A stretch of DNA of 64,000 nucleotides from a virus, in the IMG/VR virus record IMGVR_UViG_3300050821_005065, positions 8,158-72,157 of that record; one strand, 5' to 3'. Below, in pieces: positions 1 to 64,000 of this stretch (within the stretch, counting starts at the first letter, position 1; each line of letters begins with the position of its first letter). A model generated the notes under the pieces. The model saw only the letters and a list, made by a program, of their open reading frames with translations. It made no database searches and was not told where the DNA came from. The translations under genes and the position numbers were made by a program.

Positions 1-1
1 G

Positions 2-871
2 GCTGTTTTTCTCGGCATCCTCACCTCCTGCGAACCCATCCCGGTCTACGCTCAGTTCGTTGTGGCGCCCACCACCGCAGAGTGTGCGACCTCAATTGAT
101 GGATCTGTCGTGGGAACCATTAATCCTCTGTCCCCACCAATTCTGACCACGAGCTTCACCGGCAGCTTATCTGCGGGAAATTACTTCGTCGAAGAGGCTT
201 GGCTCGATTCGTTCGGACATACCACATTGGTCAGTCCGGAAACTCCAGTTCAACTCACCGGCACCGGAGAATTGATTGAGAATATCCCCTCAAGTGGGAT
301 TCCGGCCACGGTCGTCACACGAAAGATTTATATCGGCACAACTTCTGGGTCAGAGACTCTTCAGGGCTCCGCCTCTGGCTCTACTGCTTATACTCAAAGC
401 GTGCCGCTGGTCACGGGAGCGGCAGTTCCGACACTGAATAACACAGTTTGCCAGGTAGTCGCGAACGATGCCGGCTGGCCCACGGGAACCGGTTATCTTG
501 TCTCCCTTACTACTCCCTCGGGTGAAACGGCACCAGGGTATCCTTTGCAAGCCCAATTCCTAGGGCCGGGAAACAACATCAACTTAGGACAAGGTTTCCC
601 GCAGTACAACGGGACAGTGCTGTATCCGATTCCAATCATGGCGCGACCCTACAATCATGGGCCGCAAAGCATCTCGGGAAATCTAACCTTGGGGCCCTAC
701 GCTTTGTCGGCCAACACCATGACGCTTGGCACGAGCGTAACTAATCCCTCTGGAGGAACCAATGTTGTCTATCGCTGCGTTACCGCGGGGTCTACGCTGC
801 CCATTGGATCGTTAACGATCAACGCCGCGGCTTGTGGCAGCACACAGGATACAGGTTTACGAGTTCCGTAA
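2..871 (+). CDS. Exported beta-rich virion/fibre-like protein (5' truncated)
   Basis: Frame is open from base 2 (AVFLGILTSCEPIPVYAQFVVAPTT...), the tail of a signal peptide (YAQ cleavage site or LTSC lipobox). G/T/S-rich, with a GSLSAGNYFV..GHTT..SP module resembling those in the 22645 tail protein. Confidence 0.7.
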   Translation, partial: AVFLGILTSCEPIPVYAQFVVAPTTAECATSIDGSVVGTINPLSPPILTTSFTGSLSAGNYFVEEAWLDSFGHTTLVSPETPVQLTGTGELIENIPSSGIPATVVTRKIYIGTTSGSETLQGSASGSTAYTQSVPLVTGAAVPTLNNTVCQVVANDAGWPTGTGYLVSLTTPSGETAPGYPLQAQFLGPGNNINLGQGFPQYNGTVLYPIPIMARPYNHGPQSISGNLTLGPYALSANTMTLGTSVTNPSGGTNVVYRCVTAGSTLPIGSLTINAAACGSTQDTGLRVP

Positions 872-915
872 CTCCCCGCAATGCCCAGCATCAACCCTTT
901 AACCTTGGAGGAAGC

Positions 916-1338
916 ATGAAATACTCCGACTCAGTAACTTTAGTCCAACGCCAGTCCGATGGCTCAATCACGCGCACGAATGCGCTGGTGCTGGCCTCGG
1001 CAATCCAACCCAAAAACGCCAGCATCCACACAGGTCTCAAGAATCAGCATGGCCTGTTACCCGAAGGCGAGTATCTTGACCTCGCATTCTTAACCCCGAT
1101 GCCAGACGGGCAAGTGTTGAAGACCACGAGCGCGGAAAACTATACGCGACCGGCACATTTAGTCGCACCATGGAAGGACGGCGCGGTGATCGGATGGGAA
1201 CCGAAAGTCGCTCCACCTTCCCCGGACGCCGCGAAGCTTCGCAAGTTTCTGTTCGCGAATTTCAAGAGCGAAACCGGCAACGAAACTCCCGAAGACTGCG
1301 CCATCCGCCTGCTGTCCGCCACTCTCAAAAAGAAGTAG
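916..1338 (+). CDS. Hypothetical protein
   Basis: GGAGG RBS before ATG 916 (MKYSDSV...). Confidence 0.7.
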   Translation: MKYSDSVTLVQRQSDGSITRTNALVLASAIQPKNASIHTGLKNQHGLLPEGEYLDLAFLTPMPDGQVLKTTSAENYTRPAHLVAPWKDGAVIGWEPKVAPPSPDAAKLRKFLFANFKSETGNETPEDCAIRLLSATLKKK

Positions 1339-1343
1339 AACCT

Positions 1344-2372
1344 ATGTCGCGTATCCTCTTTATCGTTAAATTCAGGGAAGACTCTGCGGGGCGCTGTGCC
1401 TACGATGGAACACCAGCCTGTTATGGCGGACTCTATCACTCGGCGCTCTTTGTTGTGCAAATGCTGCGCGCGGCTCATGTCGATGCCAAACTCGTGCAGG
1501 TCTGCGACAACAATGACATCGACCGCGAAGTAGACCGCTACAAGCCCGACATCGTGATTATCGAAGGCTTGTGGGTCATTCCCGAGAAATTCCTGATCCT
1601 GGCGCAACTTCATCCTCGGGTGCGCTGGGTCGTAAGGATTCACAGCGAGATACCCTTCCTGGCCTATGAAGGAATTGCAATTCAATGGGTCGATGGATAT
1701 GTGCGGCAACTACAAGTCTATGTTGCGGCAAATTCGACTTACGCAACCCGCGATTTACAGGTTGTCGTGGGGTCGCGTTACGCCAGTAAGATTCTGTGCC
1801 TCCCGAACTTCTACCCGCTATTGAATCAGGTCGCCAAGCGGCAGAACGCTTTCCTGGATATCGGTTGCTTCGGCGCGCTGCGGCCGCTCAAAAACCAGTT
1901 ATTACAAGGGATAGCCGCAATTGAGTTTGCCGAGCGCGAAAAACGCTCCCTACGCTTCCACATCAATGAACGATGCGAGCAGATGGGCGATTCTGTACTG
2001 AAAAACCTGCGCGCATTGTTTGACGCTCCAGGCCGGGAACTCGTCGAACATAAATGGGAGACGCGGGAGCAATTCCTCGAGACTCTCAGTTGTACCGATA
2101 TCGGAATGCAAGTCTCGTTTTCTGAGACCTTCGACATCACGGCTGCCGACACCGTATCGCTCGGAATTCCCTTGGTGGCCTCGTCCGAAATCGTCTGGGC
2201 CTCGCCGCACGCGCAAGCCTCCGTCACCAATGTAGCCTCCATTGTGCAAAAGTTGCGTGACGTAACTTCCTCGGTCTTCGGTTGGTGGATTCGCAAAGAT
2301 AGCCTCAAGAGGCTTCGTACTTATTGCGATCACAGCCGCGCTACATGGCTTCACTTCGCAGAACAATTTTAG
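1344..2372 (+). CDS. Glycosyltransferase, GT-B/GT4-like
   Basis: KPDIVIIE, VRIHSE, IGCFGALRPLKNQ and SFSETFDITAADTVSLGIPLVAS (GT4 ExF...G.P.V-like motif); start placed at MSRILF. Confidence 0.8.
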   Translation: MSRILFIVKFREDSAGRCAYDGTPACYGGLYHSALFVVQMLRAAHVDAKLVQVCDNNDIDREVDRYKPDIVIIEGLWVIPEKFLILAQLHPRVRWVVRIHSEIPFLAYEGIAIQWVDGYVRQLQVYVAANSTYATRDLQVVVGSRYASKILCLPNFYPLLNQVAKRQNAFLDIGCFGALRPLKNQLLQGIAAIEFAEREKRSLRFHINERCEQMGDSVLKNLRALFDAPGRELVEHKWETREQFLETLSCTDIGMQVSFSETFDITAADTVSLGIPLVASSEIVWASPHAQASVTNVASIVQKLRDVTSSVFGWWIRKDSLKRLRTYCDHSRATWLHFAEQF

Positions 2373-2391
2373 TTTCCAAAGGAGAAACCAC

Positions 2392-3363
2392 ATGAAACGT
2401 ACTTTGACCTCAACTCTAATCGCCCTTGCGCTGGTTGTCGCTTGCATTTGTATTGCGGCCCCGGCGTTCGCCCAAAACTACCCGCCCACCTGGGTCTTCG
2501 CCCGCGATTACAATTACTCGCCGGTCATCGGCCAGCAAGCCAACACCTATACGTTCAATGGGGGAAGTTGCAACTATACTCCCACCGGGGGAAGCGTGAA
2601 CGGCTTGGCGAATCCCATCTTCGATTTCTCAGGGGTCATCGTTTCAACTCCGGTGTACTTTCCGGTGTTCATCAACGATGCGACTCCGACGAATTCCGAG
2701 ATTGTGACGCCCTCGGCAACGTCGAATACTCAGACAGTGTGCGGGTTCACGGCTTCGCCGGCGAACTCTCATACCACCTTCCAGCTTCAGTCGGGAACTG
2801 CCGGCTTGCAGGAAGCCGTCGCTTACCAGATCAACTCAGCGCCAAGCTCCGTGGTGATGCTCGATAAGTCTTGGTACACCTTGCTGACCGGGCTCGGTTC
2901 AACGCCTCCAAGTGCCGCGGCAGTCATCAACGCTTTGACCGGCAGCGCCAACGTGGAGATCGTCGATACCACCACGGCGCCGTGGGTGTCTTACTGCTGG
3001 AATGGGACGAACTACACCCCGTGTGCCAGCAATCAGACCGTGCCTGCAGTAGCGGCTGGTGCGGGCGCCGGAACCGGCCCAACTATTACCGTAGTTGGCA
3101 CTGGCGTATCCGGGATTGTGACTCTGACCACGGGCACCACGCCGACGGCCTCGGCTACCATTTTTACCTTGACCTGGCCCGCGATCGCATCGGGCGGCTT
3201 CCAGTATGCTCCGAGTTGCACCATCTCAACCATCGGGACGCGGGCTTATACCGGAACCAACGCGAGCGTAGCTGGACCTCCGGCAGTCGATACCTACACT
3301 GCGACTTCCACGGCTCTCACGGCTTCAGTGAGCGGCTATAAGTGGTCGTATACCTGCCGATAA
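2392..3363 (+). CDS. Exported T/S/G-rich fibre or decoration-like protein
   Basis: AGGAG RBS; Sec signal MKRTLTSTLIALALVVACICIAAPAFA|Q; 6 Cys in the mature chain; C-terminal VAAGAGAGTGPT..GIVTLTTGT fibre-like domain. Confidence 0.75.
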   Translation: MKRTLTSTLIALALVVACICIAAPAFAQNYPPTWVFARDYNYSPVIGQQANTYTFNGGSCNYTPTGGSVNGLANPIFDFSGVIVSTPVYFPVFINDATPTNSEIVTPSATSNTQTVCGFTASPANSHTTFQLQSGTAGLQEAVAYQINSAPSSVVMLDKSWYTLLTGLGSTPPSAAAVINALTGSANVEIVDTTTAPWVSYCWNGTNYTPCASNQTVPAVAAGAGAGTGPTITVVGTGVSGIVTLTTGTTPTASATIFTLTWPAIASGGFQYAPSCTISTIGTRAYTGTNASVAGPPAVDTYTATSTALTASVSGYKWSYTCR

Positions 3364-3402
3364 GCTGATCGTCGAATCTGGCGAAAGGAATAGGTCTTAG
3401 CC

Positions 3403-5379
3403 ATGCGAATGCGTCTCTGTGCGTTTCTCCTCCTTGGTGCCGTGTTCGCTGCTCCCTTATGGGGGCAGCGGGCCGGACCGCAAAACATTACCGCAGCATC
3501 AGGTGCAGGTTCGTGTGCTTCGGTTCAAATCTCTTCCGGCCAAGCCTCGACCGTTGGGATTCAGATCGTCGGAACTTGGTCAGCCACGCTTCAGCCCCAG
3601 GTTAAAATTGCCGCGCAAACCGCAGTCAACACCACGGTCACGCCGGCGGGCTCGTCATCCTCGCAAGGGACGATCACCGCGAATGGGATCTATACCGCAG
3701 TGGTTGCGGGCATGGATTTCTTTCAAGTCTGTGCGACGGCCTACACCTCGGGAACCGCCACTGTCTATTTCAATCTCTCGAATGGCGTAGCGATCAATCA
3801 GTTAGGCGGAGGAGCTTCCGGCGCGGTTGCGATCACAGTCAACGGGGGAGGAGTCTTAACCTCTCCTGTAAATTTGCAGAACGGCACGAACACCACCGCA
3901 TCAAATTCCGGATCGAACGTCCAATACAACGTTCCCACTGCTACAAGTTCTGTTCTGGGAGTCGTCGAGCCGGACGGAACAACCATCGCCAACACCGCGG
4001 GTGCCATTAAGGTGGCGATCCCGAACTGTATCAGCACAGTCGCCAATCTGGGATTGTGTCCATCCCTGCAAGCCGGGATTCAGGCTGAAGTGACCGACGG
4101 CGCTTCAGTCACGGACTGCACCGTCGGAGGAGGCTCAACCTTGGTCTCCTGCGCTTACAACGGCGCATCGTGGGCGGCAACTTTTCCCGGTGGGTTATCC
4201 GTCGCAGGCAGTCAGTTCGCGGTGCAAACCAACAACGGCTCAGGCGGCCTTGCAGGAATCAATTCTCCAACAACCAACGGTTACTACGGTTGCGGATTCA
4301 ATGTGACAGCAAGCGTAGCAGTTCTTTTTGGCTGCACGCTTCAGGGCGTAGCCATCGACACCAGCAATCCGGCAACTTTACTGTATAACGACCGCGCGGC
4401 CTATGTTGATTGGACTAGCGGCACGGGTTTGGCGCTCCCAGCAATCAGCGGCCAGTTCGGCTCCAACTTCCCCTTCGTTCTAGAAAATAACGCAGGCTCT
4501 ACTTTGACCATTACCCCGAATGCTGGAGCAAGCAATCTTATCGACGGCAGCGCCACGGGAACCTTGCTGCCGGGCTTCGCGGCCTTTGTCTATAGCGATG
4601 GAGTTACGAACTGGGATTCGATCAAGTTCCCGACCTTTGGAGCGTTCCCCGCCTGCACTAATATCCTTCAGTTCAGCACGACCACAGGATTCAACTGTCC
4701 AGCCGCGCCGCCGGTTAATTTGGGCGTGACCAACGTCAAGCCAGCCGCGGATAGCACCTCGACCTTTAGCGTCACCGGGCAAACGTCAGGTACGAACGAC
4801 TTTCAAGTTGATACGACAAACCATCGCACATGTATAGGTTGTGCTGGTGCGGCCCCAGCGGCCGGTTTGGATGTAGGTGGAGGAAAGTTTGAGGTCAACA
4901 ACACCACTGGAGCTTGCCCCGTAATTAACGGATTCACGACAGTAGCTCCTGGCTGCACTCCGTTGATGAGCAACACGGCCAGTGGAACCTTGAATAATAA
5001 TCTAGGTGCCACAACCTTAACGGCCTCGATCGCTGCGACTCACTGGTATGTCGCCGAGTTCGAAGTTGTGCAAGTGGCTGCCGGAACAAGCTGTGCAACC
5101 GCAACATCTTTTGTGGTCAACATCATCGTCCAAGATCCGAATGCAGGCGGGGCGAGCACGGTGCCATTGATTCCGATCGGCACGACCAGTTCGACGATCA
5201 GCATCAGCGCCAGCACAGGGAATGGCGCGGCAGGAGCGCAACTGGCACAGCTTCACTACGCTTGGGCGCAGAAGGCGAGTCAGACGCCGCAGTACAGCGT
5301 TACCGGATATTCGGCAGGAACGGCTTGTTCTCCGGCTCCAACGTTCGCAATCAATCCCATCGTGATGATGACCAAATGA
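3403..5379 (+). CDS. Exported tail-fibre-like protein
   Basis: Signal MRLCAFLLLGAVFAAPLWG|Q; tail-fibre-like repeat PTATSSVLGVVEPDGTTI; 16 Cys in the mature chain. Confidence 0.75.
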   Translation: MRMRLCAFLLLGAVFAAPLWGQRAGPQNITAASGAGSCASVQISSGQASTVGIQIVGTWSATLQPQVKIAAQTAVNTTVTPAGSSSSQGTITANGIYTAVVAGMDFFQVCATAYTSGTATVYFNLSNGVAINQLGGGASGAVAITVNGGGVLTSPVNLQNGTNTTASNSGSNVQYNVPTATSSVLGVVEPDGTTIANTAGAIKVAIPNCISTVANLGLCPSLQAGIQAEVTDGASVTDCTVGGGSTLVSCAYNGASWAATFPGGLSVAGSQFAVQTNNGSGGLAGINSPTTNGYYGCGFNVTASVAVLFGCTLQGVAIDTSNPATLLYNDRAAYVDWTSGTGLALPAISGQFGSNFPFVLENNAGSTLTITPNAGASNLIDGSATGTLLPGFAAFVYSDGVTNWDSIKFPTFGAFPACTNILQFSTTTGFNCPAAPPVNLGVTNVKPAADSTSTFSVTGQTSGTNDFQVDTTNHRTCIGCAGAAPAAGLDVGGGKFEVNNTTGACPVINGFTTVAPGCTPLMSNTASGTLNNNLGATTLTASIAATHWYVAEFEVVQVAAGTSCATATSFVVNIIVQDPNAGGASTVPLIPIGTTSSTISISASTGNGAAGAQLAQLHYAWAQKASQTPQYSVTGYSAGTACSPAPTFAINPIVMMTK

Positions 5380-8300
5380 AGCGCCTCCTTCTCATCTTCG
5401 CGCTGCTGTGCGGCTCGGCCTTCGGGACGACCTATTTCGCGCCCACTTCCGCCGGATCGAACAACGGTACGGACTGCGCGGACGCTTACGCGATTGGGGA
5501 CGTGGCGCACGGTATCAACGTCTCGGGAAATTGGACGGCGGGGAATACCATACACGTCTGTTCGGGAACATATACCGGATCGGCAGGATCGACGCTCATT
5601 ACAGCGGCGGGCAGCGGATCGAGCGGCAATCCGATCAATCTCTATCTCGATCCCGGAGCGGTTCTGACCGCTCCCTACTGGGCGGCAGGAAATGGGGCAA
5701 TCAACATCTCCGGCCAAAGTTGGATTACCGTGGATGGATGGGTGGGTCATTCCTGTGGTTTCGTTAATGCCGTAGATGTGACTTGCGGCGGAGCGATAAT
5801 TGAAAACTCCGCGAATGGCTCGAAGCTTGCCAACCAACAGAATTCCCGTGGAGTATTCGCCGATCCCTGCCAGAACTGCATCGTCCGTGGGATTAATTTT
5901 CAGAATCTCTACGTTCACACCCTGCCACAAGCGGTGACTTCAACCACCATCGTCGGCTCCGGGAACGGCGCTACGATTACGATCAACTGCACGGCATCCT
6001 GTCTCTTTCCGGTTGGAGCTGTCGTCAGCTTAATTCAGACCTCGAACGCGAGCATCAACTCGCACAATGGCTGCGGCCAGCCCATCACGATTACCAACGT
6101 CAGTCCTTCGACGCAGGTTACAGGTACGATCAACTCGACTTTCTGCGGTCTGACTCCGTCCGGCAGTTCCACGGGCGGAGCGGTAGCGGAAGTCGGTATC
6201 TCCAACTCTCAAGTAAACGCGGTTTACTTCTCCGGCCAGAACACACAGGTTTGCAATAACTGGATTTCCAATTCTGCTTGGGCCATAATTGCGCACGCCG
6301 AAACGAATGATACCGGGATTCAAATTTGCCATAATCATATTGACTCCAGCGACCACACCGTCGCCTACTCACCCAACAACGAGACCACGGCTTATACAGC
6401 CTATATCTACGGCAACCACTTCACGAACTTCATGAACTGGGATTCTGGTTGCGGGCCGGAGAATGGAGCCTGTTCAACGTGGGATACGGGATCGAATAAC
6501 TATCACCACGATGGTATCCACTTCTTCGATGGCGGAGTCAGCGTCTCCTACACGATGTTCATTTATAACAACGTGTGTGACGGAACTATTGGAGTGAACG
6601 CAACCGGCTGCTATTTCGCGGAAGGCACGACCTCCTCGAATCTGGCCTCAACAACTTACTATTTCAACAATGTAGCTGTGAGCCAGCCGACCAACACCAG
6701 CGGCCAAGGGCACACGATGTTCGTCGGCGGATGCCTCTCCGGTGGATCGACGCGGAATTGCTTCGTTTACAACAATACGGTGTTATCGGCGGCAAACGCC
6801 TCCGATGTAGCATACGACACCTCCGGCACGGACGCGCTGTTCAAGAATAACGCGGCACAATCCAGCGGCTCATACCTGCAATGGAATAACTGGACGATCA
6901 CAACGCCCTCGACCGACATCGACTACAACGCCTATGCCGATAATGGGCAGTGCGGCGGTAACGGTTGCTGGAATTGGGGCGCTCAAGGCATCGACGCCTC
7001 TAGCCTGGCAGCATGGAAGTCTGCGTGTGTCTGCGATAGCCACGGAGTATACGCGGCTTCACTCGGAATCAATTCCAGTACGTACGTTCCGACGAGTACA
7101 GGATCGTTAGTCTACCATGCCGGAGTCAATCTAACCTCGGTTTGCAGCGGCCAACCCAGTCCCGGTTTAGGCGATTTGTGCTCGGATGCGGCTGGAGTCG
7201 CAAGGCCGAACTCGGCATGGGATGTGGGAGCATTCCAGTTCGGAGTAACTGTCACGGTCGCCACTCCAACGCTCTCTCTGGCAGCGGGAAGTTATGCCAA
7301 CGCGCAAACGACTATCTGTGCAACGAGCACTCCGGGAGCATCCTGCGTCTACACGGCAGATGGCACCACACCAACGGTCTCCGGCACAACCTGCACTGTC
7401 ACAAACGGCAACCTTGCACCGAATAACTACGTGCTCCCGGTAAGTCAGTCAGTGACGATTGCAGTTATTGGTTGCCTCTCTGGAGATACGGCAAGTTCGA
7501 CCGTCTCGGCAGCCTATACCATCACCTATTCCTCGACGATAGCGGCCAGCAACTTCGGTTTACAATGTGGCTTCAGCAATGGAGCGTGCAAGAATCCCTC
7601 TCCTCCGCCGCTGGTCCTGTGGCCGACCTCAATTGCGACACCCTCAGTGGTTCGCATGTTGAGTTCCAACACCGATTGGGCAACGATGCAGCCGAACTCC
7701 AGCGGGATTGTTTACACCGACCTCGACGGCTACCTCGACGCACTGGCGGCGACGGCGCTTGTAAGCGGGAATCCAGCTGCAGCCGACGAGGTATTTATCT
7801 CGGTGCCATGCTATCTAGCAGCCGCTCCGACGCCATGCCCCACGGCCAGCCAGCCGGCGCACGGAACCAATAGTCCGCCCGCCGATCTGGTCGCTTCCGG
7901 ATCTCCATCGTTCAACGCCTTCGTGACAGCGTTCGTTAACCACTGCTCGGTTGCGGGAAATTGCGTCAAAAATCTCATCAAGTATTACGAAATGTGGAAC
8001 GAACCCAACCTGCCTTACTCATGGGCGGGGACGGAACTTCAGTTGGAGCAGATGATTGCTCCTGCGGCACAGATCATCGCGGCCAACGTTCCGAACGCCG
8101 TGATCATGACGCCCTCTTTTAGTTCAGGAGGAAGCGGTTACACCACCTACGCAAGCAACTGGCTAACGTTTGAAAACACGGTTGGACCTTTTTCGAGCAT
8201 CGTCTTGCTGCACGACTACCTTGGGACTTCCATCCCAGAATCCCGCGGCCCGCCTGGTGCCTTTGCCACAGCCGTCCACGGTGTCGCCGGCTGGTCGAAC

Positions 8301-8816
8301 GCGCTATTAGGTAACGACGAAACGAACTGGGCCGCCAGCAATAATTTCAAGTGCGTGGGTTATAGCACCGCCGACTGCATCGGGCAAATCGTGCGATGGC
8401 AACTCATTCAAGCGAGCAAGGGTTACGCAGCCATCTGGTGGTTCGTTTGGAATGGAACCATCGGCAACGGGCCCGTGGGCTACGCCAGCGCTTATTACTG
8501 GGCAGAGCAATATTTGATTGGCGGGCACTTCACCGGGGCGGCCAGTGGCACAGGGACGCCGCCAGTCTGGACGGCTCCGTTCGTCGAAGGCAATGGCAAG
8601 ACGGCGCTGTGGGTGTGGACGACGAGTGAAAGTGGAACGACCTATACGGTGCCGAGCAACTACACGGATTACCGCGACATTTCGGGCGGATCGACTCCGA
8701 TAACAGCGGGAAACAGTATCGCAATCAGCGTGCAGCCCATCATGTTGGAACAAGGTACAAGCGTACTGCCGCCAGCAACGGTGAATGCGGCGATCGCGCT
8801 GTTAGCACAAAACTAA
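5376..8816 (+). CDS. Exported depolymerase-like protein: parallel beta-helix + Fn3-associated domain + clan GH-A (GH39/GH5-like) domain
   Basis: Start ATG 5376 overlaps the upstream stop (ATGA); signal MKRLLLIFALLCGSAFG; Asn-rich beta-helix (HHDGIHF, IYNN, VYNNT) ending ARPNSAWDVGAFQF; VATPTLSLAAGSY..YTADGTTPT domain; YYEMWNEPN acid/base motif. Confidence 0.8.
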   Translation: MKRLLLIFALLCGSAFGTTYFAPTSAGSNNGTDCADAYAIGDVAHGINVSGNWTAGNTIHVCSGTYTGSAGSTLITAAGSGSSGNPINLYLDPGAVLTAPYWAAGNGAINISGQSWITVDGWVGHSCGFVNAVDVTCGGAIIENSANGSKLANQQNSRGVFADPCQNCIVRGINFQNLYVHTLPQAVTSTTIVGSGNGATITINCTASCLFPVGAVVSLIQTSNASINSHNGCGQPITITNVSPSTQVTGTINSTFCGLTPSGSSTGGAVAEVGISNSQVNAVYFSGQNTQVCNNWISNSAWAIIAHAETNDTGIQICHNHIDSSDHTVAYSPNNETTAYTAYIYGNHFTNFMNWDSGCGPENGACSTWDTGSNNYHHDGIHFFDGGVSVSYTMFIYNNVCDGTIGVNATGCYFAEGTTSSNLASTTYYFNNVAVSQPTNTSGQGHTMFVGGCLSGGSTRNCFVYNNTVLSAANASDVAYDTSGTDALFKNNAAQSSGSYLQWNNWTITTPSTDIDYNAYADNGQCGGNGCWNWGAQGIDASSLAAWKSACVCDSHGVYAASLGINSSTYVPTSTGSLVYHAGVNLTSVCSGQPSPGLGDLCSDAAGVARPNSAWDVGAFQFGVTVTVATPTLSLAAGSYANAQTTICATSTPGASCVYTADGTTPTVSGTTCTVTNGNLAPNNYVLPVSQSVTIAVIGCLSGDTASSTVSAAYTITYSSTIAASNFGLQCGFSNGACKNPSPPPLVLWPTSIATPSVVRMLSSNTDWATMQPNSSGIVYTDLDGYLDALAATALVSGNPAAADEVFISVPCYLAAAPTPCPTASQPAHGTNSPPADLVASGSPSFNAFVTAFVNHCSVAGNCVKNLIKYYEMWNEPNLPYSWAGTELQLEQMIAPAAQIIAANVPNAVIMTPSFSSGGSGYTTYASNWLTFENTVGPFSSIVLLHDYLGTSIPESRGPPGAFATAVHGVAGWSNALLGNDETNWAASNNFKCVGYSTADCIGQIVRWQLIQASKGYAAIWWFVWNGTIGNGPVGYASAYYWAEQYLIGGHFTGAASGTGTPPVWTAPFVEGNGKTALWVWTTSESGTTYTVPSNYTDYRDISGGSTPITAGNSIAISVQPIMLEQGTSVLPPATVNAAIALLAQN

Positions 8817-8839
8817 AAAGAGAAGAGAGGAATCACAAA

Positions 8840-9220
8840 ATGAAACGAATCCTGCTGGCAGTTCTGGTTCTCATGCTGGGGGTAGTCGCACAAGCCCAGG
8901 CATCATCGCCTTGCGGAGTTGTACCGACTCCGGGCGCTCCGCATGTGTGCTTTAGCTGGTCCGCGTCCCCGACGCAAGGCGTGGCCTATAACGTCTACCG
9001 GGCGACGACTTCCGGTGGAGAGAATTACGCGACTCCGCTCAACGCGGTGCCGCTGACCACGCTATACTTTTATGACACGACTGTGGTTGACGGAACAAAA
9101 TACTTCTACACGGTGACCGCCGAGACTGGAGGTGCGCAAAGCTTGCCTTCTCCAGAGGCAAGCTCAATAGTCCCAGTGCCTCCTTCTGCCCCGACATCCC
9201 CCGCAGCTATCATTGATTAA
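8840..9220 (+). CDS. Exported fibronectin type III-like protein
   Basis: Signal MKRILLAVLVLMLGVVAQA|Q; Fn3 pattern SW.AS..YNVYR..D.TV..G.KYFYTVTA..S.PS. Confidence 0.8.
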   Translation: MKRILLAVLVLMLGVVAQAQASSPCGVVPTPGAPHVCFSWSASPTQGVAYNVYRATTSGGENYATPLNAVPLTTLYFYDTTVVDGTKYFYTVTAETGGAQSLPSPEASSIVPVPPSAPTSPAAIID

Positions 9221-9265
9221 GTGTCAAACAACCTCGTATCCCAAAATGTAAAACAGGAGGAAACC

Positions 9266-9538
9266 ATGAACGCATTCTTGACCTATGTAAAGGCGAACTG
9301 GAAGACGAACTTGGCGGCAGTGGCCGCATTCGCTTATTCGGTGCCTCAGTTCGTCACCGCCATTACCGCATGGCAGGCCGGACAACAGCCAAACTGGCAC
9401 GCTGCGGTTATCAGCATCATTGTGGCTGCTGGACTTGCTGCTGCCAAGGACGGCACGAATCATTCCACGATGGCCCAAGTGAAAGCCTCGACTGCTGCTG
9501 TAGAGGAATCTAAGGCTACGGCGACGGGTACTCCCTAA
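9266..9538 (+). CDS. Holin-like small membrane protein
   Basis: AGGAGG RBS; NWKT N-terminus, two hydrophobic segments ending GLAAAKD; next to the lysis genes. Confidence 0.6.
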   Translation: MNAFLTYVKANWKTNLAAVAAFAYSVPQFVTAITAWQAGQQPNWHAAVISIIVAAGLAAAKDGTNHSTMAQVKASTAAVEESKATATGTP

Positions 9539-9546
9539 CCAATGAA

Positions 9547-9687
9547 ATGCAGCCGAAAGAACTAACGATCCTCGCGAGGAAGATTCGCGAACTGGAGCGG
9601 AACATCGAGATCAATCCGAAAGGCGGTCTCGTGCTCGCAATGAAAGCTAGAATCGCGCAGTTGAAGAAGCAGTTGGAGGGAAAATGA
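9547..9687 (+). CDS. Small hypothetical protein (46 aa, MQPKELTILARKIRELE...)
   Basis: Read manually; fills the gap and overlaps the next start via ATGA. Confidence 0.55.
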   Translation: MQPKELTILARKIRELERNIEINPKGGLVLAMKARIAQLKKQLEGK

Positions 9688-10493
9688 ACACGCTATTCGA
9701 CATTCTCAAGAAGCCTGTCCTGTTCCACTTGGTTCTCTACCAAGGCAAGAATGGTATCGCAACTTCTCCTACGGCCTACCTGTCGAACGATCCCGACGTA
9801 ATTGGTGACCAGCTTTCCGCGATGCAGAATCTTGGTGGTCCCGGCTGCGGCGTCATCGGCCTAACCTACGGGCCAACCGTCAGTTCTTTCATCAACTCCG
9901 CTGCGGAAGAAGTGTGCGCCCAATGCGCCGAGAGAGAGATGCCGTTTGCGCTCTGTTACGATCCTTGGGTTGTGAAGAATCCCGATGGCTCGATGCCGAC
10001 CGTTGCTATCGCTACCCAGAAGATGATTGCCGCGCTGGAAAATCCAATCACGCAGGCCATGATGGACTCGAAGACCTACATCTCCAGCATTAATGGGATC
10101 AGCGGCAAATTGGTGCTCGACTTCGGAACCACCGCGACACCATCGGCGGTGACTGCTGCCATGAAGGGAACGACCTACTGGCAGAACAGCGTAGATTACG
10201 CTTGGCCGCTCATTGCCGACAATAACGGACCCGCGCCTGTCAACAACACGACTGCGAAGTTGCCGTGCGTTTGCCGCGCTTTTAATGACGGCACTGGCCC
10301 AAATCGCAATGTGTCAATCTGGACTCCGACCAAGCCCGCGCGGATCATTCCGGCGAACGCTGGAAGTTATTTTTGGTCGCTGGCGAACGCGATGAATCCT
10401 GCCGCCGAGTACGCGCAGGTAGTCACTTGGAATGATGTTCTGGAGGGAACTGACATCGAGTCGTTCGCCGCAATACTGTACGGCAAGATTTAA
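9684..10493 (+). CDS. Glycoside hydrolase, GH99/GH71-like
   Basis: Y.SNDP.VI..Q...M at the N-terminus, FALCYD, and C-terminal QVVTWNDVLEGTDIE resembling the GH99/GH71 catalytic motif. Confidence 0.65.
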   Translation: MNTLFDILKKPVLFHLVLYQGKNGIATSPTAYLSNDPDVIGDQLSAMQNLGGPGCGVIGLTYGPTVSSFINSAAEEVCAQCAEREMPFALCYDPWVVKNPDGSMPTVAIATQKMIAALENPITQAMMDSKTYISSINGISGKLVLDFGTTATPSAVTAAMKGTTYWQNSVDYAWPLIADNNGPAPVNNTTAKLPCVCRAFNDGTGPNRNVSIWTPTKPARIIPANAGSYFWSLANAMNPAAEYAQVVTWNDVLEGTDIESFAAILYGKI

Positions 10494-10538
10494 CCTTGCG
10501 CTCGGAAACTCCAACCTGGTAACAAAGAAAGCGGTCTC

Positions 10539-10766
10539 ATGGAATGGTTACTGGCGGCCGAGCAGCACATCCAATTCGGCGGATTCGTGATCATCGCGAC
10601 CTGGCTGGCAAAGAAGTATCGCGTGGATCTGGAAATTAAAAGGCGCTTGAATACTTTGTGGTATGACCGCTGCGCTACAAAACAGGAAGTCTATCAGCCG
10701 GTGGAGAATGGGACGCCTCCGATTCTTCCCCCAAGGCCAGTATATTCGAGGCGGCATTTGGACTAA
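10539..10766 (+). CDS. Small membrane protein (lysis cassette)
   Basis: One N-terminal hydrophobic segment; stop overlaps the next start. Confidence 0.55.
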   Translation: MEWLLAAEQHIQFGGFVIIATWLAKKYRVDLEIKRRLNTLWYDRCATKQEVYQPVENGTPPILPPRPVYSRRHLD

Positions 10767-11128
10767 TGGTGGCCTCTCAAGAAACGGTTACACTCACGGT
10801 CGAGCACTTTGTAGACCGGGAGATCGGCCATCTCAAAGAGAAGATGGAGTTGCGATTTGATTCACAAGCAGAAGCATTAGCGCTTGCGATGGTACGGCTG
10901 AACGAGCGTCTTGCCGAGATGAATGAGCTTCGCGGCCAGATCGCTACGGAACGAGGTTCGTACCTCACGAGAGAGGCTTACGAGCGAGAGCACAAGATCG
11001 TGAGCGACCGGGCAGGAGCGCTGGAGCTTCAAGCCAGCAAATGGTCGGGAAGCATCTGGATGTTGGGTGGGGTTATCAGCTTGGTCGTGGTAGGGATTAA
11101 TATTCTGCTGAGAATGTGGCCGAAATGA
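10766..11128 (+). CDS. Coiled-coil protein with C-terminal TM helix (holin/antiholin-like)
   Basis: Coiled coil followed by IWMLGGVISLVVVGINILL; directly upstream of the endolysin. Confidence 0.6.
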   Translation: MVASQETVTLTVEHFVDREIGHLKEKMELRFDSQAEALALAMVRLNERLAEMNELRGQIATERGSYLTREAYEREHKIVSDRAGALELQASKWSGSIWMLGGVISLVVVGINILLRMWPK

Positions 11129-11544
11129 CCTCTACCCCGGCTTACCAACTGCGCCACTTTACTGAGTTCGAACTTGCCTGTAGACATTGCGGTCGGCAGG
11201 GATGCACTGAAGAATTAAAACAAGCCTTGGACGACTACCGCGATGTTGTGAAACTCCCCGTGATCGTGAACGACGCTTATCGCTGCGAGGAGCACAATGC
11301 GGCGGTCAGTTTGGTCTCAAAGTCTCAGCACCCGGAAGGCACTGCCGCCGATATTCGAGTACCTGGCTTGACTCTCCAAGAAATGTACGACGCCGCACTG
11401 AAGATTCCTGCTTTCAAATATGGCGGGATCGGCGTGTACGACAAAAACTTTATCCACGTTGACGTACGGCACACGGGCCTGGCGCGCTGGGCGTTTGTGG
11501 GCAACAAAGAGATGAGCATCGCAGAATCAGGATTGGTGAAATGA
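11125..11544 (+). CDS. Endolysin, peptidase M15A family
   Basis: AYRC..HN..V, SQH..G.AADI, GGIGVY..FIHVDVR zinc-peptidase motifs. Confidence 0.88.
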   Translation: MTSTPAYQLRHFTEFELACRHCGRQGCTEELKQALDDYRDVVKLPVIVNDAYRCEEHNAAVSLVSKSQHPEGTAADIRVPGLTLQEMYDAALKIPAFKYGGIGVYDKNFIHVDVRHTGLARWAFVGNKEMSIAESGLVK

Positions 11545-11627
11545 GTATCAAGTACGGGACACATGTTCTCTTACAAGAGCAGGCGCACATCCTCGGATAT
11601 TGGATGAAGACTTAAGCAGGAGACCTT

Positions 11628-12050
11628 ATGGCAACCAGTAATCCCAGAGTGACGCAGATCGCGTTAAACGCGAATACGGGCGTGATGGTCAACATCATGT
11701 TGACCATGATGGCCTCGAAAGTCCTGGTCATGGAAGACCCCTCGGTCAACAACGGCGTTCCGCAAGGACTGCAGGGCTATTACATCGACACGCAACCGCC
11801 TCAGCCAGCAATCCCAATTGAAGCTGGCGGCGCTCCTCCTCCGCAAGCCACTCCGCAAGGGCTACAAGTGTGGCTTCCGCAAACCACGGGACAGGAAGGT
11901 CCAGCCTATCAACCAATCATCCTCGGTGGAACCGATGGCCGCGTGCATGGCGGGGAAGGCGATTACGTTGGAGCGCAAGGGTTAGTGGTCCTGCAGCTCC
12001 AGAGCTATTCGGAAACGCCGTCACAGGTGCTGTTGTTGGAATGGGCATAG
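11628..12050 (+). CDS. Hypothetical (possibly virion) protein
   Basis: AGGAG RBS; G/P/Q-rich beta composition. Confidence 0.65.
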   Translation: MATSNPRVTQIALNANTGVMVNIMLTMMASKVLVMEDPSVNNGVPQGLQGYYIDTQPPQPAIPIEAGGAPPPQATPQGLQVWLPQTTGQEGPAYQPIILGGTDGRVHGGEGDYVGAQGLVVLQLQSYSETPSQVLLLEWA

Positions 12051-12052
12051 CG

Positions 12053-12298
12053 ATGAAATTCCCACAGCCAAAACCATCCCCGCTAATTGATCAGGTTCAC
12101 GCCTGGGCAGATGCGTGCCTCGGACAAGTGAAAGCAGGGAACGTTGAGAAGGCTGTGTACTGTGCGGAAGCGGCAGCGCATTGCGCATTTCTTTACATGG
12201 AATCCGTCTCTGGAACGATGGATCGGGAATGGCGGATACTGCGCGGGTGGAAGCCGATTCCCGGACCAATCGGTACAACTACGTGGGTGTTGGCATGA
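12053..12298 (+). CDS. Hypothetical protein
   Basis: Tightly packed ORF (MKFPQPK...). Confidence 0.5.
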   Translation: MKFPQPKPSPLIDQVHAWADACLGQVKAGNVEKAVYCAEAAAHCAFLYMESVSGTMDREWRILRGWKPIPGPIGTTTWVLA

Positions 12299-12555
12299 AA
12301 CTCCCTTGGGTTTCCCGTGAACTCTTCAATCACGTTAAGCAACAGTTGCAGGACTCGGAAGATGAGCGCCTATGGCTCCTTAAGAAACTCGCCGAACGGC
12401 CCGAAGTCCAAGCCGACGCGAAACCAGAGAAAGAAGAGTCGCAAGGTCCGCAACCCTACACCACGCCCTTTGATCGGATTGAGGCGAGATTTAATGAAGC
12501 TCTGCGAAGCGGACGGCTCACCGACAAGTCAAAGTACCGAGCGAGGATGCACTAA
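12295..12555 (+). CDS. Hypothetical protein
   Basis: ATGA overlap with the previous gene; abuts the portal. Confidence 0.6.
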   Translation: MKLPWVSRELFNHVKQQLQDSEDERLWLLKKLAERPEVQADAKPEKEESQGPQPYTTPFDRIEARFNEALRSGRLTDKSKYRARMH

Positions 12556-15132
12556 TTGAGCACTTTGCCCATTGGCGCAATCGGAGGTGATCCCCAAGGG
12601 GGGCAAGAGACCGGAGGCACGCCGCAAAACGTCGCGGAAACTTCATGGCAGAATCCCTCACAGGCCAGTCCAGAAGACGACAGTTACTTCTCGACCCAAG
12701 GTGTATCCGATGACGATCAGAAGATGCTCAAAGACATTATCACGGACTACCGCTCGAACTGGATGCAGGACCGGATTGAACGATTAGCGCAGTGGATGGC
12801 AAACCTACTCTACTGGAAAGGCGTGCAAGTTCTCGGCTGGGATGCAAGTTCAAACTGCTGGTATGACGCGCTCTCGTGGGCCAGAAACAACAGCCAGGAA
12901 TCGGGGGAAGATACCGACCTTGAGCGCTGGATCAATCCTCTGGTGCTGATGTTCTGCAATGTATTCACGGCCACCATGAGCCAGGGGATTCCAAAGCCCG
13001 TGATTAAGCCAGAGAACGCCAACCCGGAACTACAGGACATCGTAACCGCCAAAGCCAGCAAAGAAGCCATCGACATCATCCGCAGCAAGAACGAATTCAC
13101 CAAGATCATTTTCTCGATTTACGAACTCTTGTTTCTCTTCGGCTCTTACTTTCGCTACACCCGTGCCGTGATTGACGGCAAAATGTTCGGCTACGAAGAG
13201 CGCCAGCAGTTTGCAGACATGGAGATCCAGACCGGCCCGCATTTTACCTGCCCGAACTGCGGCACGGAAAGCCCAGCAGAATCTCCCGATGGAATGAATT
13301 GTCCAAGCTGCGGCGCGTTTATGGGGCAGGAAAGCTACTACGCCGCCGGAGAAGGCAGCCGTACAAGCCTGAAATCCGCCGGGACGCAGAAGATTCCGAA
13401 AGCTGGCGTGAAGTGGTCTCTGCACTCTCCATTAGAAATTGATTGTGACCCGAAGTGCAAAGGGACTCACCCTCTGCGGCAGACGGCGATTCTCGCGAAA
13501 GATTGCGAGATCGATTTCTCCGAAGCCTGCACCATGTTCCCAAAGTTTAGAGACCGGATCAAACCAGGCGCGGGCTCGCCAACGACGCCCAACGCCGATC
13601 TAGAGCGCATCAACCGCATCATGGCAATCAGCGCGCTTGGGGGAATCACCGCCGACAACGAGATGGTGAATCCAACCTACTCGGAAGTCTGGGTACAGCC
13701 GTGGGCCTATGCCAAGAAAAAAGATTGGGACTTCGCCGACCGTATGCGCGCCAAGTTTCCCGAAGGCTTAAAGATTTCGATGGTGGGAGAAGAAGTCGTA
13801 GACATCCGCGCAGCCGTCCTCGAAAAAGAGTGGAGCCATTGTGCGCTGTATGCCAATCAAGGCGTCTACTGTGCGGCCTTGGCGAATACGGCAGTTAGCT
13901 TCAACGCCAGATTCAATCGGACGATGTGGATTCTGGACGACTGGGCGGCGCGGGCGGCCCTTGGATTGAATCTCGCCAATGCGTCGATGGTCGATACCGA
14001 GAAAATGAGCGGGAAGCCGGTTCCGGCAGGCACCTTAACCCCCGTGCCGATGAAGATCAACGGGCAGAATATTCCGATGGAGCAAATTGTTGCTCACTAC
14101 GAATTGCCCATCAACGCGGCCCTCTGGAACTACCCCATGATGCTCATGACCTTTGCAGAATTGATCTTGGGGATTCCGCGGCAACTCGGAGGACAGGGAA
14201 CGCAGGACGATGTTGAAACGCTCGGCGGCCAGCAGTTGCAACTCGCACGGTCGCTCACCACACTGAAGCCCTACTTCAAGAACGTGAAAAACGAGTCTGC
14301 CGAAGCCGACCAGAACGCGATTGAGTGCTTGCAGAATTTGATGAAAGTGGGTGCGGTCAAAGAGATTCAGGATGTCATCGAGTCGAAGGGTGGAGCCTTC
14401 CAGAACCAAACCGTCAAGTGGGACCAGATGACGGGGAACGTGAGAATTTCCGCGGATGAAGATCAGGAACTCCCAGCCTCGCCCGAAGAGTTACGCACAG
14501 CCGTGCAGATGATGTTCCAGGAATTGACCAAAGGCAATCCGGCGGCCGCGAAGTGGTTCGACGTGCCGGCCAATCAGGACCAGGCCCTCAGTTCGATGGT
14601 TCCTGACAGCGTGAACCCTACAGAAGCGCAACGGCTCAAGACCGAGGCCGACATTCAAACCATCGTGGATCAGGGCGTGCAAGTCTCCTTGAACCCGGAT
14701 GGCAGCCAGGGGACACAACTTCCAGTTCAACCCGAAGCGTGGGAAGACTACTCCGTCGCCAAAGAAATCGTACAGCGTTACATGCTGGAAAATTATCAGC
14801 TACGAACCGAAAAGCCGGATCGCTGGCAGGCTCTGTCGCAGTATTACTCGCAACTCAAACAGAGCGAGATGCAGGTTGGGCAAGAGCAGGCACAGAGACA
14901 GCTTGCGGTTACGACCGCTGGTCAGCCGAAGCCGCCTGCGCCCGACCCGGCGATTCAAAGCGAATTCCAGCAGCAGCTTCAGGCCGCACAGCTTGCGATT
15001 CAAACGCTCGTGAGAATTGCTCAAGTAGATCCAGTCTTGACGGGCGGACAGATGAAAGATCAAGTCGCCGCCAGCAAGGAAGTAATCGATTCGACCGTGA
15101 ATGCCGCCAAATTAATGAATGGTGGGAAATAA
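12556..15132 (+). CDS. Portal protein with zinc-ribbon insertion
   Basis: 858 aa, upstream of scaffold and capsid; helical, Q-rich C-terminal barrel as in podoviral portals; CPNCG...CPSCG insertion. Confidence 0.75.
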   Translation: MSTLPIGAIGGDPQGGQETGGTPQNVAETSWQNPSQASPEDDSYFSTQGVSDDDQKMLKDIITDYRSNWMQDRIERLAQWMANLLYWKGVQVLGWDASSNCWYDALSWARNNSQESGEDTDLERWINPLVLMFCNVFTATMSQGIPKPVIKPENANPELQDIVTAKASKEAIDIIRSKNEFTKIIFSIYELLFLFGSYFRYTRAVIDGKMFGYEERQQFADMEIQTGPHFTCPNCGTESPAESPDGMNCPSCGAFMGQESYYAAGEGSRTSLKSAGTQKIPKAGVKWSLHSPLEIDCDPKCKGTHPLRQTAILAKDCEIDFSEACTMFPKFRDRIKPGAGSPTTPNADLERINRIMAISALGGITADNEMVNPTYSEVWVQPWAYAKKKDWDFADRMRAKFPEGLKISMVGEEVVDIRAAVLEKEWSHCALYANQGVYCAALANTAVSFNARFNRTMWILDDWAARAALGLNLANASMVDTEKMSGKPVPAGTLTPVPMKINGQNIPMEQIVAHYELPINAALWNYPMMLMTFAELILGIPRQLGGQGTQDDVETLGGQQLQLARSLTTLKPYFKNVKNESAEADQNAIECLQNLMKVGAVKEIQDVIESKGGAFQNQTVKWDQMTGNVRISADEDQELPASPEELRTAVQMMFQELTKGNPAAAKWFDVPANQDQALSSMVPDSVNPTEAQRLKTEADIQTIVDQGVQVSLNPDGSQGTQLPVQPEAWEDYSVAKEIVQRYMLENYQLRTEKPDRWQALSQYYSQLKQSEMQVGQEQAQRQLAVTTAGQPKPPAPDPAIQSEFQQQLQAAQLAIQTLVRIAQVDPVLTGGQMKDQVAASKEVIDSTVNAAKLMNGGK

Positions 15133-15153
15133 CCGAAATGAGAGGACACTGAA

Positions 15154-16827
15154 ATGCCAGAACCCGTAGCTCCCGCTGCACCCGCACCTTCTGCCCCAGC
15201 CGCAGTTTCGGCTCCGGTAGCGCCCGTAGTATCTTCACCTGCGGCACCCGAAAGTTCTCCTGCTGCTCCTGCGCCTCCGAGTGCCGCGGCACCAAGCGCA
15301 CCCGCTGCTCCGTCCGCTCCGGCGAAGTTTGACGCGCAGACTTCTACCGCTCCCCCAGACTCCAAATCCTATCCCGATACTCAAGATGGGATGGAGCAAT
15401 TCATCATAGACAATACAGCTTGGGAGTTCGCGCACCCGGAAGAAGCCGACAGGCTCCGGCAGGCCGCGCACAAGCCCGAGACGCAAGAGAACTTCCTTGG
15501 AGAACCGGAAGCCGTTGTCGAACCCGAGGCAAAGGTTGAACCCGAGAAGCCTGCCGAAGAACCAAAGCCCACTGAGACCATCGCTGCGCCAGCAACCCCC
15601 GCTGTAATCGAAGAGTGGACAACAAAAAGTCCAGAACTGAAAGCGGCCTTTGAGAAAAATCCAGAACTGCAATCTCAGATCATGGAGATGGCAAGAGCGA
15701 ACGAAGCGGCCAAGCCCGTGCTGGACATCGTTTCCACGAAGGAAGAAGCAGAATTCGCGGTCGAGCACGCGCAACGGTTGGTCAGTGTGCAAGCCAACTG
15801 GATGCTCGCAGCCAACGATCCCGACATGATCCCCGCAGCCTACGAGCAAACCGTAGACTTCTTCAAAGAGCGGGATGCGAACGGAGCGGAGATCAAAGGG
15901 CCAGACGGCCAGCCAAAAATGGGAGCGGATTTCCCTATCTTCCAACGGTCAGTCGCTACACCGCTGTTTGAGAATTTCAAAGCCGGAGCGGACGCGAAAC
16001 TTGCTGCCTTGAAAGCCGCCCCGGTTCCCGATGAGGAAGCGATTCAGCAAGCGGAGTACGACGTCGCAGGACTGGCCTTCGCCATTGACATGATCAAGCG
16101 CGGTGGCGCGGAGCCAGCCATTCCGTCATTGCCGGCCGATGCGACCCCAGCGCAGATCGAAGCCCAGAAGAGGCTTGAGAAACTCTCCGCAGAAGTAGAC
16201 GAAAAGAACGGCAAGCAAAACGCGGCCACGCGCAAAGCCGCGAACCAAGCAGTGACCAAGAGAGTGCAAACGGCCTACGAGCAGGGCGTCGTCTCTTACA
16301 TCCAAACCAAAGTTGCGGAGATGAAGGAGCGCGGCGAATATCTCCCCGAATTCGTACTGCAAGACAAGTGGTTCAATCCGGCCACACAAAAGCTCACAAA
16401 CCTCTCCGCGTTCGATGTGAAGATCTATCAAACGCTCAACGACAAAATCAACAAGAACCCCGTTCACCATGCGAAGCTTCTGAGCCTTGAAGTCATGGGC
16501 GCTGCCGGAGAAGAGGCCCGACTCGCCGAAGTGAAACGGTTGCAAGGTCTCTATCTGCCAAAAATCTTCGACGCGGAAGTCAAGCGCATTCAGGACGGCA
16601 TCCGCGCGACCTCCAAGGCCCAACCGCCCGCAACCGTGGCTGGAAAAGTGGCTCGTGTCGAACCGCAATCCCAAGGCACCGTCGTCCCTCAAGCCATGAA
16701 CGATCAGCAAATGCGAACCTGGGCCGAAGGAGAAGCCAAGAAAGCGGATGGCTATGCTGGAATGCCGACTCGCGATCGTGAAGAGCTCGTGATGCAAATC
16801 ATGATGAAAAAGAAGTACGGAGCCTAA
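15154..16827 (+). CDS. Capsid scaffolding protein
   Basis: Between portal and capsid; A/P/E-rich disordered N-terminus followed by helical segments. Confidence 0.65.
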   Translation: MPEPVAPAAPAPSAPAAVSAPVAPVVSSPAAPESSPAAPAPPSAAAPSAPAAPSAPAKFDAQTSTAPPDSKSYPDTQDGMEQFIIDNTAWEFAHPEEADRLRQAAHKPETQENFLGEPEAVVEPEAKVEPEKPAEEPKPTETIAAPATPAVIEEWTTKSPELKAAFEKNPELQSQIMEMARANEAAKPVLDIVSTKEEAEFAVEHAQRLVSVQANWMLAANDPDMIPAAYEQTVDFFKERDANGAEIKGPDGQPKMGADFPIFQRSVATPLFENFKAGADAKLAALKAAPVPDEEAIQQAEYDVAGLAFAIDMIKRGGAEPAIPSLPADATPAQIEAQKRLEKLSAEVDEKNGKQNAATRKAANQAVTKRVQTAYEQGVVSYIQTKVAEMKERGEYLPEFVLQDKWFNPATQKLTNLSAFDVKIYQTLNDKINKNPVHHAKLLSLEVMGAAGEEARLAEVKRLQGLYLPKIFDAEVKRIQDGIRATSKAQPPATVAGKVARVEPQSQGTVVPQAMNDQQMRTWAEGEAKKADGYAGMPTRDREELVMQIMMKKKYGA

Positions 16828-16849
16828 CTCTTAGCCTGTGGAAATCAGT

Positions 16850-16878
16850 TTGCATTCTATGACTTCTCGTAGTATGTT
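16850..16878 (+). promoter_or_regulatory. sigma70-like promoter for the capsid gene
   Basis: TTGCAT(16850)-17 nt-TATGTT(16873). Confidence 0.5.
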
Positions 16879-16888
16879 GCAGATGTTC

Positions 16889-16969
16889 TCTCCTTCTACC
16901 ACCTCCAGAATTGTTCTGGACCGTGTAACCGCAAGCAATTCCCCTCTCACCTTTTCTTGCGGAAGGAGA
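16889..16969 (+). promoter_or_regulatory. Structured 5' leader sequestering the capsid RBS
   Basis: TCTCCTTC(16889-96) pairs with GAAGGAGA(16962-69); inner stems TCCAGAA/TTCTGGA and CCGCAAG/CTTGCGG. Confidence 0.55.
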
Positions 16970-16975
16970 TAACTC

Positions 16976-18268
16976 ATGCCCGCACCCAATTACACAACTG
17001 CTCAAAGCCAGTTGCCGCTCATGCTGCAGATCGTTGCAGACACGGTGGCGAAGTCCCAGAATCTTGATCGAGGCATTGACAAGCGCTTTCAGGCAGTCAG
17101 CTCGAAAGATATGGGTAAAGAGAAGTATCGTCATCCCATTCAGTTTGACGAAGGCGGCCAGGGATCAGCCTACAACCCCGATGGTGGCGGCTACCCTCAA
17201 GGCACCGGGCCGGAATACCAGCAGTTCATCGTGACCCCAATTCCGATCCTCGTTGCTTTCGCCGCAACCGAATTGCTCGAGCGCATCGAAAAATCGCAAG
17301 GTCTCGAAATTGTCCAGCCCATCTCCCGCATGGTTGGTGGCGCCAAGGACAAAATGGCCCACATCCGCAACACCTTGACCCAAAGCTATAACCAGTTCAT
17401 CGTGGGCACCGTAGATGCTTCTTATGCCGGCGGAAATACCGTACAGATGGCCTCCAGCCCCTTCGGAAACCGTCTGCTCGATTTGAATAACCAGTATCTT
17501 GTGACCGACGCCTCCGGCCAGTACAACGTGCTCGGAAGCCCCGCAGTGCTGGCAAAGTCAAACTCCACCGGCGCCACTGTCGATACCGTACAGCTGGACG
17601 CCGCCCCTGCCGGACTCGTGGCCGGTTCTTCCTTCCTGTTGATGGGTGCGACCTCTGGCGCTCCCCTCGGCCCGCAAGGTCTGCAGTACATGATCTCAAC
17701 CTCGAACGCTGGCGATATGGACGGAATCTCGCGCAACCTGGCTCAAATGCAGGCTGCGGGAGTGAACGCTTCCAACTCCACGCTCACCCTGGGCATGATT
17801 CTCGCCCTCGATGTGCGGCAGCGCCAGAATGCAGGCCCGGATGCGGAAGGGGGACCACGGTTCTACTACACCTACATCTCCCAGCAATCGACCGCACGTC
17901 AGCTTGGATTCGCCAAAACCACGCTGATGAGCCAAGACGGCAAGCTCGACAACTTCAACATGTCGCCCGATCTGAAAGGCAAGTGGATGATCGGCACCGA
18001 CGAAGTGGAAGTCGATACCACCGCGGCCAACAACACGATGTACTGGGTCAGCGCGAATCACCTGAAGCGCGTTCGCTATCCCGGATCGCAAAAGTTTATT
18101 CCGGGCACGCTGAACGGGCTGTGGTGGCCACGTTACTCGGGGGGACAGCCGACCTCAGAACGCGACCTTTATTATCAGGACGCATACAATTACTATACTA
18201 ATTTTCCCTGGTCACATGGTCTGATTCACTCGCTCGGGGTAACTCCTGCTATGTCAGCGCCGGTTTAG
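16976..18268 (+). CDS. Major capsid protein
   Basis: 430 aa after the scaffold; strong RBS, own promoter and downstream terminator; composition typical of a capsid protein. Confidence 0.8.
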   Translation: MPAPNYTTAQSQLPLMLQIVADTVAKSQNLDRGIDKRFQAVSSKDMGKEKYRHPIQFDEGGQGSAYNPDGGGYPQGTGPEYQQFIVTPIPILVAFAATELLERIEKSQGLEIVQPISRMVGGAKDKMAHIRNTLTQSYNQFIVGTVDASYAGGNTVQMASSPFGNRLLDLNNQYLVTDASGQYNVLGSPAVLAKSNSTGATVDTVQLDAAPAGLVAGSSFLLMGATSGAPLGPQGLQYMISTSNAGDMDGISRNLAQMQAAGVNASNSTLTLGMILALDVRQRQNAGPDAEGGPRFYYTYISQQSTARQLGFAKTTLMSQDGKLDNFNMSPDLKGKWMIGTDEVEVDTTAANNTMYWVSANHLKRVRYPGSQKFIPGTLNGLWWPRYSGGQPTSERDLYYQDAYNYYTNFPWSHGLIHSLGVTPAMSAPV

Positions 18269-18309
18269 TCCATTGTAAGTTGGTATTAAGAGTCAACAAA
18301 TGAGAGAGC

Positions 18310-18343
18310 CCGCGCCAGAGCCAAGTATCTGGCGCGGATTTTT
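18310..18343 (+). terminator. Intrinsic terminator after the capsid gene
   Basis: CCGCGCCAGA-8 nt-TCTGGCGCGG 10-bp stem followed by ATTTTT. Confidence 0.8.
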
Positions 18344-18688
18344 ATGCGACAAAGGAGATATCAAGTGAAAGAGAAATTCCTGATCTGGTTAGCATGGATT
18401 ACGCCGCGTAGCCTTGCATATTGGTGCGCGGTTCGTGTCATTTCTTACGCGACTGTCGGCAAGTATAGCAATCAAGTTGTGCCTGAGTTACTTGCGATGG
18501 ATGCGCTGAAACGATGGAACGACAACGATCCAGTGATGTGGAATCCGTACAACAAAGTCGTGCAGGATCACCGCGATGGGACCATCTACGAGGAGCGCAC
18601 GAATGCGGAGCGCAAGCTACGTGGCTTGCCGACTCCTTGGACTCCCGCGCTGGGTACTCTGGAGGTTCGGCAAGCACCAGAATTCTAA
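18344..18688 (+). CDS. Hypothetical protein
   Basis: ORF; likely true start is GTG about 18365 after AAGGAG. Confidence 0.55.
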   Translation: MRQRRYQVKEKFLIWLAWITPRSLAYWCAVRVISYATVGKYSNQVVPELLAMDALKRWNDNDPVMWNPYNKVVQDHRDGTIYEERTNAERKLRGLPTPWTPALGTLEVRQAPEF

Positions 18689-18698
18689 GGCAATTTTT

Positions 18699-18857
18699 AT
18701 GCCCGGATCGCGACAAGTTAACCTCGAACATAAGCAAGCGTTTCGCAAGGACGAAGGGTTTTCGCTGCGCGCGCACCTTGAAGCGAAAGGCCAGTTCTGC
18801 ACGAACTGCCAGCAGCCGGAAGCCCTTTGTCGTTGTATCAAGAGACGAGATGCCTGA
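18699..18857 (+). CDS. Small Cys-containing hypothetical protein
   Basis: MPGSRQ...CTNC..LCRC; overlaps the next start. Confidence 0.45.
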   Translation: MPGSRQVNLEHKQAFRKDEGFSLRAHLEAKGQFCTNCQQPEALCRCIKRRDA

Positions 18858-19038
18858 AACCCTCGACATCAAGCAAACCGTCTGGTCGGGATCGGTGAAT
18901 TACAAGGCCAAGGGCGGCGAGATCAAAGAAATTAAGATCATACAGAACCTTGAACCCGGACAGGTTCACATGACCTTTGCCGATATTCAGATGTTAGCCA
19001 AACAAATCGCAGTGAAGTTACAGGAGGATGCTCAATAA
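18850..19038 (+). CDS. Hypothetical protein
   Basis: MPETLDIKQ...; stop coupled to the next start (TAATG). Confidence 0.55.
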   Translation: MPETLDIKQTVWSGSVNYKAKGGEIKEIKIIQNLEPGQVHMTFADIQMLAKQIAVKLQEDAQ

Positions 19039-19199
19039 TGGCGACCGCAGCCTTAGTCGTAGCTTTGATCAGTTCCAGTTTCGTCGCAGGGCAGCAGGGC
19101 GTGAGCTTTATTGCTGCCGTGAAAGCCCTGCATCATCACACCACAAAGCCTTTGTACCACCACGTTCTGAAGCCAGTGGGGAAAGCGATTAGTCAGTAA
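19038..19199 (+). CDS. Small hydrophobic protein (53 aa, MATAALVVALISSSF...)
   Basis: Read manually; AGGAGG RBS; TAATG coupling on both sides. Confidence 0.6.
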   Translation: MATAALVVALISSSFVAGQQGVSFIAAVKALHHHTTKPLYHHVLKPVGKAISQ

Positions 19200-19894
19200 T
19201 GTACGAAGACCGCCCCCTCAAAGACACGCCCAACTGGATCACAGACGAACTCGCGGAGTATAGCGGCCTCTCTCCAGATGGGCAACCGATCTGGCGATTA
19301 GTCCTGGCGGAAAATTGCCGGTCGCACTGCTTTGGGTCAATGAACCATATTGATCCCGCGCTGATTCAAAACATGACGGATGAGACGCGGCCGACCGACA
19401 TCGTTCCTGACCGGATCGAAGAAGGAGAATTCTGGGTTCCCAAATATCGCCAGAAGGGATGGATCTTGCAACGCTGGTTCGCGGCCTCGGCGTGGGGATC
19501 ACGAAACGATTGGGAGTCGCAGAAGGCAAAGGATGGGTGCACGCGGCTCTTGGCGTCGTTTCCTCAGCGTGGGGATTACGTGATGATGCCGTGTGGACCC
19601 TGGAACTCGTTGCCGTCGATAGGGCCGCTGAAGTATGCGATCCGGTCGTTCAACCTTCAGCAGAAAAACAATCCCGCCAACTGGTCGAACGATACTCAAG
19701 CTTACATCGCGTTTGACAACTTTGAGCGAGAGCAGGCGAAAGAAAAGTTTTCGGAAGAGTTAGAAGCCCAGTACCGAGTAGGAGTTTCGTCGATGCTGCG
19801 AACGGTCTCAGGAGCGGCGCAAAGAGTGAGAAATGAGATTTCTGCAGTGACTGCTGGTGGAGTGAATCTTGGCGGAGCTGAAAAGTGGGGATGA
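19199..19894 (+). CDS. Hypothetical protein (head-to-tail region)
   Basis: 231-aa Trp-rich ORF within the structural operon. Confidence 0.7.
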   Translation: MYEDRPLKDTPNWITDELAEYSGLSPDGQPIWRLVLAENCRSHCFGSMNHIDPALIQNMTDETRPTDIVPDRIEEGEFWVPKYRQKGWILQRWFAASAWGSRNDWESQKAKDGCTRLLASFPQRGDYVMMPCGPWNSLPSIGPLKYAIRSFNLQQKNNPANWSNDTQAYIAFDNFEREQAKEKFSEELEAQYRVGVSSMLRTVSGAAQRVRNEISAVTAGGVNLGGAEKWG

Positions 19895-20008
19895 GTCGGC
19901 GGTGGGCCACCAGGCCGCAGAGCGTCCATAACGGATCGTCTGGAGGGATTGAACCTCTTTACGCCGCCGATCAATACGAATTCTAAGTCATACCAAGGAG
20001 AACCTGCA

Positions 20009-21229
20009 ATGCCAGAAACACAACAGATAACTGAAATTCAAATTGATGAACCTGTCGTACCCGCACTGGATCTGACACGCGGCCCAGGAGAAGAGAAGTA
20101 TGGCGCAGCGTTAGGCGTCGAGCACGCCCGCCGGGAAGAATCGCGCCTTGACTTTCTAGAGCGGGAACTGGCGCGATTGCTGAATATCCCGGCTCCGCAC
20201 AAAGAGATGATCGAAGGCTTGGGAGCGAAACGGCGCAAGCAGATCATGACGGCGAAAGTGAAAGAGTTGAGAGCTCTCACCCGCAAGGTCGATGACCGCT
20301 GGGATGGGCCGTGCGCTCCGTTTACCGTGCTGAATTTCAATCCCGTGCCTTTGAAGCTGCAGGGCGTGCTCGCCGACCATAGCGTCCCGCCAGCAGGCAA
20401 AGGGAAGATCATCAAGATTCCCTACAATGGACGAACCTTCGTCGCAAGCTATGTGACCTTGTGGAACGCAAAGGTCTGGTCGGTAACGATCTCCACCGAG
20501 AGCATCAAAGGCTTTGACGAGCCGGCCATCCGCGCCGATTATCTTCCAACCAAAGGCATCGCCCACCAGTTCTACTCGCACTATGTCGAGGGAGCGATGG
20601 ATGCCCTAGGCATGGGCGGAATCGTGATCTTCGATGGAGATATTTACACCATCGCCGATAAAAAGAAACTGGAGAAAGCCAACGGCATGATCCGGGTGCC
20701 GCGGATTGATCAAGAATTAAGCACGCAAGATACCGTGGAATATACGTGCGACGAGCGGGCCTTCATTGAAGACGTGCTTGCCTCATCCTTGCGGCGCCAG
20801 AAAGCCTATGCGGAATCGGTAATCGTCGAAGGTCACGGCTTTGCCAACAGCCAAGCCGACGATATCAGAAACCAACTCGCGCCCAATCATCACATCTTGT
20901 GGCACAACTGGGCAATTCAAATGAACTACAAGACGGTGCCGGAAAAATGGGCCTCCGACCAATTGAGCGATACGCCGGATACGAAAGCGGTGAATTGTCC
21001 GGGATGCGGAACCCGTCAACCAACCGGGAATCCGCCGTTCTGCCCGAAGTGCAATGCACCGTTTAACGCCTTTCAATCGTTCATGGCGGGACTACCCGTT
21101 CCCGACGCATGGCTTGAGATGTACGAAGGCGAACAGTGGGAACAAATCGTTGCCGAAAAGTCGCGGCGCCGCGCGAAGCGGGCGCAACTCGACGGCGAAC
21201 CCAAGGCAGAGAAGGGAAAAGCCAAGTAG
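20009..21229 (+). CDS. Hypothetical protein with C-terminal zinc ribbon
   Basis: AAGGAG RBS before ATG 20009; CPGCG...CPKC. Confidence 0.7.
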   Translation: MPETQQITEIQIDEPVVPALDLTRGPGEEKYGAALGVEHARREESRLDFLERELARLLNIPAPHKEMIEGLGAKRRKQIMTAKVKELRALTRKVDDRWDGPCAPFTVLNFNPVPLKLQGVLADHSVPPAGKGKIIKIPYNGRTFVASYVTLWNAKVWSVTISTESIKGFDEPAIRADYLPTKGIAHQFYSHYVEGAMDALGMGGIVIFDGDIYTIADKKKLEKANGMIRVPRIDQELSTQDTVEYTCDERAFIEDVLASSLRRQKAYAESVIVEGHGFANSQADDIRNQLAPNHHILWHNWAIQMNYKTVPEKWASDQLSDTPDTKAVNCPGCGTRQPTGNPPFCPKCNAPFNAFQSFMAGLPVPDAWLEMYEGEQWEQIVAEKSRRRAKRAQLDGEPKAEKGKAK

Positions 21230-21382
21230 CTAAATGTTCTGTTCGCAGGGCACGATCATTCGGCAAACCGGACACCAATACAGCCATGCGAATAACGGTT
21301 CTGGCAATGGCGGAACGATAACATCGGCAGCATGGGGAAGTTCTTTCGTAAGTTCCCCAATTTTACAAACAAGGCAGATCAT
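21230..21382 (-). CDS. Small antisense zinc-finger-like protein (50 aa)
   Basis: MICLVCKIGELTKE...WLYWCPVCRMIVPCEQNI; fills most of the intergenic gap; TGcTATACT extended -10 lies 8 nt upstream. Confidence 0.55.
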   Translation of the reverse strand: MICLVCKIGELTKELPHAADVIVPPLPEPLFAWLYWCPVCRMIVPCEQNI

Positions 21383-21411
21383 AGCCAGAGAGTATAGCAC
21401 CTAGAACCTAA

Positions 21412-22203
21412 ATGCCTCCGCAAGCCACGCCATTGCCGAATACGCTGGGAGATGTGGTATCCCGCTGCCAATCTTTGTTGGCTGGGAATACATCTTCAGT
21501 AGGTCTCTACCAAAGACCCTACTTAGTCCCATTTATCCAGCAAGCGTATGAGGACATGGCGTCCGTAATCAAGCTGGCCTCGGGCAAGAATTTTGAGATG
21601 AACATCCAATTACTCAACGTTCCCATCGGGCAAAACAGCTTATACCCATACCAGAGCGCGCAGTACAAAGATCCCAACACTCCGAATAGTCCGGCTACCC
21701 TTGGGCCGCTGTTCGGGTTGTACGATCCTTTGCGACTCTGGGCGAAAACTACAGGTGCGCTGCCGCAATACTGGACACGCTGCAACGGGCCGATTGACAA
21801 CCTGCCGTTCGTGAATCCTCCAGGGATCACGCCGGGTTCATTCTCGACCACAATGTTTTGGACCTGGCTGGGGAATCAACTGCTCGTCACGCCGGTCGCC
21901 AGCGCGATCGACATACAGGTCTATGGGCGATTTGATCCGCCGCCGCTGCAGAAGGATGAAGATAAACTCCTGCTCTATCCGAGGATGACGGCAGCTTTGG
22001 CTTATAGCGCTTCCGCCCTCACCGCGGTGGAACGGTCGAATCCCCAAATCCTGCAAGGCTATGCCGTTCGTGGGGAAGCGATGGTCGATAACATCGTCGC
22101 CGACATCATCAAGCAGACACAACGCTATCCCCGAAGATTGGCGAAGATGGGCGGCTCGAACGGGAACTTCTGGGGATGGGGCTGCGGCAGTTTTAGCAAT
22201 TAA
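21412..22203 (+). CDS. Head-tail adaptor-like protein
   Basis: Position and pattern (TLGDVVSR helical N-terminus, beta middle, helical C-terminus). Confidence 0.6.
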   Translation: MPPQATPLPNTLGDVVSRCQSLLAGNTSSVGLYQRPYLVPFIQQAYEDMASVIKLASGKNFEMNIQLLNVPIGQNSLYPYQSAQYKDPNTPNSPATLGPLFGLYDPLRLWAKTTGALPQYWTRCNGPIDNLPFVNPPGITPGSFSTTMFWTWLGNQLLVTPVASAIDIQVYGRFDPPPLQKDEDKLLLYPRMTAALAYSASALTAVERSNPQILQGYAVRGEAMVDNIVADIIKQTQRYPRRLAKMGGSNGNFWGWGCGSFSN

Positions 22204-22223
22204 ATTCTGAGAGGAGAAATCAC

Positions 22224-22622
22224 ATGGCAGTCGCACTAGCATTTCTTAAACAAACCGAGTTCAACAATCCTGGGGCATTCCTGGTTCGGGCAACACTTAC
22301 GGGAAATTATGGCACGAATGGTGTCGGTGACTTACTCAACCTTGCCCCTTATCAAGTAGGCACCAATCCCGGCGGAATCACAGACCCAAATTCCACCTAC
22401 GATGAAATCCTGGGCACGCCTACGAGCGCGATTGGTCCATTCAATACCAACCTTGGTGGTTCGACTGTCGCCATCAAGCCGGGTTCGCCGGTCACTTTGA
22501 CAAACGTGGGCCTGCAGGTATTTGAGCCTGGTGGAGCGGAAAAGGCGACTGGAGCGGCTTATACCGCAGCGGAATTGGCGGGATATGTCGATCTGATCAT
22601 CGAAATTCCGAAATATCAGTAA
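22224..22622 (+). CDS. Virion structural protein
   Basis: GAGGAG RBS; G/T/N-rich beta protein. Confidence 0.6.
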   Translation: MAVALAFLKQTEFNNPGAFLVRATLTGNYGTNGVGDLLNLAPYQVGTNPGGITDPNSTYDEILGTPTSAIGPFNTNLGGSTVAIKPGSPVTLTNVGLQVFEPGGAEKATGAAYTAAELAGYVDLIIEIPKYQ

Positions 22623-22644
22623 GTCGAAAATAGGGGGGTTCTAA

Positions 22645-25600
22645 TTGATCTGGTTCGGGAAACCTGTTCCGCAGAATCGGATGTTGGGACAGGTCGATAG
22701 TGACGATCCCACCAACCTTCCGGCTGGTCTCGCCTCGCTTGCCAAGAACTTTGAGTGGACGCGGGATACAGCCGGGCCAACATGCGCTAACTCTCGCTGC
22801 GGTTGCAACACCGCCATGCAATGCCTCGACCATGCCGCGCCTGTAACTGGCTTGCTCGGCTTTGTCTATTCTCCAGAATCGGCCAGCGATCCGTTCTTTC
22901 AACTTCCACTAGCTTTTCAACCGACCGAAGGCTCGCAGTACGAATCTCCAGTCGGCACAGGCCGCATGGTAGCCTTCCCGCCGACAAACTTTCAGGAACC
23001 ATCCCTCGCCAGTCTCGGCGTTCCTCCCCATGTGATATCCGCCAGCGCAGGGAATCGAGTCTTCCAAGCGTATAGCGACTTGAGTATCCCAGCCGGCGGA
23101 TTGGCGAACCTTGATCCCAAAGCGAAGACCATGAACCCGTATGGGATGAAACCAGTCGGATTCTATTGGGTTCCAAACACTCCAGTCTTGCAAGGAGAAA
23201 TCTGCTGCCCGCCGACTCCGACCACTGGAAACGGCCATACCTACCAAGCGCAGAACTCAGGCACCACCGGAGCGAACGCACCTATCTTCCCCACGGGAGA
23301 ATCCGCGACTGTCAACGACAACGGCATCATCTGGAAAGAAAATACGATGGTGATTGCCAACCGCCTGCCACCTCCCGATGAGGCACAATTCATCGTAATC
23401 AATAGCGGCGGAACCATCCCGGCGAACATCCGTGTCTATGCGGTCATCACATTTCTCAACTCTATCGGTGAGACATTGCCGTCGCTTCCACACTTCATCG
23501 CGACCGTGGTCAACAATTCGCAGGTGAAAATCGAGGTGCCGTCGCTCGCGCAATTGCCCGCATGGATACGAAATCTTCCATCCCAATATGTTCCAACCCA
23601 GGCAAATGTCTACGCCCAGGAAACCGGCATCGCCTCACCCGCGCCAGCACTTTCTACCTATTATCAGCTAGGAGGGTCGGTTGCCCTTGGATCAACTGTT
23701 AATTTCGTTCCCGGAAGCGGTACAGCTCCGCCCGTCTCGAATACCGCAAGAATTACTCCAGGGCAGTTGCCGACTCCGACCGTTGAACCTGAGATGCAAG
23801 TTTCTCCTGCGGGCTCCGTCGTTACTCCTCCCAGCCTGCCTACTATTTCCTTGGCGCCCAGCGCGGGAAGCGCATTTACCGCAGGCCAAGTCATCGACGT
23901 AGCTTTAACCTTGGTCAACGCGAATGGAGAAACCACCAGAGGCCCAGCTCCACCGATCAAAATTATCAACAATGGCGATGGCATCTTAGTTTCTTTGGCT
24001 GCGAGTTATGGGCCCACGGTGACCGGAGTCAACATCTACCTCTCGACCAATGGATTTTCCGCTGGGACTGGATCCTTGGAATCCGGTTCGCCGTTTGCGG
24101 TGGGATCTGTAACAACGTTGTTAGCTTTTGGGCCGTCCACGACATTGCCGACGACGAACACGGCAACGCTCCCCTTAGGAACGTTCCCTGCAGGCCGTGA
24201 TGTATACGTCGCGCAAACTTATACCAATGCGAGTGGGGAAACTCCGCTCGGGCCAGCTAACTTCATCCTCAATACCGCTGCCGACGACTCTATTTTAGTG
24301 ACGGTCGCGGTTCCACTCGGACCGGACAACGAGCAACTTTACACGATCACCAGCGTGGGAATTTATGAAGCGGATGTAGCCACAGGAACTGCTGCGCCAG
24401 CGCCATCCGCTTTTGCCTTGGTCGGCTATTACCAACCGGGAAATCAGCCTTTCATCTTGAATACAGCAACGGGACCGAATCCGCCCATCACGAATACCAC
24501 GGGCCCAGGCGGCGCGATTGTGGCGGATACCGCGACTGGGGGAGCCAACGGAGGGCAAGGCTATCGCTATGCCGCCTTTGGCTGGATCAACCAAATGGAA
24601 ACTTTCTCTGGCTTCACTCTGGCAAGCGTAGTGAAAACCATCATTGATGAAGACGGCTGGGAGATTGGAGCGTTCAACGTCCCCACAGGAATGCCGAATG
24701 TAGTTGGGAGATACGTCCCCTTCTCAGGCGCCGACGGATCACAGGCAGGGCCATTCAACTGGATTGGGTTAGTGAATCTCATTGTCCCCTCACAGAACGT
24801 TGTCTTCCCGATGCAGACCTTGATCGACACGGTTCTGCAGAGCGCCACAGTATTTCTCGACAACGTGACCACGCAGGGAACCTTCAACTTCACCGATACC
24901 TATTTGCAGTCGGCTAACAATGTCGATGACCGGTTGCAACTCGCGATTCCGCCGCAGGGCGTGCGCGTGGATTATCTTGAGAGTGTAGATCGGCTGGCTA
25001 TCACTGGGGTGCCGGGATTCGCCAGCGGGCCGTGGATCAGCCTCGCGGAAGACTACGAAAGTTTCTATGGCGCGCTCAGTCCGGTTCCTGTCACCACGAC
25101 TGGTGAGCGATGTTTCGGAGTGACCGACAAATACAAAGGCATCGTCTTCGCCTTGATGGAAGAGAGCGGTTTCGTACTCAATGCGAATACCGGAGCCCCG
25201 GCAAGCTGGGCCGCAACCCGGCGCTGGCAGGGTATGGGGCCGTGCGGCTTTCGGGCGTGGGACGCGAACGGCAAATTCATCATCTTCGCGCACCGCTCGG
25301 GGCTTTACAAATATGACGAGTCCGACCCCGACATGATGCAGAAGGAAATCCCGAAACTCTGGTCCACGATCAACTGGGCCGCGGGTGAAACCATCTGCGT
25401 CTACATCGACGAAGATACCCATACGGTGCATTGCTTAGCGCCCACGGGAGCCAGTACAGTACCCAATCAGGACTTTGTTTTAAGCTATATCGAAGGCTGG
25501 AACAATCCGATCCACTTCTCAACCTTCTCGGGAAAAGAAATCTCGATGGATGCAGCGCGCCGCTGGTCACCGCATGACCGAGCAGCCTTCGTCGTGTTGC

Positions 25601-26139
25601 GCATGAAACGCACACTGCCACCGGGTGGGAACCAGTTCATTGACGGCCCCACTTTCGAGACGTTGCCGGACTCCAGCTTTCTTTTGACGCAACTCTTATT
25701 CGCTTCGAGCGCAAACGATGGCACAGTGCAAGCGCGGACTCCGGGAATCTTCTCCGACAACGGCGGATACATTGACTGGCAATACGAGACCATGAGTTCT
25801 GGAATGATGCAGGCAGTGTGCAAGCCAGAGGGGTTCAACCTGAACGCCACGGGATCAGGGGTGATGATCGCTTCGTTTATCGCCAGTCGAGAACAGGTGA
25901 CCGATGAAGGCGGAGAACAAAAGCTGATTATCGAAGAGGAGGAAGTCGAAGTCGATCCCATTCCTTTGAGTCCGAAGCAGGTATCTGGGATCACGCGCAA
26001 GTGCAATCAGTCGGCGGTGAATGAGTTTTGGAGAATGAGGTTTCGAGGGGACCGGCAGCCGGGGACGTGGGTGAGTTTGAAGATTGTAACCCCCTATGTA
26101 ATTCCTGTTACGCCGGGAAGGGATGCCGGGGACCGATGA
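22645..26139 (+). CDS. Tail nozzle / DNA-stabilisation-like protein with inserted beta-sandwich repeats
   Basis: 1164 aa after the adaptor; propeller-like C-terminal half (GPCGFRAW..FIIFAHRSGLYKYD); three N..GET..P modules. Confidence 0.6.
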   Translation: MIWFGKPVPQNRMLGQVDSDDPTNLPAGLASLAKNFEWTRDTAGPTCANSRCGCNTAMQCLDHAAPVTGLLGFVYSPESASDPFFQLPLAFQPTEGSQYESPVGTGRMVAFPPTNFQEPSLASLGVPPHVISASAGNRVFQAYSDLSIPAGGLANLDPKAKTMNPYGMKPVGFYWVPNTPVLQGEICCPPTPTTGNGHTYQAQNSGTTGANAPIFPTGESATVNDNGIIWKENTMVIANRLPPPDEAQFIVINSGGTIPANIRVYAVITFLNSIGETLPSLPHFIATVVNNSQVKIEVPSLAQLPAWIRNLPSQYVPTQANVYAQETGIASPAPALSTYYQLGGSVALGSTVNFVPGSGTAPPVSNTARITPGQLPTPTVEPEMQVSPAGSVVTPPSLPTISLAPSAGSAFTAGQVIDVALTLVNANGETTRGPAPPIKIINNGDGILVSLAASYGPTVTGVNIYLSTNGFSAGTGSLESGSPFAVGSVTTLLAFGPSTTLPTTNTATLPLGTFPAGRDVYVAQTYTNASGETPLGPANFILNTAADDSILVTVAVPLGPDNEQLYTITSVGIYEADVATGTAAPAPSAFALVGYYQPGNQPFILNTATGPNPPITNTTGPGGAIVADTATGGANGGQGYRYAAFGWINQMETFSGFTLASVVKTIIDEDGWEIGAFNVPTGMPNVVGRYVPFSGADGSQAGPFNWIGLVNLIVPSQNVVFPMQTLIDTVLQSATVFLDNVTTQGTFNFTDTYLQSANNVDDRLQLAIPPQGVRVDYLESVDRLAITGVPGFASGPWISLAEDYESFYGALSPVPVTTTGERCFGVTDKYKGIVFALMEESGFVLNANTGAPASWAATRRWQGMGPCGFRAWDANGKFIIFAHRSGLYKYDESDPDMMQKEIPKLWSTINWAAGETICVYIDEDTHTVHCLAPTGASTVPNQDFVLSYIEGWNNPIHFSTFSGKEISMDAARRWSPHDRAAFVVLRMKRTLPPGGNQFIDGPTFETLPDSSFLLTQLLFASSANDGTVQARTPGIFSDNGGYIDWQYETMSSGMMQAVCKPEGFNLNATGSGVMIASFIASREQVTDEGGEQKLIIEEEEVEVDPIPLSPKQVSGITRKCNQSAVNEFWRMRFRGDRQPGTWVSLKIVTPYVIPVTPGRDAGDR

Positions 26140-26537
26140 GCAACCACGCCAACTTGGGATTGATCGTAGAGAGGGAAGAGGCACTTGGCTTCCTCGATAC
26201 TGATTTCTTTGACGCGGGAAACATAGTCGCAGGGCTTCTTCTGGTAGAACGGCCACATCTCCAATCGGTGTTGGGAAATAATTGTTTCACCAATGGAGTC
26301 AACCTGCCAGATGCCTTCCTTCCCGAGATGGATGACCGTCTGCTTAACTTCGACACGCTGTATTCCCATGAAATCCCCAACGTGCTTTCCGTCTTCCCAA
26401 TAGGGAAGACCAGCGAGGGACAGTTCGGGCACAACGATTTCTTTTGGAAAGAAATAAGTGCGGAACGGCCAAGTTCTTACCGCGGCAGAAGCGGCTACTC
26501 CACCGACCAAGGTACGCAGGAAGTTTCTACGATTCAT
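26094..26537 (-). CDS. Antisense protein with twin-arginine-like N-terminus
   Basis: MNRRNFLRTLVGGVAASAA; TAGACT -10 lies 7 nt upstream of the ATG. Confidence 0.6.
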   Translation of the reverse strand: MNRRNFLRTLVGGVAASAAVRTWPFRTYFFPKEIVVPELSLAGLPYWEDGKHVGDFMGIQRVEVKQTVIHLGKEGIWQVDSIGETIISQHRLEMWPFYQKKPCDYVSRVKEISIEEAKCLFPLYDQSQVGVVAHRSPASLPGVTGIT

Positions 26538-26555
26538 GCCGCATAGTCTACTCTC

Positions 26556-26825
26556 ATGAGGATCAAGATGCCAAGAGATTTTGTGTTTATTGACTACGCT
26601 TACGCTGCTCGTACTGCACTGGCTGTTTGTTATCGGCGAGACCGCAAAGGCGAGTTAACCATATGTGGCATGATCGAAGAAAGCCGAATGCCAGCTAAGG
26701 CGTTCGCGGAGCGCGTACGGCGCGCATTCGGCGATAGCGACTACTATATTTCTCCCGCAACCTTTCAAAATGTAGGAAATGGACGATCCGTCGGCGCGAT
26801 TATTCACGACGCTCTACTCTCATGA
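26556..26825 (+). CDS. Hypothetical protein
   Basis: ATGA overlap with the next gene. Confidence 0.45.
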   Translation: MRIKMPRDFVFIDYAYAARTALAVCYRRDRKGELTICGMIEESRMPAKAFAERVRRAFGDSDYYISPATFQNVGNGRSVGAIIHDALLS

Positions 26826-27661
26826 GTCAAACCATTCAAGGCAACCAACTCGCGCTCATCGAAAGCTTCGTCCGCACCTTGGCACCATCTGCCCGAGACG
26901 ATGCGCGGCAATTGCTGGTCAATCTCTACGACAACCTCACCGCACTTTCCCCCGGCGGGAACTTGATCCGTATCGGAGGAGTGCAAGAAAACGCCAGTCA
27001 GCCGCCTTCAGGAGTGGTTCATTCCGTCAGTGCAGCCAATGGAGTCGCCACAGTTAATATCACGAATCCTCCAACACCAGGTGGCACGCAAATCTGGCAC
27101 CGGATCAGCTATTCCCCACTGAAAAGCTTTACCCAGAACGTGACGACGCTGGAGCCGACGACCGCAACCTCCGTGACCATCCCGCAGTCGGGAGTCAGCA
27201 CGTTTTATCAACTGGAATCTTCCTTCGATAAGAAAACCTGGTCAAAAGCAACGCTATCCTCGACTGAGACCATTGACGCTGGCTTAGTTGCCTCGCAAGC
27301 GATTGAACCCGCCGCAGTGTTCAATCAGAGCAATTTTGCCTTCGTGAATTCGCAGGCGACTGGATCGGGCGCAACCGTAACCGTGAATGGATCTGGTGGA
27401 ACCTTTAGCCCTTACACTGCGGTCAAGGGCAATCAAACTTTCCTGAGACCATCCGCCACGATTGTAGGAGTAGAACTCGGAGCCAATCAGTTTGTGGGCT
27501 ACGACCCGAAAGCGAAACAGTTTCAACTACTCCCGACTCTCGCGGGAGTGTTACCTGACAACTTAGAGCCTGTGGGCTATGTGCAAGCGGGAAGCAGCAC
27601 ACCGGGCGGTGGAGGAACGACTGGTGGGAATGGTGGGAGATTGAGCGCGGTGCAAGTATGA
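26822..27661 (+). CDS. Virion tail-associated protein
   Basis: Helical N-terminus followed by G/T/S-rich beta domains; lies in the tail module. Confidence 0.65.
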   Translation: MSQTIQGNQLALIESFVRTLAPSARDDARQLLVNLYDNLTALSPGGNLIRIGGVQENASQPPSGVVHSVSAANGVATVNITNPPTPGGTQIWHRISYSPLKSFTQNVTTLEPTTATSVTIPQSGVSTFYQLESSFDKKTWSKATLSSTETIDAGLVASQAIEPAAVFNQSNFAFVNSQATGSGATVTVNGSGGTFSPYTAVKGNQTFLRPSATIVGVELGANQFVGYDPKAKQFQLLPTLAGVLPDNLEPVGYVQAGSSTPGGGGTTGGNGGRLSAVQV

Positions 27662-27942
27662 GTTGGGCGATCCACGACGAATTTGTTGACTTCGGAAACT
27701 TCCGGCATACGGTCATTTTCAAGAACCGGGATACTGGAGCCGAACACCATTTGATCCATGAATTTAAGTTGCACTCCTGCCCGCACTGCGGAGTAGTGAA
27801 AACACAACCGAACGGAGAGCCCATCGACTTCGCGCTGCTCAAAGCGGAAACTCTTGCCGCGCTACAGGCCCATCATAAAACCGTTTTGCAGTACGGAGAA
27901 AAGCACGTCAATATCCGCCGGGGAAGCGAACGCAAGAAGTGA
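27658..27942 (+). CDS. Hypothetical protein (CPHC)
   Basis: Translationally coupled ORF. Confidence 0.6.
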   Translation: MSWAIHDEFVDFGNFRHTVIFKNRDTGAEHHLIHEFKLHSCPHCGVVKTQPNGEPIDFALLKAETLAALQAHHKTVLQYGEKHVNIRRGSERKK

Positions 27943-28415
27943 GAACCGAGTTGAGGCAAATGACTCCCGCGGATGTGCCCGCGGTGCTGGAGAAACTTCG
28001 GGAGCAAAATGAAAGAGACGGAACCAGTTATGCCATGCCACTGGTCTTTGATCAGGACGGGAAAAGGCTGGCGCGAATTGAGCTGGCATTGGTTGCGGTG
28101 GATGAGGAAACTGGCCAAGTGGAGCAGGGTCATGTGTGGGAGCGTACGGTAGAACAGACGACCTATGGCATCTCGAAAGAAGCCACCGTTTGCAGTATGC
28201 ACGAACAGGATGCGGTGCTGTATCTTTTGCGGGAGCGCGGCTACACCGACATGCATATCTTTGTCCCACAAGAGCGCGTGAAGCAGATGCAGCACGGCCT
28301 CGAAAAGATTTACGGGATGAGCGCCACCGGACTAACACACTTCTATCGAATGCTGGACCCCTCGGAGAACGAGGCGTTACGCCAATTTTACCAAGAACGC
28401 GAGGTCACAGCATGA
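27939..28415 (+). CDS. GNAT-fold-like protein
   Basis: LRQMTPADVPAV N-terminus typical of GNATs; sits just before the ejection proteins, as in many podoviruses. Confidence 0.5.
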   Translation: MRTELRQMTPADVPAVLEKLREQNERDGTSYAMPLVFDQDGKRLARIELALVAVDEETGQVEQGHVWERTVEQTTYGISKEATVCSMHEQDAVLYLLRERGYTDMHIFVPQERVKQMQHGLEKIYGMSATGLTHFYRMLDPSENEALRQFYQEREVTA

Positions 28416-29002
28416 GTCGCGGCCAACAGGGTCAAGTGTTTCAGACCGGACAGCAGGAGAACAAAAACTTCACGACCGGCGCCAATACTGATTTCGATCT
28501 CGCACAGCAGGATGTAAACTCATTCGCCAATCAAGTAGGACAATTCCGCGCAGCCAATCCCTTTGTGCAAGGCGGCCAAGTGCAGACCGCCGAGAATCAA
28601 GCTATCGCCGATACTGCTGGAGCAGGCGGGGAAGCTCTTGGACAAACTTTGCAGAGTGCTGCGGTGCGAGGCGGCCAGAATCCGAATGCTGCCATCGCCG
28701 CGACGGAAGATCAAGCCACGAAGAATATGCGGGATGTTTCCGCACAGGAAGCCAATGCCACATTAGGCCGTGCTACGGCTGGAGCTGGATACGGAGAAAC
28801 CGCACTCGGGGAAACCGGGAAAGTTGCCGGGTTACAGGACACTCTTGCGGAACAACAAGGCCAGCTTGCCCAAGGAGCCCTTGGCACGGAAGAACAGGCA
28901 GCCCAGCAACCGAGTTTTGGCGATATCTTCGGTAGTGCCTTCGGCCAGCAGTTAGGAAAGGGTCTCGCAGGCGGAAACTTCCAGGTGAACGCCAATGTCT
29001 AA
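28412..29002 (+). CDS. Internal virion (ejection) protein
   Basis: Q/A/G-rich helical protein (MSRGQQGQ...); context. Confidence 0.6.
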   Translation: MSRGQQGQVFQTGQQENKNFTTGANTDFDLAQQDVNSFANQVGQFRAANPFVQGGQVQTAENQAIADTAGAGGEALGQTLQSAAVRGGQNPNAAIAATEDQATKNMRDVSAQEANATLGRATAGAGYGETALGETGKVAGLQDTLAEQQGQLAQGALGTEEQAAQQPSFGDIFGSAFGQQLGKGLAGGNFQVNANV

Positions 29003-30440
29003 CGACTACAAATCCGGCCTCGACGACCAAGACGAACTCGGGCAATTTCCTTCTGCCGCGTCACCTCTTGCGGCTTTGGGGATTGATCCCGACGAAGCCA
29101 GAGCGAATCCTGAATTCCTAGCAAGGCTCATGAAAGGTCCATCACAGGGTACGCCGCTATCCTCTCCTTCTCCCAGTGCGGTGGCGGCCGGGGCCACTGG
29201 TGGTGCTGGTGATACAGAGCCAACCGATGAAGAAGGTTATGGACGCGCTGGCCTGTCGAAGACCTTCCACGCTATGTCGGATGCGTCCAAAGCTGCAAAC
29301 GCTGTGCCGACAGAGACTCCAGCCGATATTACGCGACTGCAATCCCAGGAAGAGAAACTTCAGCCCAAAACTCCTTTGCGGGACGCCTCGGGAAATATGC
29401 TGGATCAGTACAAACCCTCAACCGGGCAGAAGATCTGGCGCGGTGTGCGTGGCGGACTTACTGGTCTCGCTACTGGTGGAGTTTTGGGTGCCGGACTCGG
29501 AGCGGCCTATCCGCAAGATGTGAAAGGCGGCACTGCCTACAACGCGCCGAACAAGCAGTATGAGCGCACAGAGCAAAAGCGCACTCAAGATTTGAGTGCA
29601 ACAGAATCCAATCTCGACCAAGCCCGTAAGAACTGGGGCGAAGCGGTCAAAGCGCGGCAGGCCCAAGCGGGAGAGTTCGGAAAAGTCGCGGCCCTCGGGA
29701 AAGACCTCACCACCGGAGCCACAGGATTAATCAACGCGGAAAATAAACCGGAGACGGAAGAGAACAAGACCAAGGCAAAACTGGAGTTGTCACAGAAGGA
29801 ATTTGAGCAGCGGCGCCAATCGTTGACGACCGATCCGACTCTATCAAAACTCTCTCCTCTCCAAAAAGCTCTGTACATGGCAAACGGGAAACTCCCCGAC
29901 CCCCGAGAGCCGAACGAAGCCGACGTACAGGCCGCGAACATGGCACGGGCACTCACAACGTTTAAGCTTCAGACTGGGCGCGCCCCGCAAACGCTCGAGG
30001 AAATGAACTCAGTCATCGCAACCGCCAAGGGCGAACTCAATAAAGGGAAGGGTGCGAACAATCCCGACGCCGCCAACCTCCGTGTGGCCGCTCGACTCGC
30101 CGAGACTCACTTAAAAGAATTGCAGAACATGATGAAGGCTCCGTCGATTGCCTATGGTTCTCCAGAAGTGAAGAAACAACTTCAGGACCAAGTAGACGAA
30201 GCCAAAGAACGGTACGACGATTTACAAGAGCAGTTAACCCAAGCCACAGGGCCAACGCAGACACCCGCCGCTACTCCCGCGCAACCTGCTCCCGCTGCAC
30301 CCGCAGCATCGCAACCCGCGAAACCGGCGCAGAATGCTCCCGCTACCAAGCCGCAACCCGCCCCGGATGGGACGCGCCGACAAGCTCCAAATGGAACCAT
30401 CGAAGTGAAGCAGAATGGTAAATGGGTGCCGGAGAGCTAA
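28995..30440 (+). CDS. Internal virion (ejection) protein
   Basis: Gly-rich hydrophobic segment, coiled coil and C-terminal PDGT...NGKWV motif; context. Confidence 0.6.
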   Translation: MSNDYKSGLDDQDELGQFPSAASPLAALGIDPDEARANPEFLARLMKGPSQGTPLSSPSPSAVAAGATGGAGDTEPTDEEGYGRAGLSKTFHAMSDASKAANAVPTETPADITRLQSQEEKLQPKTPLRDASGNMLDQYKPSTGQKIWRGVRGGLTGLATGGVLGAGLGAAYPQDVKGGTAYNAPNKQYERTEQKRTQDLSATESNLDQARKNWGEAVKARQAQAGEFGKVAALGKDLTTGATGLINAENKPETEENKTKAKLELSQKEFEQRRQSLTTDPTLSKLSPLQKALYMANGKLPDPREPNEADVQAANMARALTTFKLQTGRAPQTLEEMNSVIATAKGELNKGKGANNPDAANLRVAARLAETHLKELQNMMKAPSIAYGSPEVKKQLQDQVDEAKERYDDLQEQLTQATGPTQTPAATPAQPAPAAPAASQPAKPAQNAPATKPQPAPDGTRRQAPNGTIEVKQNGKWVPES

Positions 30441-33400
30441 TTGGACGCCGCCCAGCAGTTTACCGACATCCCTAGCGGGTACAAAGTTCTCCCACCCGCC
30501 GCGCCTCTGGATCAATTCTCCGACGTTCCAGACGGCTATAAAGTTCTTCCGCCAAAAGCGCCAACCGCACAGCAATCCTCCGCCGCAATCGGGCGAGTTA
30601 CCAGTCCGCTATCGCCTGCCCCGATACCACCCGCTTCTCTCCCGCCATTCTCCTTAGGTGCTCCTCCGTCAACGCCGCGTTCGACCGCAGAGGGCTTGAC
30701 CACCGAGCAGCAAGAGCGCCGTGCCGGAATGCCACTTGCAATCCAGCCGGCCAGCGGCAGTTTAGAGAACACTCACCCCGAACAGGTCGTCGCACAACCC
30801 CTAACCAATCAGACCCTAGCCACTCCGCCCAAGCCGGCTCCAATCGATACCTCGCTTGGGCCGAACGCTCCCTTTACCCCGGAAGAAGTTGCGGCACGCC
30901 ATCAAGAGAAGCAGGCCGATGAAGCCGCCGATAGTTCCATGCTGGCAAATTACAGCCGAGCCGTAGAAGCCGGTAGGCGAATGGGATCAAAAGCGGGCGA
31001 ACAGATTGCAGCCTTGGGGACGCCGATTGAAAAGGGCTATGGGGATCTGACTGACGAGAACCGCGGAGCCTTTGAGAAAGAGCACCCTGCCGCTGCGGGC
31101 ATCGGGAAAGCCGCTGGCGGATTCGTGGGCCAGATGGCCGCCGACCCGGTTACCTATTTGTTTATGGGGAGTAGCGAACTGGCGCATCCCATGCTCGACC
31201 GGATTATCAGTTCGGGATTCCGGTTTGGTCTGGGCGTCCACGCCGTCAACGCTGCGCGTGATCTGCAAAAGAATTGGAATGATTACACTCCCGAGAAACG
31301 GTATGAGGTCGCAACCGAAGCGGGGCTAAGCGGATTGCTGGCTGCTGGCGCCCACCAGATCAGAGACTTTCTCAAAGGACCGTATGAAGCTTTACCTACT
31401 GAGCCGACCGAGCGCGCCGAATCTCTCTTCCGGAATCTGGTCCACAAAGCCGGCGGAACCGTGGGAGAAAATCCTACTCTTGAGGAAGCCAACGCCGCAT
31501 ACCGATCCGCGATCGCCAACCTGCACCCAGACGTAAATCCAGAAGCGGCCGAAGATGCGCGCAACCTGAATGACGCATGGGCCAAGCTGAAGCAGTCGGG
31601 GCGTTTCACCGGGAAACAGCGATTCAGTGATGTGCCGGAAGGCTACAGAATTCTTCCGCCTGCCGCTGGAGCAGAACAGCCCACCGTTCACGCCTCGAAC
31701 GATGTCGAAGAGCTCCGTGCCTCCGCCGAACGCCAAGCCCCGAAAATAGGAGATGCGGTTAGTAGCGCCACTGAAGGCGTTCCCGGCACCAAACTGGAAG
31801 CCGTGCGCGACTCCAAAGACTCTGACCGAATCACAGATAAAGCCGAGCGCCAAGGCGTCGAACCTTCCCAGATCAAAGACATTGCCGCGGCGAAGGTCAC
31901 CGTCCCGGATCAGGAAGCCGCCAATCAGGTATTAGAAAATCTTCACCCCGAGATGCCCGTTGAGGAAGTCAACGGCATGGTGACAGGGGAACCCGGTAAA
32001 AACGCGGTGCGTCAAACGCAAGCCGTCGTATCGACGGATCAACCGGGCGAACCTGTCAAGAACGCCGAAGTGCTCTTACAGACGCCGGAGATGCACAAAG
32101 CCACGGAAACCACTCATGATGACTACCGTAAAGCTCAGGAACTACGCGCTGCGGGTAAAGAAGCCGAAGCCCAGGCTGTCGAAAATCGTATCGCAGGCGA
32201 GCACGAAGAGGCCCACCAAGCGGCCATTGCACGACAGGAGGAATCAAATGCCATTCAAGAGCGAAGCGCAGAGGGGGTTCATGGAAGCGCACAAGAAGAA
32301 GATGGAGGCCAGCGGAGTCAACATGAAAGAGTGGGAGAGCGCCAGCAAGGGCAAGGATCTTCCGCCGCGCGCCCCCAAGCCGCCCGACAAGAAAAAGAAG
32401 AAGCCCCCCGCGCCCCCAAGCCGCCCACCCGAGGAGTTTCAGGGGCCAATGACCTAACTCATAATCTCAAGAACCAAGCAATTGAGATTCGTGACTCTCA
32501 AGGCAACTGGAAGCAAGGCACCGTTCTAGCCGACAGCCTTACCCAAGGGGGAGATCGGCCACGTCGATTGCGCGGAACCTTCGCCGATGGGACAGAATTC
32601 GACAACATCAAACTCTCAGACGTTCGCAGGCCGGAGGTGCAAACAGGTTCCGAGGGAATCGACTTCGACGGAACCCTGTTCACCGAGCGTCCCGATGGAT
32701 CAATCGGCGAACCCATCCCAGAGCGGATCGCAAGCTTAAAAGAACGCATTGCCAATGGAGAGGAAGTAGTAATCGAGAGTCACCGAGCGCGTCAACCGGG
32801 AGGAGTTTCAGCCATTCAGGACGCGCTGGAGAAAGCAGGTTTGCCGCGCCTGCCAGTCTCCGCCAAGAAGAACGTAGAACCCACTCTCGTTGACGACGAA
32901 AAACAAAACGCTCCGGGAGTCACCCAACAAAAAGTAGCGACGAATCGAAATACGCCGTTACCCGATGTGCCGCGCGCCCCACGCCCGCCCAGCTACGGTC
33001 CTCCCAAGAAAGATTTTCAAGGCTCCGTCCCTGCGGAGAGTTTGGGCTTCAATCACACGATCGATACTGGTCCCGACATCGGCGCAAAGGCTCGCGTAGA
33101 GACTGAGAAGCGTATGGGTGGGCCTCTCCCCCGTGGGCAGGCAGAGCGGAGAGCGCCGGAACCCAAGCCCGTTGACACGTCCTCTGAAGCCATCAAAGCC
33201 GCCTCCAACCCAGAACGCGATACCGACATCATGGCGAAGCTGAAAGAGGAGCATCCTGATTGGTCTTTAAGTCAACGGTTACAAGAGGCGGCGAAACTCG
33301 CCAATCCCCCCAAGGAGAAGCCCGTTGAAATCTCGTCAAAAGATGTATCGAAGCCTGTACCGCAAGCAAGTGAAGCAGGAAAGAAAGAAACTGTTCAAGT

Positions 33401-36400
33401 CAATCAGGGTGCTGGAGGCGCTGATAAAGTTGGACCCGGTACTAAAGGCGAAATAGCTCCGGGTAAAGTCGGCGAAATGAAAGTTGCCGACCTGAAGGTT
33501 GCGCCGAACAAATTCCAGTACAAACTTGGCACGGATGCGGCAGGGACTTCGACTCTTCTCAAAGAGGCGAAGACGTTCAATCCCGATCTGGCAGGAACCA
33601 TTTCAGTTTGGAAAGACCCCGCGGATGGCAAAACTTATGTGGTCAACGGTCATCACCGCTATGAACTGGCGAAGCGTACGGGACAGGATGAAGTTGCGGT
33701 GCGGCACATCGTCGCGCAGGATGCGGCAGAAGCGCGCGCGGTCGGAGCTCGGCAGAACATCGCTGAAGGTCGCGGCACTCCTGTGGATGCAGCCAAATTC
33801 TTTCGCGATACCAGCATCACCCCCGAAGACCTCGACAAGCACGGTATCTCGCTCGGCGAAGCTACCGCCGCGAAAGGGCTGGCACTCTCGAACCTTGACG
33901 ACTCGCTATTCAGCAAAGTGGTAAATGGCGATTTGCGCGAAGGCCGCGCCGTCGCTATCGGAGAGGCGACCAAAGACCCGGCAGAGCAGAAAGCAATTCT
34001 ATCGCTGCTTGAACGCAAGGAGCGCATCGGGGCGAAGGTCTCGGACGATACGCTTTCCGAGTTGATTCGTCTTGTCAAGGGCGCAGAGCAGAAGACAGAG
34101 ACCACAGCAAACTTATTTGGCACACAGGAAATTAACCGCTCCCTTGCTCTCGAAAAAGCGGAAATCTCCGCGCACATCAAGCAGCAGTTATCGAAGGATA
34201 AAAAGTTGTTTGGGTTTGTCGCGAAGGAGGGGCGCGCGGAGGAACTGGCGCGCGCTGGCAACAAGATCGACGTAGAGAAGTCCAAGGAAATATCGACTGG
34301 CGCAGCTCAGGCGGAAGAGGTTTATAATAAACTGAGTGCGCGCGGAGGGCCAATTGCAACCATCCTCGATGAAGCCGCCCGAAAACTCGCCGACCGTGAA
34401 GGCTCCCCGGCCTCCATTAAATCCGACGCCTACGAGCGCATCCGGGAAGAGGTATCCCAAACTCTCAGGGGAACCGAAAGAGAAGTTCCTGAAAGAATGG
34501 AAGCGGGAGCAGGACCAAGTAAAGAAGTAGAACCGACGCTCCCCGGCATGGAGCATGTCCCCGCCGAACGTGCCGAAGCGGTCTCCGAACAACAAGGCAA
34601 AGACCTCACCGCCAAACTCACCGAGCCGCCGAAGTCCATCGAATCGAAAGCGGGTGAGATTGAGCAACGTTCGCCCCTCTTCCGCGACACGGAAGCGAAT
34701 CCGCAAAAGGGATTATTCGGCGGCGAATCCGGATCCCTCGACATCTCCAAACTTTCCCCCTCTCACATCAAGCAACAGTACGACCAAGCCGTCTCTGAAT
34801 TCATTTCCGGCAAACTGAAAATCGGCGACAAGTATCACGATGTTGCCAAGCACGATGAGACCGTAGCCAACACGCTTCACCTGGTAGACAACGCTCCCCG
34901 CTATTTCAAAGCCAAAGCCGACGCCAATCTCAAAGGAGTCACCGCTGGATTAAACGACGATCAGATTCGTCTTGCGTCCATGATGGCCGATTCGGACTCG
35001 CGAGACTACCTGAAAGCCAACAAGCCCGATGAGTTCAAGCAAGCCACCTCCGACCCGGCAGTGATGGCCGCTGTAAAGAAGTTTGAACCGCTCCAGCAGG
35101 AACTCACCAAAGACCGTCAAGCGTTGGGCTGGCCTGTCCGCATGAGCATGGAAGCCATTGAGCAGCCAGACGGAACTTTCAAAGTAATGGACCGGAGCGG
35201 CGCGGACCTAGGCGACTTCAAGACTGCGAAGAAAGCCAACGAGTTCATTCAGGAGAATGGTGAAGTCGAACCGCATCTGAAGCGCACCTACCCCGAGCAC
35301 TCGAAGAACCCTCTCCCTGCCGAGACTGGTGTAGGAGATTTCACTCAAGCTTTCCCCCACGAAAAAGGCTTACGTCCGCCGAAGATGGACAAGAAGTCCC
35401 GCGAAATGTCGGCGGAATATCATTACGAACATGGGCGCAAAGATTTCTCTGGCTACACCGAGAGCTTCAAGCAGACCAAAACCGCCGTGCTGAAACAGAA
35501 ACTCTTTGACGACTTTGTAGACCGGGCAACCCCGTACTCCGCCGGGACCGCGCAACCTCCCAAGATCGAATACAACGGGAAGACCTACTACCGTCCCGAC
35601 ATCGTGCAGAAAGCCAAAGAAGGTGGAACCAAGCTTGAATCCTATGCCATGTATGATCCCACGCGCGGCGAAAAGTTCATGATCGCGAACCCCGAAGAAG
35701 GCTGGGCCACACTCGCCACCGGGAAGTCGGGAATCAAAGCCAGTGACCGATTCCTAGGTCCAAAGCCCGTAGTCGATGCGATGGAGAACTACGACACGTC
35801 CCGCGGCGGGGAATCTTCAAAGCTACGCCACTTCTTTCAAGAGCAGATCGTGGGACTCTTCGGCCCAGTGGTTCACATCAACAACATTGTCCGACGAATC
35901 GGGCAGGCAACCGGCATGGGAACATTTGATCCGCGCTCCTGGCCTTCGATCGCGCGTGTGATTGCCAGTCCAGAACTGAGACAGCGGGTGATGAGTGGAG
36001 TTGATGACGCCACCATCGACATGCTCACCAAGTACGGAGCCTACACCGACTGGGGCGATATCGGGACGGTCAACAAATATATCGGCGGAAACCTGAATCC
36101 GGCATCATGGGTTAGATCCTTTGGTAAAGGTGTTCTGTTCGATCCCAAGTTCGCAAAGGGCTGGGGCGGTCTCGATCCGAAAGCGCGCGTAGTGGTCGCG
36201 GATTATTTCAAAGAGCACTTCCCGAAGATGACCGACGCCGAAGTAGCCAAGGCGATCGAAGATGGATTCGGAAATTACAACCGCGCCAACTGGACTGAGC
36301 GCCAAAGACTTCTTGCCAAGTTCACTCTTTTCCCCGGCTGGGATGCAGCCTCCGCAAAATGGTTTCTGCGTCATCCCTTCCGCGCCGGCGTGGCCGGTTC

Positions 36401-37274
36401 GCTCGTAGTCCTTGCCATCAATCGGGCCTTGAATGCTCTCGGGAAAAACAAAGACCAAGACGCCAACGATCTCAGCTATGTCCACTTCGGCGATAGGAAA
36501 CTTTCTTCCGGCTTGATCATGGATAACATGGGAAACCACTTCATGTCGCCCGTGCTGGGAGCGTTGCAAGCGAAGTTGAGTGGGGATGACGTTGCTGCAG
36601 GAGCCACCGAAGGAGCGCAGAGAGGCAGCGCAGCCCTTGCGGGAACTTTGGCTGGACCCGTGGTCGAAATGGTTGCGGATCAAATCTACAACCGGAAGTA
36701 TGCTGGCGGAGCCTCGGAACTGGTAAAGCCGGAAGACAAATACACTCCCGGCACCTGGTTGCCGAACGTGGAACTGGAGAAGCGTGCGGCCTTTGCTGCC
36801 CTGAAAGGCACACCAGCTCTCAATCGCTTTATCAATCCCAAAGGGGAATGGGATTGGGCGCAAGGCATCGGCGGCGGAGTGCTCGGCGTCACCAATTACA
36901 AGTACGGCGCAGAGGAACGGTTCAAGGCCAACGTCGCCAAAGCCGCGACCTATGGGCAGACATTGAACCAGCTTGCCATGAAGGAACCCGAAGCCGCGGC
37001 CAAGTTCGCCAGCGACCCGCAGCGCGCAACCTACCTGATGTTCCACGATGACCTTGAGCAGATGGCGCGTGATCTGAAAGAACTGGATTCCCAGATCGAG
37101 CGAGTACGCAGCGCGGACCTGCCGCACACCGAACGGCAGAGCATTTTGGAAGACCTGAAGAACAACCGCAACACCCTGCTCAAAGCGGCCGATGGATTGA
37201 ACGACGCCTTAAACGAAGCGAAGAACCAATCTCGCAAGAAGCAAACGGATTACTGGAAGAGCAAAGTACAATGA
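30441..37274 (+). CDS. Large polyvalent internal virion protein (J-like, RelA/SpoT-like, HAD-like and ParB-like domains)
   Basis: 2277 aa; LHPDVN helical hairpin; KD..RI..K..IKDI..EVLLQTPEM; GIDFDGTLF..LVDD; VVNGHHRYELA. Confidence 0.75.
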   Translation: MDAAQQFTDIPSGYKVLPPAAPLDQFSDVPDGYKVLPPKAPTAQQSSAAIGRVTSPLSPAPIPPASLPPFSLGAPPSTPRSTAEGLTTEQQERRAGMPLAIQPASGSLENTHPEQVVAQPLTNQTLATPPKPAPIDTSLGPNAPFTPEEVAARHQEKQADEAADSSMLANYSRAVEAGRRMGSKAGEQIAALGTPIEKGYGDLTDENRGAFEKEHPAAAGIGKAAGGFVGQMAADPVTYLFMGSSELAHPMLDRIISSGFRFGLGVHAVNAARDLQKNWNDYTPEKRYEVATEAGLSGLLAAGAHQIRDFLKGPYEALPTEPTERAESLFRNLVHKAGGTVGENPTLEEANAAYRSAIANLHPDVNPEAAEDARNLNDAWAKLKQSGRFTGKQRFSDVPEGYRILPPAAGAEQPTVHASNDVEELRASAERQAPKIGDAVSSATEGVPGTKLEAVRDSKDSDRITDKAERQGVEPSQIKDIAAAKVTVPDQEAANQVLENLHPEMPVEEVNGMVTGEPGKNAVRQTQAVVSTDQPGEPVKNAEVLLQTPEMHKATETTHDDYRKAQELRAAGKEAEAQAVENRIAGEHEEAHQAAIARQEESNAIQERSAEGVHGSAQEEDGGQRSQHERVGERQQGQGSSAARPQAARQEKEEAPRAPKPPTRGVSGANDLTHNLKNQAIEIRDSQGNWKQGTVLADSLTQGGDRPRRLRGTFADGTEFDNIKLSDVRRPEVQTGSEGIDFDGTLFTERPDGSIGEPIPERIASLKERIANGEEVVIESHRARQPGGVSAIQDALEKAGLPRLPVSAKKNVEPTLVDDEKQNAPGVTQQKVATNRNTPLPDVPRAPRPPSYGPPKKDFQGSVPAESLGFNHTIDTGPDIGAKARVETEKRMGGPLPRGQAERRAPEPKPVDTSSEAIKAASNPERDTDIMAKLKEEHPDWSLSQRLQEAAKLANPPKEKPVEISSKDVSKPVPQASEAGKKETVQVNQGAGGADKVGPGTKGEIAPGKVGEMKVADLKVAPNKFQYKLGTDAAGTSTLLKEAKTFNPDLAGTISVWKDPADGKTYVVNGHHRYELAKRTGQDEVAVRHIVAQDAAEARAVGARQNIAEGRGTPVDAAKFFRDTSITPEDLDKHGISLGEATAAKGLALSNLDDSLFSKVVNGDLREGRAVAIGEATKDPAEQKAILSLLERKERIGAKVSDDTLSELIRLVKGAEQKTETTANLFGTQEINRSLALEKAEISAHIKQQLSKDKKLFGFVAKEGRAEELARAGNKIDVEKSKEISTGAAQAEEVYNKLSARGGPIATILDEAARKLADREGSPASIKSDAYERIREEVSQTLRGTEREVPERMEAGAGPSKEVEPTLPGMEHVPAERAEAVSEQQGKDLTAKLTEPPKSIESKAGEIEQRSPLFRDTEANPQKGLFGGESGSLDISKLSPSHIKQQYDQAVSEFISGKLKIGDKYHDVAKHDETVANTLHLVDNAPRYFKAKADANLKGVTAGLNDDQIRLASMMADSDSRDYLKANKPDEFKQATSDPAVMAAVKKFEPLQQELTKDRQALGWPVRMSMEAIEQPDGTFKVMDRSGADLGDFKTAKKANEFIQENGEVEPHLKRTYPEHSKNPLPAETGVGDFTQAFPHEKGLRPPKMDKKSREMSAEYHYEHGRKDFSGYTESFKQTKTAVLKQKLFDDFVDRATPYSAGTAQPPKIEYNGKTYYRPDIVQKAKEGGTKLESYAMYDPTRGEKFMIANPEEGWATLATGKSGIKASDRFLGPKPVVDAMENYDTSRGGESSKLRHFFQEQIVGLFGPVVHINNIVRRIGQATGMGTFDPRSWPSIARVIASPELRQRVMSGVDDATIDMLTKYGAYTDWGDIGTVNKYIGGNLNPASWVRSFGKGVLFDPKFAKGWGGLDPKARVVVADYFKEHFPKMTDAEVAKAIEDGFGNYNRANWTERQRLLAKFTLFPGWDAASAKWFLRHPFRAGVAGSLVVLAINRALNALGKNKDQDANDLSYVHFGDRKLSSGLIMDNMGNHFMSPVLGALQAKLSGDDVAAGATEGAQRGSAALAGTLAGPVVEMVADQIYNRKYAGGASELVKPEDKYTPGTWLPNVELEKRAAFAALKGTPALNRFINPKGEWDWAQGIGGGVLGVTNYKYGAEERFKANVAKAATYGQTLNQLAMKEPEAAAKFASDPQRATYLMFHDDLEQMARDLKELDSQIERVRSADLPHTERQSILEDLKNNRNTLLKAADGLNDALNEAKNQSRKKQTDYWKSKVQ
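32248..32457 (+). CDS. Nested overprinted small basic protein (69 aa, MPFKSEAQRGFM...)
   Basis: AGGAGGA (32236-42) lies 5 nt before an ATG in the +1 frame inside the 2277-aa gene; N-terminus resembles small phage MPFKS.AQR..M proteins. Confidence 0.6.
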   Translation: MPFKSEAQRGFMEAHKKKMEASGVNMKEWESASKGKDLPPRAPKPPDKKKKKPPAPPSRPPEEFQGPMT

Positions 37275-37299
37275 ACGACGAACTAACTGGAGGAATGAG

Positions 37300-37680
37300 A
37301 TGGAGTTGACGGGTCGTAAGCCGATTCTGTGTTTGGATTTTGATGGCGTGTGCCACAGCTATACGTCTGGCTGGAAGGGTGCGGCGGTGATTCCCGATCC
37401 GCCCGTGCCGGGATTGTTCGCGTTTCTCTCCGAAGCCTCACAGGTATTCGAGGTTAATATTTTCTCCTCGCGCTCAGGGCAAGCAGGCGGGGTGATGGCG
37501 ATGATGAAGTGGTTTGTCGCGCACGCCCCGGAAGATTTCAATGTGACGCTGCTGAAGTTCCCCGACGAGAAGCCACCTGCGTTCGTGGGTATTGATGACC
37601 GCGTGCTCACCTTCCAAGGCGAATGGCCGTCCGTCGCTTCGCTACAGGCTTTCAAAACGTGGAATGCGAAAGAGGTCTGA
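37300..37680 (+). CDS. HAD-superfamily phosphatase-like protein
   Basis: LDFDGV, IFSSR, KPPA..IDDR motifs; GGAGG RBS. Confidence 0.8.
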   Translation: MELTGRKPILCLDFDGVCHSYTSGWKGAAVIPDPPVPGLFAFLSEASQVFEVNIFSSRSGQAGGVMAMMKWFVAHAPEDFNVTLLKFPDEKPPAFVGIDDRVLTFQGEWPSVASLQAFKTWNAKEV

Positions 37681-37795
37681 CTTTACAACGAGCACACTGA
37701 CGGCGGGTAGGGACCCATCCCAACGGAACATGCTCGAAGAGACGACCTGTAGAATATAAGAATATGACTTACTGTTTTTCCCGGAGCGCCCCGCA

Positions 37796-38470
37796 ATGCC
37801 CAGCAAGATTGCGTCCCGTCCTGTAGAAGAGAAAGAAAAGTTCTTTGTCAATCTCTTTATCCGGGAAGGGATGAACCCAGGATCAATCGCAAAATGCGAA
37901 AAACGCGCCCACCTGAAGCGGGGAGACGGCAAGAAGATCCTGCGGCGGAAGTCCGTCAAAGCGGAACTCCAGACGAAAACCGCACCGGCACGCGAGGAAA
38001 TCTTACGTCAGGAAATCATTGGAGAAGCTGTTGTCAAAGCCAAGGCTGCCCAGCAGGAAGAACTTGCCAAAGTCGTCAAAAGTATCACTTTCCAAAAACT
38101 CAATCGGGAAATTCTCATCGACCAGCTCATGCAAGGGGCAGTCGGTTTGAACTGGCACATGTACCCCAGCGAGAAATTGGAAGTCATCAAAGCCGCGCTC
38201 GTATTGGAGCAAGACTCTAAAACCATCAATGGCTCATCAGAGAACACCCCAGGCGTCTATCAAAGCGCCTTCCGCCGCCTAGCCCCTCCCCCGGCATCCC
38301 CCATTCTAGAGCCTCCTAAAGCGCAAGAAGGAGTATTCGACCTCTACCCGGGTAAGACGGTTCCGCCGGTCGAACTGGTTGCCACCCTCCCGCCCATCGG
38401 TGAATCTACCGAAGAAGCCCCTGAGAAGCCTTCCTCGAACCCCAACGTCATCACGGTTGAGATTGGATGA
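37796..38470 (+). CDS. Putative terminase small subunit
   Basis: Directly upstream of and overlapping TerL; basic HTH-like N-terminus, disordered C-terminus. Confidence 0.5.
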   Translation: MPSKIASRPVEEKEKFFVNLFIREGMNPGSIAKCEKRAHLKRGDGKKILRRKSVKAELQTKTAPAREEILRQEIIGEAVVKAKAAQQEELAKVVKSITFQKLNREILIDQLMQGAVGLNWHMYPSEKLEVIKAALVLEQDSKTINGSSENTPGVYQSAFRRLAPPPASPILEPPKAQEGVFDLYPGKTVPPVELVATLPPIGESTEEAPEKPSSNPNVITVEIG

Positions 38471-40095
38471 CGTCGCCGTACCCGCCTCTCCAGCTTCCAC
38501 CAGAAAATATCGAGCCGATCTGGTGGCCTATCAATTCTGCCCAGCAAGCCTACCTTAATTGCAAAGCCCAAATCGCAGAATTCGGCGGAGAATCTGGAGG
38601 AGGAAAAACCCAGGTACTCGTGGCCGATGCGATGCAGGAACGGGATAACCCCCGGCTGCGCGGCCTTCTTCTTCGTACCACCCTAGAGGAGATGGCCGAA
38701 CTGGAGGACATTCAGCAGAAAGTCTACGAACCTTTGGGGGCGCGGTGGACCCGTAAGCGCTCGATCGCAGCTTGGCGCTTCCCCTCTGGAGCCACCATTC
38801 GGCCGGGCTACCTCGCGCACGACAAGCACCTAAAACGCTATCAAGGCAACCCGTACACATGGCTGGGCATTGATGAAAGCGGGCAGCACCCGGAAAGCCG
38901 AATCCGGTTCATGTTGGCATGGCTGACTGCTCCAAAAGACTCTGGCCTGTTCGCGCGAGCTCGCTTCACCTCCAACCCTGGCGGGGAAGGCCACGGCTGG
39001 CAAATGAAAGTCTTCCTGCGAAACCGCTGCCCGGTTCACTATCCAGCCACATATGCCGACGACAAGCCACTCGAAACCAGTGTCTATCCAGGGAGAGTCT
39101 ACCGCGGTGCCACTTGGACCGATGATTCGTTCGTTCACAAAACCACAGCCTTCATCCCGGCTGGCTTGGCCGATAATCCGCTCTATGGAGAGGACAAGCT
39201 CGCCAGCCTCTTAACTCAGTCGAAGGCCATCCAACAGCAACTACTCTACGGCTGCTGGTGCAACGCTGCAGGACTTTACTTCGATTTCATGCGGCCGGAT
39301 ATGGTCGTACCGTATGCCTCAATTGGAGACTCCTGGTGGTGGCAGCATTTTTGGTCGATTGATTATGGATTCGGAAACTCGGCGGCCGCTGCCGGCATGT
39401 ACGCGATTAACCCCAACGGAGTCGTATTCAAAACTCGTGAGCGGATTGAACGCAAGATGGCCGCGCTGAAGTTCGCAAAATGCCTCTGTAAAGATGGCTT
39501 CTCCGCAGTGGATTATCCCCAGCAAGGCCCGCAAGAAAACTGGCTGAAGAAACTAAAAGCGCGAGATCCAGAAAATCCCCGCATGAGCTTTGTGGTGATG
39601 GACGAAGCGATGGACCAGCACCGCGGCACAGGAAAAAGCATTTACGGAGTGATGTCGGAAGTCTTCGCAGAATACGGGCTTGGCTCGATGAAAGCCGCGC
39701 ACGATCCTGCGGGCAACGCCCAAGTGCTTTACAACGGGCTTGCGAATAAGTTCTGTGTGCTCACGCGCGACTCCGCCGATCTGCCCCTTAGTTACCGCTC
39801 GATCTCCAGCCGAATCGTCGATGAGCGGAAGGCCGTCAAGAAGATCCACGGAGCGTGGGAAGATGACAGTTACGACGAAACCTCTTACGCTTACAACACT
39901 TGGCGCCAGAACAGCGAGAAGCCGGCGCGCACCGCCCTACAGGAAGAATTAGCCGATCTGAGAAAACAAGGGCTGGATGAAACCTCACTCGCCCGAATCG
40001 CTTGGACCCGAGAGAAGGCCATCAAAGAGAAAGAACAAGAATCGTCCAAGGGGATCAGGCTTTCCCGGTCTCTCTCCCCTCCAAGGAAACGTTAG
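38467..40095 (+). CDS. terL: Terminase large subunit
   Basis: Q motif, Walker A GGESGGGKT, Walker B WLGIDE, TSNPGG coupling motif, RNase H-like IDYGF and DDSYDE. Confidence 0.93.
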   Translation: MTSPYPPLQLPPENIEPIWWPINSAQQAYLNCKAQIAEFGGESGGGKTQVLVADAMQERDNPRLRGLLLRTTLEEMAELEDIQQKVYEPLGARWTRKRSIAAWRFPSGATIRPGYLAHDKHLKRYQGNPYTWLGIDESGQHPESRIRFMLAWLTAPKDSGLFARARFTSNPGGEGHGWQMKVFLRNRCPVHYPATYADDKPLETSVYPGRVYRGATWTDDSFVHKTTAFIPAGLADNPLYGEDKLASLLTQSKAIQQQLLYGCWCNAAGLYFDFMRPDMVVPYASIGDSWWWQHFWSIDYGFGNSAAAAGMYAINPNGVVFKTRERIERKMAALKFAKCLCKDGFSAVDYPQQGPQENWLKKLKARDPENPRMSFVVMDEAMDQHRGTGKSIYGVMSEVFAEYGLGSMKAAHDPAGNAQVLYNGLANKFCVLTRDSADLPLSYRSISSRIVDERKAVKKIHGAWEDDSYDETSYAYNTWRQNSEKPARTALQEELADLRKQGLDETSLARIAWTREKAIKEKEQESSKGIRLSRSLSPPRKR

Positions 40096-40298
40096 TCCTT
40101 TCCCGGCACTGGCTCTCGCTGCGAGGAGTATTTCATGCATCTGGCGCAGGCTCCCGCAGGCACAGTGTATCTATTGGCGCTGCCAGCCATTCCGAATCGT
40201 AGGCCGCAGGCTGTATTGTAATAGCCGTTGCTCTGGCTAACTTCTTTGTGCCACAACTGCGGCCCTTCCCACGCTAGAAGTCTACGCATTCGCCACAT
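40092..40298 (-). CDS. Small Cys-containing hypothetical protein
   Basis: TACG...CARC; end of the minus-strand arm. Confidence 0.45.
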   Translation of the reverse strand: MWRMRRLLAWEGPQLWHKEVSQSNGYYNTACGLRFGMAGSANRYTVPAGACARCMKYSSQREPVPGKD

Positions 40299-41387
40299 CT
40301 ACTTTTTCTCCTCCGGTGCGGCTGTCGAAGACACGGCTTCCACGTTGCATCCGTGATTATAACGATGCGACTCCGCCACGCTTGCACCACACTTAGCGCA
40401 GGTAAAGCGCGGATCGGTCGAAGACACGGCTTCCGAAGGTTGAGCGGCCTCGGCTGCGTGCTTGCAATCAGTACAGCTACATATAGCCTCGCAATATTTG
40501 CAGACCTTACGGCATAACTCATGCTTGCCGTGTAGGCAGGCGGTTGAAAGGTAGCTATGCAAGCCAATCTTAACCATTGCTAGTGCGGCTTCCGAAGGAA
40601 TGGGAGATTCGGCCACGAAATCATGCGTAGGTCCGCCGAATAACTTGCTGTGCTCACGCGCCTTCTCGGGCTTTTTACACTTGGCACAGATCGGCGTGGC
40701 TGCGGGAGATAGTACGCTACCAACCACTTGCATGACCGCTGCAACTGATTCTCGATCCAGCCCTTTCGCCGCTTCAGATAGCTGATCGTAGGGGACCATT
40801 AACTCTTCATCGGATTCACTCTTGCGCGACGTAACACCCTGTTTGACCTTAGACGCTATCCAGTTCTCGTGAACTTTGGCAGCGATGAATTCCAAGTCAG
40901 GTTTGGGAAATGGTACTGCTGAGGCTCCGCGCTCCACAGGTCCGTAGGTATTTCGCGAGAGAATGTATGCAGCCAGCTCTGATACTCTGCGCCACAACAG
41001 ATGTCCACCTACAAGCAGCCCATTTGTTGTATAGAACTCAGTGACCCAATCTTCAATCTGCTCGGGCGTGGGTGCGGCTTGTTCCCGGCTAATCCACTCA
41101 ACCACCTTACTCTCCGCATCTTCACAGGCTTTATCCATTCCATGCATTGATACATAATGACCGCCATCGCGATGGATCACAGCAAGAAGGTTAAGCAAGA
41201 GATGATGCTCGTCTGTATGGGGGGCTTGTTCCCGGCTGGCGGCGTCCAAATGTTCCTGAAGCTCAATTGCCTTGTGCCTCCACCAAGCAGCTGAGTATCC
41301 GTAGGGAACCTCAGCTTGTAATCGCGCGATGTCCAATCTCTCTTCCGCCGTTTGCGCGGCTCCCTTGGCTTGCGACGAGTTGCCCAC
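40299..41387 (-). CDS. Mosaic multidomain protein with RyR domain and zinc-finger modules
   Basis: AAKVHENW...LMVPYDQLSEAAKGLDR RyR-repeat motif; LLAVIHRDGGHY; several CxxC modules; GGAGG RBS. Confidence 0.7.
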   Translation of the reverse strand: MGNSSQAKGAAQTAEERLDIARLQAEVPYGYSAAWWRHKAIELQEHLDAASREQAPHTDEHHLLLNLLAVIHRDGGHYVSMHGMDKACEDAESKVVEWISREQAAPTPEQIEDWVTEFYTTNGLLVGGHLLWRRVSELAAYILSRNTYGPVERGASAVPFPKPDLEFIAAKVHENWIASKVKQGVTSRKSESDEELMVPYDQLSEAAKGLDRESVAAVMQVVGSVLSPAATPICAKCKKPEKAREHSKLFGGPTHDFVAESPIPSEAALAMVKIGLHSYLSTACLHGKHELCRKVCKYCEAICSCTDCKHAAEAAQPSEAVSSTDPRFTCAKCGASVAESHRYNHGCNVEAVSSTAAPEEKK

Positions 41388-41633
41388 TTACCCCTCCTTG
41401 GACAGCGCCCGAATCGCCGCCGCCACAGTTGGCCCGTCCGTCTTGTCGAAGTCGAAGGCCAGTTTTGCCGCTTCCTCATATCCCAGCGCCCGCCCCGTAG
41501 ACATATGTTCTCGGCGCTCCGTGCATCGTTTACAGTTCTCGTCGAAGCCCTCCGAGTGGCCCACCTTTAAACTTCCCTGCCATCGAATCATTGGCATTCC
41601 ACAATACGCCAGCTTTTCCAGTTCAGTCGCCAT
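41388..41633 (-). CDS. Hypothetical protein
   Basis: Tightly packed in the minus-strand operon. Confidence 0.55.
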   Translation of the reverse strand: MATELEKLAYCGMPMIRWQGSLKVGHSEGFDENCKRCTERREHMSTGRALGYEEAAKLAFDFDKTDGPTVAAAIRALSKEG

Positions 41634-41964
41634 TCTTCACCGCCTTGGGTGGCTCGTTCGCCTGGTACACAATCTTCCAAATCTTCATAAGCGCCTCGCT
41701 CTCGTCGATTGTCGCATTCTCGCCAGCGCCCGCTTCGCATAATCCCCAAATCTCGTTGATTCGAGCTTGTCCCTGCGACAGGCCAAGGGTGTAAGCGGCC
41801 TTAAATACGTCTTCCTCCGTAATCGGTGACTTCCCATAGCAGGGACACTGTTCATCGTGCTCTTGTCCGACAAGATAGCCGTCGCAGCCGCGCATGAATC
41901 CTATACAAGTCGGCTGCTCGGCCTTCCACTCCCAATACTTGTTGCTCAGGGTAGGGTCAGTCAT
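41623..41964 (-). CDS. Hypothetical protein
   Basis: MTDPTLSNK...; overlaps its neighbours. Confidence 0.55.
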   Translation of the reverse strand: MTDPTLSNKYWEWKAEQPTCIGFMRGCDGYLVGQEHDEQCPCYGKSPITEEDVFKAAYTLGLSQGQARINEIWGLCEAGAGENATIDESEALMKIWKIVYQANEPPKAVKNGD

Positions 41965-42179
41965 CGCTTCACCGGAAGGAATGCCATATTGCGCATTTTG
42001 TGCATCCAAGCAAAAACTTCAGGATCAGACAATAAACTCTTAATAGTAGCTGCATCTTCCTTGTGCCCACGAGCCGCGTTTGGTGTATCATCTGTCAGTT
42101 CATCCGCGTGAATCGCGATGCTGCCCAGCTTGACTAACAACGTAACGCTCGGCTTCATCGGGTCGGTAGGGTTATCCAC
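41961..42179 (-). CDS. Hypothetical protein
   Basis: GGAGG RBS before GTG 42179; LLVKLGSIAIHADE. Confidence 0.55.
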   Translation of the reverse strand: MDNPTDPMKPSVTLLVKLGSIAIHADELTDDTPNAARGHKEDAATIKSLLSDPEVFAWMHKMRNMAFLPVKR

Positions 42180-42348
42180 GGTTAGCCTCCCACTCGTACA
42201 CTGTGAATCCAAACGCCTCGCCGATGATATGTTGCCTGCCCGCCTTGGAAGCTGCTTCGTGCGAGTCAAACAGGCAGATATCTTCCTCTAAGTCGATCAG
42301 CGGAAGCGGGAATCCTCCCTGGCTTCGCAACATCACAAAGTAAGCCAT
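42172..42348 (-). CDS. Small hypothetical protein (58 aa, MAYFVMLRSQ...)
   Basis: Read manually; fills the gap. Confidence 0.5.
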   Translation of the reverse strand: MAYFVMLRSQGGFPLPLIDLEEDICLFDSHEAASKAGRQHIIGEAFGFTVYEWEANRG

Positions 42349-42351
42349 TTC

Positions 42352-42465
42352 TTATTTCTCTTTCCCGGCCAACCGTTTCAGTAACTTAACCAGTGCGTAT
42401 CCAATCAGGGCAATGACTGCAAACCCTCCGCCCATCCACCACAAGACCTGCTCAGGAGTCAGCAT
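42352..42465 (-). CDS. Small single-TM peptide
   Basis: MLTPEQVLWWMGGGFAVIALIGYALVKLLKR. Confidence 0.45.
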   Translation of the reverse strand: MLTPEQVLWWMGGGFAVIALIGYALVKLLKRLAGKEK

Positions 42466-42709
42466 CGTGTTCTTTCCCGGCAGGAGCGGAGCCGCCCAAC
42501 TCGCGGTCTCGCAGAATGTCAGCCAACTTCGCGATAAACTCCCGCCGCTTGCGAATGCCATCCACTCGCGCATCCGCTTTGAAATGCGACATGCGATCCC
42601 CGAGTAAACGAAAGGCTGTAATCTCGCGCTCCATCGTCACGATTTCCGCCTCGGTCTCAGCGATATCCTGCTTAATCTCCCCGGTCGGTATTGATTCAAC
42701 GTCGGCCAT
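42452..42709 (-). CDS. Coiled-coil hypothetical protein
   Basis: GGAGG RBS; helical. Confidence 0.55.
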   Translation of the reverse strand: MADVESIPTGEIKQDIAETEAEIVTMEREITAFRLLGDRMSHFKADARVDGIRKRREFIAKLADILRDRELGGSAPAGKEHDADS

Positions 42710-42989
42710 CTTCTTCCTCCTTTGCTACATTAGAGACAAGACACTCCCCAACGCGACATTTGGGGCATATTTCCTCTGGCAGTTTCCATCCGCTTTGGGC
42801 GAAGCGTTTATTGAGATCATCTTCGAGCAATCCTACCTCCGTTTGCCATCGTCCGCACTTAACGCAGGTAGCTTTCAACGTGGTGCCGATAACATCCAGA
42901 GCCGAGAATAGGCCGCTTCCCTTGCCGCTCAACCAGTAATTAAACTCGTCCGAGGCATCGTGCAAGACGCCGTGTTGCTGAATTCGCAT
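42696..42989 (-). CDS. Zinc-ribbon hypothetical protein
   Basis: CVKC...CPKC; AGGAG RBS. Confidence 0.55.
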   Translation of the reverse strand: MRIQQHGVLHDASDEFNYWLSGKGSGLFSALDVIGTTLKATCVKCGRWQTEVGLLEDDLNKRFAQSGWKLPEEICPKCRVGECLVSNVAKEEEDGRR

Positions 42990-43036
42990 TTCTCTCCTGC
43001 TTTCTTTGCGGGCCGATCTTTCGACCAGCCAATTTG

Positions 43037-43237
43037 TTACGTATGCAAGGTTCCTTCCAAGTTGCTCATAGGTGGCTCGTCCGCATCACTAATAGGCTGC
43101 ATCGTGTGGCACGGTTCGCACACAGCATAGTAGCGGCCTTCCCTGAGTTCTCGCGCAAGAATCATCGGCTTGCCGCATGTCGTACATTTGCAATAGAACA
43201 GGTCTACGAAATCCTGCTCCGGAATCACTTTACTCAT
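43037..43237 (-). CDS. Small zinc-ribbon protein
   Basis: CTTC...CEPC. Confidence 0.5.
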   Translation of the reverse strand: MSKVIPEQDFVDLFYCKCTTCGKPMILARELREGRYYAVCEPCHTMQPISDADEPPMSNLEGTLHT

Positions 43238-43248
43238 CTCAGCATCCC

Positions 43249-43911
43249 TCACTTGCACACGATCCGCATTCCCGTCACCGCTTCCCAAGTGTCAGGTACC
43301 GGGTGTTTCGGCATAAATGGCTGCGGGCCGTCCGGCGCAATCCAGCTTTCCTCTTCACTTCTGTGATGCACCAGCGTTTCGATGTGGCAGTGATCCGCGA
43401 TGGCCTGCCAGTCAAAACCGTGTCCTACACCTAAAGGTTTATCGAGATTTAAGCTCCCCGGTGGATCGCCAATGACAGCATCATCCGGCACACACAGCGG
43501 CTTACACTCCCGTGCGGTATCTGAGTTGTTCACGCAGGCGACAGGGTATGCGCTCGATCCCTTTGGACATTGCCATATATCTTTAATCCAGTCCCATGTC
43601 GGCTCTGTGGACTCCAAGGGTGCGTTTGGAATAGGGATGCTGCTACCGGGTGCGGACTCCAGTTTGGGAGCGGCTGGTTCAATCGTTACAGTCGCTTTAG
43701 TCGGCAGCACGAGCGGTTCCATCCACATTACCCGCTGGCCCTGACGGCTTCCCGAGCAAATGACCTCATCCTGCGGAGTTAGTATGCAGTTTTGTCCCGA
43801 TACTTTCTGTTCGGTCGCGTAAATCGGCATCGTTACCGTGACAGTCGGAACTTTATCTGTCTGCCCCATCGCCACTACCACAGAAAGGAATAGGAAGTAG
43901 AACGGTTTCAT
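43249..43911 (-). CDS. Exported Cys-rich protein
   Basis: Signal MKPFYFLFLSVVVAMG|Q; 8 Cys. Confidence 0.65.
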   Translation of the reverse strand: MKPFYFLFLSVVVAMGQTDKVPTVTVTMPIYATEQKVSGQNCILTPQDEVICSGSRQGQRVMWMEPLVLPTKATVTIEPAAPKLESAPGSSIPIPNAPLESTEPTWDWIKDIWQCPKGSSAYPVACVNNSDTARECKPLCVPDDAVIGDPPGSLNLDKPLGVGHGFDWQAIADHCHIETLVHHRSEEESWIAPDGPQPFMPKHPVPDTWEAVTGMRIVCK

Positions 43912-44264
43912 GGCTTCACCTCGTTAAGACATTTCTCAGCGGCAGCTTCGGCAGCTCTCTGGCTATACGCCGAATCGTTAAAGCTGCAATCCCCCCAATC
44001 GCTACGCGGCTTTTCATATTCGATATAAAACCACGGAGCGTGGCCGTCGCTGGTTGGACCCGTGAGATAGCCCTCATATCGGGCATAGACTTCTCCGGTT
44101 CCATCAATCAAGAATCCGCGGGATTCGCGCCACGGTTTGCCTTCCCTGTCACTCAGGCTAACGGCAACCTGCCTGATCCAATAGGGATGACTCGCCGTAA
44201 CTGTGCACGGCTTTCCGCATCCGATCATCCCCGCCAGCAACACGGATAACAAGGCATGTTTCAT
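43908..44264 (-). CDS. Putative lipoprotein
   Basis: MKHALLSVLLAGMIG|C lipobox. Confidence 0.65.
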   Translation of the reverse strand: MKHALLSVLLAGMIGCGKPCTVTASHPYWIRQVAVSLSDREGKPWRESRGFLIDGTGEVYARYEGYLTGPTSDGHAPWFYIEYEKPRSDWGDCSFNDSAYSQRAAEAAAEKCLNEVKP

Positions 44265-44268
44265 AGAG

Positions 44269-44652
44269 TTACCTTCCGAATTTCCATTCGTTCCACTTGT
44301 TCACGAGATGCTGCTTCGCCGCCGCAGTCCTGAGTTTGGCGAGGCACCCCGTGGTCATAACCGGGAACATGTTGTCCTGAATATCTTCCCACATATTTCC
44401 AATCATGCGGCCGTCGCACGAAAAGGCGATACCGATCTCGGCGCAGATAAGGCATACGCTCATCCGGCTCCAACTGCCATCGTAGAGCATAGACGTGCGC
44501 TCATACTGCTCTCCCGGCTTGATCTCTTTATCGCACTCTTCGCAGGTGTGAGACTTCCTCGCCTTAACAATTGCGGAGTCAAAAACGTCGGCATATTCGC
44601 CGTAATCCCCGCCGATACAAACTCCGCAATCACCCGTCGCCATACCCTCCAT
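44269..44652 (-). CDS. Zinc-binding phage protein
   Basis: KARKSHTCEECDKEIKPGEQYE...CLIC pattern common in small phage proteins. Confidence 0.7.
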   Translation of the reverse strand: MEGMATGDCGVCIGGDYGEYADVFDSAIVKARKSHTCEECDKEIKPGEQYERTSMLYDGSWSRMSVCLICAEIGIAFSCDGRMIGNMWEDIQDNMFPVMTTGCLAKLRTAAAKQHLVNKWNEWKFGR

Positions 44653-44698
44653 AACTAACCTCCGTTTCTGACCGCCAGCAACAACGCAAGGGCGTACC

Positions 44699-45739
44699 TC
44701 ACGGCTTCACTCCTAGATTCTCCGGTCTGTAATTCGCGGCCTCCCATTGCTGCCACGACACGCCTTGCGGCCATTTCTTACTAGGCTTGTCATATGCGCC
44801 GATTACCCAACGCTGAAACCCGACAGTCTCTCGCGTTCGCACATAGGGCATCGGGTAGGGCCGCGCACCAAACTCTCGCAACCGCCTTCGCCTATAGTCG
44901 CAATCCTGCATTGTCTCTCCCGACCAGTAACCGATGATCACATAGACCATGATATTGTCGGGCTTTACTCCGTACTTCACGAGCCGCGCCAACCCTAAGA
45001 ACAAGCGTTCCTCGTCTTTCCTATTGTCCCAAGCGGTATAAATGCGCTTGCGGTCCATTGTGTCGTTCCGGTAGTTGACGGATGCAATTGCTTCTGCCGC
45101 TTCTTCCGTGAGACATCTCGCATTGATGCCCTGATTGAAGCTAACCTTGAAATTGCCGTCTTGTAGTTCCTTGATTCGCGCACGCCATTCAGGCTGTCCG
45201 AAAAAGTCGTTATCTAGCAGCAGCACTTCACGAGGCCATGGATCGCCACGCCAGATTTCATGGATTGTCCCTACCGCCCGAACTTTGCCTTCCTTCTGTG
45301 GAACACAACAATACGGGCAGGTATCCGAAGTCATCCGGCAACCGCGTTGTGTAAATCCTATCGACTGCCGATAGTAAGGCCAGAGAGAATAATCGCACTC
45401 ATTGGTCACAATTCCATGCTTCTCTAGGGCCGTTACCTCGCTCTGGATCGCTGGACTTAGCGGAACGATCTCGGTAGGACGTGCCGGATCAACCCCAGTC
45501 CCGCCGACTACTGCATCTGGATACATCCGCAAAAACGTCTCCGCGAGTGGCAACGTTCGACGAAATAGGATCGACGCATAAACGCACTCGTGATTGTCTC
45601 CGAATCGAGGAGCGCAGGCATCCGCATTCCCGGCGATCCGTAACTCGACCTCATCTCCTAAAGCTTTGTGATGCGCTGCGATCCGCATCAAGGCTAAGTT
45701 GGGGATCTTACCGTCGAGTTGAAATAACAAAACTCTCAT
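44699..45739 (-). CDS. Radical SAM protein
   Basis: DGKIPNLALMRI N-terminus; GFTQRGC.{6}CPYC, VPQKEG, LLDNDFF, FNQGINAR, VYVIIGY, PYPMPY. Confidence 0.85.
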   Translation of the reverse strand: MRVLLFQLDGKIPNLALMRIAAHHKALGDEVELRIAGNADACAPRFGDNHECVYASILFRRTLPLAETFLRMYPDAVVGGTGVDPARPTEIVPLSPAIQSEVTALEKHGIVTNECDYSLWPYYRQSIGFTQRGCRMTSDTCPYCCVPQKEGKVRAVGTIHEIWRGDPWPREVLLLDNDFFGQPEWRARIKELQDGNFKVSFNQGINARCLTEEAAEAIASVNYRNDTMDRKRIYTAWDNRKDEERLFLGLARLVKYGVKPDNIMVYVIIGYWSGETMQDCDYRRRRLREFGARPYPMPYVRTRETVGFQRWVIGAYDKPSKKWPQGVSWQQWEAANYRPENLGVKP

Positions 45740-45944
45740 TTCTTCCTTTCCGCCAGCAACCCTACGGTTTAACCGTTAATAGAATCCAAACCGCGCCCGC
45801 ACTCAGGATGGCTGAGGTTAGATTTATCGCTGCCTGCCATCGTCGCTTCTGAATGTGCCTCACGCCAACAGCAAGGTTCAGAACGCATGCGAAGATATTC
45901 ACGGCCAACACCAGTGCGAATCCAGTAGATAGACTCGTCGAACC

Positions 45945-46283
45945 TCAGTCTGTAACGACGCGATAGAATCCGCTTCCACCGCCGAAGTATCCAGCCTTCG
46001 CAATCGGCGGCCACTGCGGACGCAGGCTTTGAAACAGGTCTATCTGCGTATCGTATTCGTGTTGATCCGAGAAGGCGATGACGCGAAACGGCTGGCCTAC
46101 CGGATATTCCCAAAGGTCGGTAACTGTTTCGCCAAGCTGCATTGGTTCGCACCCTGCCTTGGTTCCCAGCACAAGATAGCCTTGCTGAGCGATGACCTCG
46201 TTCCATAACTCCTTCATCTCGTCTAGTGATGGCCTGCGAGACATCTCCTCCCGGATAAACGACTTTAAGCTTCGCCTTCGCAT
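45945..46283 (-). CDS. Hypothetical protein
   Basis: ORF in the minus-strand operon. Confidence 0.5.
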   Translation of the reverse strand: MRRRSLKSFIREEMSRRPSLDEMKELWNEVIAQQGYLVLGTKAGCEPMQLGETVTDLWEYPVGQPFRVIAFSDQHEYDTQIDLFQSLRPQWPPIAKAGYFGGGSGFYRVVTD

Positions 46284-46337
46284 CGCTCACCATCTCCTCA
46301 GTCTGAGTCTTTGCTCTTATCCAGATACCCTCATGGC

Positions 46338-47006
46338 TCACACCCGCGCCAGCTTCTCTTTGCGAGGAAACCATTTTGCGGGTACTCCGGGAGGAATCTG
46401 CCTCATCCTGTCTGGAGTAAGGCGGTAGCGTTCGGCTTCTTTGGGATCAACCATTTCTCCGTTGCCGTAGAACACTACGTCGCATCGTTCATGCAGGCGT
46501 TCCTTGTGACACGCTCCAGTATCGCAGGTTCCGCATGAGCGCCCGAAGGCCCATTGATGAAAACAAATTTCCTTACCGCAGCACATGCAATGAAACGGCG
46601 GCGTAAAGTTCCAGCCCTTGTAATCGCGAAAGCAAATATCCACCGGAGCGGGCGCATGAACGGTGCCGAAAGAACACAATCGGCAGGACGGATGCTCGGC
46701 TGTCGGAGCATGGTAGCCGTGGCAGTCGAGGCAATAGGGAAGCCGTTCGCCGTCAGCGCATTGATTTTTCCAGCCGTTCCGTTCGCGCATGGCATCGAAT
46801 CTGGCCTTGCGCTGTAAACACTCCTCGACGATGATTCTGTACTTCTCCGCGTCGGCAAGTTCGTCTACGGTAATATGGAACCCGACGCAGCCCCAACCGC
46901 CACGGCCACATCCGTAACCGTGCAATGCGTCCATATTGGGAAATCCAACCTCCGGCACCAAGCTATCGCCGCAAGATGGGCATTTAATTTCTGGAAACTT
47001 CGCCAT
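46338..47006 (-). CDS. Cys-rich multi-zinc-finger protein
   Basis: Multiple CxxC motifs; GGGAG RBS. Confidence 0.65.
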   Translation of the reverse strand: MAKFPEIKCPSCGDSLVPEVGFPNMDALHGYGCGRGGWGCVGFHITVDELADAEKYRIIVEECLQRKARFDAMRERNGWKNQCADGERLPYCLDCHGYHAPTAEHPSCRLCSFGTVHAPAPVDICFRDYKGWNFTPPFHCMCCGKEICFHQWAFGRSCGTCDTGACHKERLHERCDVVFYGNGEMVDPKEAERYRLTPDRMRQIPPGVPAKWFPRKEKLARV

Positions 47007-47050
47007 TTTCGCTTCCTCCCTTTCTTATCTCGTGGCACACAGCAGAACCT

Positions 47051-47302
47051 TCAGGGCTTCACAACTTTCCAATCTCGACACGAAAGCGTCCAGTTGCCCT
47101 CAAGCGGCGATTCTTCCGGCTTACCATTGTGCGAAATTGTCTTTGCCATGATGTTCCGTTCTCCGATGGCCGTCAGTTCAATGACGGTAGGCCCGTAACC
47201 TTCGTCGCCGACCAAGCGCGTACCCACTTTCCAACCGTTGTTCCGGCATACATCCGCGTCCGAATACTCTCCCGGTTTCTGATAAGTCCATTTCATAGAC
47301 AT
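47051..47302 (-). CDS. Hypothetical phage protein
   Basis: CRNNGWKVGTRLVGDEGYGPTVIELTAIGE. Confidence 0.65.
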   Translation of the reverse strand: MSMKWTYQKPGEYSDADVCRNNGWKVGTRLVGDEGYGPTVIELTAIGERNIMAKTISHNGKPEESPLEGNWTLSCRDWKVVKP

Positions 47303-47362
47303 ACGTTTTAACCCTCACTCCTAACCGCCCTGTCACGGCGGCAGGATCAGGATTAAACCCGA

Positions 47363-48085
47363 CTACCCTCCAAACTTCGCTTTTCCAACCGCATTCCCCA
47401 GGTTGTCGCCAGCCTTTTCAAGCGCTCCTACTACCCGGTTATGGCCCACATGGAACTGCTTTCCCTTCACTTCTGGCGCGGCTTTTGCGATAGTGTCTAC
47501 GGCATGATTCCACGTATTCTGGAAGCTCTTTGGCGTTGGAGCCGCTTGTAGTCGCGCAACCACTTCTCCGTGCTCCGTGATCGCTCCTGTCATCATTGGC
47601 GTTACGCTCCCTTTGATTACCGGAATGAGAGCCAAGAACGCATCCAAGGTGCCCGTAATAGCTTCTGCGGCGCCTTCTACCCGCGCTTGCGTATTGGCAT
47701 CCTTGATGTTTAGTGTCGGAAGAATGGTCGGCAGGTCGCCGGTAAGCGACTTGGCAACAGTTTCGATTTGTCCGATGAGCCCGGGCTGTGAGGCTGCCGG
47801 CGCTGTCTTGTATTGCGTGATGAGGGTTTGTAACTCGGCCAATCCCGCGGTAAATTTCGCTTGCCAGGTCTGAATCGCTGCCAGAGCTTCCGGTGCAACC
47901 TTGCTCCCTAGGGCTGTAAGGATCCCAACAAAGGCTGTCCCGGCCGCCCCGATCAACGGAATCAAAGCCGAAGCCGTAGCGGTCCAAATCGTCGTACACC
48001 CAGAGAGAGTTAAGCAGAAGGTTGTGATCACAAGGATCAGGAAGAGTCGATTGAGGCGGTAGTGGTGGCGTGCGAGAAAGTTCAT
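47363..48085 (-). CDS. Helical lipoprotein-like membrane protein
   Basis: AAGGAG RBS; LTLSG|C lipobox, second hydrophobic helix, amphipathic helices. Confidence 0.7.
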   Translation of the reverse strand: MNFLARHHYRLNRLFLILVITTFCLTLSGCTTIWTATASALIPLIGAAGTAFVGILTALGSKVAPEALAAIQTWQAKFTAGLAELQTLITQYKTAPAASQPGLIGQIETVAKSLTGDLPTILPTLNIKDANTQARVEGAAEAITGTLDAFLALIPVIKGSVTPMMTGAITEHGEVVARLQAAPTPKSFQNTWNHAVDTIAKAAPEVKGKQFHVGHNRVVGALEKAGDNLGNAVGKAKFGG

Positions 48086-48143
48086 AGTAGTCTCCTTTGA
48101 AAAAGTGTGAGGGATGGCCGCCGGTTAAGACGGCCACTCCGGG

Positions 48144-48341
48144 TTAGTTCTTCGTTTTCACGTAGACGCTCGTCCAGGTCACGGTTGGATCGTCTGGAGA
48201 TACAGTGGTTGCTGCGAATTCCGGATAGCCGCCTGCGTTGGCGATTTCGGCATTCAGGGCGTCGGTCCACTGCTGCGGTGTCATGCCTTCAGTGGTAGCT
48301 ACGGCTGGCAGGAATCGGCCATCCGGAGGGTTCGGGGACAT
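48144..48341 (-). CDS. Hypothetical protein
   Basis: AAGGAG RBS before MSPNPPD. Confidence 0.5.
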   Translation of the reverse strand: MSPNPPDGRFLPAVATTEGMTPQQWTDALNAEIANAGGYPEFAATTVSPDDPTVTWTSVYVKTKN

Positions 48342-48389
48342 TGAGTTTCTCCTTGTGCGTTTGAAATAAAATGCCAAAGAACTCTATTT

Positions 48390-49310
48390 TTAACTCTCTA
48401 ATTCGTTAACCTGCCACATCCACACGCCGTTCTCGCGCACTGGCATCGCGTCAGGGAATCTCGAACGCACGCGATGCCCAGCGGTCGGATCATCGTCCAT
48501 CGCGCAAGGCACATACTTAAGACAGCCTTGGGGATAACTCTTATCCGGATAAAGTTCTACCGAGAAATCGAGCGCGGCGAAGCGATCCTCCGGCCAGTCG
48601 GACCCATCCACCGTGCTGTTTTCGTGAGTCATCGCTGCAGTTCTCATAACCATTCTCCAAAGATTAAGCGTGGTCTCCATTTCGAGCACAAAGGGCTGCC
48701 CGTCACAGATCACGTTTTTATCGTCCTCTGTGTCATAGCAGCGGTTGGACAGCGCGGGCCTGCTATCCCCTGGTTCCCCGTGGGGTCCAACATCGAACCG
48801 GGCGACGGCAGACACCAACTGATATTTACGCTTGTTTAATTCCCGCCCTCGCACGATATGAAAATAGTAGGTTGGATTCGTGATGTCGTCGCAAATGCCG
48901 CGGCGCACAGTATGCAACTCGATGACGTAGCCAGGGAACAGTTGCGGGAACTTCTCGTCGGCCGTCGGGCACCACCGAAACTCGTTCGGCTTTCCGGTTG
49001 CTAAGTTGATTGTCGAGATGCCCTTGGTTCCATCGACCGATTGAATCGCTTCGCAGTTCTCAGGACACTCAAAGTCGGACGCTTTTACGCTGCGTGCGAG
49101 TACTCCATAGGCAAGAATCATCACACACGCCGTCGCCGCTAAGACTGGAATCCCCCAGACTGCCAGACCGTGCCGTTCTCCATCCTCCAGCCAGTTCCAC
49201 GCGCTTTGCACTTCCCGCTTCCAGCGAATCACGTTTTCTTTCTCCTGCTCTGCGGTCCAGATGGGTGTTCCGGGGAACTTCTGGGTATTATGTCCGAAGA
49301 AGCGAATCAT
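48390..49310 (-). CDS. Membrane-anchored protein with Cys-rich extracytoplasmic domain
   Basis: AAGGAG RBS; one TM helix followed by 8 Cys. Confidence 0.65.
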   Translation of the reverse strand: MIRFFGHNTQKFPGTPIWTAEQEKENVIRWKREVQSAWNWLEDGERHGLAVWGIPVLAATACVMILAYGVLARSVKASDFECPENCEAIQSVDGTKGISTINLATGKPNEFRWCPTADEKFPQLFPGYVIELHTVRRGICDDITNPTYYFHIVRGRELNKRKYQLVSAVARFDVGPHGEPGDSRPALSNRCYDTEDDKNVICDGQPFVLEMETTLNLWRMVMRTAAMTHENSTVDGSDWPEDRFAALDFSVELYPDKSYPQGCLKYVPCAMDDDPTAGHRVRSRFPDAMPVRENGVWMWQVNELES

Positions 49311-49328
49311 CGGAATGGTGCTCCTTTG

Positions 49329-49745
49329 TTAAGTTTGTATTCCGCAATGCTCAGGCTTCCAGTAGTTCGCTAGATAAATGTCGAGGTCGAGGCTGCCTTG
49401 GGCTCGGTTCGCTCCCTTATGCAGTAGCGAGATGTTTAGATCGGAGTCGTCCCTTTTCCAGCCACCGCTCCCTTTGCTGCGGACATGGCCAAGTTCAACA
49501 TCTCGATAATCCGTAAAGTGCTGATCACAGGCAGCGCACGGTCGGCTCTGCCTGAGCAATTCATCCTTCCTTCGCTTCAGCGCCGCCGGCGTTCTCTCAA
49601 TATGCCCGTCTGGATACTGCCGAATCCCTGGGCCAATATATTTCCACTTGGGCTGCTTGATCCCAGCCCGAGCTGGTTGCTCTCCTCTGCCGCAGCAGGT
49701 TGTAGAGTTCTTGTGGCCGGGAATGGGACATGGCTTAGAGTTCAC
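49329..49745 (-). CDS. HNH endonuclease-like protein
   Basis: CAAC..ELGHV..KGSGG..DD..N..LLH..AN..QG; second CxxC lost. Confidence 0.65.
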   Translation of the reverse strand: MNSKPCPIPGHKNSTTCCGRGEQPARAGIKQPKWKYIGPGIRQYPDGHIERTPAALKRRKDELLRQSRPCAACDQHFTDYRDVELGHVRSKGSGGWKRDDSDLNISLLHKGANRAQGSLDLDIYLANYWKPEHCGIQT

Positions 49746-49965
49746 AGCGTTTCACCTTAACCCGACCCAAAGTCCGCTGCCCCTCAAGCTCGGCATCCAA
49801 CCGTTCTACCTCCTCTGGCTTCACAATCAACCGTAGTTTGTAGTCGGTTGCTTCTAGAAGGGCCAGCACTTCACGAACAAAGGCCGCCGACGAGGTAAAG
49901 CGCGACGATTCGAGGTCGAGCCAGTCTGCCACGTCAAGCCTCCAATTCTGCCGGTGAGACCGCAC
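49735..49965 (-). CDS. Hypothetical protein
   Basis: Overlaps both neighbours in the operon. Confidence 0.4.
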   Translation of the reverse strand: MRSHRQNWRLDVADWLDLESSRFTSSAAFVREVLALLEATDYKLRLIVKPEEVERLDAELEGQRTLGRVKVKRCEL

Positions 49966-50584
49966 CCTTAGTAATCCGGTCCAATAGCCGCTTCCTCGCC
50001 GACGCTGCCGCTAAGATTTTGCGCTCCTCGCGCTCCACTTCGGCAACTTCATTCTCGCTCAACCCCAACAGTTTTCTCCGCCGTGAACTGACCGAACTGT
50101 GACGCCGCGACCTCACGACAGCTTCCGCCAGGTTGCGCGTTGTTTTAGTGGTGTCCATAGCCTTGATTGGCTGCACTCTGTTCACCGAATCTCCGTACCG
50201 CACGATGACGGAACGAAGAGAAATCCAAACGAATTTCTTTTTCACTTCAGCCGCCGGACGAATCAAGTGGAAAGCTTTCTCGATTCCAAGGTGCCTGAGT
50301 TGCGCCCCCGGCTCCAACCGGAAAATGTAAAAGTCGATGCAGTTCTCAGCGCACATTTTGCCATGCCGTACGATATTGAATCCCCACCCGAGGCATCGAC
50401 CTTTCTTATACGGCTCCCCCACCTTTACCTCAATGGTTGTTCCGCGACTCGTGTACAGATCGAACGGTGCCCACCGGCCAGTTTCATTGATTGACAGCCC
50501 TTTACCACGGAGCCAATGCCGCACCGAACGCTGACCGGAGATGCCGATATAATCACTATTATCATCATTTAACGATTTATTCAT
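49934..50584 (-). CDS. PD-(D/E)xK nuclease-like protein
   Basis: PFDL....TIEVK and DFYIF; start placed at ATG 50584, 6 nt after a TAAATT -10. Confidence 0.55.
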   Translation of the reverse strand: MNKSLNDDNSDYIGISGQRSVRHWLRGKGLSINETGRWAPFDLYTSRGTTIEVKVGEPYKKGRCLGWGFNIVRHGKMCAENCIDFYIFRLEPGAQLRHLGIEKAFHLIRPAAEVKKKFVWISLRSVIVRYGDSVNRVQPIKAMDTTKTTRNLAEAVVRSRRHSSVSSRRRKLLGLSENEVAEVEREERKILAAASARKRLLDRITKGAVSPAELEA

Positions 50585-50590
50585 GTACAA

Positions 50591-50655
50591 AATTTATACC
50601 GGAACACTATGCAAGTCAATAGCCTATTGACATAACCCCTATTCCATGCGATAAC
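50591..50655. promoter_or_regulatory. Divergent promoter pair 1
   Basis: Plus strand: TTGACA(50627)-17-GATAAC-6-ATG(50662). Minus strand: TTGACT(50619)-17-TAAATT-6-ATG(50584). The -35 boxes form the inverted repeat GTCAAT-agcct-ATTGAC. Confidence 0.7.
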
Positions 50656-50661
50656 GGTTAC

Positions 50662-50841
50662 ATGGCAACCGCAACCTTCATCTCCGAACGACCGCCTCAC
50701 ATTCACTCGCCCATCCTAATCTTCGGCGAAGGAGTAGACCTTGAAGCCCAAGTGCCTGTAGGCTATGCCTGCTCTACTTGCCGGGAAGAACTTTGTTCGC
50801 TGGTGCCAAGGGAAATTCCCGAGTATCGGCTTGCATCGTAA
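50662..50841 (+). CDS. Small leaderless protein (59 aa, MATATFISERPPHIH...CSTC)
   Basis: Read manually; ATG lies at the predicted transcription start. Confidence 0.5.
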   Translation: MATATFISERPPHIHSPILIFGEGVDLEAQVPVGYACSTCREELCSLVPREIPEYRLAS

Positions 50842-51288
50842 CTGATTTTGAATCCTCAATGAGCGGATGGCCACTTTTACATGGCTCGGATACGTGGGCA
50901 TCTCCTTCGTCCGTTTTGACTGGCTTTCGGCTATCGGCCACCGGTACGGCCCATGGGGCTAACTGGTGAGGCGGTGAAGAATAGTCGTAGACTGTGTAGC
51001 GCCCGCCACTTTCGTTGCGGGTCCGCATTTCTACCGACTTGCTCCGAGAAAAAGCATTCTCCTTCTTGCGACCGAGCTTCAGGGTTAGCTCCACCCCATC
51101 CAGTTGCGTCGTTACCCTACAACGCTGCTTTCTGGAATTTCTAGCCTCTCGCTCGCGTTTTCCGGCCCTGTTCGCGCTCATGTTTTAGCGGGTTACCTCA
51201 TACGCCTACTAACCGCAGTCGCGTGTCTCTCCACGCCGCATCCGCTCATTCAGAATTCAAAGATCGCCGAATCCCTTCTTTCTCCAAA

Positions 51289-51405
51289 CTACTTACGCCA
51301 ATATGTGCTGACGCTAATCAATATCAACAGGCCAGCCATGATCCACAAAGCCGCTTCCGTCTCGCGCAGCACGCTGATCAGAGAGTTTACCTGGTCCGGC
51401 GTCAA
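51289..51405 (-). CDS. Small single-TM peptide
   Basis: TTG start overlapping the RHH stop; ALWIMAGLLILISVSTYWRK. Confidence 0.4.
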   Translation of the reverse strand: MTPDQVNSLISVLRETEAALWIMAGLLILISVSTYWRK

Positions 51406-51554
51406 CGAATGCCTTCTTTCTCGGCACAGCGCCGGAGAGCTTCTTCGAGAGTCTGCACGTTGCTTCGGGCGTTCCACTTCTGCCGCAAAGCCGCCAGCCA
51501 TTTCCGCGCTAGCGGCGTCAGCTCGAAGTTCATCAGTTTTTTCTTTCCTGACAT
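51402..51554 (-). CDS. Ribbon-helix-helix-like regulator (50 aa)
   Basis: MSGKKKLMNFELTPLARKWLAALRQKWNARSNVQTLEEALRRCAEKEGIR: alternating beta strand then two helices; leaderless start; absent from the ORF track. Confidence 0.65.
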   Translation of the reverse strand: MSGKKKLMNFELTPLARKWLAALRQKWNARSNVQTLEEALRRCAEKEGIR

Positions 51555-51560
51555 GCAATA

Positions 51561-51628
51561 GGTGTAGCGCACAATCTTTATTTCGTCAAGAGATTTTATT
51601 TGACTTTCTTTTTGCGCGGGAGTAAAAC
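51561..51628. promoter_or_regulatory. Divergent promoter pair 2
   Basis: Plus strand: TTGACT(51600)-17-TAAAAC-7-ATG(51636). Minus strand: TTGACG(51589)-17-TACACC-6-ATG(51554). Confidence 0.7.
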
Positions 51629-51635
51629 CCTGTGC

Positions 51636-52001
51636 ATGGCAACCAACCTAGCGCAGCCTGATCTGTTTCCCATCCCTCCAAACCTCAAGCGCAGAGTCCG
51701 CGTCATCCCCAAGCCGAAACAGCCGCTCTGGAAATCCTTTTACGCTTTCAATGAGGCCAATCCGCATGTGTACCGGAGAATCGTGCAACTGGCGCGGAAG
51801 GCGAAGATGCGGGGGCTAGAGCACTACTCAATGGATGGAATTTTTCACGTCATGCGCTGGGAGATTGCGATCCGGACGAAGAGTAGCGATCAGTTCCGCC
51901 TCAACGACCATCACACTTCTTTCTATGCGCGGATGGTGGATGAACGGGAAGATGACTTAAAGGGTTTCTTCACTCTCAGGAAACAGAGGGCCAAGAAATG
52001 A
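51636..52001 (+). CDS. Conserved-type phage hypothetical protein
   Basis: F.EANPHVY...YS...IFHVMRW...F.LND....FYAR...FF.LR pattern seen in small phage proteins. Confidence 0.7.
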   Translation: MATNLAQPDLFPIPPNLKRRVRVIPKPKQPLWKSFYAFNEANPHVYRRIVQLARKAKMRGLEHYSMDGIFHVMRWEIAIRTKSSDQFRLNDHHTSFYARMVDEREDDLKGFFTLRKQRAKK

Positions 52002-52204
52002 TCCGTACTATGGAAGAGGTAGAACGCGAAACCGTACTCGCGGCGATTCAAGAAACTGGCTCCGCTATTGAAACCGCTCGACTGCTCAAGATGGGCAAAA
52101 CCACAGTGTTCCGCAAGCTGAAGAAGTGGGGCGTACCTGTACCCGGAACGAATGGGCTGAGGAAGAAAAAGATTCCGGCTCCAGCTCTTCCTCCGAAGCA
52201 ATAA
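51998..52204 (+). CDS. Fis-type helix-turn-helix protein
   Basis: MEEVERETVLAAIQETG...TARLLKMGKTTVFRKLKKWG. Confidence 0.8.
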   Translation: MIRTMEEVERETVLAAIQETGSAIETARLLKMGKTTVFRKLKKWGVPVPGTNGLRKKKIPAPALPPKQ

Positions 52205-52306
52205 CCTGATGCTGCCGCGCACACCGCAAGAGATTAAAGATGCTCAATTCCGCTGCCCAGGCTGCCAACGTCCAGTGCTCTTGCCGAATGGGAATGGGAA
52301 TCACAG

Positions 52307-52672
52307 ATGAGAATTACTCCAACCGAAGCGAACACGCAAAAAGCCTGCTTAGAGTTGTTAGCCGCTCACAAGATATTCGCAGGCCGACTCAACACAGCGG
52401 GCATCAAGACCGCCAACGGATTCTTCCAGTGCCATAGCTTCGGGGCCGGGTGCGCGGATATTCTGGCGTTCGTTGCTGGCAAGGGGATGTGCTGCAATGA
52501 GTGCGACTGCGATTTAATCACGCCGCTCTGGATCGAAGTGAAGGCCCCGCACGGCCAGCAATCGCCCGAGCAAATCACTTTCCAGGTCTTCGTGGAATCG
52601 CTCGGACATCACTACTTGCTCATCCGGTCCATTGACCAGTTGGTGGCGTGGCTGAAAGAAAATGCGGGGTAG
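52307..52672 (+). CDS. VRR-NUC domain nuclease
   Basis: TEANTQ..C, GCADIL, WIEVKAPHGQQSPEQ..F. Confidence 0.85.
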   Translation: MRITPTEANTQKACLELLAAHKIFAGRLNTAGIKTANGFFQCHSFGAGCADILAFVAGKGMCCNECDCDLITPLWIEVKAPHGQQSPEQITFQVFVESLGHHYLLIRSIDQLVAWLKENAG

Positions 52673-52684
52673 CGCATTTTGTGC

Positions 52685-52713
52685 TTGACACATTTCTTCC
52701 CCTTTGTTACACT
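52685..52713 (+). promoter_or_regulatory. sigma70-like promoter abutting a start codon
   Basis: TTGACA(52685)-17-TACACT with TG extension, 6 nt before ATG 52720. Confidence 0.75.
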
Positions 52714-52719
52714 TTTGAC

Positions 52720-52890
52720 ATGGCAACCAAACAAAGCGTAGTGAAGGAGTTGCGGCTAAAGTATCCAGCCGGGTCGCCGCTGGACAAGATGGTGGACCGG
52801 CTGCAATCGCACTTCGGCATCGACAAGCCGGCAGTTTTGCAGATGGCGCTCAAGAAGCTTTCGGATGCCACGTTCGGAGGCGCGAAGTGA
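52720..52890 (+). CDS. Small RHH-like regulator
   Basis: MATKQSVVKELRLKY...MVDRLQSHFGIDKPAVLQMALKKL. Confidence 0.55.
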   Translation: MATKQSVVKELRLKYPAGSPLDKMVDRLQSHFGIDKPAVLQMALKKLSDATFGGAK

Positions 52891-53051
52891 GAAACATCGA
52901 ACTGTACCACAAGGAAATCGAGAGTCTGGACCCTCTGCAGAGGAATGTGTTCTTGAATCTGTTTGTGGGCGCACTCGCCGCACTGGTGGATGAGGAGACG
53001 TGGAAAATGGCGCTCAAGTCGGCACACCTCGGGAAGGCGGCACTTCTATGA
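52887..53051 (+). CDS. Small hypothetical protein (54 aa)
   Basis: GGAGG RBS; GTGA and ATGA coupling. Confidence 0.5.
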   Translation: MRNIELYHKEIESLDPLQRNVFLNLFVGALAALVDEETWKMALKSAHLGKAALL

Positions 53052-53227
53052 TGTTCCACCACGAACCCGACATCTACCTTGAAACCAAATGGCATCGAGG
53101 TAACTTGCTGGTCATGGGGCCGGTGGGCCGGATGCGGTTGCTGATTGAGAAGGCGAATCGTACAGAGCGCATCTGGGGCATGGTGGAGTACTTTGTATTC
53201 TTTCGCTGGCTGTGGAGGGCGCAATGA
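53048..53227 (+). CDS. Hypothetical protein
   Basis: ATGA coupling. Confidence 0.45.
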   Translation: MMFHHEPDIYLETKWHRGNLLVMGPVGRMRLLIEKANRTERIWGMVEYFVFFRWLWRAQ

Positions 53228-53412
53228 TCGAATCTTGGACTCCTCCGCGTCATGCTCTTGCAACCTTGGTGGCTTGCTCCGGCGATTTAGAGATGGCTTT
53301 CAGCATCGCCAAATCGAACGCCAAGCAGACGGCTCTGGCGGACAATAGCACTTACTGGTTCTGGGCAGAGGTCAGAAATTCTTTGACTTCAGAGAAGGCG
53401 GCACAATGCTGA
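53224..53412 (+). CDS. Hypothetical protein
   Basis: GGAGG RBS; ATGA coupling. Confidence 0.5.
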   Translation: MIESWTPPRHALATLVACSGDLEMAFSIAKSNAKQTALADNSTYWFWAEVRNSLTSEKAAQC

Positions 53413-53612
53413 ACAACGGACAAAAAGTAACCTCAATTTCCGAGCATGAGCATTGGGCAGACTACGCGGAGTTAGGGCCGGATCACTTCGCTCCGCACAC
53501 TCCCTCAAAAGCAGAGTTGAATGCCGCAGCCTTCTTAGTCGTAGGCGGCCTGCTGGTGACTTGGATTGTGATCGGACTTGGAGTGTACGGGGTTTGGAAG
53601 CTTTGGCACTAA
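53406..53612 (+). CDS. Small membrane protein
   Basis: C-terminal TM helix. Confidence 0.55.
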   Translation: MLNNGQKVTSISEHEHWADYAELGPDHFAPHTPSKAELNAAAFLVVGGLLVTWIVIGLGVYGVWKLWH

Positions 53613-53634
53613 GGCGTTAAGGAGAAACAAGGCT

Positions 53635-54111
53635 ATGGCAAACGAAATTATTGAGCATGGACACACACGAGTTAGCGGGCCGATGACAGCTTTGCAAATC
53701 GCCCGTGAGATTGAGGCGCACAAGAAGGCTTGCGCTGGCCTCGCCTCGTTGTCGTATTCTACGCATGACACGCGCCGTTATAACTGTACGGTCTGCATCG
53801 GTTTCAAGTGTTTTGGACGGATCGAAGAGCGCGACCGCACAGAAGAAATGGCTGCGATCCTGCGGACCATCAAGGACCGTGATTATGACTGGGTGAGTTG
53901 GTTCATTACCGATGTTCAAGTTGCCATTATCGCCGATGCGATGGAGGCTTGGCATGTTCGGCAGCAGATGCGGCTAGGATATTGCAAAACCGCTCACAAG
54001 ACGGCAGGGGCGCATCCTCAAGGGAAACGCTGCCGCGATTGGGCTGAGGCGAAATGTACATGTCCTGATACTCAGTGCATCTACCACGTTGCGGTCGAAG
54101 GAGATTTTTAA
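53635..54111 (+). CDS. Cys/His-rich hypothetical protein
   Basis: AAGGAG RBS. Confidence 0.6.
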   Translation: MANEIIEHGHTRVSGPMTALQIAREIEAHKKACAGLASLSYSTHDTRRYNCTVCIGFKCFGRIEERDRTEEMAAILRTIKDRDYDWVSWFITDVQVAIIADAMEAWHVRQQMRLGYCKTAHKTAGAHPQGKRCRDWAEAKCTCPDTQCIYHVAVEGDF

Positions 54112-54223
54112 GAATGTGCGGCGGCGTCACGCGAGACGAGCAGGGAGCAATCCTCAGACCTAGCGAAATTGGACTAGGTACATGGTCGGCCAATCCGACC
54201 CGTACAAATGAACTGGAGGCTTC

Positions 54224-54505
54224 ATGACGGCACGGATGGACAAAGCGATTGACCAGCTTCGCTACGCACTAGGCGGCGAATATCGAACGAGTTTCTGGGA
54301 CCACGAGGCTATCGAGGAAGCTGCCAGACGCCTGACGCCTATTCAGTTGCGACCGTGGATGCACGCTGCCGCAGAAGAATATCTCAGACAGGCACATCCT
54401 GACCTGATGGCCGACATGATTAATGAACTCGCTGGAATCATCGCGAAGCACGCGCACAGCGATACAGTCAATCCGAACATGCAAGGGGCTGAGACAGGCG
54501 AGTAA
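54224..54505 (+). CDS. Hypothetical protein
   Basis: GGAGG RBS. Confidence 0.6.
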   Translation: MTARMDKAIDQLRYALGGEYRTSFWDHEAIEEAARRLTPIQLRPWMHAAAEEYLRQAHPDLMADMINELAGIIAKHAHSDTVNPNMQGAETGE

Positions 54506-54534
54506 CGCACCACGAACCACAGAGGAGGTATACG

Positions 54535-55497
54535 ATGAACGCACTACCGCAGTCCATGGAGGTCTATCAGCCCACCGGAGAGCCCTTAACCGCCTCTGCT
54601 GTCAGAGCCCACGTCAATCTGATTCAGGAAGTGATGGCTGCCGTGATGAAGAAGGATGTTCACTACGGCATCATCCCTGGGTGCAAGAAGCCGAGCCTTT
54701 GGAAGCCAGGCGCAGAAGTGCTCTTTATGACCTTCCGTATCGCCGTCGATGTCATGGTGGTGGACTTGAGCACTCCCGACGAAGCGCGGTTTCGCGTGCA
54801 GGCGAGGGCGACCAGCTACGGCAATGTGCCGCTGGGTACGGCTGTTGGGGAAGCCTCGACCGGGGAAGAAAAATATAAGTGGCGCGCTGCAATCTGCGAT
54901 GAGGAGTGGGAAGCCACCCCGGAAGACCGCCGGCGCACAAAATGGAAGAATGGCCGAAACGACGCCTACCCCGTGCAGCAGATTCGCACCGAGATAGCCG
55001 ACAACCGAAATACCGCGCTGAAAATGGCTGCGAAACGGGCTACTGTGGCCTTGGCGCTGCAAGTAACGGCAGCCTCCGACATCTTTACCCAGGACATCGA
55101 AGACATTCCAGAAGAAGCCCGCGGGGAAGTTTATGACGATGTTGCACAACAACCGGCACCCAACGATCTTCCGACCGAGATACGGCGCAAACCGCAACCC
55201 GCCCCTCAAGGACGTGGGCCGACAACCGACTATCCCCCGGTTCACGGCAATTCGGCTGGGATGAAGGAATCGGAACGCAAACCGCAGCCGCCCCAGCCAC
55301 GCGCACCGGAACCCTCGCGCGTGCGGACGATCAGCGAACCCCAGGCGCGTCGATTCTATGCTATCCGCACAAATACCGGACGAAGCGACGACGAAGTGCG
55401 CGACTTCCTGAAGGCAGAGTTTGGCGTGGACGATGACCGGAAGATTCCCGCGGACAGGTACGAGTTCGCGATCGAATGGGCGCAGGGGGATTTCTGA
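54535..55497 (+). CDS. Phage single-strand annealing recombinase (Rad52/Sak-like, inferred)
   Basis: HYGIIPG..KPSLWKPGAE, NTALKMAAKRA, ASDIFTQDIED; C-terminal ISEPQARR helical domain; paired with an exonuclease. Confidence 0.65.
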   Translation: MNALPQSMEVYQPTGEPLTASAVRAHVNLIQEVMAAVMKKDVHYGIIPGCKKPSLWKPGAEVLFMTFRIAVDVMVVDLSTPDEARFRVQARATSYGNVPLGTAVGEASTGEEKYKWRAAICDEEWEATPEDRRRTKWKNGRNDAYPVQQIRTEIADNRNTALKMAAKRATVALALQVTAASDIFTQDIEDIPEEARGEVYDDVAQQPAPNDLPTEIRRKPQPAPQGRGPTTDYPPVHGNSAGMKESERKPQPPQPRAPEPSRVRTISEPQARRFYAIRTNTGRSDDEVRDFLKAEFGVDDDRKIPADRYEFAIEWAQGDF

Positions 55498-56159
55498 TGG
55501 CAACCGCGACTCAGTTCACATTTACACCGGAAACCCATATCTACGCCGACGCGAACGGCATCATGCGTCCTTCAGTAAGCCAAGTGATCAAGGGGGAGGG
55601 GTTGATTTCCTTCGCGGGGATCAGCCCTTCCGTGCTTGAGCGGAAACGGCAGCTCGGCACCTTGGTTCATAAAGTCACAGAGCTGTACGACCAGGGCGAG
55701 GATCTGAACGAGTACGAGATCCCTAACGAAGTGTGGCCTTATGTTGAAGGCTATCTCAACTTTCGTAACGATTGCCAGTTTGATCCGCGGTTGATCGAGC
55801 ATAGAGTTCTCGCGCAAGTGCATGGGATGTGGTATGGCATGTGCCTGGACCGGCGCGGCCAGATCGACGGAGTAGATCATGTGATCGAACTCAAGTGCGG
55901 GGCCAGTGAGCATCCGGCATGGGGGGTACAACTCGCGGCCTACTGCATGGGGCTCGACCTCGGGAGTACGAACAAGCTGAAATATCCCGAACGAGCGGCA
56001 GTGCAACTTGGACCGCAGTTTCCGAGGGGATACAAGACTCACCCCTACACCGAGCAGTCCGACTATACCGAGTGGGTGAACTGTCTCTCTTCCTCAATTT
56101 GGAAGATCAACAAGCGGCTCTTTTCTTTTGAGAACGAACCAGAACGAATGATAGCTTAG
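55497..56159 (+). CDS. PD-(D/E)xK exonuclease
   Basis: PSVSQVI, GTLVH, IEHRV, LDR..VIELK, QLAAY. Confidence 0.8.
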   Translation: MATATQFTFTPETHIYADANGIMRPSVSQVIKGEGLISFAGISPSVLERKRQLGTLVHKVTELYDQGEDLNEYEIPNEVWPYVEGYLNFRNDCQFDPRLIEHRVLAQVHGMWYGMCLDRRGQIDGVDHVIELKCGASEHPAWGVQLAAYCMGLDLGSTNKLKYPERAAVQLGPQFPRGYKTHPYTEQSDYTEWVNCLSSSIWKINKRLFSFENEPERMIA

Positions 56160-56169
56160 GAGGCATATC

Positions 56170-57009
56170 ATGACAGTTGCAGTGACTACTCCAGAACTGG
56201 ATCAAGAGTTAGAGACCTTGGTCCCCGAAGAAACCACCACTATGGCGCTCGTGCTGCAAGGCGTAGTGTCAATGGACAAGATTCCGACCGGAGATGCAGC
56301 TACCTATCTCCGTGTAGACAGCGCCGGCGCGGACGCAGCCACCAACATCAAGAGCCTTACGGCACTGTTCGAGAGGATTATTCCAGAGAGATACGCTCAC
56401 TGGAAGCGCGCCACCGAACTCCGCGCGAAAAAGCTGGCACCCTTCGAAGAAGTGAAGAGTAAAGCATCTAAGCTGACCGGCGCGTACAAACAGGAAGCAG
56501 AGCGGTTGCGACTGGCCGAAGAGTCTCGCCTCCAGGCAATCGAGAACGAGCGCATCCGGAAAGAGCAGGAGGAGCAGCAGCGGTTAGCCGAAGCCGAAGC
56601 ACAGCGAATCTCCCAAGAGAACGCAGTCAACGATGCGATCGCGCTCGAAGCTGCCGGTGATAAGAAAGGAGCCGAAGCGGTCCTCAATAATCCCGCGCCA
56701 GTTCCAATCTACGTTCCCCAGGTAATGCCTTCTCCCGTGATCCTGCAAAAGACCACGCCGAAAGTTGCAGGGAGATCCGATGTGGCTCCGTGGACCTATC
56801 GCGTAAAAATCTCCCCAGAGTGCCAAGGGAAGTTAGGACACGAGCCGAAAGAATGCTCAGTCTGCCTGGCGGACGTGCCGCGGGAATATCTGGTTTTGAA
56901 CACCAAGTACACCGGGCAAATGGTGAAGGCGATGAAGGACAAATTCAATACTGTCGTCCCCGGCGGAATCGAAGCTTATCAAGACTTTGGAACGCGCTAC
57001 AAAGGTTAG
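56170..57009 (+). CDS. Coiled-coil protein of the recombination module
   Basis: Long E/R/A coiled coil, VPREYL, PGGIEAY. Confidence 0.65.
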   Translation: MTVAVTTPELDQELETLVPEETTTMALVLQGVVSMDKIPTGDAATYLRVDSAGADAATNIKSLTALFERIIPERYAHWKRATELRAKKLAPFEEVKSKASKLTGAYKQEAERLRLAEESRLQAIENERIRKEQEEQQRLAEAEAQRISQENAVNDAIALEAAGDKKGAEAVLNNPAPVPIYVPQVMPSPVILQKTTPKVAGRSDVAPWTYRVKISPECQGKLGHEPKECSVCLADVPREYLVLNTKYTGQMVKAMKDKFNTVVPGGIEAYQDFGTRYKG

Positions 57010-57017
57010 GAGGCAGC

Positions 57018-57284
57018 ATGAATACCGAAGCACCCGACACACCAGCAAAGCAAACCTCAAGCATGATGTATGAACCCGAGTACAACCCTGAAACCCAAAC
57101 GCTCACCATCCGCTTCAAGAGCGGGAGTGGAGCAGTTCACCAGTACGACAACTTTACCCAGGAAGAGTTCGACGCTTTCTACTCGGCTCCCTCCTGGGGA
57201 AGGCATTTCAAGGATCGGATTCGCCCGCGCTATGAAGGGAAGAGCACGCGGGTAAATTCTCCAGAGGTGGTCAAGCCCTCCTAA
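57018..57284 (+). CDS. KTSC domain protein
   Basis: SS....YNPETQTLTIRFKSG..HQY..F.SAPSWGRHF...IR; AGGAGG RBS. Confidence 0.85.
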   Translation: MNTEAPDTPAKQTSSMMYEPEYNPETQTLTIRFKSGSGAVHQYDNFTQEEFDAFYSAPSWGRHFKDRIRPRYEGKSTRVNSPEVVKPS

Positions 57285-57299
57285 GCGTAACTCTGGAGG

Positions 57300-57366
57300 A
57301 ACCAGAGGGGAAGTCATGGGTTTCTTATCCCCCATCTTTAATCCCATGACTTCACCCCTCTTGGTT
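57300..57366. other. Long intergenic hairpin
   Basis: AACCAGAGGGGAAGTCATGGG pairs with CCCATGACTTCACCCCTCTTGGTT with two bulges. Confidence 0.55.
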
Positions 57367-57470
57367 TGATAACTTAAAGCTTTAACAGCTTTTATTCTAC
57401 TAAGCAGTGGCGCGAAATAGCAGCAGTGGGACGGGGCCCTGCCCACGATCTGAGAGGAGATGGTGAGAGA

Positions 57471-57911
57471 TTGAACGAAAAGCGAACCTTGCTGCCGTGT
57501 GCAACTTGCCCGTGGCGCATTGAAAAAGGCGTCGAAACAATCCCAGCATATAGCCAAGAGGCCGCATTAGCTCTCAGGAATACCGTTGGCGACGGCGACG
57601 GACTGCGCAACATTATGGCCTGTCATCATTCAACTCGGGATGCGCCCATTTCCTGTCGTGGCTACCTCGCGCAAGTGGGCTGGACGAACATCAACGTGCG
57701 AATACTTCTCGCGAGGCGAAAATTGCCGCGCCTCGACCGCATCGTGGAAGCCTGCGAACAGGCTGGTATCAAACTTCACCGCAACTACGGCGAGATGATG
57801 GACAAACTCACGCTGAGTTACGAACGCATGTTGCATACGATCAGGGGCAGACTGACGGAGGGCAGGGCCCCGGCGAAGTCTCGCTCAGCGCGAGGGACAC
57901 GTAGAATATAA
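57471..57911 (+). CDS. Cys/His protein (PCATCPWR...MACH...CRGY)
   Basis: Motif pattern common in phage DUF proteins. Confidence 0.65.
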   Translation: MNEKRTLLPCATCPWRIEKGVETIPAYSQEAALALRNTVGDGDGLRNIMACHHSTRDAPISCRGYLAQVGWTNINVRILLARRKLPRLDRIVEACEQAGIKLHRNYGEMMDKLTLSYERMLHTIRGRLTEGRAPAKSRSARGTRRI

Positions 57912-58104
57912 GACTTTGACTTAGTAACTCAGAAAGGAGAACTCTATGAGAGGTTAGCATCTAATAACTCTTAACCTTGAATTTCTCAAAGACACAACAG
58001 TACGCGGAGAACTCCTCCGCGTCCGGCGCTTACTGAGTTGACACAACGACAAACTAGCAGCGTGCGTCGTCCAGGTCCGGTAAGCGCCGAACGGAGAGGA
58101 GCCC

Positions 58105-58370
58105 ATGTGTTCATCGACGCCGAAGCCGACGGCATTCTAATCCGAGACGTATTCGGGCCGCAAATCTATTGTCGCGGCTGTCATCACTACACCTACCTAG
58201 TGGATGGTGGTCGTTGTGCTTGGTGTAAGAGCACAGGCACAGGCGGACAGGTTGGTTTGGTTCGCAAGACTCGCGCGATGGGACCAATTAGAGAGCCAGA
58301 GGACCGTGAGCCGACCAAACACCAACGGCTCAAAGAAGGGTTCGCAATGCTGCAAGGAGACCTATGCTAA
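58105..58370 (+). CDS. Small zinc-ribbon protein
   Basis: GAGGAG RBS; CRGC...CAWC. Confidence 0.55.
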
Positions 58371-58615
58371 AAGCTATCCACATCCAAGACATGATCGAAT
58401 CTCTCTCAGACTACGCGCTCAACTCAGACATCACGCCGGCGGAAATGGGCGCCGTGCTCGAAAAGCGCTGCCTCGAAAAACTCCTCGCCTCGCTCGGCAA
58501 TAACCAGTGCCATGTAGCCGCACGGATCGGCGTGCATCGGAATACGATCAGACGGCAGATAAGTCAGTTGAAAATTCCGATTCAGAAGCGGTGGAGAGTG
58601 AAGAAAGTCGCGTAG
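58364..58615 (+). CDS. Fis-type helix-turn-helix protein
   Basis: LEKRCLEKLL...GNNQCHVAARIGVHRNTIRRQI. Confidence 0.8.
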   Translation: MLKAIHIQDMIESLSDYALNSDITPAEMGAVLEKRCLEKLLASLGNNQCHVAARIGVHRNTIRRQISQLKIPIQKRWRVKKVA

Positions 58616-59356
58616 GAGCGCACACGTTGACCTGTCAGATCACACGTCTCCAGCTCGTAGTGAACTGGTCCCTAAATTATGGGCCGCAGGATCCCAAAAG
58701 CTTCCAGTCGGCCACCGGTCGCATGGTAGTATGGTGCGCTACCCATCACTGTGTCGTCGAGGAAGACGAGTTTGGACGCCTACTGCCCTGTCCGCAAACT
58801 CCCGACCTCACCGATCGAGCGCGTGATGAATTAGCATTCTTGGGCCTTATGCCGCCTGCCGTAACCAGGCACGGCGGGTCAACTTAGTTGCATGTTGAGA
58901 TTCCAAAGCATCGCCTCGCAGAAAGCTTCTGTCTTCGCATTGGAATGTGGCTACAGCGTCGATCGAGGGCGCGATGCCTTGCGAGTAGGCTTCGGCCAAA
59001 ATGTCGGCGGTGGGGCCGTTCCTGCGTAAAGGCATACATTTCTGGACGGCGTTGCGGTTGAGGATTTTGAGCCATTGGGAAAAGCTGATGGTGCAGGGCA
59101 TAACGTTTCTGGGAGCCTCGTGGTGCTTGCGAAATACTGGTCAAAATTGACCACTTTCAAAGAAATATTCCAAAGGTGAGTTGTGGAAATCAATCGGGTG
59201 TTTTCTGTATTTTCTCAATTTCCACATTGACGCACAGGTGAGGCGTGGGTTATGAACGTTTCTACCTACCACAGAACCCCTGGGATCGTCGGCTGGTTAC
59301 ACCCAAGGGCCAGCCGACAGTCTTGGGTAGTGAGATAGGGACTTGGGGAGTTTCGC

Positions 59357-60130
59357 TTGGGACGAATCAGAACGGTAAAACCAGAATTCTTCCGCGACGA
59401 AAAACTTCAGGACCTCGAAGTAGCCCACCCTAATTTAAAACCAATGTTGGTGTTTGAGGGACTTTGGGGCCAGTCTGACAAGGCTGGAAATTTCCCTTGG
59501 AATCCGCGAATGCTTCACTTGGACATCCTGCCATTCATTGAGTTTGATTTTAGTGCTTCCCTAGTGCTTCTCCGGGAAGCAGGGTTATTATCTCAATACG
59601 CAGGGGATGACGGCAAGCAATATGGGACAGTCTTAAACTTCTCTAAACACCAAAGAATCAGCGGCAAAGAGGCACAGGAACCGGCAAAATTCCCTAACGC
59701 TTCACCGGGAAGCACTGGGGAAGCTACTGAGACGGCAGGAAGGGAAAGGGAAAGGGAAAGGGAAGAGGAAGGGAATATAGACGGCCAGGTTCATGAAATT
59801 GCTTCCCTTCATCCAAAAATCAAAGATGCCTTCCATCTGCCGCACGATGTTGCACTCGTGATTGCGGAAGCGATTGCGCGAGACGGTCGGGATTTCGTAT
59901 GGGCTGGCACCAAGACTTTATCGGACGCGGTGCAACGTTGGCCGCCTGGGGAACTACAATTTGTGCCGTCAGCCCAGAAGTTTTTCCGAGAATCACAATA
60001 TCGCAATATACCCGAGTTTTGGGAGAGGAGTTCCAATGGAAATGGGAAACCAAGCCGAGCCGAACAAGCCCTTAACCAACAGATCACAAACCGAAACGCA
60101 GCGCGCCGAGCGGTTGGGTTGGATCATTGA
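59357..60130 (+). CDS. Phage replication initiator
   Basis: TTG start; RIRTVKPEFF.DE, LW..SD..G, NFSKHQRI, EREREREEE linker. Confidence 0.8.
   Translation: MGRIRTVKPEFFRDEKLQDLEVAHPNLKPMLVFEGLWGQSDKAGNFPWNPRMLHLDILPFIEFDFSASLVLLREAGLLSQYAGDDGKQYGTVLNFSKHQRISGKEAQEPAKFPNASPGSTGEATETAGREREREREEEGNIDGQVHEIASLHPKIKDAFHLPHDVALVIAEAIARDGRDFVWAGTKTLSDAVQRWPPGELQFVPSAQKFFRESQYRNIPEFWERSSNGNGKPSRAEQALNQQITNRNAARRAVGLDH
59551..59807. repeat. Iteron-like repeats inside the initiator gene (candidate origin)
   Basis: GGGAAGCA/TGCTTCCC motif at about 59554, 59565 (variant), 59574, 59707, 59718 (variant) and 59800, plus a (GGGAAA)3 tract at about 59742. Confidence 0.5.
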
Positions 60131-60884
60131 CCAATTGAGCATTGCGGCTATGGCGAAAGGGCAAGTGTTTACGCCGGAACGGTTACGAGTCAACGCGGAG
60201 GATCTGATTGACATTCCACAAGGGGCCTTGTTGATAGCGTTTCAGAGAGCGCGGCGCGAATTGGAGTTTGCGCCTGGAGTGGCTGACATCCGGCGCTTCG
60301 CAATTGCCGAGGAAGAAGGCGACCGACCGGGAGTGGAACTAGCGTGGGCGATGTGTCCCAGAAGCGAAGAAGCTTCTGTTGTCTGGACCTCCGAGATGGC
60401 GGAAGCGTTTGGCATGTGCCGAAGTTTGTTGATGAACGGCGACGAGATCGCCGCACGTATGGTGTTCAAAGAGCAGTATCCGTTCATCGTGTCGCGGGCC
60501 CGAGCCACGCATCTGCCAGTGGAATGGATCGTGTCTCTCGGCTGGGATCAAGGTGACCGGGTACGCGCTTTGTCGGACGCGATTCAGAGGAAACGTATCA
60601 CTGCAGAACAGGCGCTAGGACTGTTGGGTGCGGAGCAGCAGGATGAACTTTTGCAACAGTTGCCAACCGCAGAGCGCAAGATGCTCACGGGAAACGTCAA
60701 GCCGAATCTCGCGGTGCTGAGCGGATTGAATCGGGCCATTGCCAACTTACGAGAGCATGTATCTATGTCAGAACTGGAGCCCACACCACCGAAGAAAGAA
60801 TCGAGCGCAGAAGAGCGCGCCGCATACGCGCAACGAGTTCGTGAACAAGCTGCCGAGTTAAAGAAACGGCAATCCATTGGCTAA
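60036..60884 (+). CDS. Replication accessory protein (helicase-loader position)
   Basis: GAGGAG RBS before ATG 60036; FAPGVADIR, IAARMVFKEQY, VSLGWD; overlaps the initiator. Confidence 0.6.
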   Translation: MEMGNQAEPNKPLTNRSQTETQRAERLGWIIDQLSIAAMAKGQVFTPERLRVNAEDLIDIPQGALLIAFQRARRELEFAPGVADIRRFAIAEEEGDRPGVELAWAMCPRSEEASVVWTSEMAEAFGMCRSLLMNGDEIAARMVFKEQYPFIVSRARATHLPVEWIVSLGWDQGDRVRALSDAIQRKRITAEQALGLLGAEQQDELLQQLPTAERKMLTGNVKPNLAVLSGLNRAIANLREHVSMSELEPTPPKKESSAEERAAYAQRVREQAAELKKRQSIG

Positions 60885-61068
60885 ACTCATCTCCCGCTGG
60901 TATCCCGACAGAAACTGCAAAAACTGCGGCGGACTCGGCTTTGTGATGATCACCACAGAGCGAGGCAATCGGGCGGCGAGTAAGTGCTCGTGCTGGTGGT
61001 TGTGGACGAACACTCTACAGATTCAGAAGCTTGTGAGGGATGGGAAGCTGGCGGGGGCGGGAGAATGA
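60877..61068 (+). CDS. Small zinc-finger protein
   Basis: CKNCGGLGF...CSC. Confidence 0.55.
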   Translation: MAKLISRWYPDRNCKNCGGLGFVMITTERGNRAASKCSCWWLWTNTLQIQKLVRDGKLAGAGE

Positions 61069-62456
61069 ATTACGCAGAGTTTCTACGATGTAAGACACAG
61101 GACAGTTCGGCGCTTGGGTTTGCCCCGGTATTTATGCCGGACTTCCTGTTCGATTTTCAGGCATTCTTAACCGGGTGGGGGATTCGTAAAGGCCGCGCTG
61201 CTTATTTCGCCGATTGCGGCATGGGTAAGACGCCGATGGAGTTGGTCTGGGGCCAAAATGTTGTGATGAAAACCAATCGCCCGGTGCTGCATCTGACGCC
61301 GCTTGCCGTGTCCGCGCAAACGGTGCGCGAGGGTGAGAAATTTGGAATCGAGGCAAAGCGAAGTCTGGATGGGAAGGTGTGGCCCGCAACAATCAACGTA
61401 ACCAACTATGAACGACTGCATTATTTCAATGCCGATGACTTCGCCGGAGTTGTGTGTGACGAGTCATCGATACTTAAATCGTTCGACGGCGCACGGCGCT
61501 CCGAGATAACGGAGTTCATGCGAAAGATGCCTTATCGGCTTTTGGGAACCGCGACAGCCGCGCCGAACGATTACATTGAACTCGGAACCTCATCGGAAGC
61601 CTTGGGCGAACTCGGGCACATGGACATGCTGCAACGGTTTTTCAAGAATGACCAGAATACATGCAAACCGATGGTCTACCGGAATAAGGGCCAGAACTTC
61701 CAGCAGTTAGACGACCGGGCAAAATGGCGATTCAAGGGTCACGCGGAGATTCCGTTTTGGCGGTGGATGACCTCATGGGCGCGGGCCTGCCGCAAACCTT
61801 CAGATGTCGGATTCGACGATGGGGCGTTTATTCTACCGCCGCTCATTGAGCAGCAGTATGTAGTGGAGAGTCGTTCGCTTGCGCCGGGAATGTTATTTCC
61901 TATGCCTGCCGTTAGTTTGCCCGAACAACGCGAGGAGCGCAGGCGCACGATTCAGGAGCGATGTGAAAAAGTAGCGGAACTCGTTGACGATGACGAACAG
62001 GCGCTTATCTGGTGTCATCTGAATGACGAGGGTAACCTGCTGGAAGAATTGATTCCCGATGCAGTGCAGATTAGCGGCGAAGATGAGGACGAAGAGAAAG
62101 AAGAAAAGTTCCTAGACTTCGCCAATGGGAAGATTAAAGACCTCGTGACCAAACCAAAAATCGGTGCATGGGGACTCAACTTCCAAAACTGCGCTCACAT
62201 CACATCGTTCCCCTCGCACTCGTTTGAGCAATACTACCAAGCCGTTCGGAGATGTTGGCGGTTCGGACAGAAGCGCACCGTGCGCTCCGACATCGTGACC
62301 ACCGAAGGCGAGCGTGACGTGATGGCCAACCTGCAACGCAAAGCTAAGGCTGCCGACCGCATGTTCTCCGCGCTAGTCGAGCAAATGAATTATTCGATGA
62401 AAGTGGAGCGGTCCAGCGCTTTCACGATGGAACAGGAGATCCCGGCATGGCTGTAA
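61065..62456 (+). CDS. SF2 (SNF2/DEAD-like) helicase
   Basis: ADCGMGKT, VCDESS, TATAAPND, GLNFQ, QAVRRCWRFGQ. Confidence 0.9.
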   Translation: MNYAEFLRCKTQDSSALGFAPVFMPDFLFDFQAFLTGWGIRKGRAAYFADCGMGKTPMELVWGQNVVMKTNRPVLHLTPLAVSAQTVREGEKFGIEAKRSLDGKVWPATINVTNYERLHYFNADDFAGVVCDESSILKSFDGARRSEITEFMRKMPYRLLGTATAAPNDYIELGTSSEALGELGHMDMLQRFFKNDQNTCKPMVYRNKGQNFQQLDDRAKWRFKGHAEIPFWRWMTSWARACRKPSDVGFDDGAFILPPLIEQQYVVESRSLAPGMLFPMPAVSLPEQREERRRTIQERCEKVAELVDDDEQALIWCHLNDEGNLLEELIPDAVQISGEDEDEEKEEKFLDFANGKIKDLVTKPKIGAWGLNFQNCAHITSFPSHSFEQYYQAVRRCWRFGQKRTVRSDIVTTEGERDVMANLQRKAKAADRMFSALVEQMNYSMKVERSSAFTMEQEIPAWL

Positions 62457-63436
62457 TTACTCAGGAGTTGCACAAGAAATACGCGATATACAACGGCGAT
62501 TGCATCGAGGTCATGGGCGGACTACCCGAGAAGTCAGTGCATTTATCGATTTACTCACCCCCGTTTGGCGGACTTTACAACTACAGTTCCAGCGAGAAAG
62601 ACCTCTCAAACTGTAAGGACTACCAGCAATTCTTTGAGCACTATGCTTTCGTTGTTCGGGAAATTGCGCGACTGACTCACCCAGGCCGCATGACCTGCGT
62701 ACATTGCATGGACGTGCCAAGCGGAAACTCGGGGACGGATTACCTCATCGACTTTCCCGGCGATATCGTCCGACTTCACGAAAAAGAGGGATGGAACTAC
62801 GTCGCCCGCTATGCTGTCTGGAAAGAACCTCTTGCTGTTCGCAATCGCACGATGGCCAAGAATCTCGCGCATAAAACCATTGTGGATGATTCCTCTCGCT
62901 GCTCAGTTGCCAGTGCAGATTATCTCTTGGTTTTTCGGCGCAAGGGCCAAAACCAGATTCCGATCCAACACCCTCAAGGCTTATTGGAGTATGCAGGGGA
63001 GCGCAAGATTCCGACCGAACTTCTAAAGTACCGTGGATGGAAAGGCAATCAGATCGAGAACCGATACTCGCATTGGATTTGGCGGCAATATGCCTCTGCG
63101 TTTTGGGATGACATCCGCCTCGGGCATGTGCTTCCCTTTCGTCAAGCCAAGGACGAAGAGGACGAAAAGCACGTACATCCCTTGCAGCTAGATGTGATTG
63201 ACCGCTGCCTAACTCTTTGGTCGAATCCCGGCGAAGTGATCCTGACCCCGTTTATGGGCGTTGGCTCCGAAGTTCACGAAGCGATTCGCATGGAGCGTAA
63301 AGGTCTGGGGATGGAGTTAAAACCTAGCTACTATCGGCAGGCCCAGAAGAACATCGCAGAAGTACTCAAGACTGGCAAGATCAACGTGCAAGAGGAGTTG
63401 TACGGTGCGGAACAAGAGCAAGAAGCAAGCGCGTAG
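62447..63436 (+). CDS. DNA methyltransferase (N4/N6 family, beta class)
   Basis: GDCIE, SPPF catalytic motif, HVHPLQ, TPFMGVGSE, GMELK. Confidence 0.9.
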   Translation: MAVITQELHKKYAIYNGDCIEVMGGLPEKSVHLSIYSPPFGGLYNYSSSEKDLSNCKDYQQFFEHYAFVVREIARLTHPGRMTCVHCMDVPSGNSGTDYLIDFPGDIVRLHEKEGWNYVARYAVWKEPLAVRNRTMAKNLAHKTIVDDSSRCSVASADYLLVFRRKGQNQIPIQHPQGLLEYAGERKIPTELLKYRGWKGNQIENRYSHWIWRQYASAFWDDIRLGHVLPFRQAKDEEDEKHVHPLQLDVIDRCLTLWSNPGEVILTPFMGVGSEVHEAIRMERKGLGMELKPSYYRQAQKNIAEVLKTGKINVQEELYGAEQEQEASA

Positions 63437-63505
63437 CCATTATTAATTTCTCAAATTAGTTAGCAATGCTAAGCTTTATAAATTTGAGGGGGATTTAGGG
63501 GGAGT

Positions 63506-64000
63506 ATGAGCGATATCTCTCTCCAAAAGAGATTGGTTATATTCAGTACGCCGTACGAGGCAGGACGTAATTGGGTTCGCCGACTTTGGGTTAACCGGAA
63601 AGAGGCACAAGTGGGCGAAGTTGGCGAGATTTCGGCGGAAGATCGGGCCGCGCTGAATGAGATTGTACGGTCGTATCGCGCCGAATCACTGCTGGTTATT
63701 AGGGAGCACAGAAAGCGGCTCGAAGCGAGCGAACAATACCTGGAAGGGATAGAGAAAATCATGAGCGACCCAAATGGCGGACCGTTTGCCGACACAACAC
63801 GGCCTGATCCGAAAGACGAGACGCGGCGGTTTCAGCAAGCGATGAGCGATAACGCCGAACTGCTCAACGAGTATCACGAGCGGGCCTTCCCTATGCCAAA
63901 GCCGCCCTCCTACATCCCCCGTGGCGACCGCATCCTAGTTCGCCGCTTAGAAGCTCCAGAACCCAAGCCGGGAGAAATGGTCAACCCACGCTCCCAGCAG
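63506..64000 (+). CDS. Protein with C-terminal GroES-like domain (3' truncated)
   Basis: GGGGAG RBS; frame open to the window end; IPRGDRILVRRLE...PGEMVNP resembles the GroES N-terminal strand and mobile loop. Confidence 0.6.
   Translation, partial: MSDISLQKRLVIFSTPYEAGRNWVRRLWVNRKEAQVGEVGEISAEDRAALNEIVRSYRAESLLVIREHRKRLEASEQYLEGIEKIMSDPNGGPFADTTRPDPKDETRRFQQAMSDNAELLNEYHERAFPMPKPPSYIPRGDRILVRRLEAPEPKPGEMVNPRSQQ

What the first reader, a model, noticed from the sequence alone, without database searches (positions are those of the whole stretch)
2..9220. Cluster of five exported, apparently disulfide-bonded fibre/depolymerase-like phage proteins
Seen: ORFs 2-871, 2392, 3403, 5376 and 8840 all begin with signal peptides (the first is truncated). 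By hand count their mature chains hold 4, 6, 16, 36 and 2 Cys. All counts are even and the Cys mostly fall in neighbouring pairs, whereas the major capsid protein has none. Their content looks like virion appendages: a tail-fibre-like repeat (PTATSSVLGVVEPDGTTI), a beta-helix plus GH domain, and Fn3. They lie directly upstream of the lysis cassette. Established: tailed phages assemble in the reducing cytoplasm and their fibres normally lack signal peptides. Inference: this phage may export its receptor-binding/decoration parts through Sec for oxidative folding in the periplasm and attach them to particles at or after lysis, a two-compartment assembly route. Alternatively they decorate the infected cell surface.
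Basis: partly seen in the sequence, partly recalled or inferred. Interest (0 to 1): 0.85.

Follow-up and report, generated by a model that had tools for sequence, protein, structure and literature searches.

The report
Signal-peptide-bearing phage fibre/depolymerase gene cluster
A soil phage of Acidobacteriota, like many of its relatives including a cultured one, puts secretion signals and paired cysteines on all of its fibre- and enzyme-like proteins, so its host-recognition parts probably fold outside the cytoplasm, where tailed phages are normally built.

Summary
The window is part of a complete 72,157-bp phage genome with a 97-bp terminal repeat. It has six adjacent genes, not five; the sixth lies just upstream of the window. 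All six start with Sec/signal-peptidase-I-type signal peptides, five with Gln at +1. Their mature chains hold 34, 4, 6, 16, 36 and 2 Cys, all even numbers. The putative capsid and ejection proteins have none. The signals are conserved in homologues: 141 of 144 for the N-terminal module of the 658-aa protein and 116 of 119 for the 323-aa protein. The same pattern occurs in 39+11 uncultured phage loci, an Acidobacteriota prophage and the cultured podophage Tunturi 1.

In P22-like relatives these genes fill the tailspike slot, right after the ejection-protein genes. The 1146-aa protein ends in a GH39/PslG-like glycosidase fold. The N-terminal module of the 658-aa protein has the XepA-C/YomS fold (Z 14.5); XepA is reported to be exported and absent from PBSX particles.

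Export and disulfide bonding are well supported. Attachment to virions at lysis is plausible (about 0.45) but untested. The main rival is exported, non-virion enzymes. Novelty: new variant of a known kind. Interest 0.78.

The parts
2..871 (+). C-terminal 289 aa of a roughly 300-aa exported protein. The gene starts about 40-50 nt upstream of the window. Signal peptide cut VYA|Q; 4 Cys in the mature chain. Its N-terminal ~250 aa recur at the N-terminus of longer signal-peptide proteins in L058 and L051.
916..1338 (+). 140-aa protein without a signal peptide and with no family hit. A homologue sits at the same position in the related 70-kb contig (L058).
1344..2372 (+). 342-aa protein without a signal peptide. 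Only a weak, sub-threshold GT4 glycosyltransferase hit (E 0.018). Conserved in L058.
2392..3363 (+). 323-aa exported protein, cut AFA|Q, 6 mature Cys. Member of a large conserved family. The N-terminal ~220 aa also occur fused to other C-termini.
3403..5379 (+). 658-aa exported modular fibre-like protein, cut LWG|Q, 16 mature Cys. It has an N-terminal XepA-C/YomS-fold beta-sandwich (residues ~21-130) with a conserved Cys pair, and a mobile module (residues ~290-440) shared with many signal-peptide phage proteins.
5376..8816 (+). 1146-aa exported protein, cut AFG|T, 36 mature Cys. It has a strand-rich N-terminal half, a CHB_HEX_C_1 domain (residues 636-708) and a C-terminal GH39/PslG/GH30-like TIM-barrel plus beta-sandwich glycosidase fold. 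The start codon overlaps the stop codon of the preceding gene.
8840..9220 (+). 126-aa exported small protein, cut AQA|Q, 2 Cys. A homologue with a signal peptide sits in the same position before the lysis genes in L010.
9221..9538 (+). 105-aa small protein with two hydrophobic stretches (read by eye). Holin-like by position; no family hit above threshold.
11116..11544 (+). Endolysin: Peptidase_M15_3 (E 1.3e-15) and phrog_894 (E 1.1e-28). It has no signal peptide.

Best explanation
The cluster has six genes: five in window 2-9220 and a 1318-aa gene just upstream. I propose that it encodes the phage's receptor-binding and polysaccharide-degrading appendages, and that they are made as Sec substrates.

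Proposed steps:
1. The signal peptide is cut by signal peptidase I, mostly before a Gln.
2. The proteins fold in the oxidising periplasm, where their paired cysteines form disulfides.
3. Heads, tail hub and Cys-free ejection proteins assemble in the cytoplasm as usual.
4. The two sets meet only when the holin and endolysin encoded directly downstream break the envelope.
5. The appendages then dock on otherwise finished particles, as P22 tailspikes can do in vitro (recalled).
6. Before lysis, the glycosidase-bearing members may already trim the infected cell's own exopolysaccharide.

Shown: export-type N-termini, their conservation, the even-Cys bias, the glycosidase-like fold, and the gene position. 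Inferred: cleavage, disulfides, periplasmic retention, and above all attachment to virions.
For: Signals and cysteines
- Six adjacent genes carry signal-peptide-like N-termini. No other ORF over 300 aa in the genome does.
- Gln is at +1 in five of six.
- Mature Cys counts are all even.
- Across 36 signal-peptide proteins of >=200 aa in this genome and 11 related loci, 28 of 34 with any Cys have an even number. Among non-signal proteins the figure is 20 of 50. Cys content is 2.49% against 1.17%.

Conservation of the signals
- 15 of 18 homologues of the 658-aa protein, by eye.
- 141 of 144 library representatives of its N-terminal module. In a 72-sequence alignment, the +1 Gln and two Cys are >=90% conserved.
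- 139 of 144 have exactly two Cys in that module. The two members that truly lack a signal also lack the Cys pair.
- 116 of 119 homologues of the 323-aa protein, of which 109 of 116 have even Cys counts.

Phage-borne, not cellular
- The module was not found in 301 genomes of the host class. A viral record served as positive control and was found.

Receptor-binding-like architecture
- Conserved N-terminal modules carry variable C-termini.
- C-terminal Pfam hits, one member each of 72, are Peptidase_S74, a pectate-lyase-like fold, K1-lyase_C, Laminin_G_3 and GDSL.

Gene position
- In 39 viral loci holding the module, 28 hold the families that define the order: adaptor-like, hub (phrog_578, E 2e-82), ejection protein (phrog_598, E 1e-18), then Cys-free proteins. 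The signal-peptide proteins follow at the end of this run, which is the tailspike slot.
- The cultured podophage Tunturi 1 has the same run: gp12, gp13, gp14 (annotated 'tail spike protein'), gp16 and gp17 (annotated 'virion structural protein'), placed before its endolysin.
- The siphovirus Tunturi 4, whose tail tip must assemble early, shows no such signals on its tail proteins.

Host capacity
- Host-like genomes encode DsbA-like proteins, VKOR and a glutaminyl cyclase.
- Gln is the commonest +1 residue in a 408-kb host sample, 14 of 61.
Against: - No datum here shows any of these proteins in a virion. The Tunturi paper contains no mention of mass spectrometry (term search), and its 'tail spike' labels are annotation.
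- The best structural match of the conserved N-terminal module is XepA C-domain/YomS (Z 14.5 and 14.0; next best 8.6). XepA is reported exported yet absent from mature PBSX particles (PMC6834076, passages).
- The C-terminal glycosidase fold resembles PslG, which I recall as a periplasmic exopolysaccharide hydrolase. Homologous domains occur in a bacterial lipoprotein on a 163-kb contig.
- In the window's own phage the cluster is not next to the ejection proteins. It lies upstream of the lysis genes and the portal gene.
- The six proteins share no detectable N-terminal similarity, so each would need its own docking site.
- The 1164-aa and 426-aa proteins of the structural module are unidentified and could be the real fibres.
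- My signal-peptide calls come from a home-made heuristic.
- Both AF2 models are mostly low confidence.
Confidence: 0.45

Rival explanations
1. The proteins are exported but never become part of the virion. They act on the infected cell's envelope and matrix. Possible roles are degrading exopolysaccharide or other surface glycans from the periplasm so that progeny can escape and not re-adsorb to debris, masking or destroying receptors (superinfection exclusion), or assisting lysis as proposed for XepA.
For: - The N-terminal module has the XepA-C/YomS fold. XepA is a late, exported, non-virion protein of a lysis cassette (PMC6834076, passages).
- The cluster abuts the lysis cassette here, in L010 and in Tunturi 1.
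- The glycosidase fold is GH39/PslG-like. Its homologues occur in cellular exported proteins.
- The topological barrier between periplasm and cytoplasm needs no explaining under this model.
- P. gingivalis phages carry Q-rule signal-peptide genes that their authors read as host-surface modifiers (PMC10367356, passages).
Against: - The model would leave the P22-like relatives without any recognisable tailspike or fibre in the slot where one is expected.
- The cluster takes about 13 kb, 18% of the genome. That is much for accessory functions.
- A conserved N-terminus with a shuffled C-terminus, and S74 or K1-lyase-type modules, are typical of virion receptor-binding proteins.
- The N-terminal module was not found in 301 host-class genomes.
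Confidence: 0.35
2. The hydrophobic N-termini are not working export signals in vivo. The proteins stay in the cytoplasm and join the tail there. The N-terminal helix serves another purpose, such as a transient membrane tether or an assembly or cleavage tag. Disulfides form only after release.
For: - It is the textbook location of tailed-phage assembly.
- My predictor is heuristic.
- In the pD model the N-terminal segment is simply predicted as a helix.
Against: - The N-termini have a canonical n-h-c layout with small residues at -1 and -3, and a >=90% conserved Gln at +1.
- The host sample shows the same habit, and the host has a glutaminyl cyclase.
- The even-Cys bias is confined to the signal-bearing proteins.
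- The signal-less variants of the module lack the Cys pair.
- Virion core proteins are Cys-free.
Confidence: 0.1
3. They are lysogenic-conversion surface proteins: fibre-like adhesins or enzymes displayed by lysogens for the cell's benefit. This would be analogous to the signal-peptide-bearing fibre proteins of Bdellovibrio (recalled) or to WceF.
For: - One relative is a prophage in a 934-kb Acidobacteriota contig.
- Cellular exported tailspike-like enzymes exist (WceF, PMC7949094, search listing and abstract only).
Against: - The genes lie in the late operon, co-oriented with the lysis and structural genes.
- This genome and many relatives look like complete lytic-type genomes with terminal repeats.
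- The module was not found in 301 host-class genomes.
Confidence: 0.07

Closest known systems
XepA (PBSX) and YomS (SPbeta) prophage lytic-cassette proteins of Bacillus subtilis
   Same: The first ~110 mature residues of the 658-aa protein adopt the same beta-sandwich fold (VIA Z 14.5, rmsd 2.1 over 106 residues; Z 14.0 for YomS). Both are phage late genes next to the holin and endolysin. XepA is reported to be exported beyond the cytoplasmic membrane (PMC6834076, passages).
   Different: Identity is only 8-10%, and no sequence-level family link was found. Here the module is the N-terminal head of long mosaic proteins, follows a classical cleavable signal peptide, and carries a conserved Cys pair. 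The host is diderm. Oligomer state was not tested. XepA is said to be absent from particles; here that is unknown.
P22-type tailspikes and other podophage receptor-binding depolymerases
   Same: Same gene slot after the ejection proteins in the P22-like relatives. Conserved N-terminal part with shuffled C-terminal modules. Depolymerase-type domains. Addition as a last, self-sufficient assembly step is known for P22 (recalled).
   Different: Known tailspikes have no signal peptide and fold in the cytoplasm. No sequence or fold match to a solved tailspike was obtained here.
PslG / GH39 / GH30 clan-A glycoside hydrolases
   Same: The C-terminal ~350 aa of the 1146-aa protein match a TIM barrel plus beta-sandwich: Foldseek E 9.6e-08 to GH39 5jvk, and 2-3e-06 to PslG with TMt 0.46. 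The motif ...MWNEPN is seen in the sequence. PslG acts on exopolysaccharide in the cell envelope (recalled).
   Different: No Pfam GH family reaches threshold. phmmer to PDB GH39 gives only E 0.34. The model has mean pLDDT 57. Here the domain is fused behind ~700 aa of strand-rich sequence and a CHB_HEX_C domain, in a phage.
Sec-exported phage proteins with the Bacteroidetes 'Q-rule' (P. gingivalis phages); signal-peptide endolysins
   Same: These are phage genes whose signal-peptide cleavage exposes Gln, matching the host's habit (PMC10367356, passages; PMC5837995, abstract and one term search).
   Different: Those are small genes of unknown function, or lysins. Here the signals sit on all the large fibre- and depolymerase-like proteins. 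Acidobacteria are not mentioned in the Q-rule paper.
Cellular exported tailspike- or fibre-like proteins (Pantoea WceF; Bdellovibrio fibre proteins, recalled)
   Same: A signal peptide combined with a phage-appendage-like architecture.
   Different: Those are chromosomal genes serving the cell. Here the genes are in phage late operons, and the module was not found in 301 host-class genomes.

Membership tests
Sec / signal peptidase I substrates | N-terminal positively charged n-region, 9-15-residue uncharged hydrophobic h-region, small residues at -3 and -1 | tested here: met
   My heuristic scores 3.8-5.2 for all six genes. AF2 models residues 4-16 of the 658-aa protein as a helix ahead of the folded domain. 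SignalP itself was not available.
Sec / signal peptidase I substrates | Signal conserved in homologues | tested here: met
   141 of 144. 116 of 119. 15 of 18 by eye. Homologues of the 1146-aa and 126-aa proteins also begin with such N-termini.
Sec / signal peptidase I substrates | Actual translocation and cleavage | not testable with these tools
   Needs N-terminal mass spectrometry or reporter fusions.
Disulfide-bonded extracytoplasmic proteins | Bias to even Cys numbers in exported but not in cytoplasmic proteins (criterion recalled from work on bacterial disulfide-forming capacity) | tested here: met
   28 of 34 against 20 of 50. 109 of 116 in the 323-aa family. A conserved Cys pair in 139 of 144 N-terminal modules. 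The disulfides themselves were not observed.
Phage tail fibre / tailspike (virion receptor-binding protein) | Physical presence on the virion and a role in adsorption | not testable with these tools
   No proteomics is held. The Tunturi 1 labels 'tail spike protein' and 'virion structural protein' are annotation.
Phage tail fibre / tailspike (virion receptor-binding protein) | Gene in the late structural operon at the receptor-binding-protein slot | tested here: met
   Met in the P22-like relatives and in G305/Tunturi 1. In the window's phage the cluster lies between early/middle genes and the lysis genes plus portal gene.
Phage tail fibre / tailspike (virion receptor-binding protein) | Conserved N-terminal anchor with mosaic C-terminal modules | tested here: met
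Phage tail fibre / tailspike (virion receptor-binding protein) | Trimeric fibre or beta-helix fold | tested here: inconclusive
   The monomer AF2 models are below pLDDT 50 over most of the shafts. No oligomer prediction was run.
XepA/YomS | The beta-sandwich fold of XepA C-domain/YomS | tested here: met
   Z 14.5 and 14.0, well above the next row at 8.6. The module's pLDDT is 91-98.
XepA/YomS | Sequence-level family membership | tested here: not met
   No PDB sequence hit at E<=1. No Pfam hit at E<=5. 8-10% identity in the structural alignment.
XepA/YomS | Pentameric disc | not tested
   No oligomer prediction was run.
GH39/GH30-like clan GH-A glycoside hydrolase | (beta/alpha)8 barrel plus C-terminal beta-sandwich | tested here: met
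   Foldseek E 9.6e-08 to 3e-04 to GH39, PslG and GH30 entries, on a model whose C-terminal part has pLDDT ~60-87.
GH39/GH30-like clan GH-A glycoside hydrolase | Profile-level membership of a named GH family | tested here: not met
   Pfam gave only CHB_HEX_C_1. phmmer to PDB GH39 gave E 0.34.
Fibronectin type III (ORF 8840-9220) | Match to an Fn3 profile | tested here: not met
   No Pfam family at E<=5. Only phrog_33719, of unknown function, at 2.4e-05.

The most novel reading that the evidence does not exclude
Podophages of Acidobacteriota, this one included, build infectious particles in two compartments. Capsid, tail hub and ejection proteins assemble in the cytoplasm. All receptor-binding and depolymerase appendages are Sec-exported, N-terminally processed before Gln and disulfide-bonded in the periplasm. 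The two sets join only at lysis. That would be a tailed-phage assembly route without precedent, tied to a host phylum and to tail types whose fibres attach last.
Probability: 0.45. Interest if true: 0.9.

Novelty: new variant of a known kind. Interest (0 to 1): 0.78.

Why it matters
Tailed-phage assembly is taken to be wholly cytoplasmic. Absence of signal peptides has even been used as an argument that a variable protein is of phage rather than bacterial origin (PMC6199706, passage).

Here a whole guild of soil phages puts conserved, host-adapted signal peptides and paired cysteines on every fibre- or depolymerase-like protein. The N-terminal module alone has 605 library cluster representatives.

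If these proteins are virion parts, the last assembly step happens across a membrane and only at lysis. If they are not, these phages spend up to a fifth of their genome on secreted enzymes. Their real receptor-binding proteins would then be unknown.

Either answer bears on:
- how phage receptor-binding proteins are annotated;
- host-range prediction for soil viromes;
- the count of phage-encoded carbohydrate-active enzymes in soil carbon cycling.

The question is directly testable, because the cultured Tunturi 1 and its host show the same feature.

Tried and rejected
Searches that gave nothing useful
- PHROGs and Pfam on the six proteins and on most structural proteins gave almost nothing.
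- Sequence searches of PDB gave nothing useful for the 658-aa, 1318-aa, 1164-aa, 426-aa and 263-aa proteins.
- A single-protein scan of viral contigs with the 658-aa protein found nothing. The alignment-based scans did.
- tblastn of the 658-aa protein against 50,697 cultured or deposited phage records found no match.
- BLASTP among the six cluster proteins found no shared N-terminal domain.
- HMMs of the conserved P22-like structural families did not hit the window's genome or G305. The window's phage is therefore a separate lineage, and the synteny argument is borrowed from relatives that share modules only.
- The listing of cluster members gave no names.

Readings considered and dropped
- ORF 2-871 as a lipoprotein, because of an L-T-S-C box. 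The Cys is not conserved, and homologues are cut before the same Q.

Literature
- Five searches for prior reports of signal peptides on tailed-phage fibres or tailspikes found none. Supplements could not be read. Subscription journals are not covered.
- A sixth search found the Tunturi paper. It does not contain 'signal peptide', 'tail fib' or 'mass spectrometry' (term search).

Not run
- Complex prediction. I judged a pass too weakly discriminating for the docking question.
- The run and read tools.
- SignalP is not on hand.

Limits of the models
- Both AF2 models are low confidence outside the N-terminal module (pD) and the C-terminal glycosidase part (pE). I make no claim about the shafts.
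- Disulfide geometry could not be inspected, because no coordinates are returned.

Full report
**What the window is.** The window is bases 8158-72157 of a single 72,157-bp virus record. The two ends of the record repeat 97 bp, so it is a complete phage genome. It has no tRNA gene and about 55% G+C.

The large terminase (38467-40095, phrog_979, E 1.7e-29) is only distantly related to those of HMO-2011-, CRP- and phiM6-type phages, which I recall as podophages; all 187 matching records are below 60% identity. A 263-aa protein (21412-22203) weakly resembles the SU10 podophage adaptor (E 3.5e-4, below cut-off). Most structural proteins have no family hit.

Related sequences place the host in the Acidobacteriota. 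They occur in a Terracidiphilus MAG contig and as a prophage-like stretch in a 934-kb Acidobacteriota contig. A third hit lies in a MAG labelled Eisenbacteria.

**The observation.** The genome supplies the missing start of the first one. It also reveals a sixth member just upstream of the window: 1318 aa, genome 4146-8102.

A von Heijne-style heuristic of my own flags all six. Among 89 called ORFs, 12 score >=3.3, and every flagged ORF over 300 aa is in this cluster. The likely cuts are:

| Protein | Cut |
|---|---|
| 1318 aa | ARC\|Q (or ASA\|A) |
| ~300 aa (ORF 2-871) | VYA\|Q |
| 323 aa | AFA\|Q |
| 658 aa | LWG\|Q |
| 1146 aa | AFG\|T |
| 126 aa | AQA\|Q |

Mature Cys counts are 34 (or 35), 4, 6, 16, 36 and 2. 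Cys lie closer together than random placement in the three largest proteins but not in the two ~300-aa ones.

By contrast, four proteins have no Cys at all: the putative capsid protein, a 557-aa protein, a 481-aa protein and a 2277-aa protein of the structural module.

Two genes without signals (916-1338 and 1344-2372) sit inside the cluster. They are conserved at the same place in a 70-kb relative, L058.

The lysis genes follow directly: a small protein with two hydrophobic stretches (read by eye) at 9221-9538 and a Peptidase_M15_3 endolysin at 11116-11544.

**Is it more than chance?** I pooled this genome with the 11 loci found through the 658-aa protein.
- 36 signal-bearing proteins of >=200 aa hold 2.49% Cys. 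73 others hold 1.17%.
- 28 of 34 signal-bearing proteins with any Cys have an even number. Among the others, 20 of 50 do.

Several of the odd counts come from my crude choice of cut site.

**Conservation of the signals.** It does not refute.
- *658-aa protein.* 15 of 18 database homologues start with such a signal, by eye. The other three are truncated or come from short contigs.
- *Its first 135 residues.* They find 605 cluster representatives at E<=1e-3, and 251 at <=1e-10, in a 1.84-billion-protein library. In the listed rows the match sits, with very few exceptions, at the very N-terminus.
  - 141 of the 144 newly listed ones have a signal-like start.
  - In an alignment of 72, the Gln at +1 and two Cys are at least 90% conserved.
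  - 139 of 144 have exactly two Cys in the module. The two members that genuinely lack a signal also lack that pair.
- *323-aa protein.* It has at least 167 homologues. Of the 119 examined, 116 have the signal, 117 have an [AGS]Q junction, and 109 of 116 have even Cys counts.
- *1146-aa and 126-aa proteins.* Their homologues also begin with signals or, in one bacterial case, a lipoprotein box.

**What the proteins are.**
- *1146-aa protein.* It has a CHB_HEX_C_1 domain. In a moderate-to-low-confidence model (mean pLDDT 57) its C-terminal part is a TIM barrel plus beta-sandwich. This part matches GH39, PslG and GH30 structures (Foldseek E 9.6e-08 to about 1e-04). The sequence-level link to GH39 is only E 0.34. 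The same C-terminal domain is fused to quite different N-terminal parts in other proteins, among them a bacterial lipoprotein.
- *658-aa protein.* It is a mosaic. An N-terminal beta-sandwich (residues 21-130, pLDDT 91-98) is followed by poorly modelled sequence. That sequence contains a ~150-aa module shared at 50-65% identity with signal-bearing proteins of 370-2100 aa.
  - The N-terminal module matches XepA C-domain (Z 14.5) and YomS (Z 14.0), far above the next entry at 8.6.
  - It also matches many uncharacterised Caudovirales proteins in BFVD.
- *Family members of that module.* Among 72 members, single proteins carry Peptidase_S74, pectate-lyase-like, K1-lyase_C, Laminin_G_3, NHL or GDSL domains. 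I recall several of these as typical of phage receptor-binding proteins.
- *Other cluster proteins.* The ~300-aa and 323-aa proteins, and large parts of the 1318-aa protein, recur in other phages. The first two do so as conserved N-terminal parts with other C-termini.

**Where such genes sit in other phages.**
- *The 39 module loci.* An alignment-based scan found 39 viral loci with the N-terminal module, mostly on 34-45-kb contigs. My heuristic flags the module-bearing ORF in 27 of 39; most misses are ORFs called with an over-long start.
  - Twenty-eight loci hold the families that define this order: an adaptor-like protein, a hub (phrog_578 'head closure Hc3', E 2.1e-82), an ejection protein (phrog_598, E 1.1e-18), two more Cys-free proteins, then a conserved ~500-aa signal-bearing protein (families F3/F8, 27 loci), then the module-bearing protein and usually more signal-bearing proteins.
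  - That is the P22-type layout with the tailspike slot filled by exported proteins.
- *G305.* This complete 62-kb genome with terminal repeats is related to Tunturi 1. It has its signal-bearing genes inside the late operon, between Cys-poor structural genes.
- *Tunturi 1.* This cultured podophage of Tunturiibacter has gp12, gp13, gp14 ('tail spike protein'), gp16 and gp17 ('virion structural protein') with such signals and 10-32 Cys each. They lie just before its endolysin. The paper describing it contains neither 'signal peptide' nor 'mass spectrometry' (term search only).
- *Tunturi 4.* This siphovirus shows no such signals on its tape-measure, tail-tip or other tail proteins. That is one genome only.
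- *Host-class genomes.* The N-terminal module was not found in 301 genomes of the host class. The same search found it in a viral record.

**Host side.**
- Two host-like MAGs encode DsbA-like thioredoxin-fold proteins and VKOR. One has a glutaminyl cyclase.
- In 408 kb of that genome, Gln is the commonest residue after my predicted cuts, 14 of 61.
- The 'Q-rule' has been described for Bacteroidetes, and Acidobacteria are not mentioned in that paper (PMC5837995, abstract and one term search).
- Q-rule signal-peptide genes have been noted in P. gingivalis phages and read as host-surface modifiers (PMC10367356, passages).

**How it most likely works.** Export and oxidative folding are well supported, though not demonstrated. 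For the fate of the proteins I weigh two readings.
- *For virion appendages that dock at lysis.* The tailspike slot, the lack of any other fibre candidate in the P22-like stretches held, the conserved-N/variable-C mosaic, the typical distal domains, the size of the investment (about 13 kb, 18% of this genome), and the restriction to podophages. P22 tailspikes attach last and can do so in vitro (recalled).
- *For exported, non-virion proteins.* The XepA/YomS fold; XepA is reported as exported and absent from PBSX particles (PMC6834076, passages). Also the PslG-like enzyme, the position against the lysis cassette, the membrane barrier, and the unidentified 1164-aa and 426-aa structural proteins of this phage.

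The two are not exclusive, because an exported tailspike could act on the cell's own polysaccharide before lysis.

**Novelty.** Five literature searches found no report of signal peptides on fibres or tailspikes of tailed phages. One paper uses their absence as a mark of phage origin (PMC6199706, passage). These searches cover open-access text only, and no supplements.

I file the finding as a new variant of a known kind: phage receptor-binding and depolymerase proteins, here with Sec export and disulfides. If attachment at lysis is shown, the assembly route itself would be new.

**Verdict.** Interest is 0.78.

Noticed in passing
L001:691-2430 (genome coordinates, upstream of the window): The phage encodes a GroEL-like chaperonin (Cpn60_TCP1, E 4.8e-46, 579 aa) a few genes before the exported-protein cluster.
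   Followed up: no
window 30441-37274 (+), 28995-30440 (+), 15154-16827 (+), 16976-18268 (+): Four large proteins of the structural module, one of them 2277 aa, contain no cysteine at all. The same Cys-free run of ejection-type proteins precedes the signal-bearing genes in the related loci. The 2277-aa protein matches the C-terminal third of phrog_21 (E 1.2e-69) and weakly a phosphoheptose-isomerase family.
   Followed up: partly
window 46338-47006 (-); L006:18422-19150: Very Cys-rich small proteins without signals: 222 aa with 19 Cys (8.6%) in the window, and 242 aa with 37 Cys (15%) next to the exported cluster of L006.
   Followed up: no
window 43908-44264 (-), 47363-48085 (-), 43249-43911 (-): Small early-strand ORFs with lipoprotein-box or signal-like N-termini (…LLAGMIGC…, …LTLSGC…). 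They are possible superinfection-exclusion or surface proteins.
   Followed up: no
G001 (Acidobacteriota MAG), L014-L034, L013: In a 408-kb sample, Gln is the commonest residue after predicted signal-peptide cuts (14 of 61). The genome also has a Glu_cyclase_2 gene (E 1.7e-99). A 'Q-rule' like that of Bacteroidetes may therefore hold in Acidobacteriota.
   Followed up: partly
P0063, P0126 (library proteins): Two members of the XepA-like N-terminal module family lack a signal peptide, and both also lack the otherwise near-universal Cys pair. This hints that the export signal and the disulfide were gained or lost together.
   Followed up: partly
L082 (Tunturi 4, PP885687): The cultured Acidobacteriota siphovirus shows no signal peptides on its tail-tip and tail proteins, unlike the podophage Tunturi 1. 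The trait may depend on tail type.
   Followed up: partly
L058 (70-kb viral contig) and L051: L058 shares the whole cluster order with the window: a 1318-aa homologue, a homologue of ORF 2-871, homologues of the 140-aa and 342-aa proteins, a 323-aa homologue, the module protein and small genes, followed by an 854-aa ORF of about the portal's size (not compared). It is the closest relative seen.
   Followed up: partly
window 9684-10493 (+): A 269-aa protein with 6 Cys and no signal sits inside the lysis region. It has no family hit, only a sub-threshold UDP-sugar dehydrogenase C-domain match at E 0.022.
   Followed up: no

Follow-up and report, generated by a model that had tools for sequence, protein, structure and literature searches.

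Results

The giant host gene

The window, by which we mean the whole stretch of 64,000 nucleotides of phage DNA analysed here, contains an open frame of 2277 codons at positions 30441..37274 (plus strand, as are all features described below), this length being that of the open frame and not counted from an assigned start codon. It encodes a polyvalent-type multidomain protein in which a RelA/SpoT nucleotidyltransferase domain (31815..32126; PF04607, residues 459-562, E 3.4e-06, 27.8 bits against a cut-off of 27), a ParB-like region and a match to the phrog_21 C-terminal region (residues 988-1316) could be recognized. The giant protein has 29 long homologues with varied domain sets (precomputed Pfam: PF13563, PF18760, PF18763 and PF04607), and its gene is followed at a distance of 1.2 kb by that for the large terminase. 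Judged on these features, the host gene has the character of a polyvalent-protein gene, being very long, apparently encoding several unrelated effector domains, belonging to a phage and lying near packaging genes. A blastn search with the giant gene against 50,697 GenBank phage records returned no match.

The nested ORF and its start signal

Immediately downstream of the RelA/SpoT domain, and wholly enclosed by the giant frame on the same strand at offset +1, is an ORF of 69 codons plus TAA (32248..32457) whose product, P0001, has a pI of 9.93. A Shine-Dalgarno sequence, AGGAGGA (32236..32242), stands 5 nt (ATCAA) upstream of its ATG at 32248. Sequence and translation are exactly as quoted in the first-pass annotation, which had also described the product as basic and the main frame as a linker between two domains; both descriptions hold. 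Giant residues ~603-672 come from the same bases, and the main-frame text NAIQERSAEGVHGSAQEEDGGQRSQHERVG lies between the RelA_SpoT match and a conserved block that begins at about residue 672. An upstream ATG at 32116, which would give a 113-aa version, lies ahead of the conserved start and was rejected.

The open +1 frame alone is not significant, because the DNA is 57% GC and the giant gene contains other alternative-frame ORFs, of 85-141 aa. AGGAGG-N4-9-ATG occurs at eight sites in the window against 2.77 expected, a count reached in none of 100 shuffles, and 32236-32242 is one of these eight. RNA of the region 32190-32310 was predicted to fold more weakly than 198 of 200 shuffled sequences (z +2.30), and is thus unusually unfolded around the nested start. 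No sigma-70-like promoter was found in 31500-32800. Contigs from two soil runs match 32202-32900, and 32166-32371 together with 32379-32583, with no difference and no indel. The proteins on record for the contig include the giant protein and lack the nested gene, from which we infer that gene callers missed it, as had been anticipated.

The first 39 residues (32248..32364) constitute the conserved family domain described below, predicted to form an N-terminal segment and three short helices (6-14, 16-22 and 26-33); AlphaFold2 modelled the nested protein with a mean pLDDT of 85.5, and of 88-94 across residues 1-40. The remainder (32365..32454) is a Pro/Lys-rich basic tail (PRAPKPPDKKKKK...; pI 10.29) that is variable among relatives. 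It begins with the first copy of a 21-nt direct repeat (32365..32385), read as PRAPKPP in the nested frame; the second copy, 41 nt later (32406..32426) and identical at 20 of 21 positions, is read as PRAPKPP in the giant frame. Structural searches were uninformative: a PDB profile search gave a single chance-level match (MatP, E 0.9), Foldseek found no PDB hits and in BFVD only uncharacterised phage proteins at E>=0.098, and VIA-align wide found no chains at Z>=2.

A family of small phage proteins

P0001 is a member of a family defined in this analysis ('MPYKS') by an alignment of 52 sequences (A2) and by an HMM built from 148 domain sequences, all from other members with the window ORF left out. 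The family consensus is MP[YF]KS.AQ..YF.AN...LE.QGV.V.EW..ASKGK.LP; in the alignment no variation occurs at M1, S5, Q8, G23 or V24, and conservation at P2 and A7 is 90% or more. The HMM matched the window ORF with an E value of 1.3e-23 over model positions 1-47, the match beginning exactly at the ATG. P0001 starts with MPFKSEAQ, in agreement with the N-terminal pattern M1-P2-[YF]3-x-S5-x-A7-Q8, and its core, GVNMKEW..ASKGKDLP, agrees with G23-V24-x-V26-x-E28-W29...S33-x-G35-x-x-L38-P39 except that M replaces V26. Small forms of the family are ~45-80 aa long with a short basic tail, which P0001 resembles in its length and tail, and the median pI of the 52 members is 10.15, compared with 9.93 for the window protein.

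The first-pass annotation had proposed stand-alone homologues, and these exist: phmmer recovered 234 representative clusters at E<=1e-3 (five at E<=1e-10), and stand-alone genes were also common among the IMG/VR loci described below. What lifts the nested ORF beyond chance is thus the excess of SD-ATG sites, the family HMM match that starts at the ATG and these 234 representatives. In the best 150 representatives there were 153 domain matches, of which 107 begin at residue 1-2 of the protein, and in 43 of the 46 N-terminally extended matches Met, Val or Leu occupies the first domain position. Among the representatives listed, 37 have the domain as the N-terminus of a long protein, and in P0107 (586 aa) it is C-terminal, in frame and begins with Met. 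Partner domains in fused members are NUDIX, Ferritin with DUF6321, and DUF5661. A search for homologous proteins of longer length scored none, a result of little weight.

Scans of the peptide, the 52 members and the fused members against Pfam, PHROG and NCBIfam found no model for the small domain. By language-model features the nearest named ESM Atlas cluster was DUF3008 (PF11450), at 0.79 and so below the 0.9 bar. DUF3008 comprises small phage and bacterial proteins that start with MP.KS.AQ. None of the 52 family members matched it at E<=10, and P0001 matched no Pfam family at E<=1; we therefore treat DUF3008 as a lead only and do not place the family in it. In tblastn searches with P0001 and P0104 the 50,697 GenBank phage records gave no match, and with no family member in these records there is no cultured system at hand.

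Recurrence of the two-frame arrangement

Relatives of the giant gene were collected through the giant frame only, which makes this sample of 11 distinct loci unbiased towards the nested frame. Seven have the linker, and in all seven the ORF is present at offset +1 (one, L011, is cut by the contig end); the remaining four are without the linker altogether. The expectation that relatives would retain the start signal and the open +1 frame was thus borne out, with the qualification that in one locus, L004, no clear Shine-Dalgarno motif precedes the ATG. Further loci were found in IMG/VR with the nested-frame protein, and the best 80 of 370 matching stretches were kept. In these 80, the gene is nested at +1 within open frames of 1045-3039 codons in 18, stands alone in 54, and encodes the N-terminus of 311-1213-aa ORFs in eight; no case of nesting within a giant frame at offset +2 was seen.

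With the window included, the first nested codon is ATG in 23 of 25 loci and GTG in two, and the nested ORF is intact in all 24 loci that are not, like L011, cut by a contig end. GC content in the nested loci ranges from 0.32 to 0.58, and the leaders vary accordingly, with a GGAGG-like motif at the same place in GC-rich loci and A-rich sequence in AT-rich ones. The flanks are mostly non-homologous, similarity being detected downstream in 25 and upstream in 28 of 253 locus pairs. Taken with these sequence comparisons, the two-frame unit appears to be a recurrent cassette that occupies different places in the mosaic giant genes of many phages. A tree of 60 domain sequences (44 columns) had no supported branches and is compatible with one or several origins of the nested state, the nested label being clustered on it (8 changes against a shuffled mean of 18.7). 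In two records, those of L005 and L006 (36% and 56% complete), no family member was seen, a result that carries no weight either way.

Selection on the two frames

Across 22 nested loci, a set biased to the nested frame by the 18 further loci from the nested-protein search, the share of differing codons that were synonymous was 45.0% for the nested, 5.3% for the giant and 20.9% for the third frame. In the unbiased set of six loci (46 codons), mean amino-acid identity was 0.72 for the nested frame, compared with 0.48 for the giant and 0.55 for the third frame, and nucleotide diversity at nested codon positions 1, 2 and 3 was 0.23, 0.136 and 0.355. Within giant-frame codons the third position is the least variable (0.16). 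These values indicate purifying selection on the nested frame, the giant frame apparently being merely kept free of stops, and they agree with the earlier suggestion that the +1 frame is the constrained one. In 30 stand-alone genes the frame equivalent to the giant one has on average 3.6 stops per 45 codons, and just two of these genes have it open, which argues that its openness in all nested loci is selected and that both frames are used. Homologues of the giant protein show the linker pattern NA[IV]Q[EK]PS..VLQ...E.G..G..RG.VE.

Discussion

We propose that 32248-32457 very probably codes for a real protein, in the +1 frame of the giant polyvalent-protein gene that encloses it, and that the internal start signal is likely to be used. 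Ribosomes would initiate independently at AGGAGGA-N5-ATG and produce a 69-aa basic protein, in which the conserved three-helix domain of 39 residues has a free N-terminus and leads into the Pro/Lys-rich tail; those translating the giant gene would read the same bases one position earlier and yield a linker rich in Gly, Glu, Gln, Arg and Ala between two domains. Ribosome traffic through the giant ORF may keep internal initiation low. As the family is broad and also occurs as stand-alone genes and as an N-terminal domain, the small gene is probably the older reading and the giant linker the overprint, which reverses the direction of overprinting assumed in the first-pass annotation. The nested reading would then be ancestral and selected, and the overlying giant frame a passenger selected only against stops.

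One alternative explanation is that ribosomes that initiate at 32248 move into the giant frame by a backward slip of one base within the Lys-rich run (GAC AAG AAA AAG AAG AAG). The product would then be a long protein headed by the small domain, as in the natural fusions, and the 69-aa protein a by-product of ribosomes that did not shift. Such an arrangement of the domain is indeed seen in eight of the best 80 loci and in the 37 long proteins among the representatives listed, and the reading of PRAPKPP first in the nested and then in the giant frame would fit this model. Programmed -1 frameshift sites of the dnaX type have the sequence A AAA AAG, and the nested ORF is like them in having a run of Lys codons shortly before its stop; Lys-rich runs also close nested ORFs in general. 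However, the window ORF contains no in-phase canonical X XXY YYZ heptamer, and heptamers occur in 8 of 23 nested ORFs and 6 of 30 stand-alone ORFs, with no conserved position and no enrichment over the stand-alone genes. The latter share the Lys-rich tails and have no frame to shift into, and the parts of the fused members that follow the domain showed no similarity to the giant flanks at E<=1e-4; we therefore consider recoding very unlikely. Another possibility is that the small gene was swallowed when two genes fused and is now an unexpressed relic, conserved only through constraint on the giant linker. The giant frame does look conserved in its homologues, with the linker pattern given above. 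Against this, most changes are silent when read in the nested frame and hardly any when read in the giant frame, and the low variability of the giant third codon position is the opposite of the pattern expected of a frame constrained for its own sake. Every nested locus has moreover retained a start codon, and all ORFs not cut by a contig end are intact, all of which leaves this explanation very little chance of being correct. Under the embedded-gene reading, the sequence comparisons indicate that the conservation of the linker is the shadow of the nested gene and not a protein motif.

A +1 frameshift out of the giant frame at the internal AGGAGG would instead give a truncated protein of ~670 aa that ends in the small domain. 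In prfB, a +1 frameshift is stimulated by an internal Shine-Dalgarno-like sequence; here too such a sequence lies a few bases upstream, and P0107 has the domain in frame at its C-terminus. This is nevertheless highly improbable, since the domain opens with ATG or GTG in all 25 nested loci, AT-rich loci lack a Shine-Dalgarno sequence, and the domain is otherwise N-terminal in the family and Met-initial even in P0107. In many loci a nested-frame stop 0-13 codons before the ATG also leaves almost no room for a shift site. Finally, compensating sequencing or assembly frameshifts could hide a domain that is truly in frame, as is possible in metagenome assemblies generally, and nothing more specific favours this idea. 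We give it practically no weight, as the same offset is found in 24 other loci from different samples, the FKS motif is in frame in none of the 29 long homologues and the contigs from two runs are identical over the region.

Embedded out-of-frame genes are familiar in phages, examples being lambda Rz1 inside Rz (+1 frame) and phiX174 E inside D and B inside A. The embedded member of such a pair is usually taken to be the younger, and it goes with one host gene only. The present gene resembles these in being a complete small ORF that lies out of frame within a longer gene of the same strand and has a start signal of its own, both readings apparently being used. It differs in that the embedded gene would here be the older reading, from a broad family, with the host linker as the overprint, and in that the unit recurs between non-homologous flanks. 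Taken as topics, the out-of-frame remodelling of gene families in E. coli pangenomes (Watson et al., 2021; PMC8788219) and the overlapping genes of viruses, reviewed mainly for eukaryotic viruses (PMC8227390), share with it the re-use of coding DNA in another frame. According to the main text of Iyer et al. (2017; PMC5512222), polyvalent proteins of phages and conjugative elements are carried inside virions and delivered by injection; the window host protein is like them in being very long and mosaic, with RelA/SpoT and ParB-like regions. The words 'overlapping', 'frameshift' and 'linker' are absent from that main text, which thus describes no nested gene. In the literature covered, that main text included, there is no description of the MPYKS family or of the two-frame arrangement.

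With the embedded gene, the proteome of this phage very probably gains a protein that is not on record for the contig, and many uncultured phages have this hidden gene within their giant genes (18 of the best 80 IMG/VR loci from 370 stretches). It is probably a clean natural case of overprinting in an unusual direction, the long gene having expanded over a small one that was there before it, with the earlier frame still dominating selection. The giant 'linker', as a by-product held open only by codon choice, could serve as a test case for methods that detect dual coding. Caution may also be called for with the 'low-complexity linkers' of polyvalent proteins, whose conservation can be the shadow of another gene.

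With regard to function, the first-pass annotation had put forward a basic DNA-binding core protein, which is a guess. We tentatively suggest, as our best guess though one held with low confidence, that P0001 is a small basic protein of the head or portal module that works together with the polyvalent protein packaged in the virion, perhaps by helping to load it or by binding DNA. A more speculative idea, which we think rather improbable as it stands, is that the unit is a mobile dual-coding cassette, a portal-module gene within cargo genes, whose small protein is an adaptor that loads polyvalent or other cargo into the head. If this were true, loading would take place at the portal or on DNA and the N-terminally fused members would be cargo with its own adaptor; embedding would keep adaptor and cargo linked, in inheritance as in expression, during mosaic recombination. 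That the family is associated with portal genes and with giant proteins packaged in virions provides a testable lead on cargo handling. The window phage has a P22/SU10-like portal gene (12556..15132), and in 16 of the 54 stand-alone genes from the best 80 of 370 loci a homologue of this portal gene lies 130-1390 nt downstream of the small gene. Similarity to the window TerL upstream of stand-alone genes was found in two loci only, so that an order of TerL, small gene and portal is not generalisable. Five of 30 stand-alone genes follow an ORF of 984 codons or more at a distance of no more than 540 nt.

A conserved small gene nested in a giant open reading frame

A 69-codon open reading frame (ORF; 32248–32457, plus strand; TAA stop at 32455–32457) lies at offset +1 within a giant open frame of 2277 codons (30441–37274, plus strand), with the Shine–Dalgarno (SD) sequence AGGAGGA (32236–32242, plus strand) 5 bases before its ATG at 32248; sequence and translation agree with the first-pass annotation on these elements. 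The giant protein fits the 'polyvalent proteins' described by Iyer et al. (2017; PMC5512222), because it has a RelA_SpoT match at residues 459–562 (Pfam), matches the C-terminal part of PHROG 21 at residues 988–1316 and has 29 long homologues with varied domain sets. The nested ORF covers its residues ~603–672, which lie exactly between RelA/SpoT and the conserved block that follows, and thus in a linker between two domains, as had been proposed. An open alternative frame by itself means little in the window DNA (57% GC). Perfect AGGAGG-N4-9-ATG sites, by contrast, are rare: the window has eight against 2.77 expected, a number reached by 0 of 100 shuffles. The source IMG/VR record (72,157 bp) has direct terminal repeats at its ends, and contigs of two soil-metagenome runs match the region without difference or indel, so the frame structure is not an assembly slip.

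The nested product, P0001, belongs to an unnamed family of small proteins, here called 'MPYKS'. A word-based search with the peptide found three small proteins of 57–65 amino acids, and an exhaustive phmmer run gave 234 hits (E ≤ 1e-3) among 1.84 billion representatives. Members share the pattern MP[YF]KS.AQ..YF.AN...LE.QGV.V.EW..ASKGK.LP, after which comes a basic tail. Among the best 150 representatives the domain starts at residue 1–2 in 107 of 153 domain matches, and Met, Val or Leu occupies its first position in 43 of the 46 matches with an N-terminal extension; the only protein with the domain far from the N-terminus, P0107, also has Met there. An HMM of 148 other members matches the window ORF over model positions 1–47 (E 1.3e-23) from the ATG, which points to 32248, not the upstream ATG at 32116, as the conserved start. 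The family motif is absent, in frame, from all 29 long homologues of the giant protein. P0001 and its family matched no Pfam, PHROG or NCBIfam model, nor any of 50,697 GenBank phage records at the thresholds used.

The nested frame is the constrained one

Relatives were also sought through the giant frame, using the segment around the RelA/SpoT domain as query against IMG/VR and JGI metagenome contigs. Eleven distinct loci resulted (L002 and L008 being one contig), seven of which have the linker (L002, L003, L004, L007, L009, L011 and L013). All seven carry the family ORF at offset +1 within the giant frame, truncated in L011 where the contig ends; the unit sits ~450–540 nt further downstream in L009 and L013, at unchanged offset. 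The leader is acaggagg or similar in five of the seven and acaggggg in L011, with no clear SD motif in L004, so that the SD and open +1 frame of the window recur in its relatives. In the remaining four loci (L005, L006, L010 and L012) the linker is wholly missing from the fetched stretch; none of the 11 has a linker with a broken nested frame.

Six complete, ungapped loci from this search, compared over 46 codons, form a set unbiased towards the nested protein. Read in the nested frame, they have a mean pairwise amino-acid identity of 0.72, against 0.48 for the giant and 0.55 for the third frame, and nucleotide diversity at nested codon positions 1, 2 and 3 is 0.23, 0.136 and 0.355, the signature of a coding frame. 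Over 40 codons of 22 nested loci, synonymous changes account for 45.0% of the differing codons when these are read in the nested frame, against 5.3% for the giant frame and 20.9% for the third; 17 of these loci came from searches with the nested protein, a bias in favour of the nested frame, and the unbiased six show the same pattern. This count omits L013 (two-codon deletion), L011 (cut) and L024 (near copy of L023), and the L002/L008 contig enters as L062. The suggestion that the +1 frame is the constrained one is thus upheld.

The first codon is ATG in 23 of 25 nested loci, window included, and GTG in two. GC-rich loci have GGAGG-like leaders and AT-rich ones A-rich leaders without SD, which we take to be an adaptation to hosts in which SD pairing is not used. 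Many loci have a stop in the nested frame 0–13 codons ahead of the ATG. In the window, RNA 32190–32310 is less well folded than 198 of 200 shuffles (z +2.30).

These data bear on several other explanations. That the nested ORF is a relic is contradicted by the frame-specific substitution pattern and the intact starts, and an artefact by 24 independent loci and the two matching runs. Entry by a +1 shift from the giant frame conflicts with the conservation of the initiator codon, the close upstream stops and the leaders that lack SD. The converse, that ribosomes frameshift from the nested into the giant frame, found no support: the window has no in-phase slippery heptamer, there is no conserved site, the heptamer is not enriched (8 of 23 nested against 6 of 30 stand-alone loci), and the downstream parts of the giants are not homologous to fused family members.

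A two-frame cassette in mosaic genes

An IMG/VR scan with A2, an alignment of 52 family members, matched 370 stretches, of which the best 80 were kept and classified. Eighteen of the 80 are nested at offset +1 in open frames of 1045–3039 codons (among them L062, the same contig as L002), none lies at offset +2 within a giant frame, eight form the N-terminus of ORFs of 311–1213 codons and 54 are stand-alone genes of 45–107 codons; these, with the small proteins from the family search, bear out the stand-alone homologues mentioned in the first-pass annotation. GC of the nested loci spans 0.32–0.58. Among 23 nested loci the flanks are mostly unrelated, with similarity downstream in only 25 and upstream in only 28 of 253 pairs; the two-frame unit thus acts as a cassette in mosaic genes. 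The peptide that the giant frame encodes across the cassette looks conserved (NA[IV]Q[EK]PS..VLQ...E.G..G..RG.VE); this apparent conservation is a shadow of the nested gene.

Stops were counted in 30 of the 54 stand-alone genes, leaving out 24 (near duplicates, two whose first codon is not a start, two that are 107 codons long, and the single loci L076 and L086). Per 45 codons, their giant-equivalent frame has 3.6 stops on average and the other frame 1.3; the former is open in just two of the 30 genes, the latter in seven. Given this stop density, the giant frame is kept open by codon choice in every nested locus, which shows that it is read and speaks against its having been captured repeatedly by chance at an offset so prone to stops. 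On an unresolved tree of 60 domains, nested loci cluster (eight changes of state against 18.7 in shuffles).

Embedded out-of-frame phage genes are already known, Rz1 in Rz of lambda and E in D of phiX174, and the nested ORF is of the same kind. What is new is that the embedded gene is the older, dominant reading, that the host reading is a linker selected to stay open and otherwise unconstrained, and that the unit recurs in many unrelated giant genes over a wide GC range. Neither family nor arrangement is described in the literature searched or in the available text of Iyer et al. (2017; PMC5512222).

In four AT-rich phages (L031, L033, L044 and L071) a stand-alone small gene, ~5 kb into each locus, begins 5–13 nt past the stop codon of a long ORF (984 to at least 1664 codons), at a frame offset that varies, and is followed by two conserved ORFs of ~175 codons each. 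This arrangement may be the unfused counterpart of the nested state.

Product and possible function

P0001 (69 amino acids) has a pI of 9.93 (median of the 52 family members, 10.15). In the AlphaFold2 model made with A2 (mean pLDDT 85.5) the N-terminal segment is ordered and helices span residues 6–14, 16–22 and 26–33; no solved or predicted structure of known function was found to resemble it. The ESM Atlas places it among unnamed Uroviricota clusters (0.92), with DUF3008 a sub-threshold lead only (0.79).

Gene context is the only source of functional hints. Sixteen of the 54 stand-alone genes lie 130–1390 nt upstream of a homologue of window ORF 12556–15132 (plus strand, 858 amino acids), which the ESM Atlas groups with P22/SU10-like portals (features 0.92–0.97, structure TM 0.55–0.73). 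This ORF has no Pfam match, and its homologues lack a PHROG match; it is probably the portal of the window phage. Five of 30 stand-alone genes closely follow ORFs that are 984 codons or longer, some of which share domains with cassette-bearing giants, and fused family members carry NUDIX, Ferritin plus DUF6321, DUF5661 or unknown regions. We tentatively suggest, as a rather doubtful possibility, a small basic head or portal-module protein working with packaged cargo; DNA binding, raised as a possibility in the first-pass annotation, would be compatible with the data. Translation from the start signal is predicted, and function inferred, from sequence and context. In L029 (5307–7784) a family A DNA polymerase with a fused uracil-DNA-glycosylase-like domain is encoded 306 nt downstream of a stand-alone gene, so the neighbourhood is not always a head module.

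Other features of the region

A 21-nt direct repeat (32365–32385 and 32406–32426, plus strand; 20/21 identical, 41 nt apart) encodes PRAPKPP in the nested frame in its first copy and in the giant frame in its second. By deletion between the two copies, the nested ORF would become joined to the 1600 C-terminal residues of the giant protein, a variant absent from the contigs of the two runs. Since [KQ]AP[IKV]PP precedes the same downstream domain in related giants, the second copy belongs to the normal make-up of this protein.

The giant ORF and the 481-codon ORF 28995–30440 share a frame with one stop between them, the listed TTG 'start' of the former being the codon immediately after that stop. 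Read-through is not indicated, because the N-termini of relatives are of equal length or shorter. Towards its N-terminus the giant protein holds three copies of the motif F[TS]D[IV]P.GY[KR][VI]LPP (residues ~7–18, 26–37 and 395–406; window 30441–31660).

Nine other neighbouring ORFs have no PHROG match, and the phage group is therefore poorly charted. The large terminase subunit is encoded at 38467–40095 (plus strand; phrog_979, E 1.7e-29), and the 224-codon ORF just before it (37796–38470, 4-nt overlap) may encode the small subunit.
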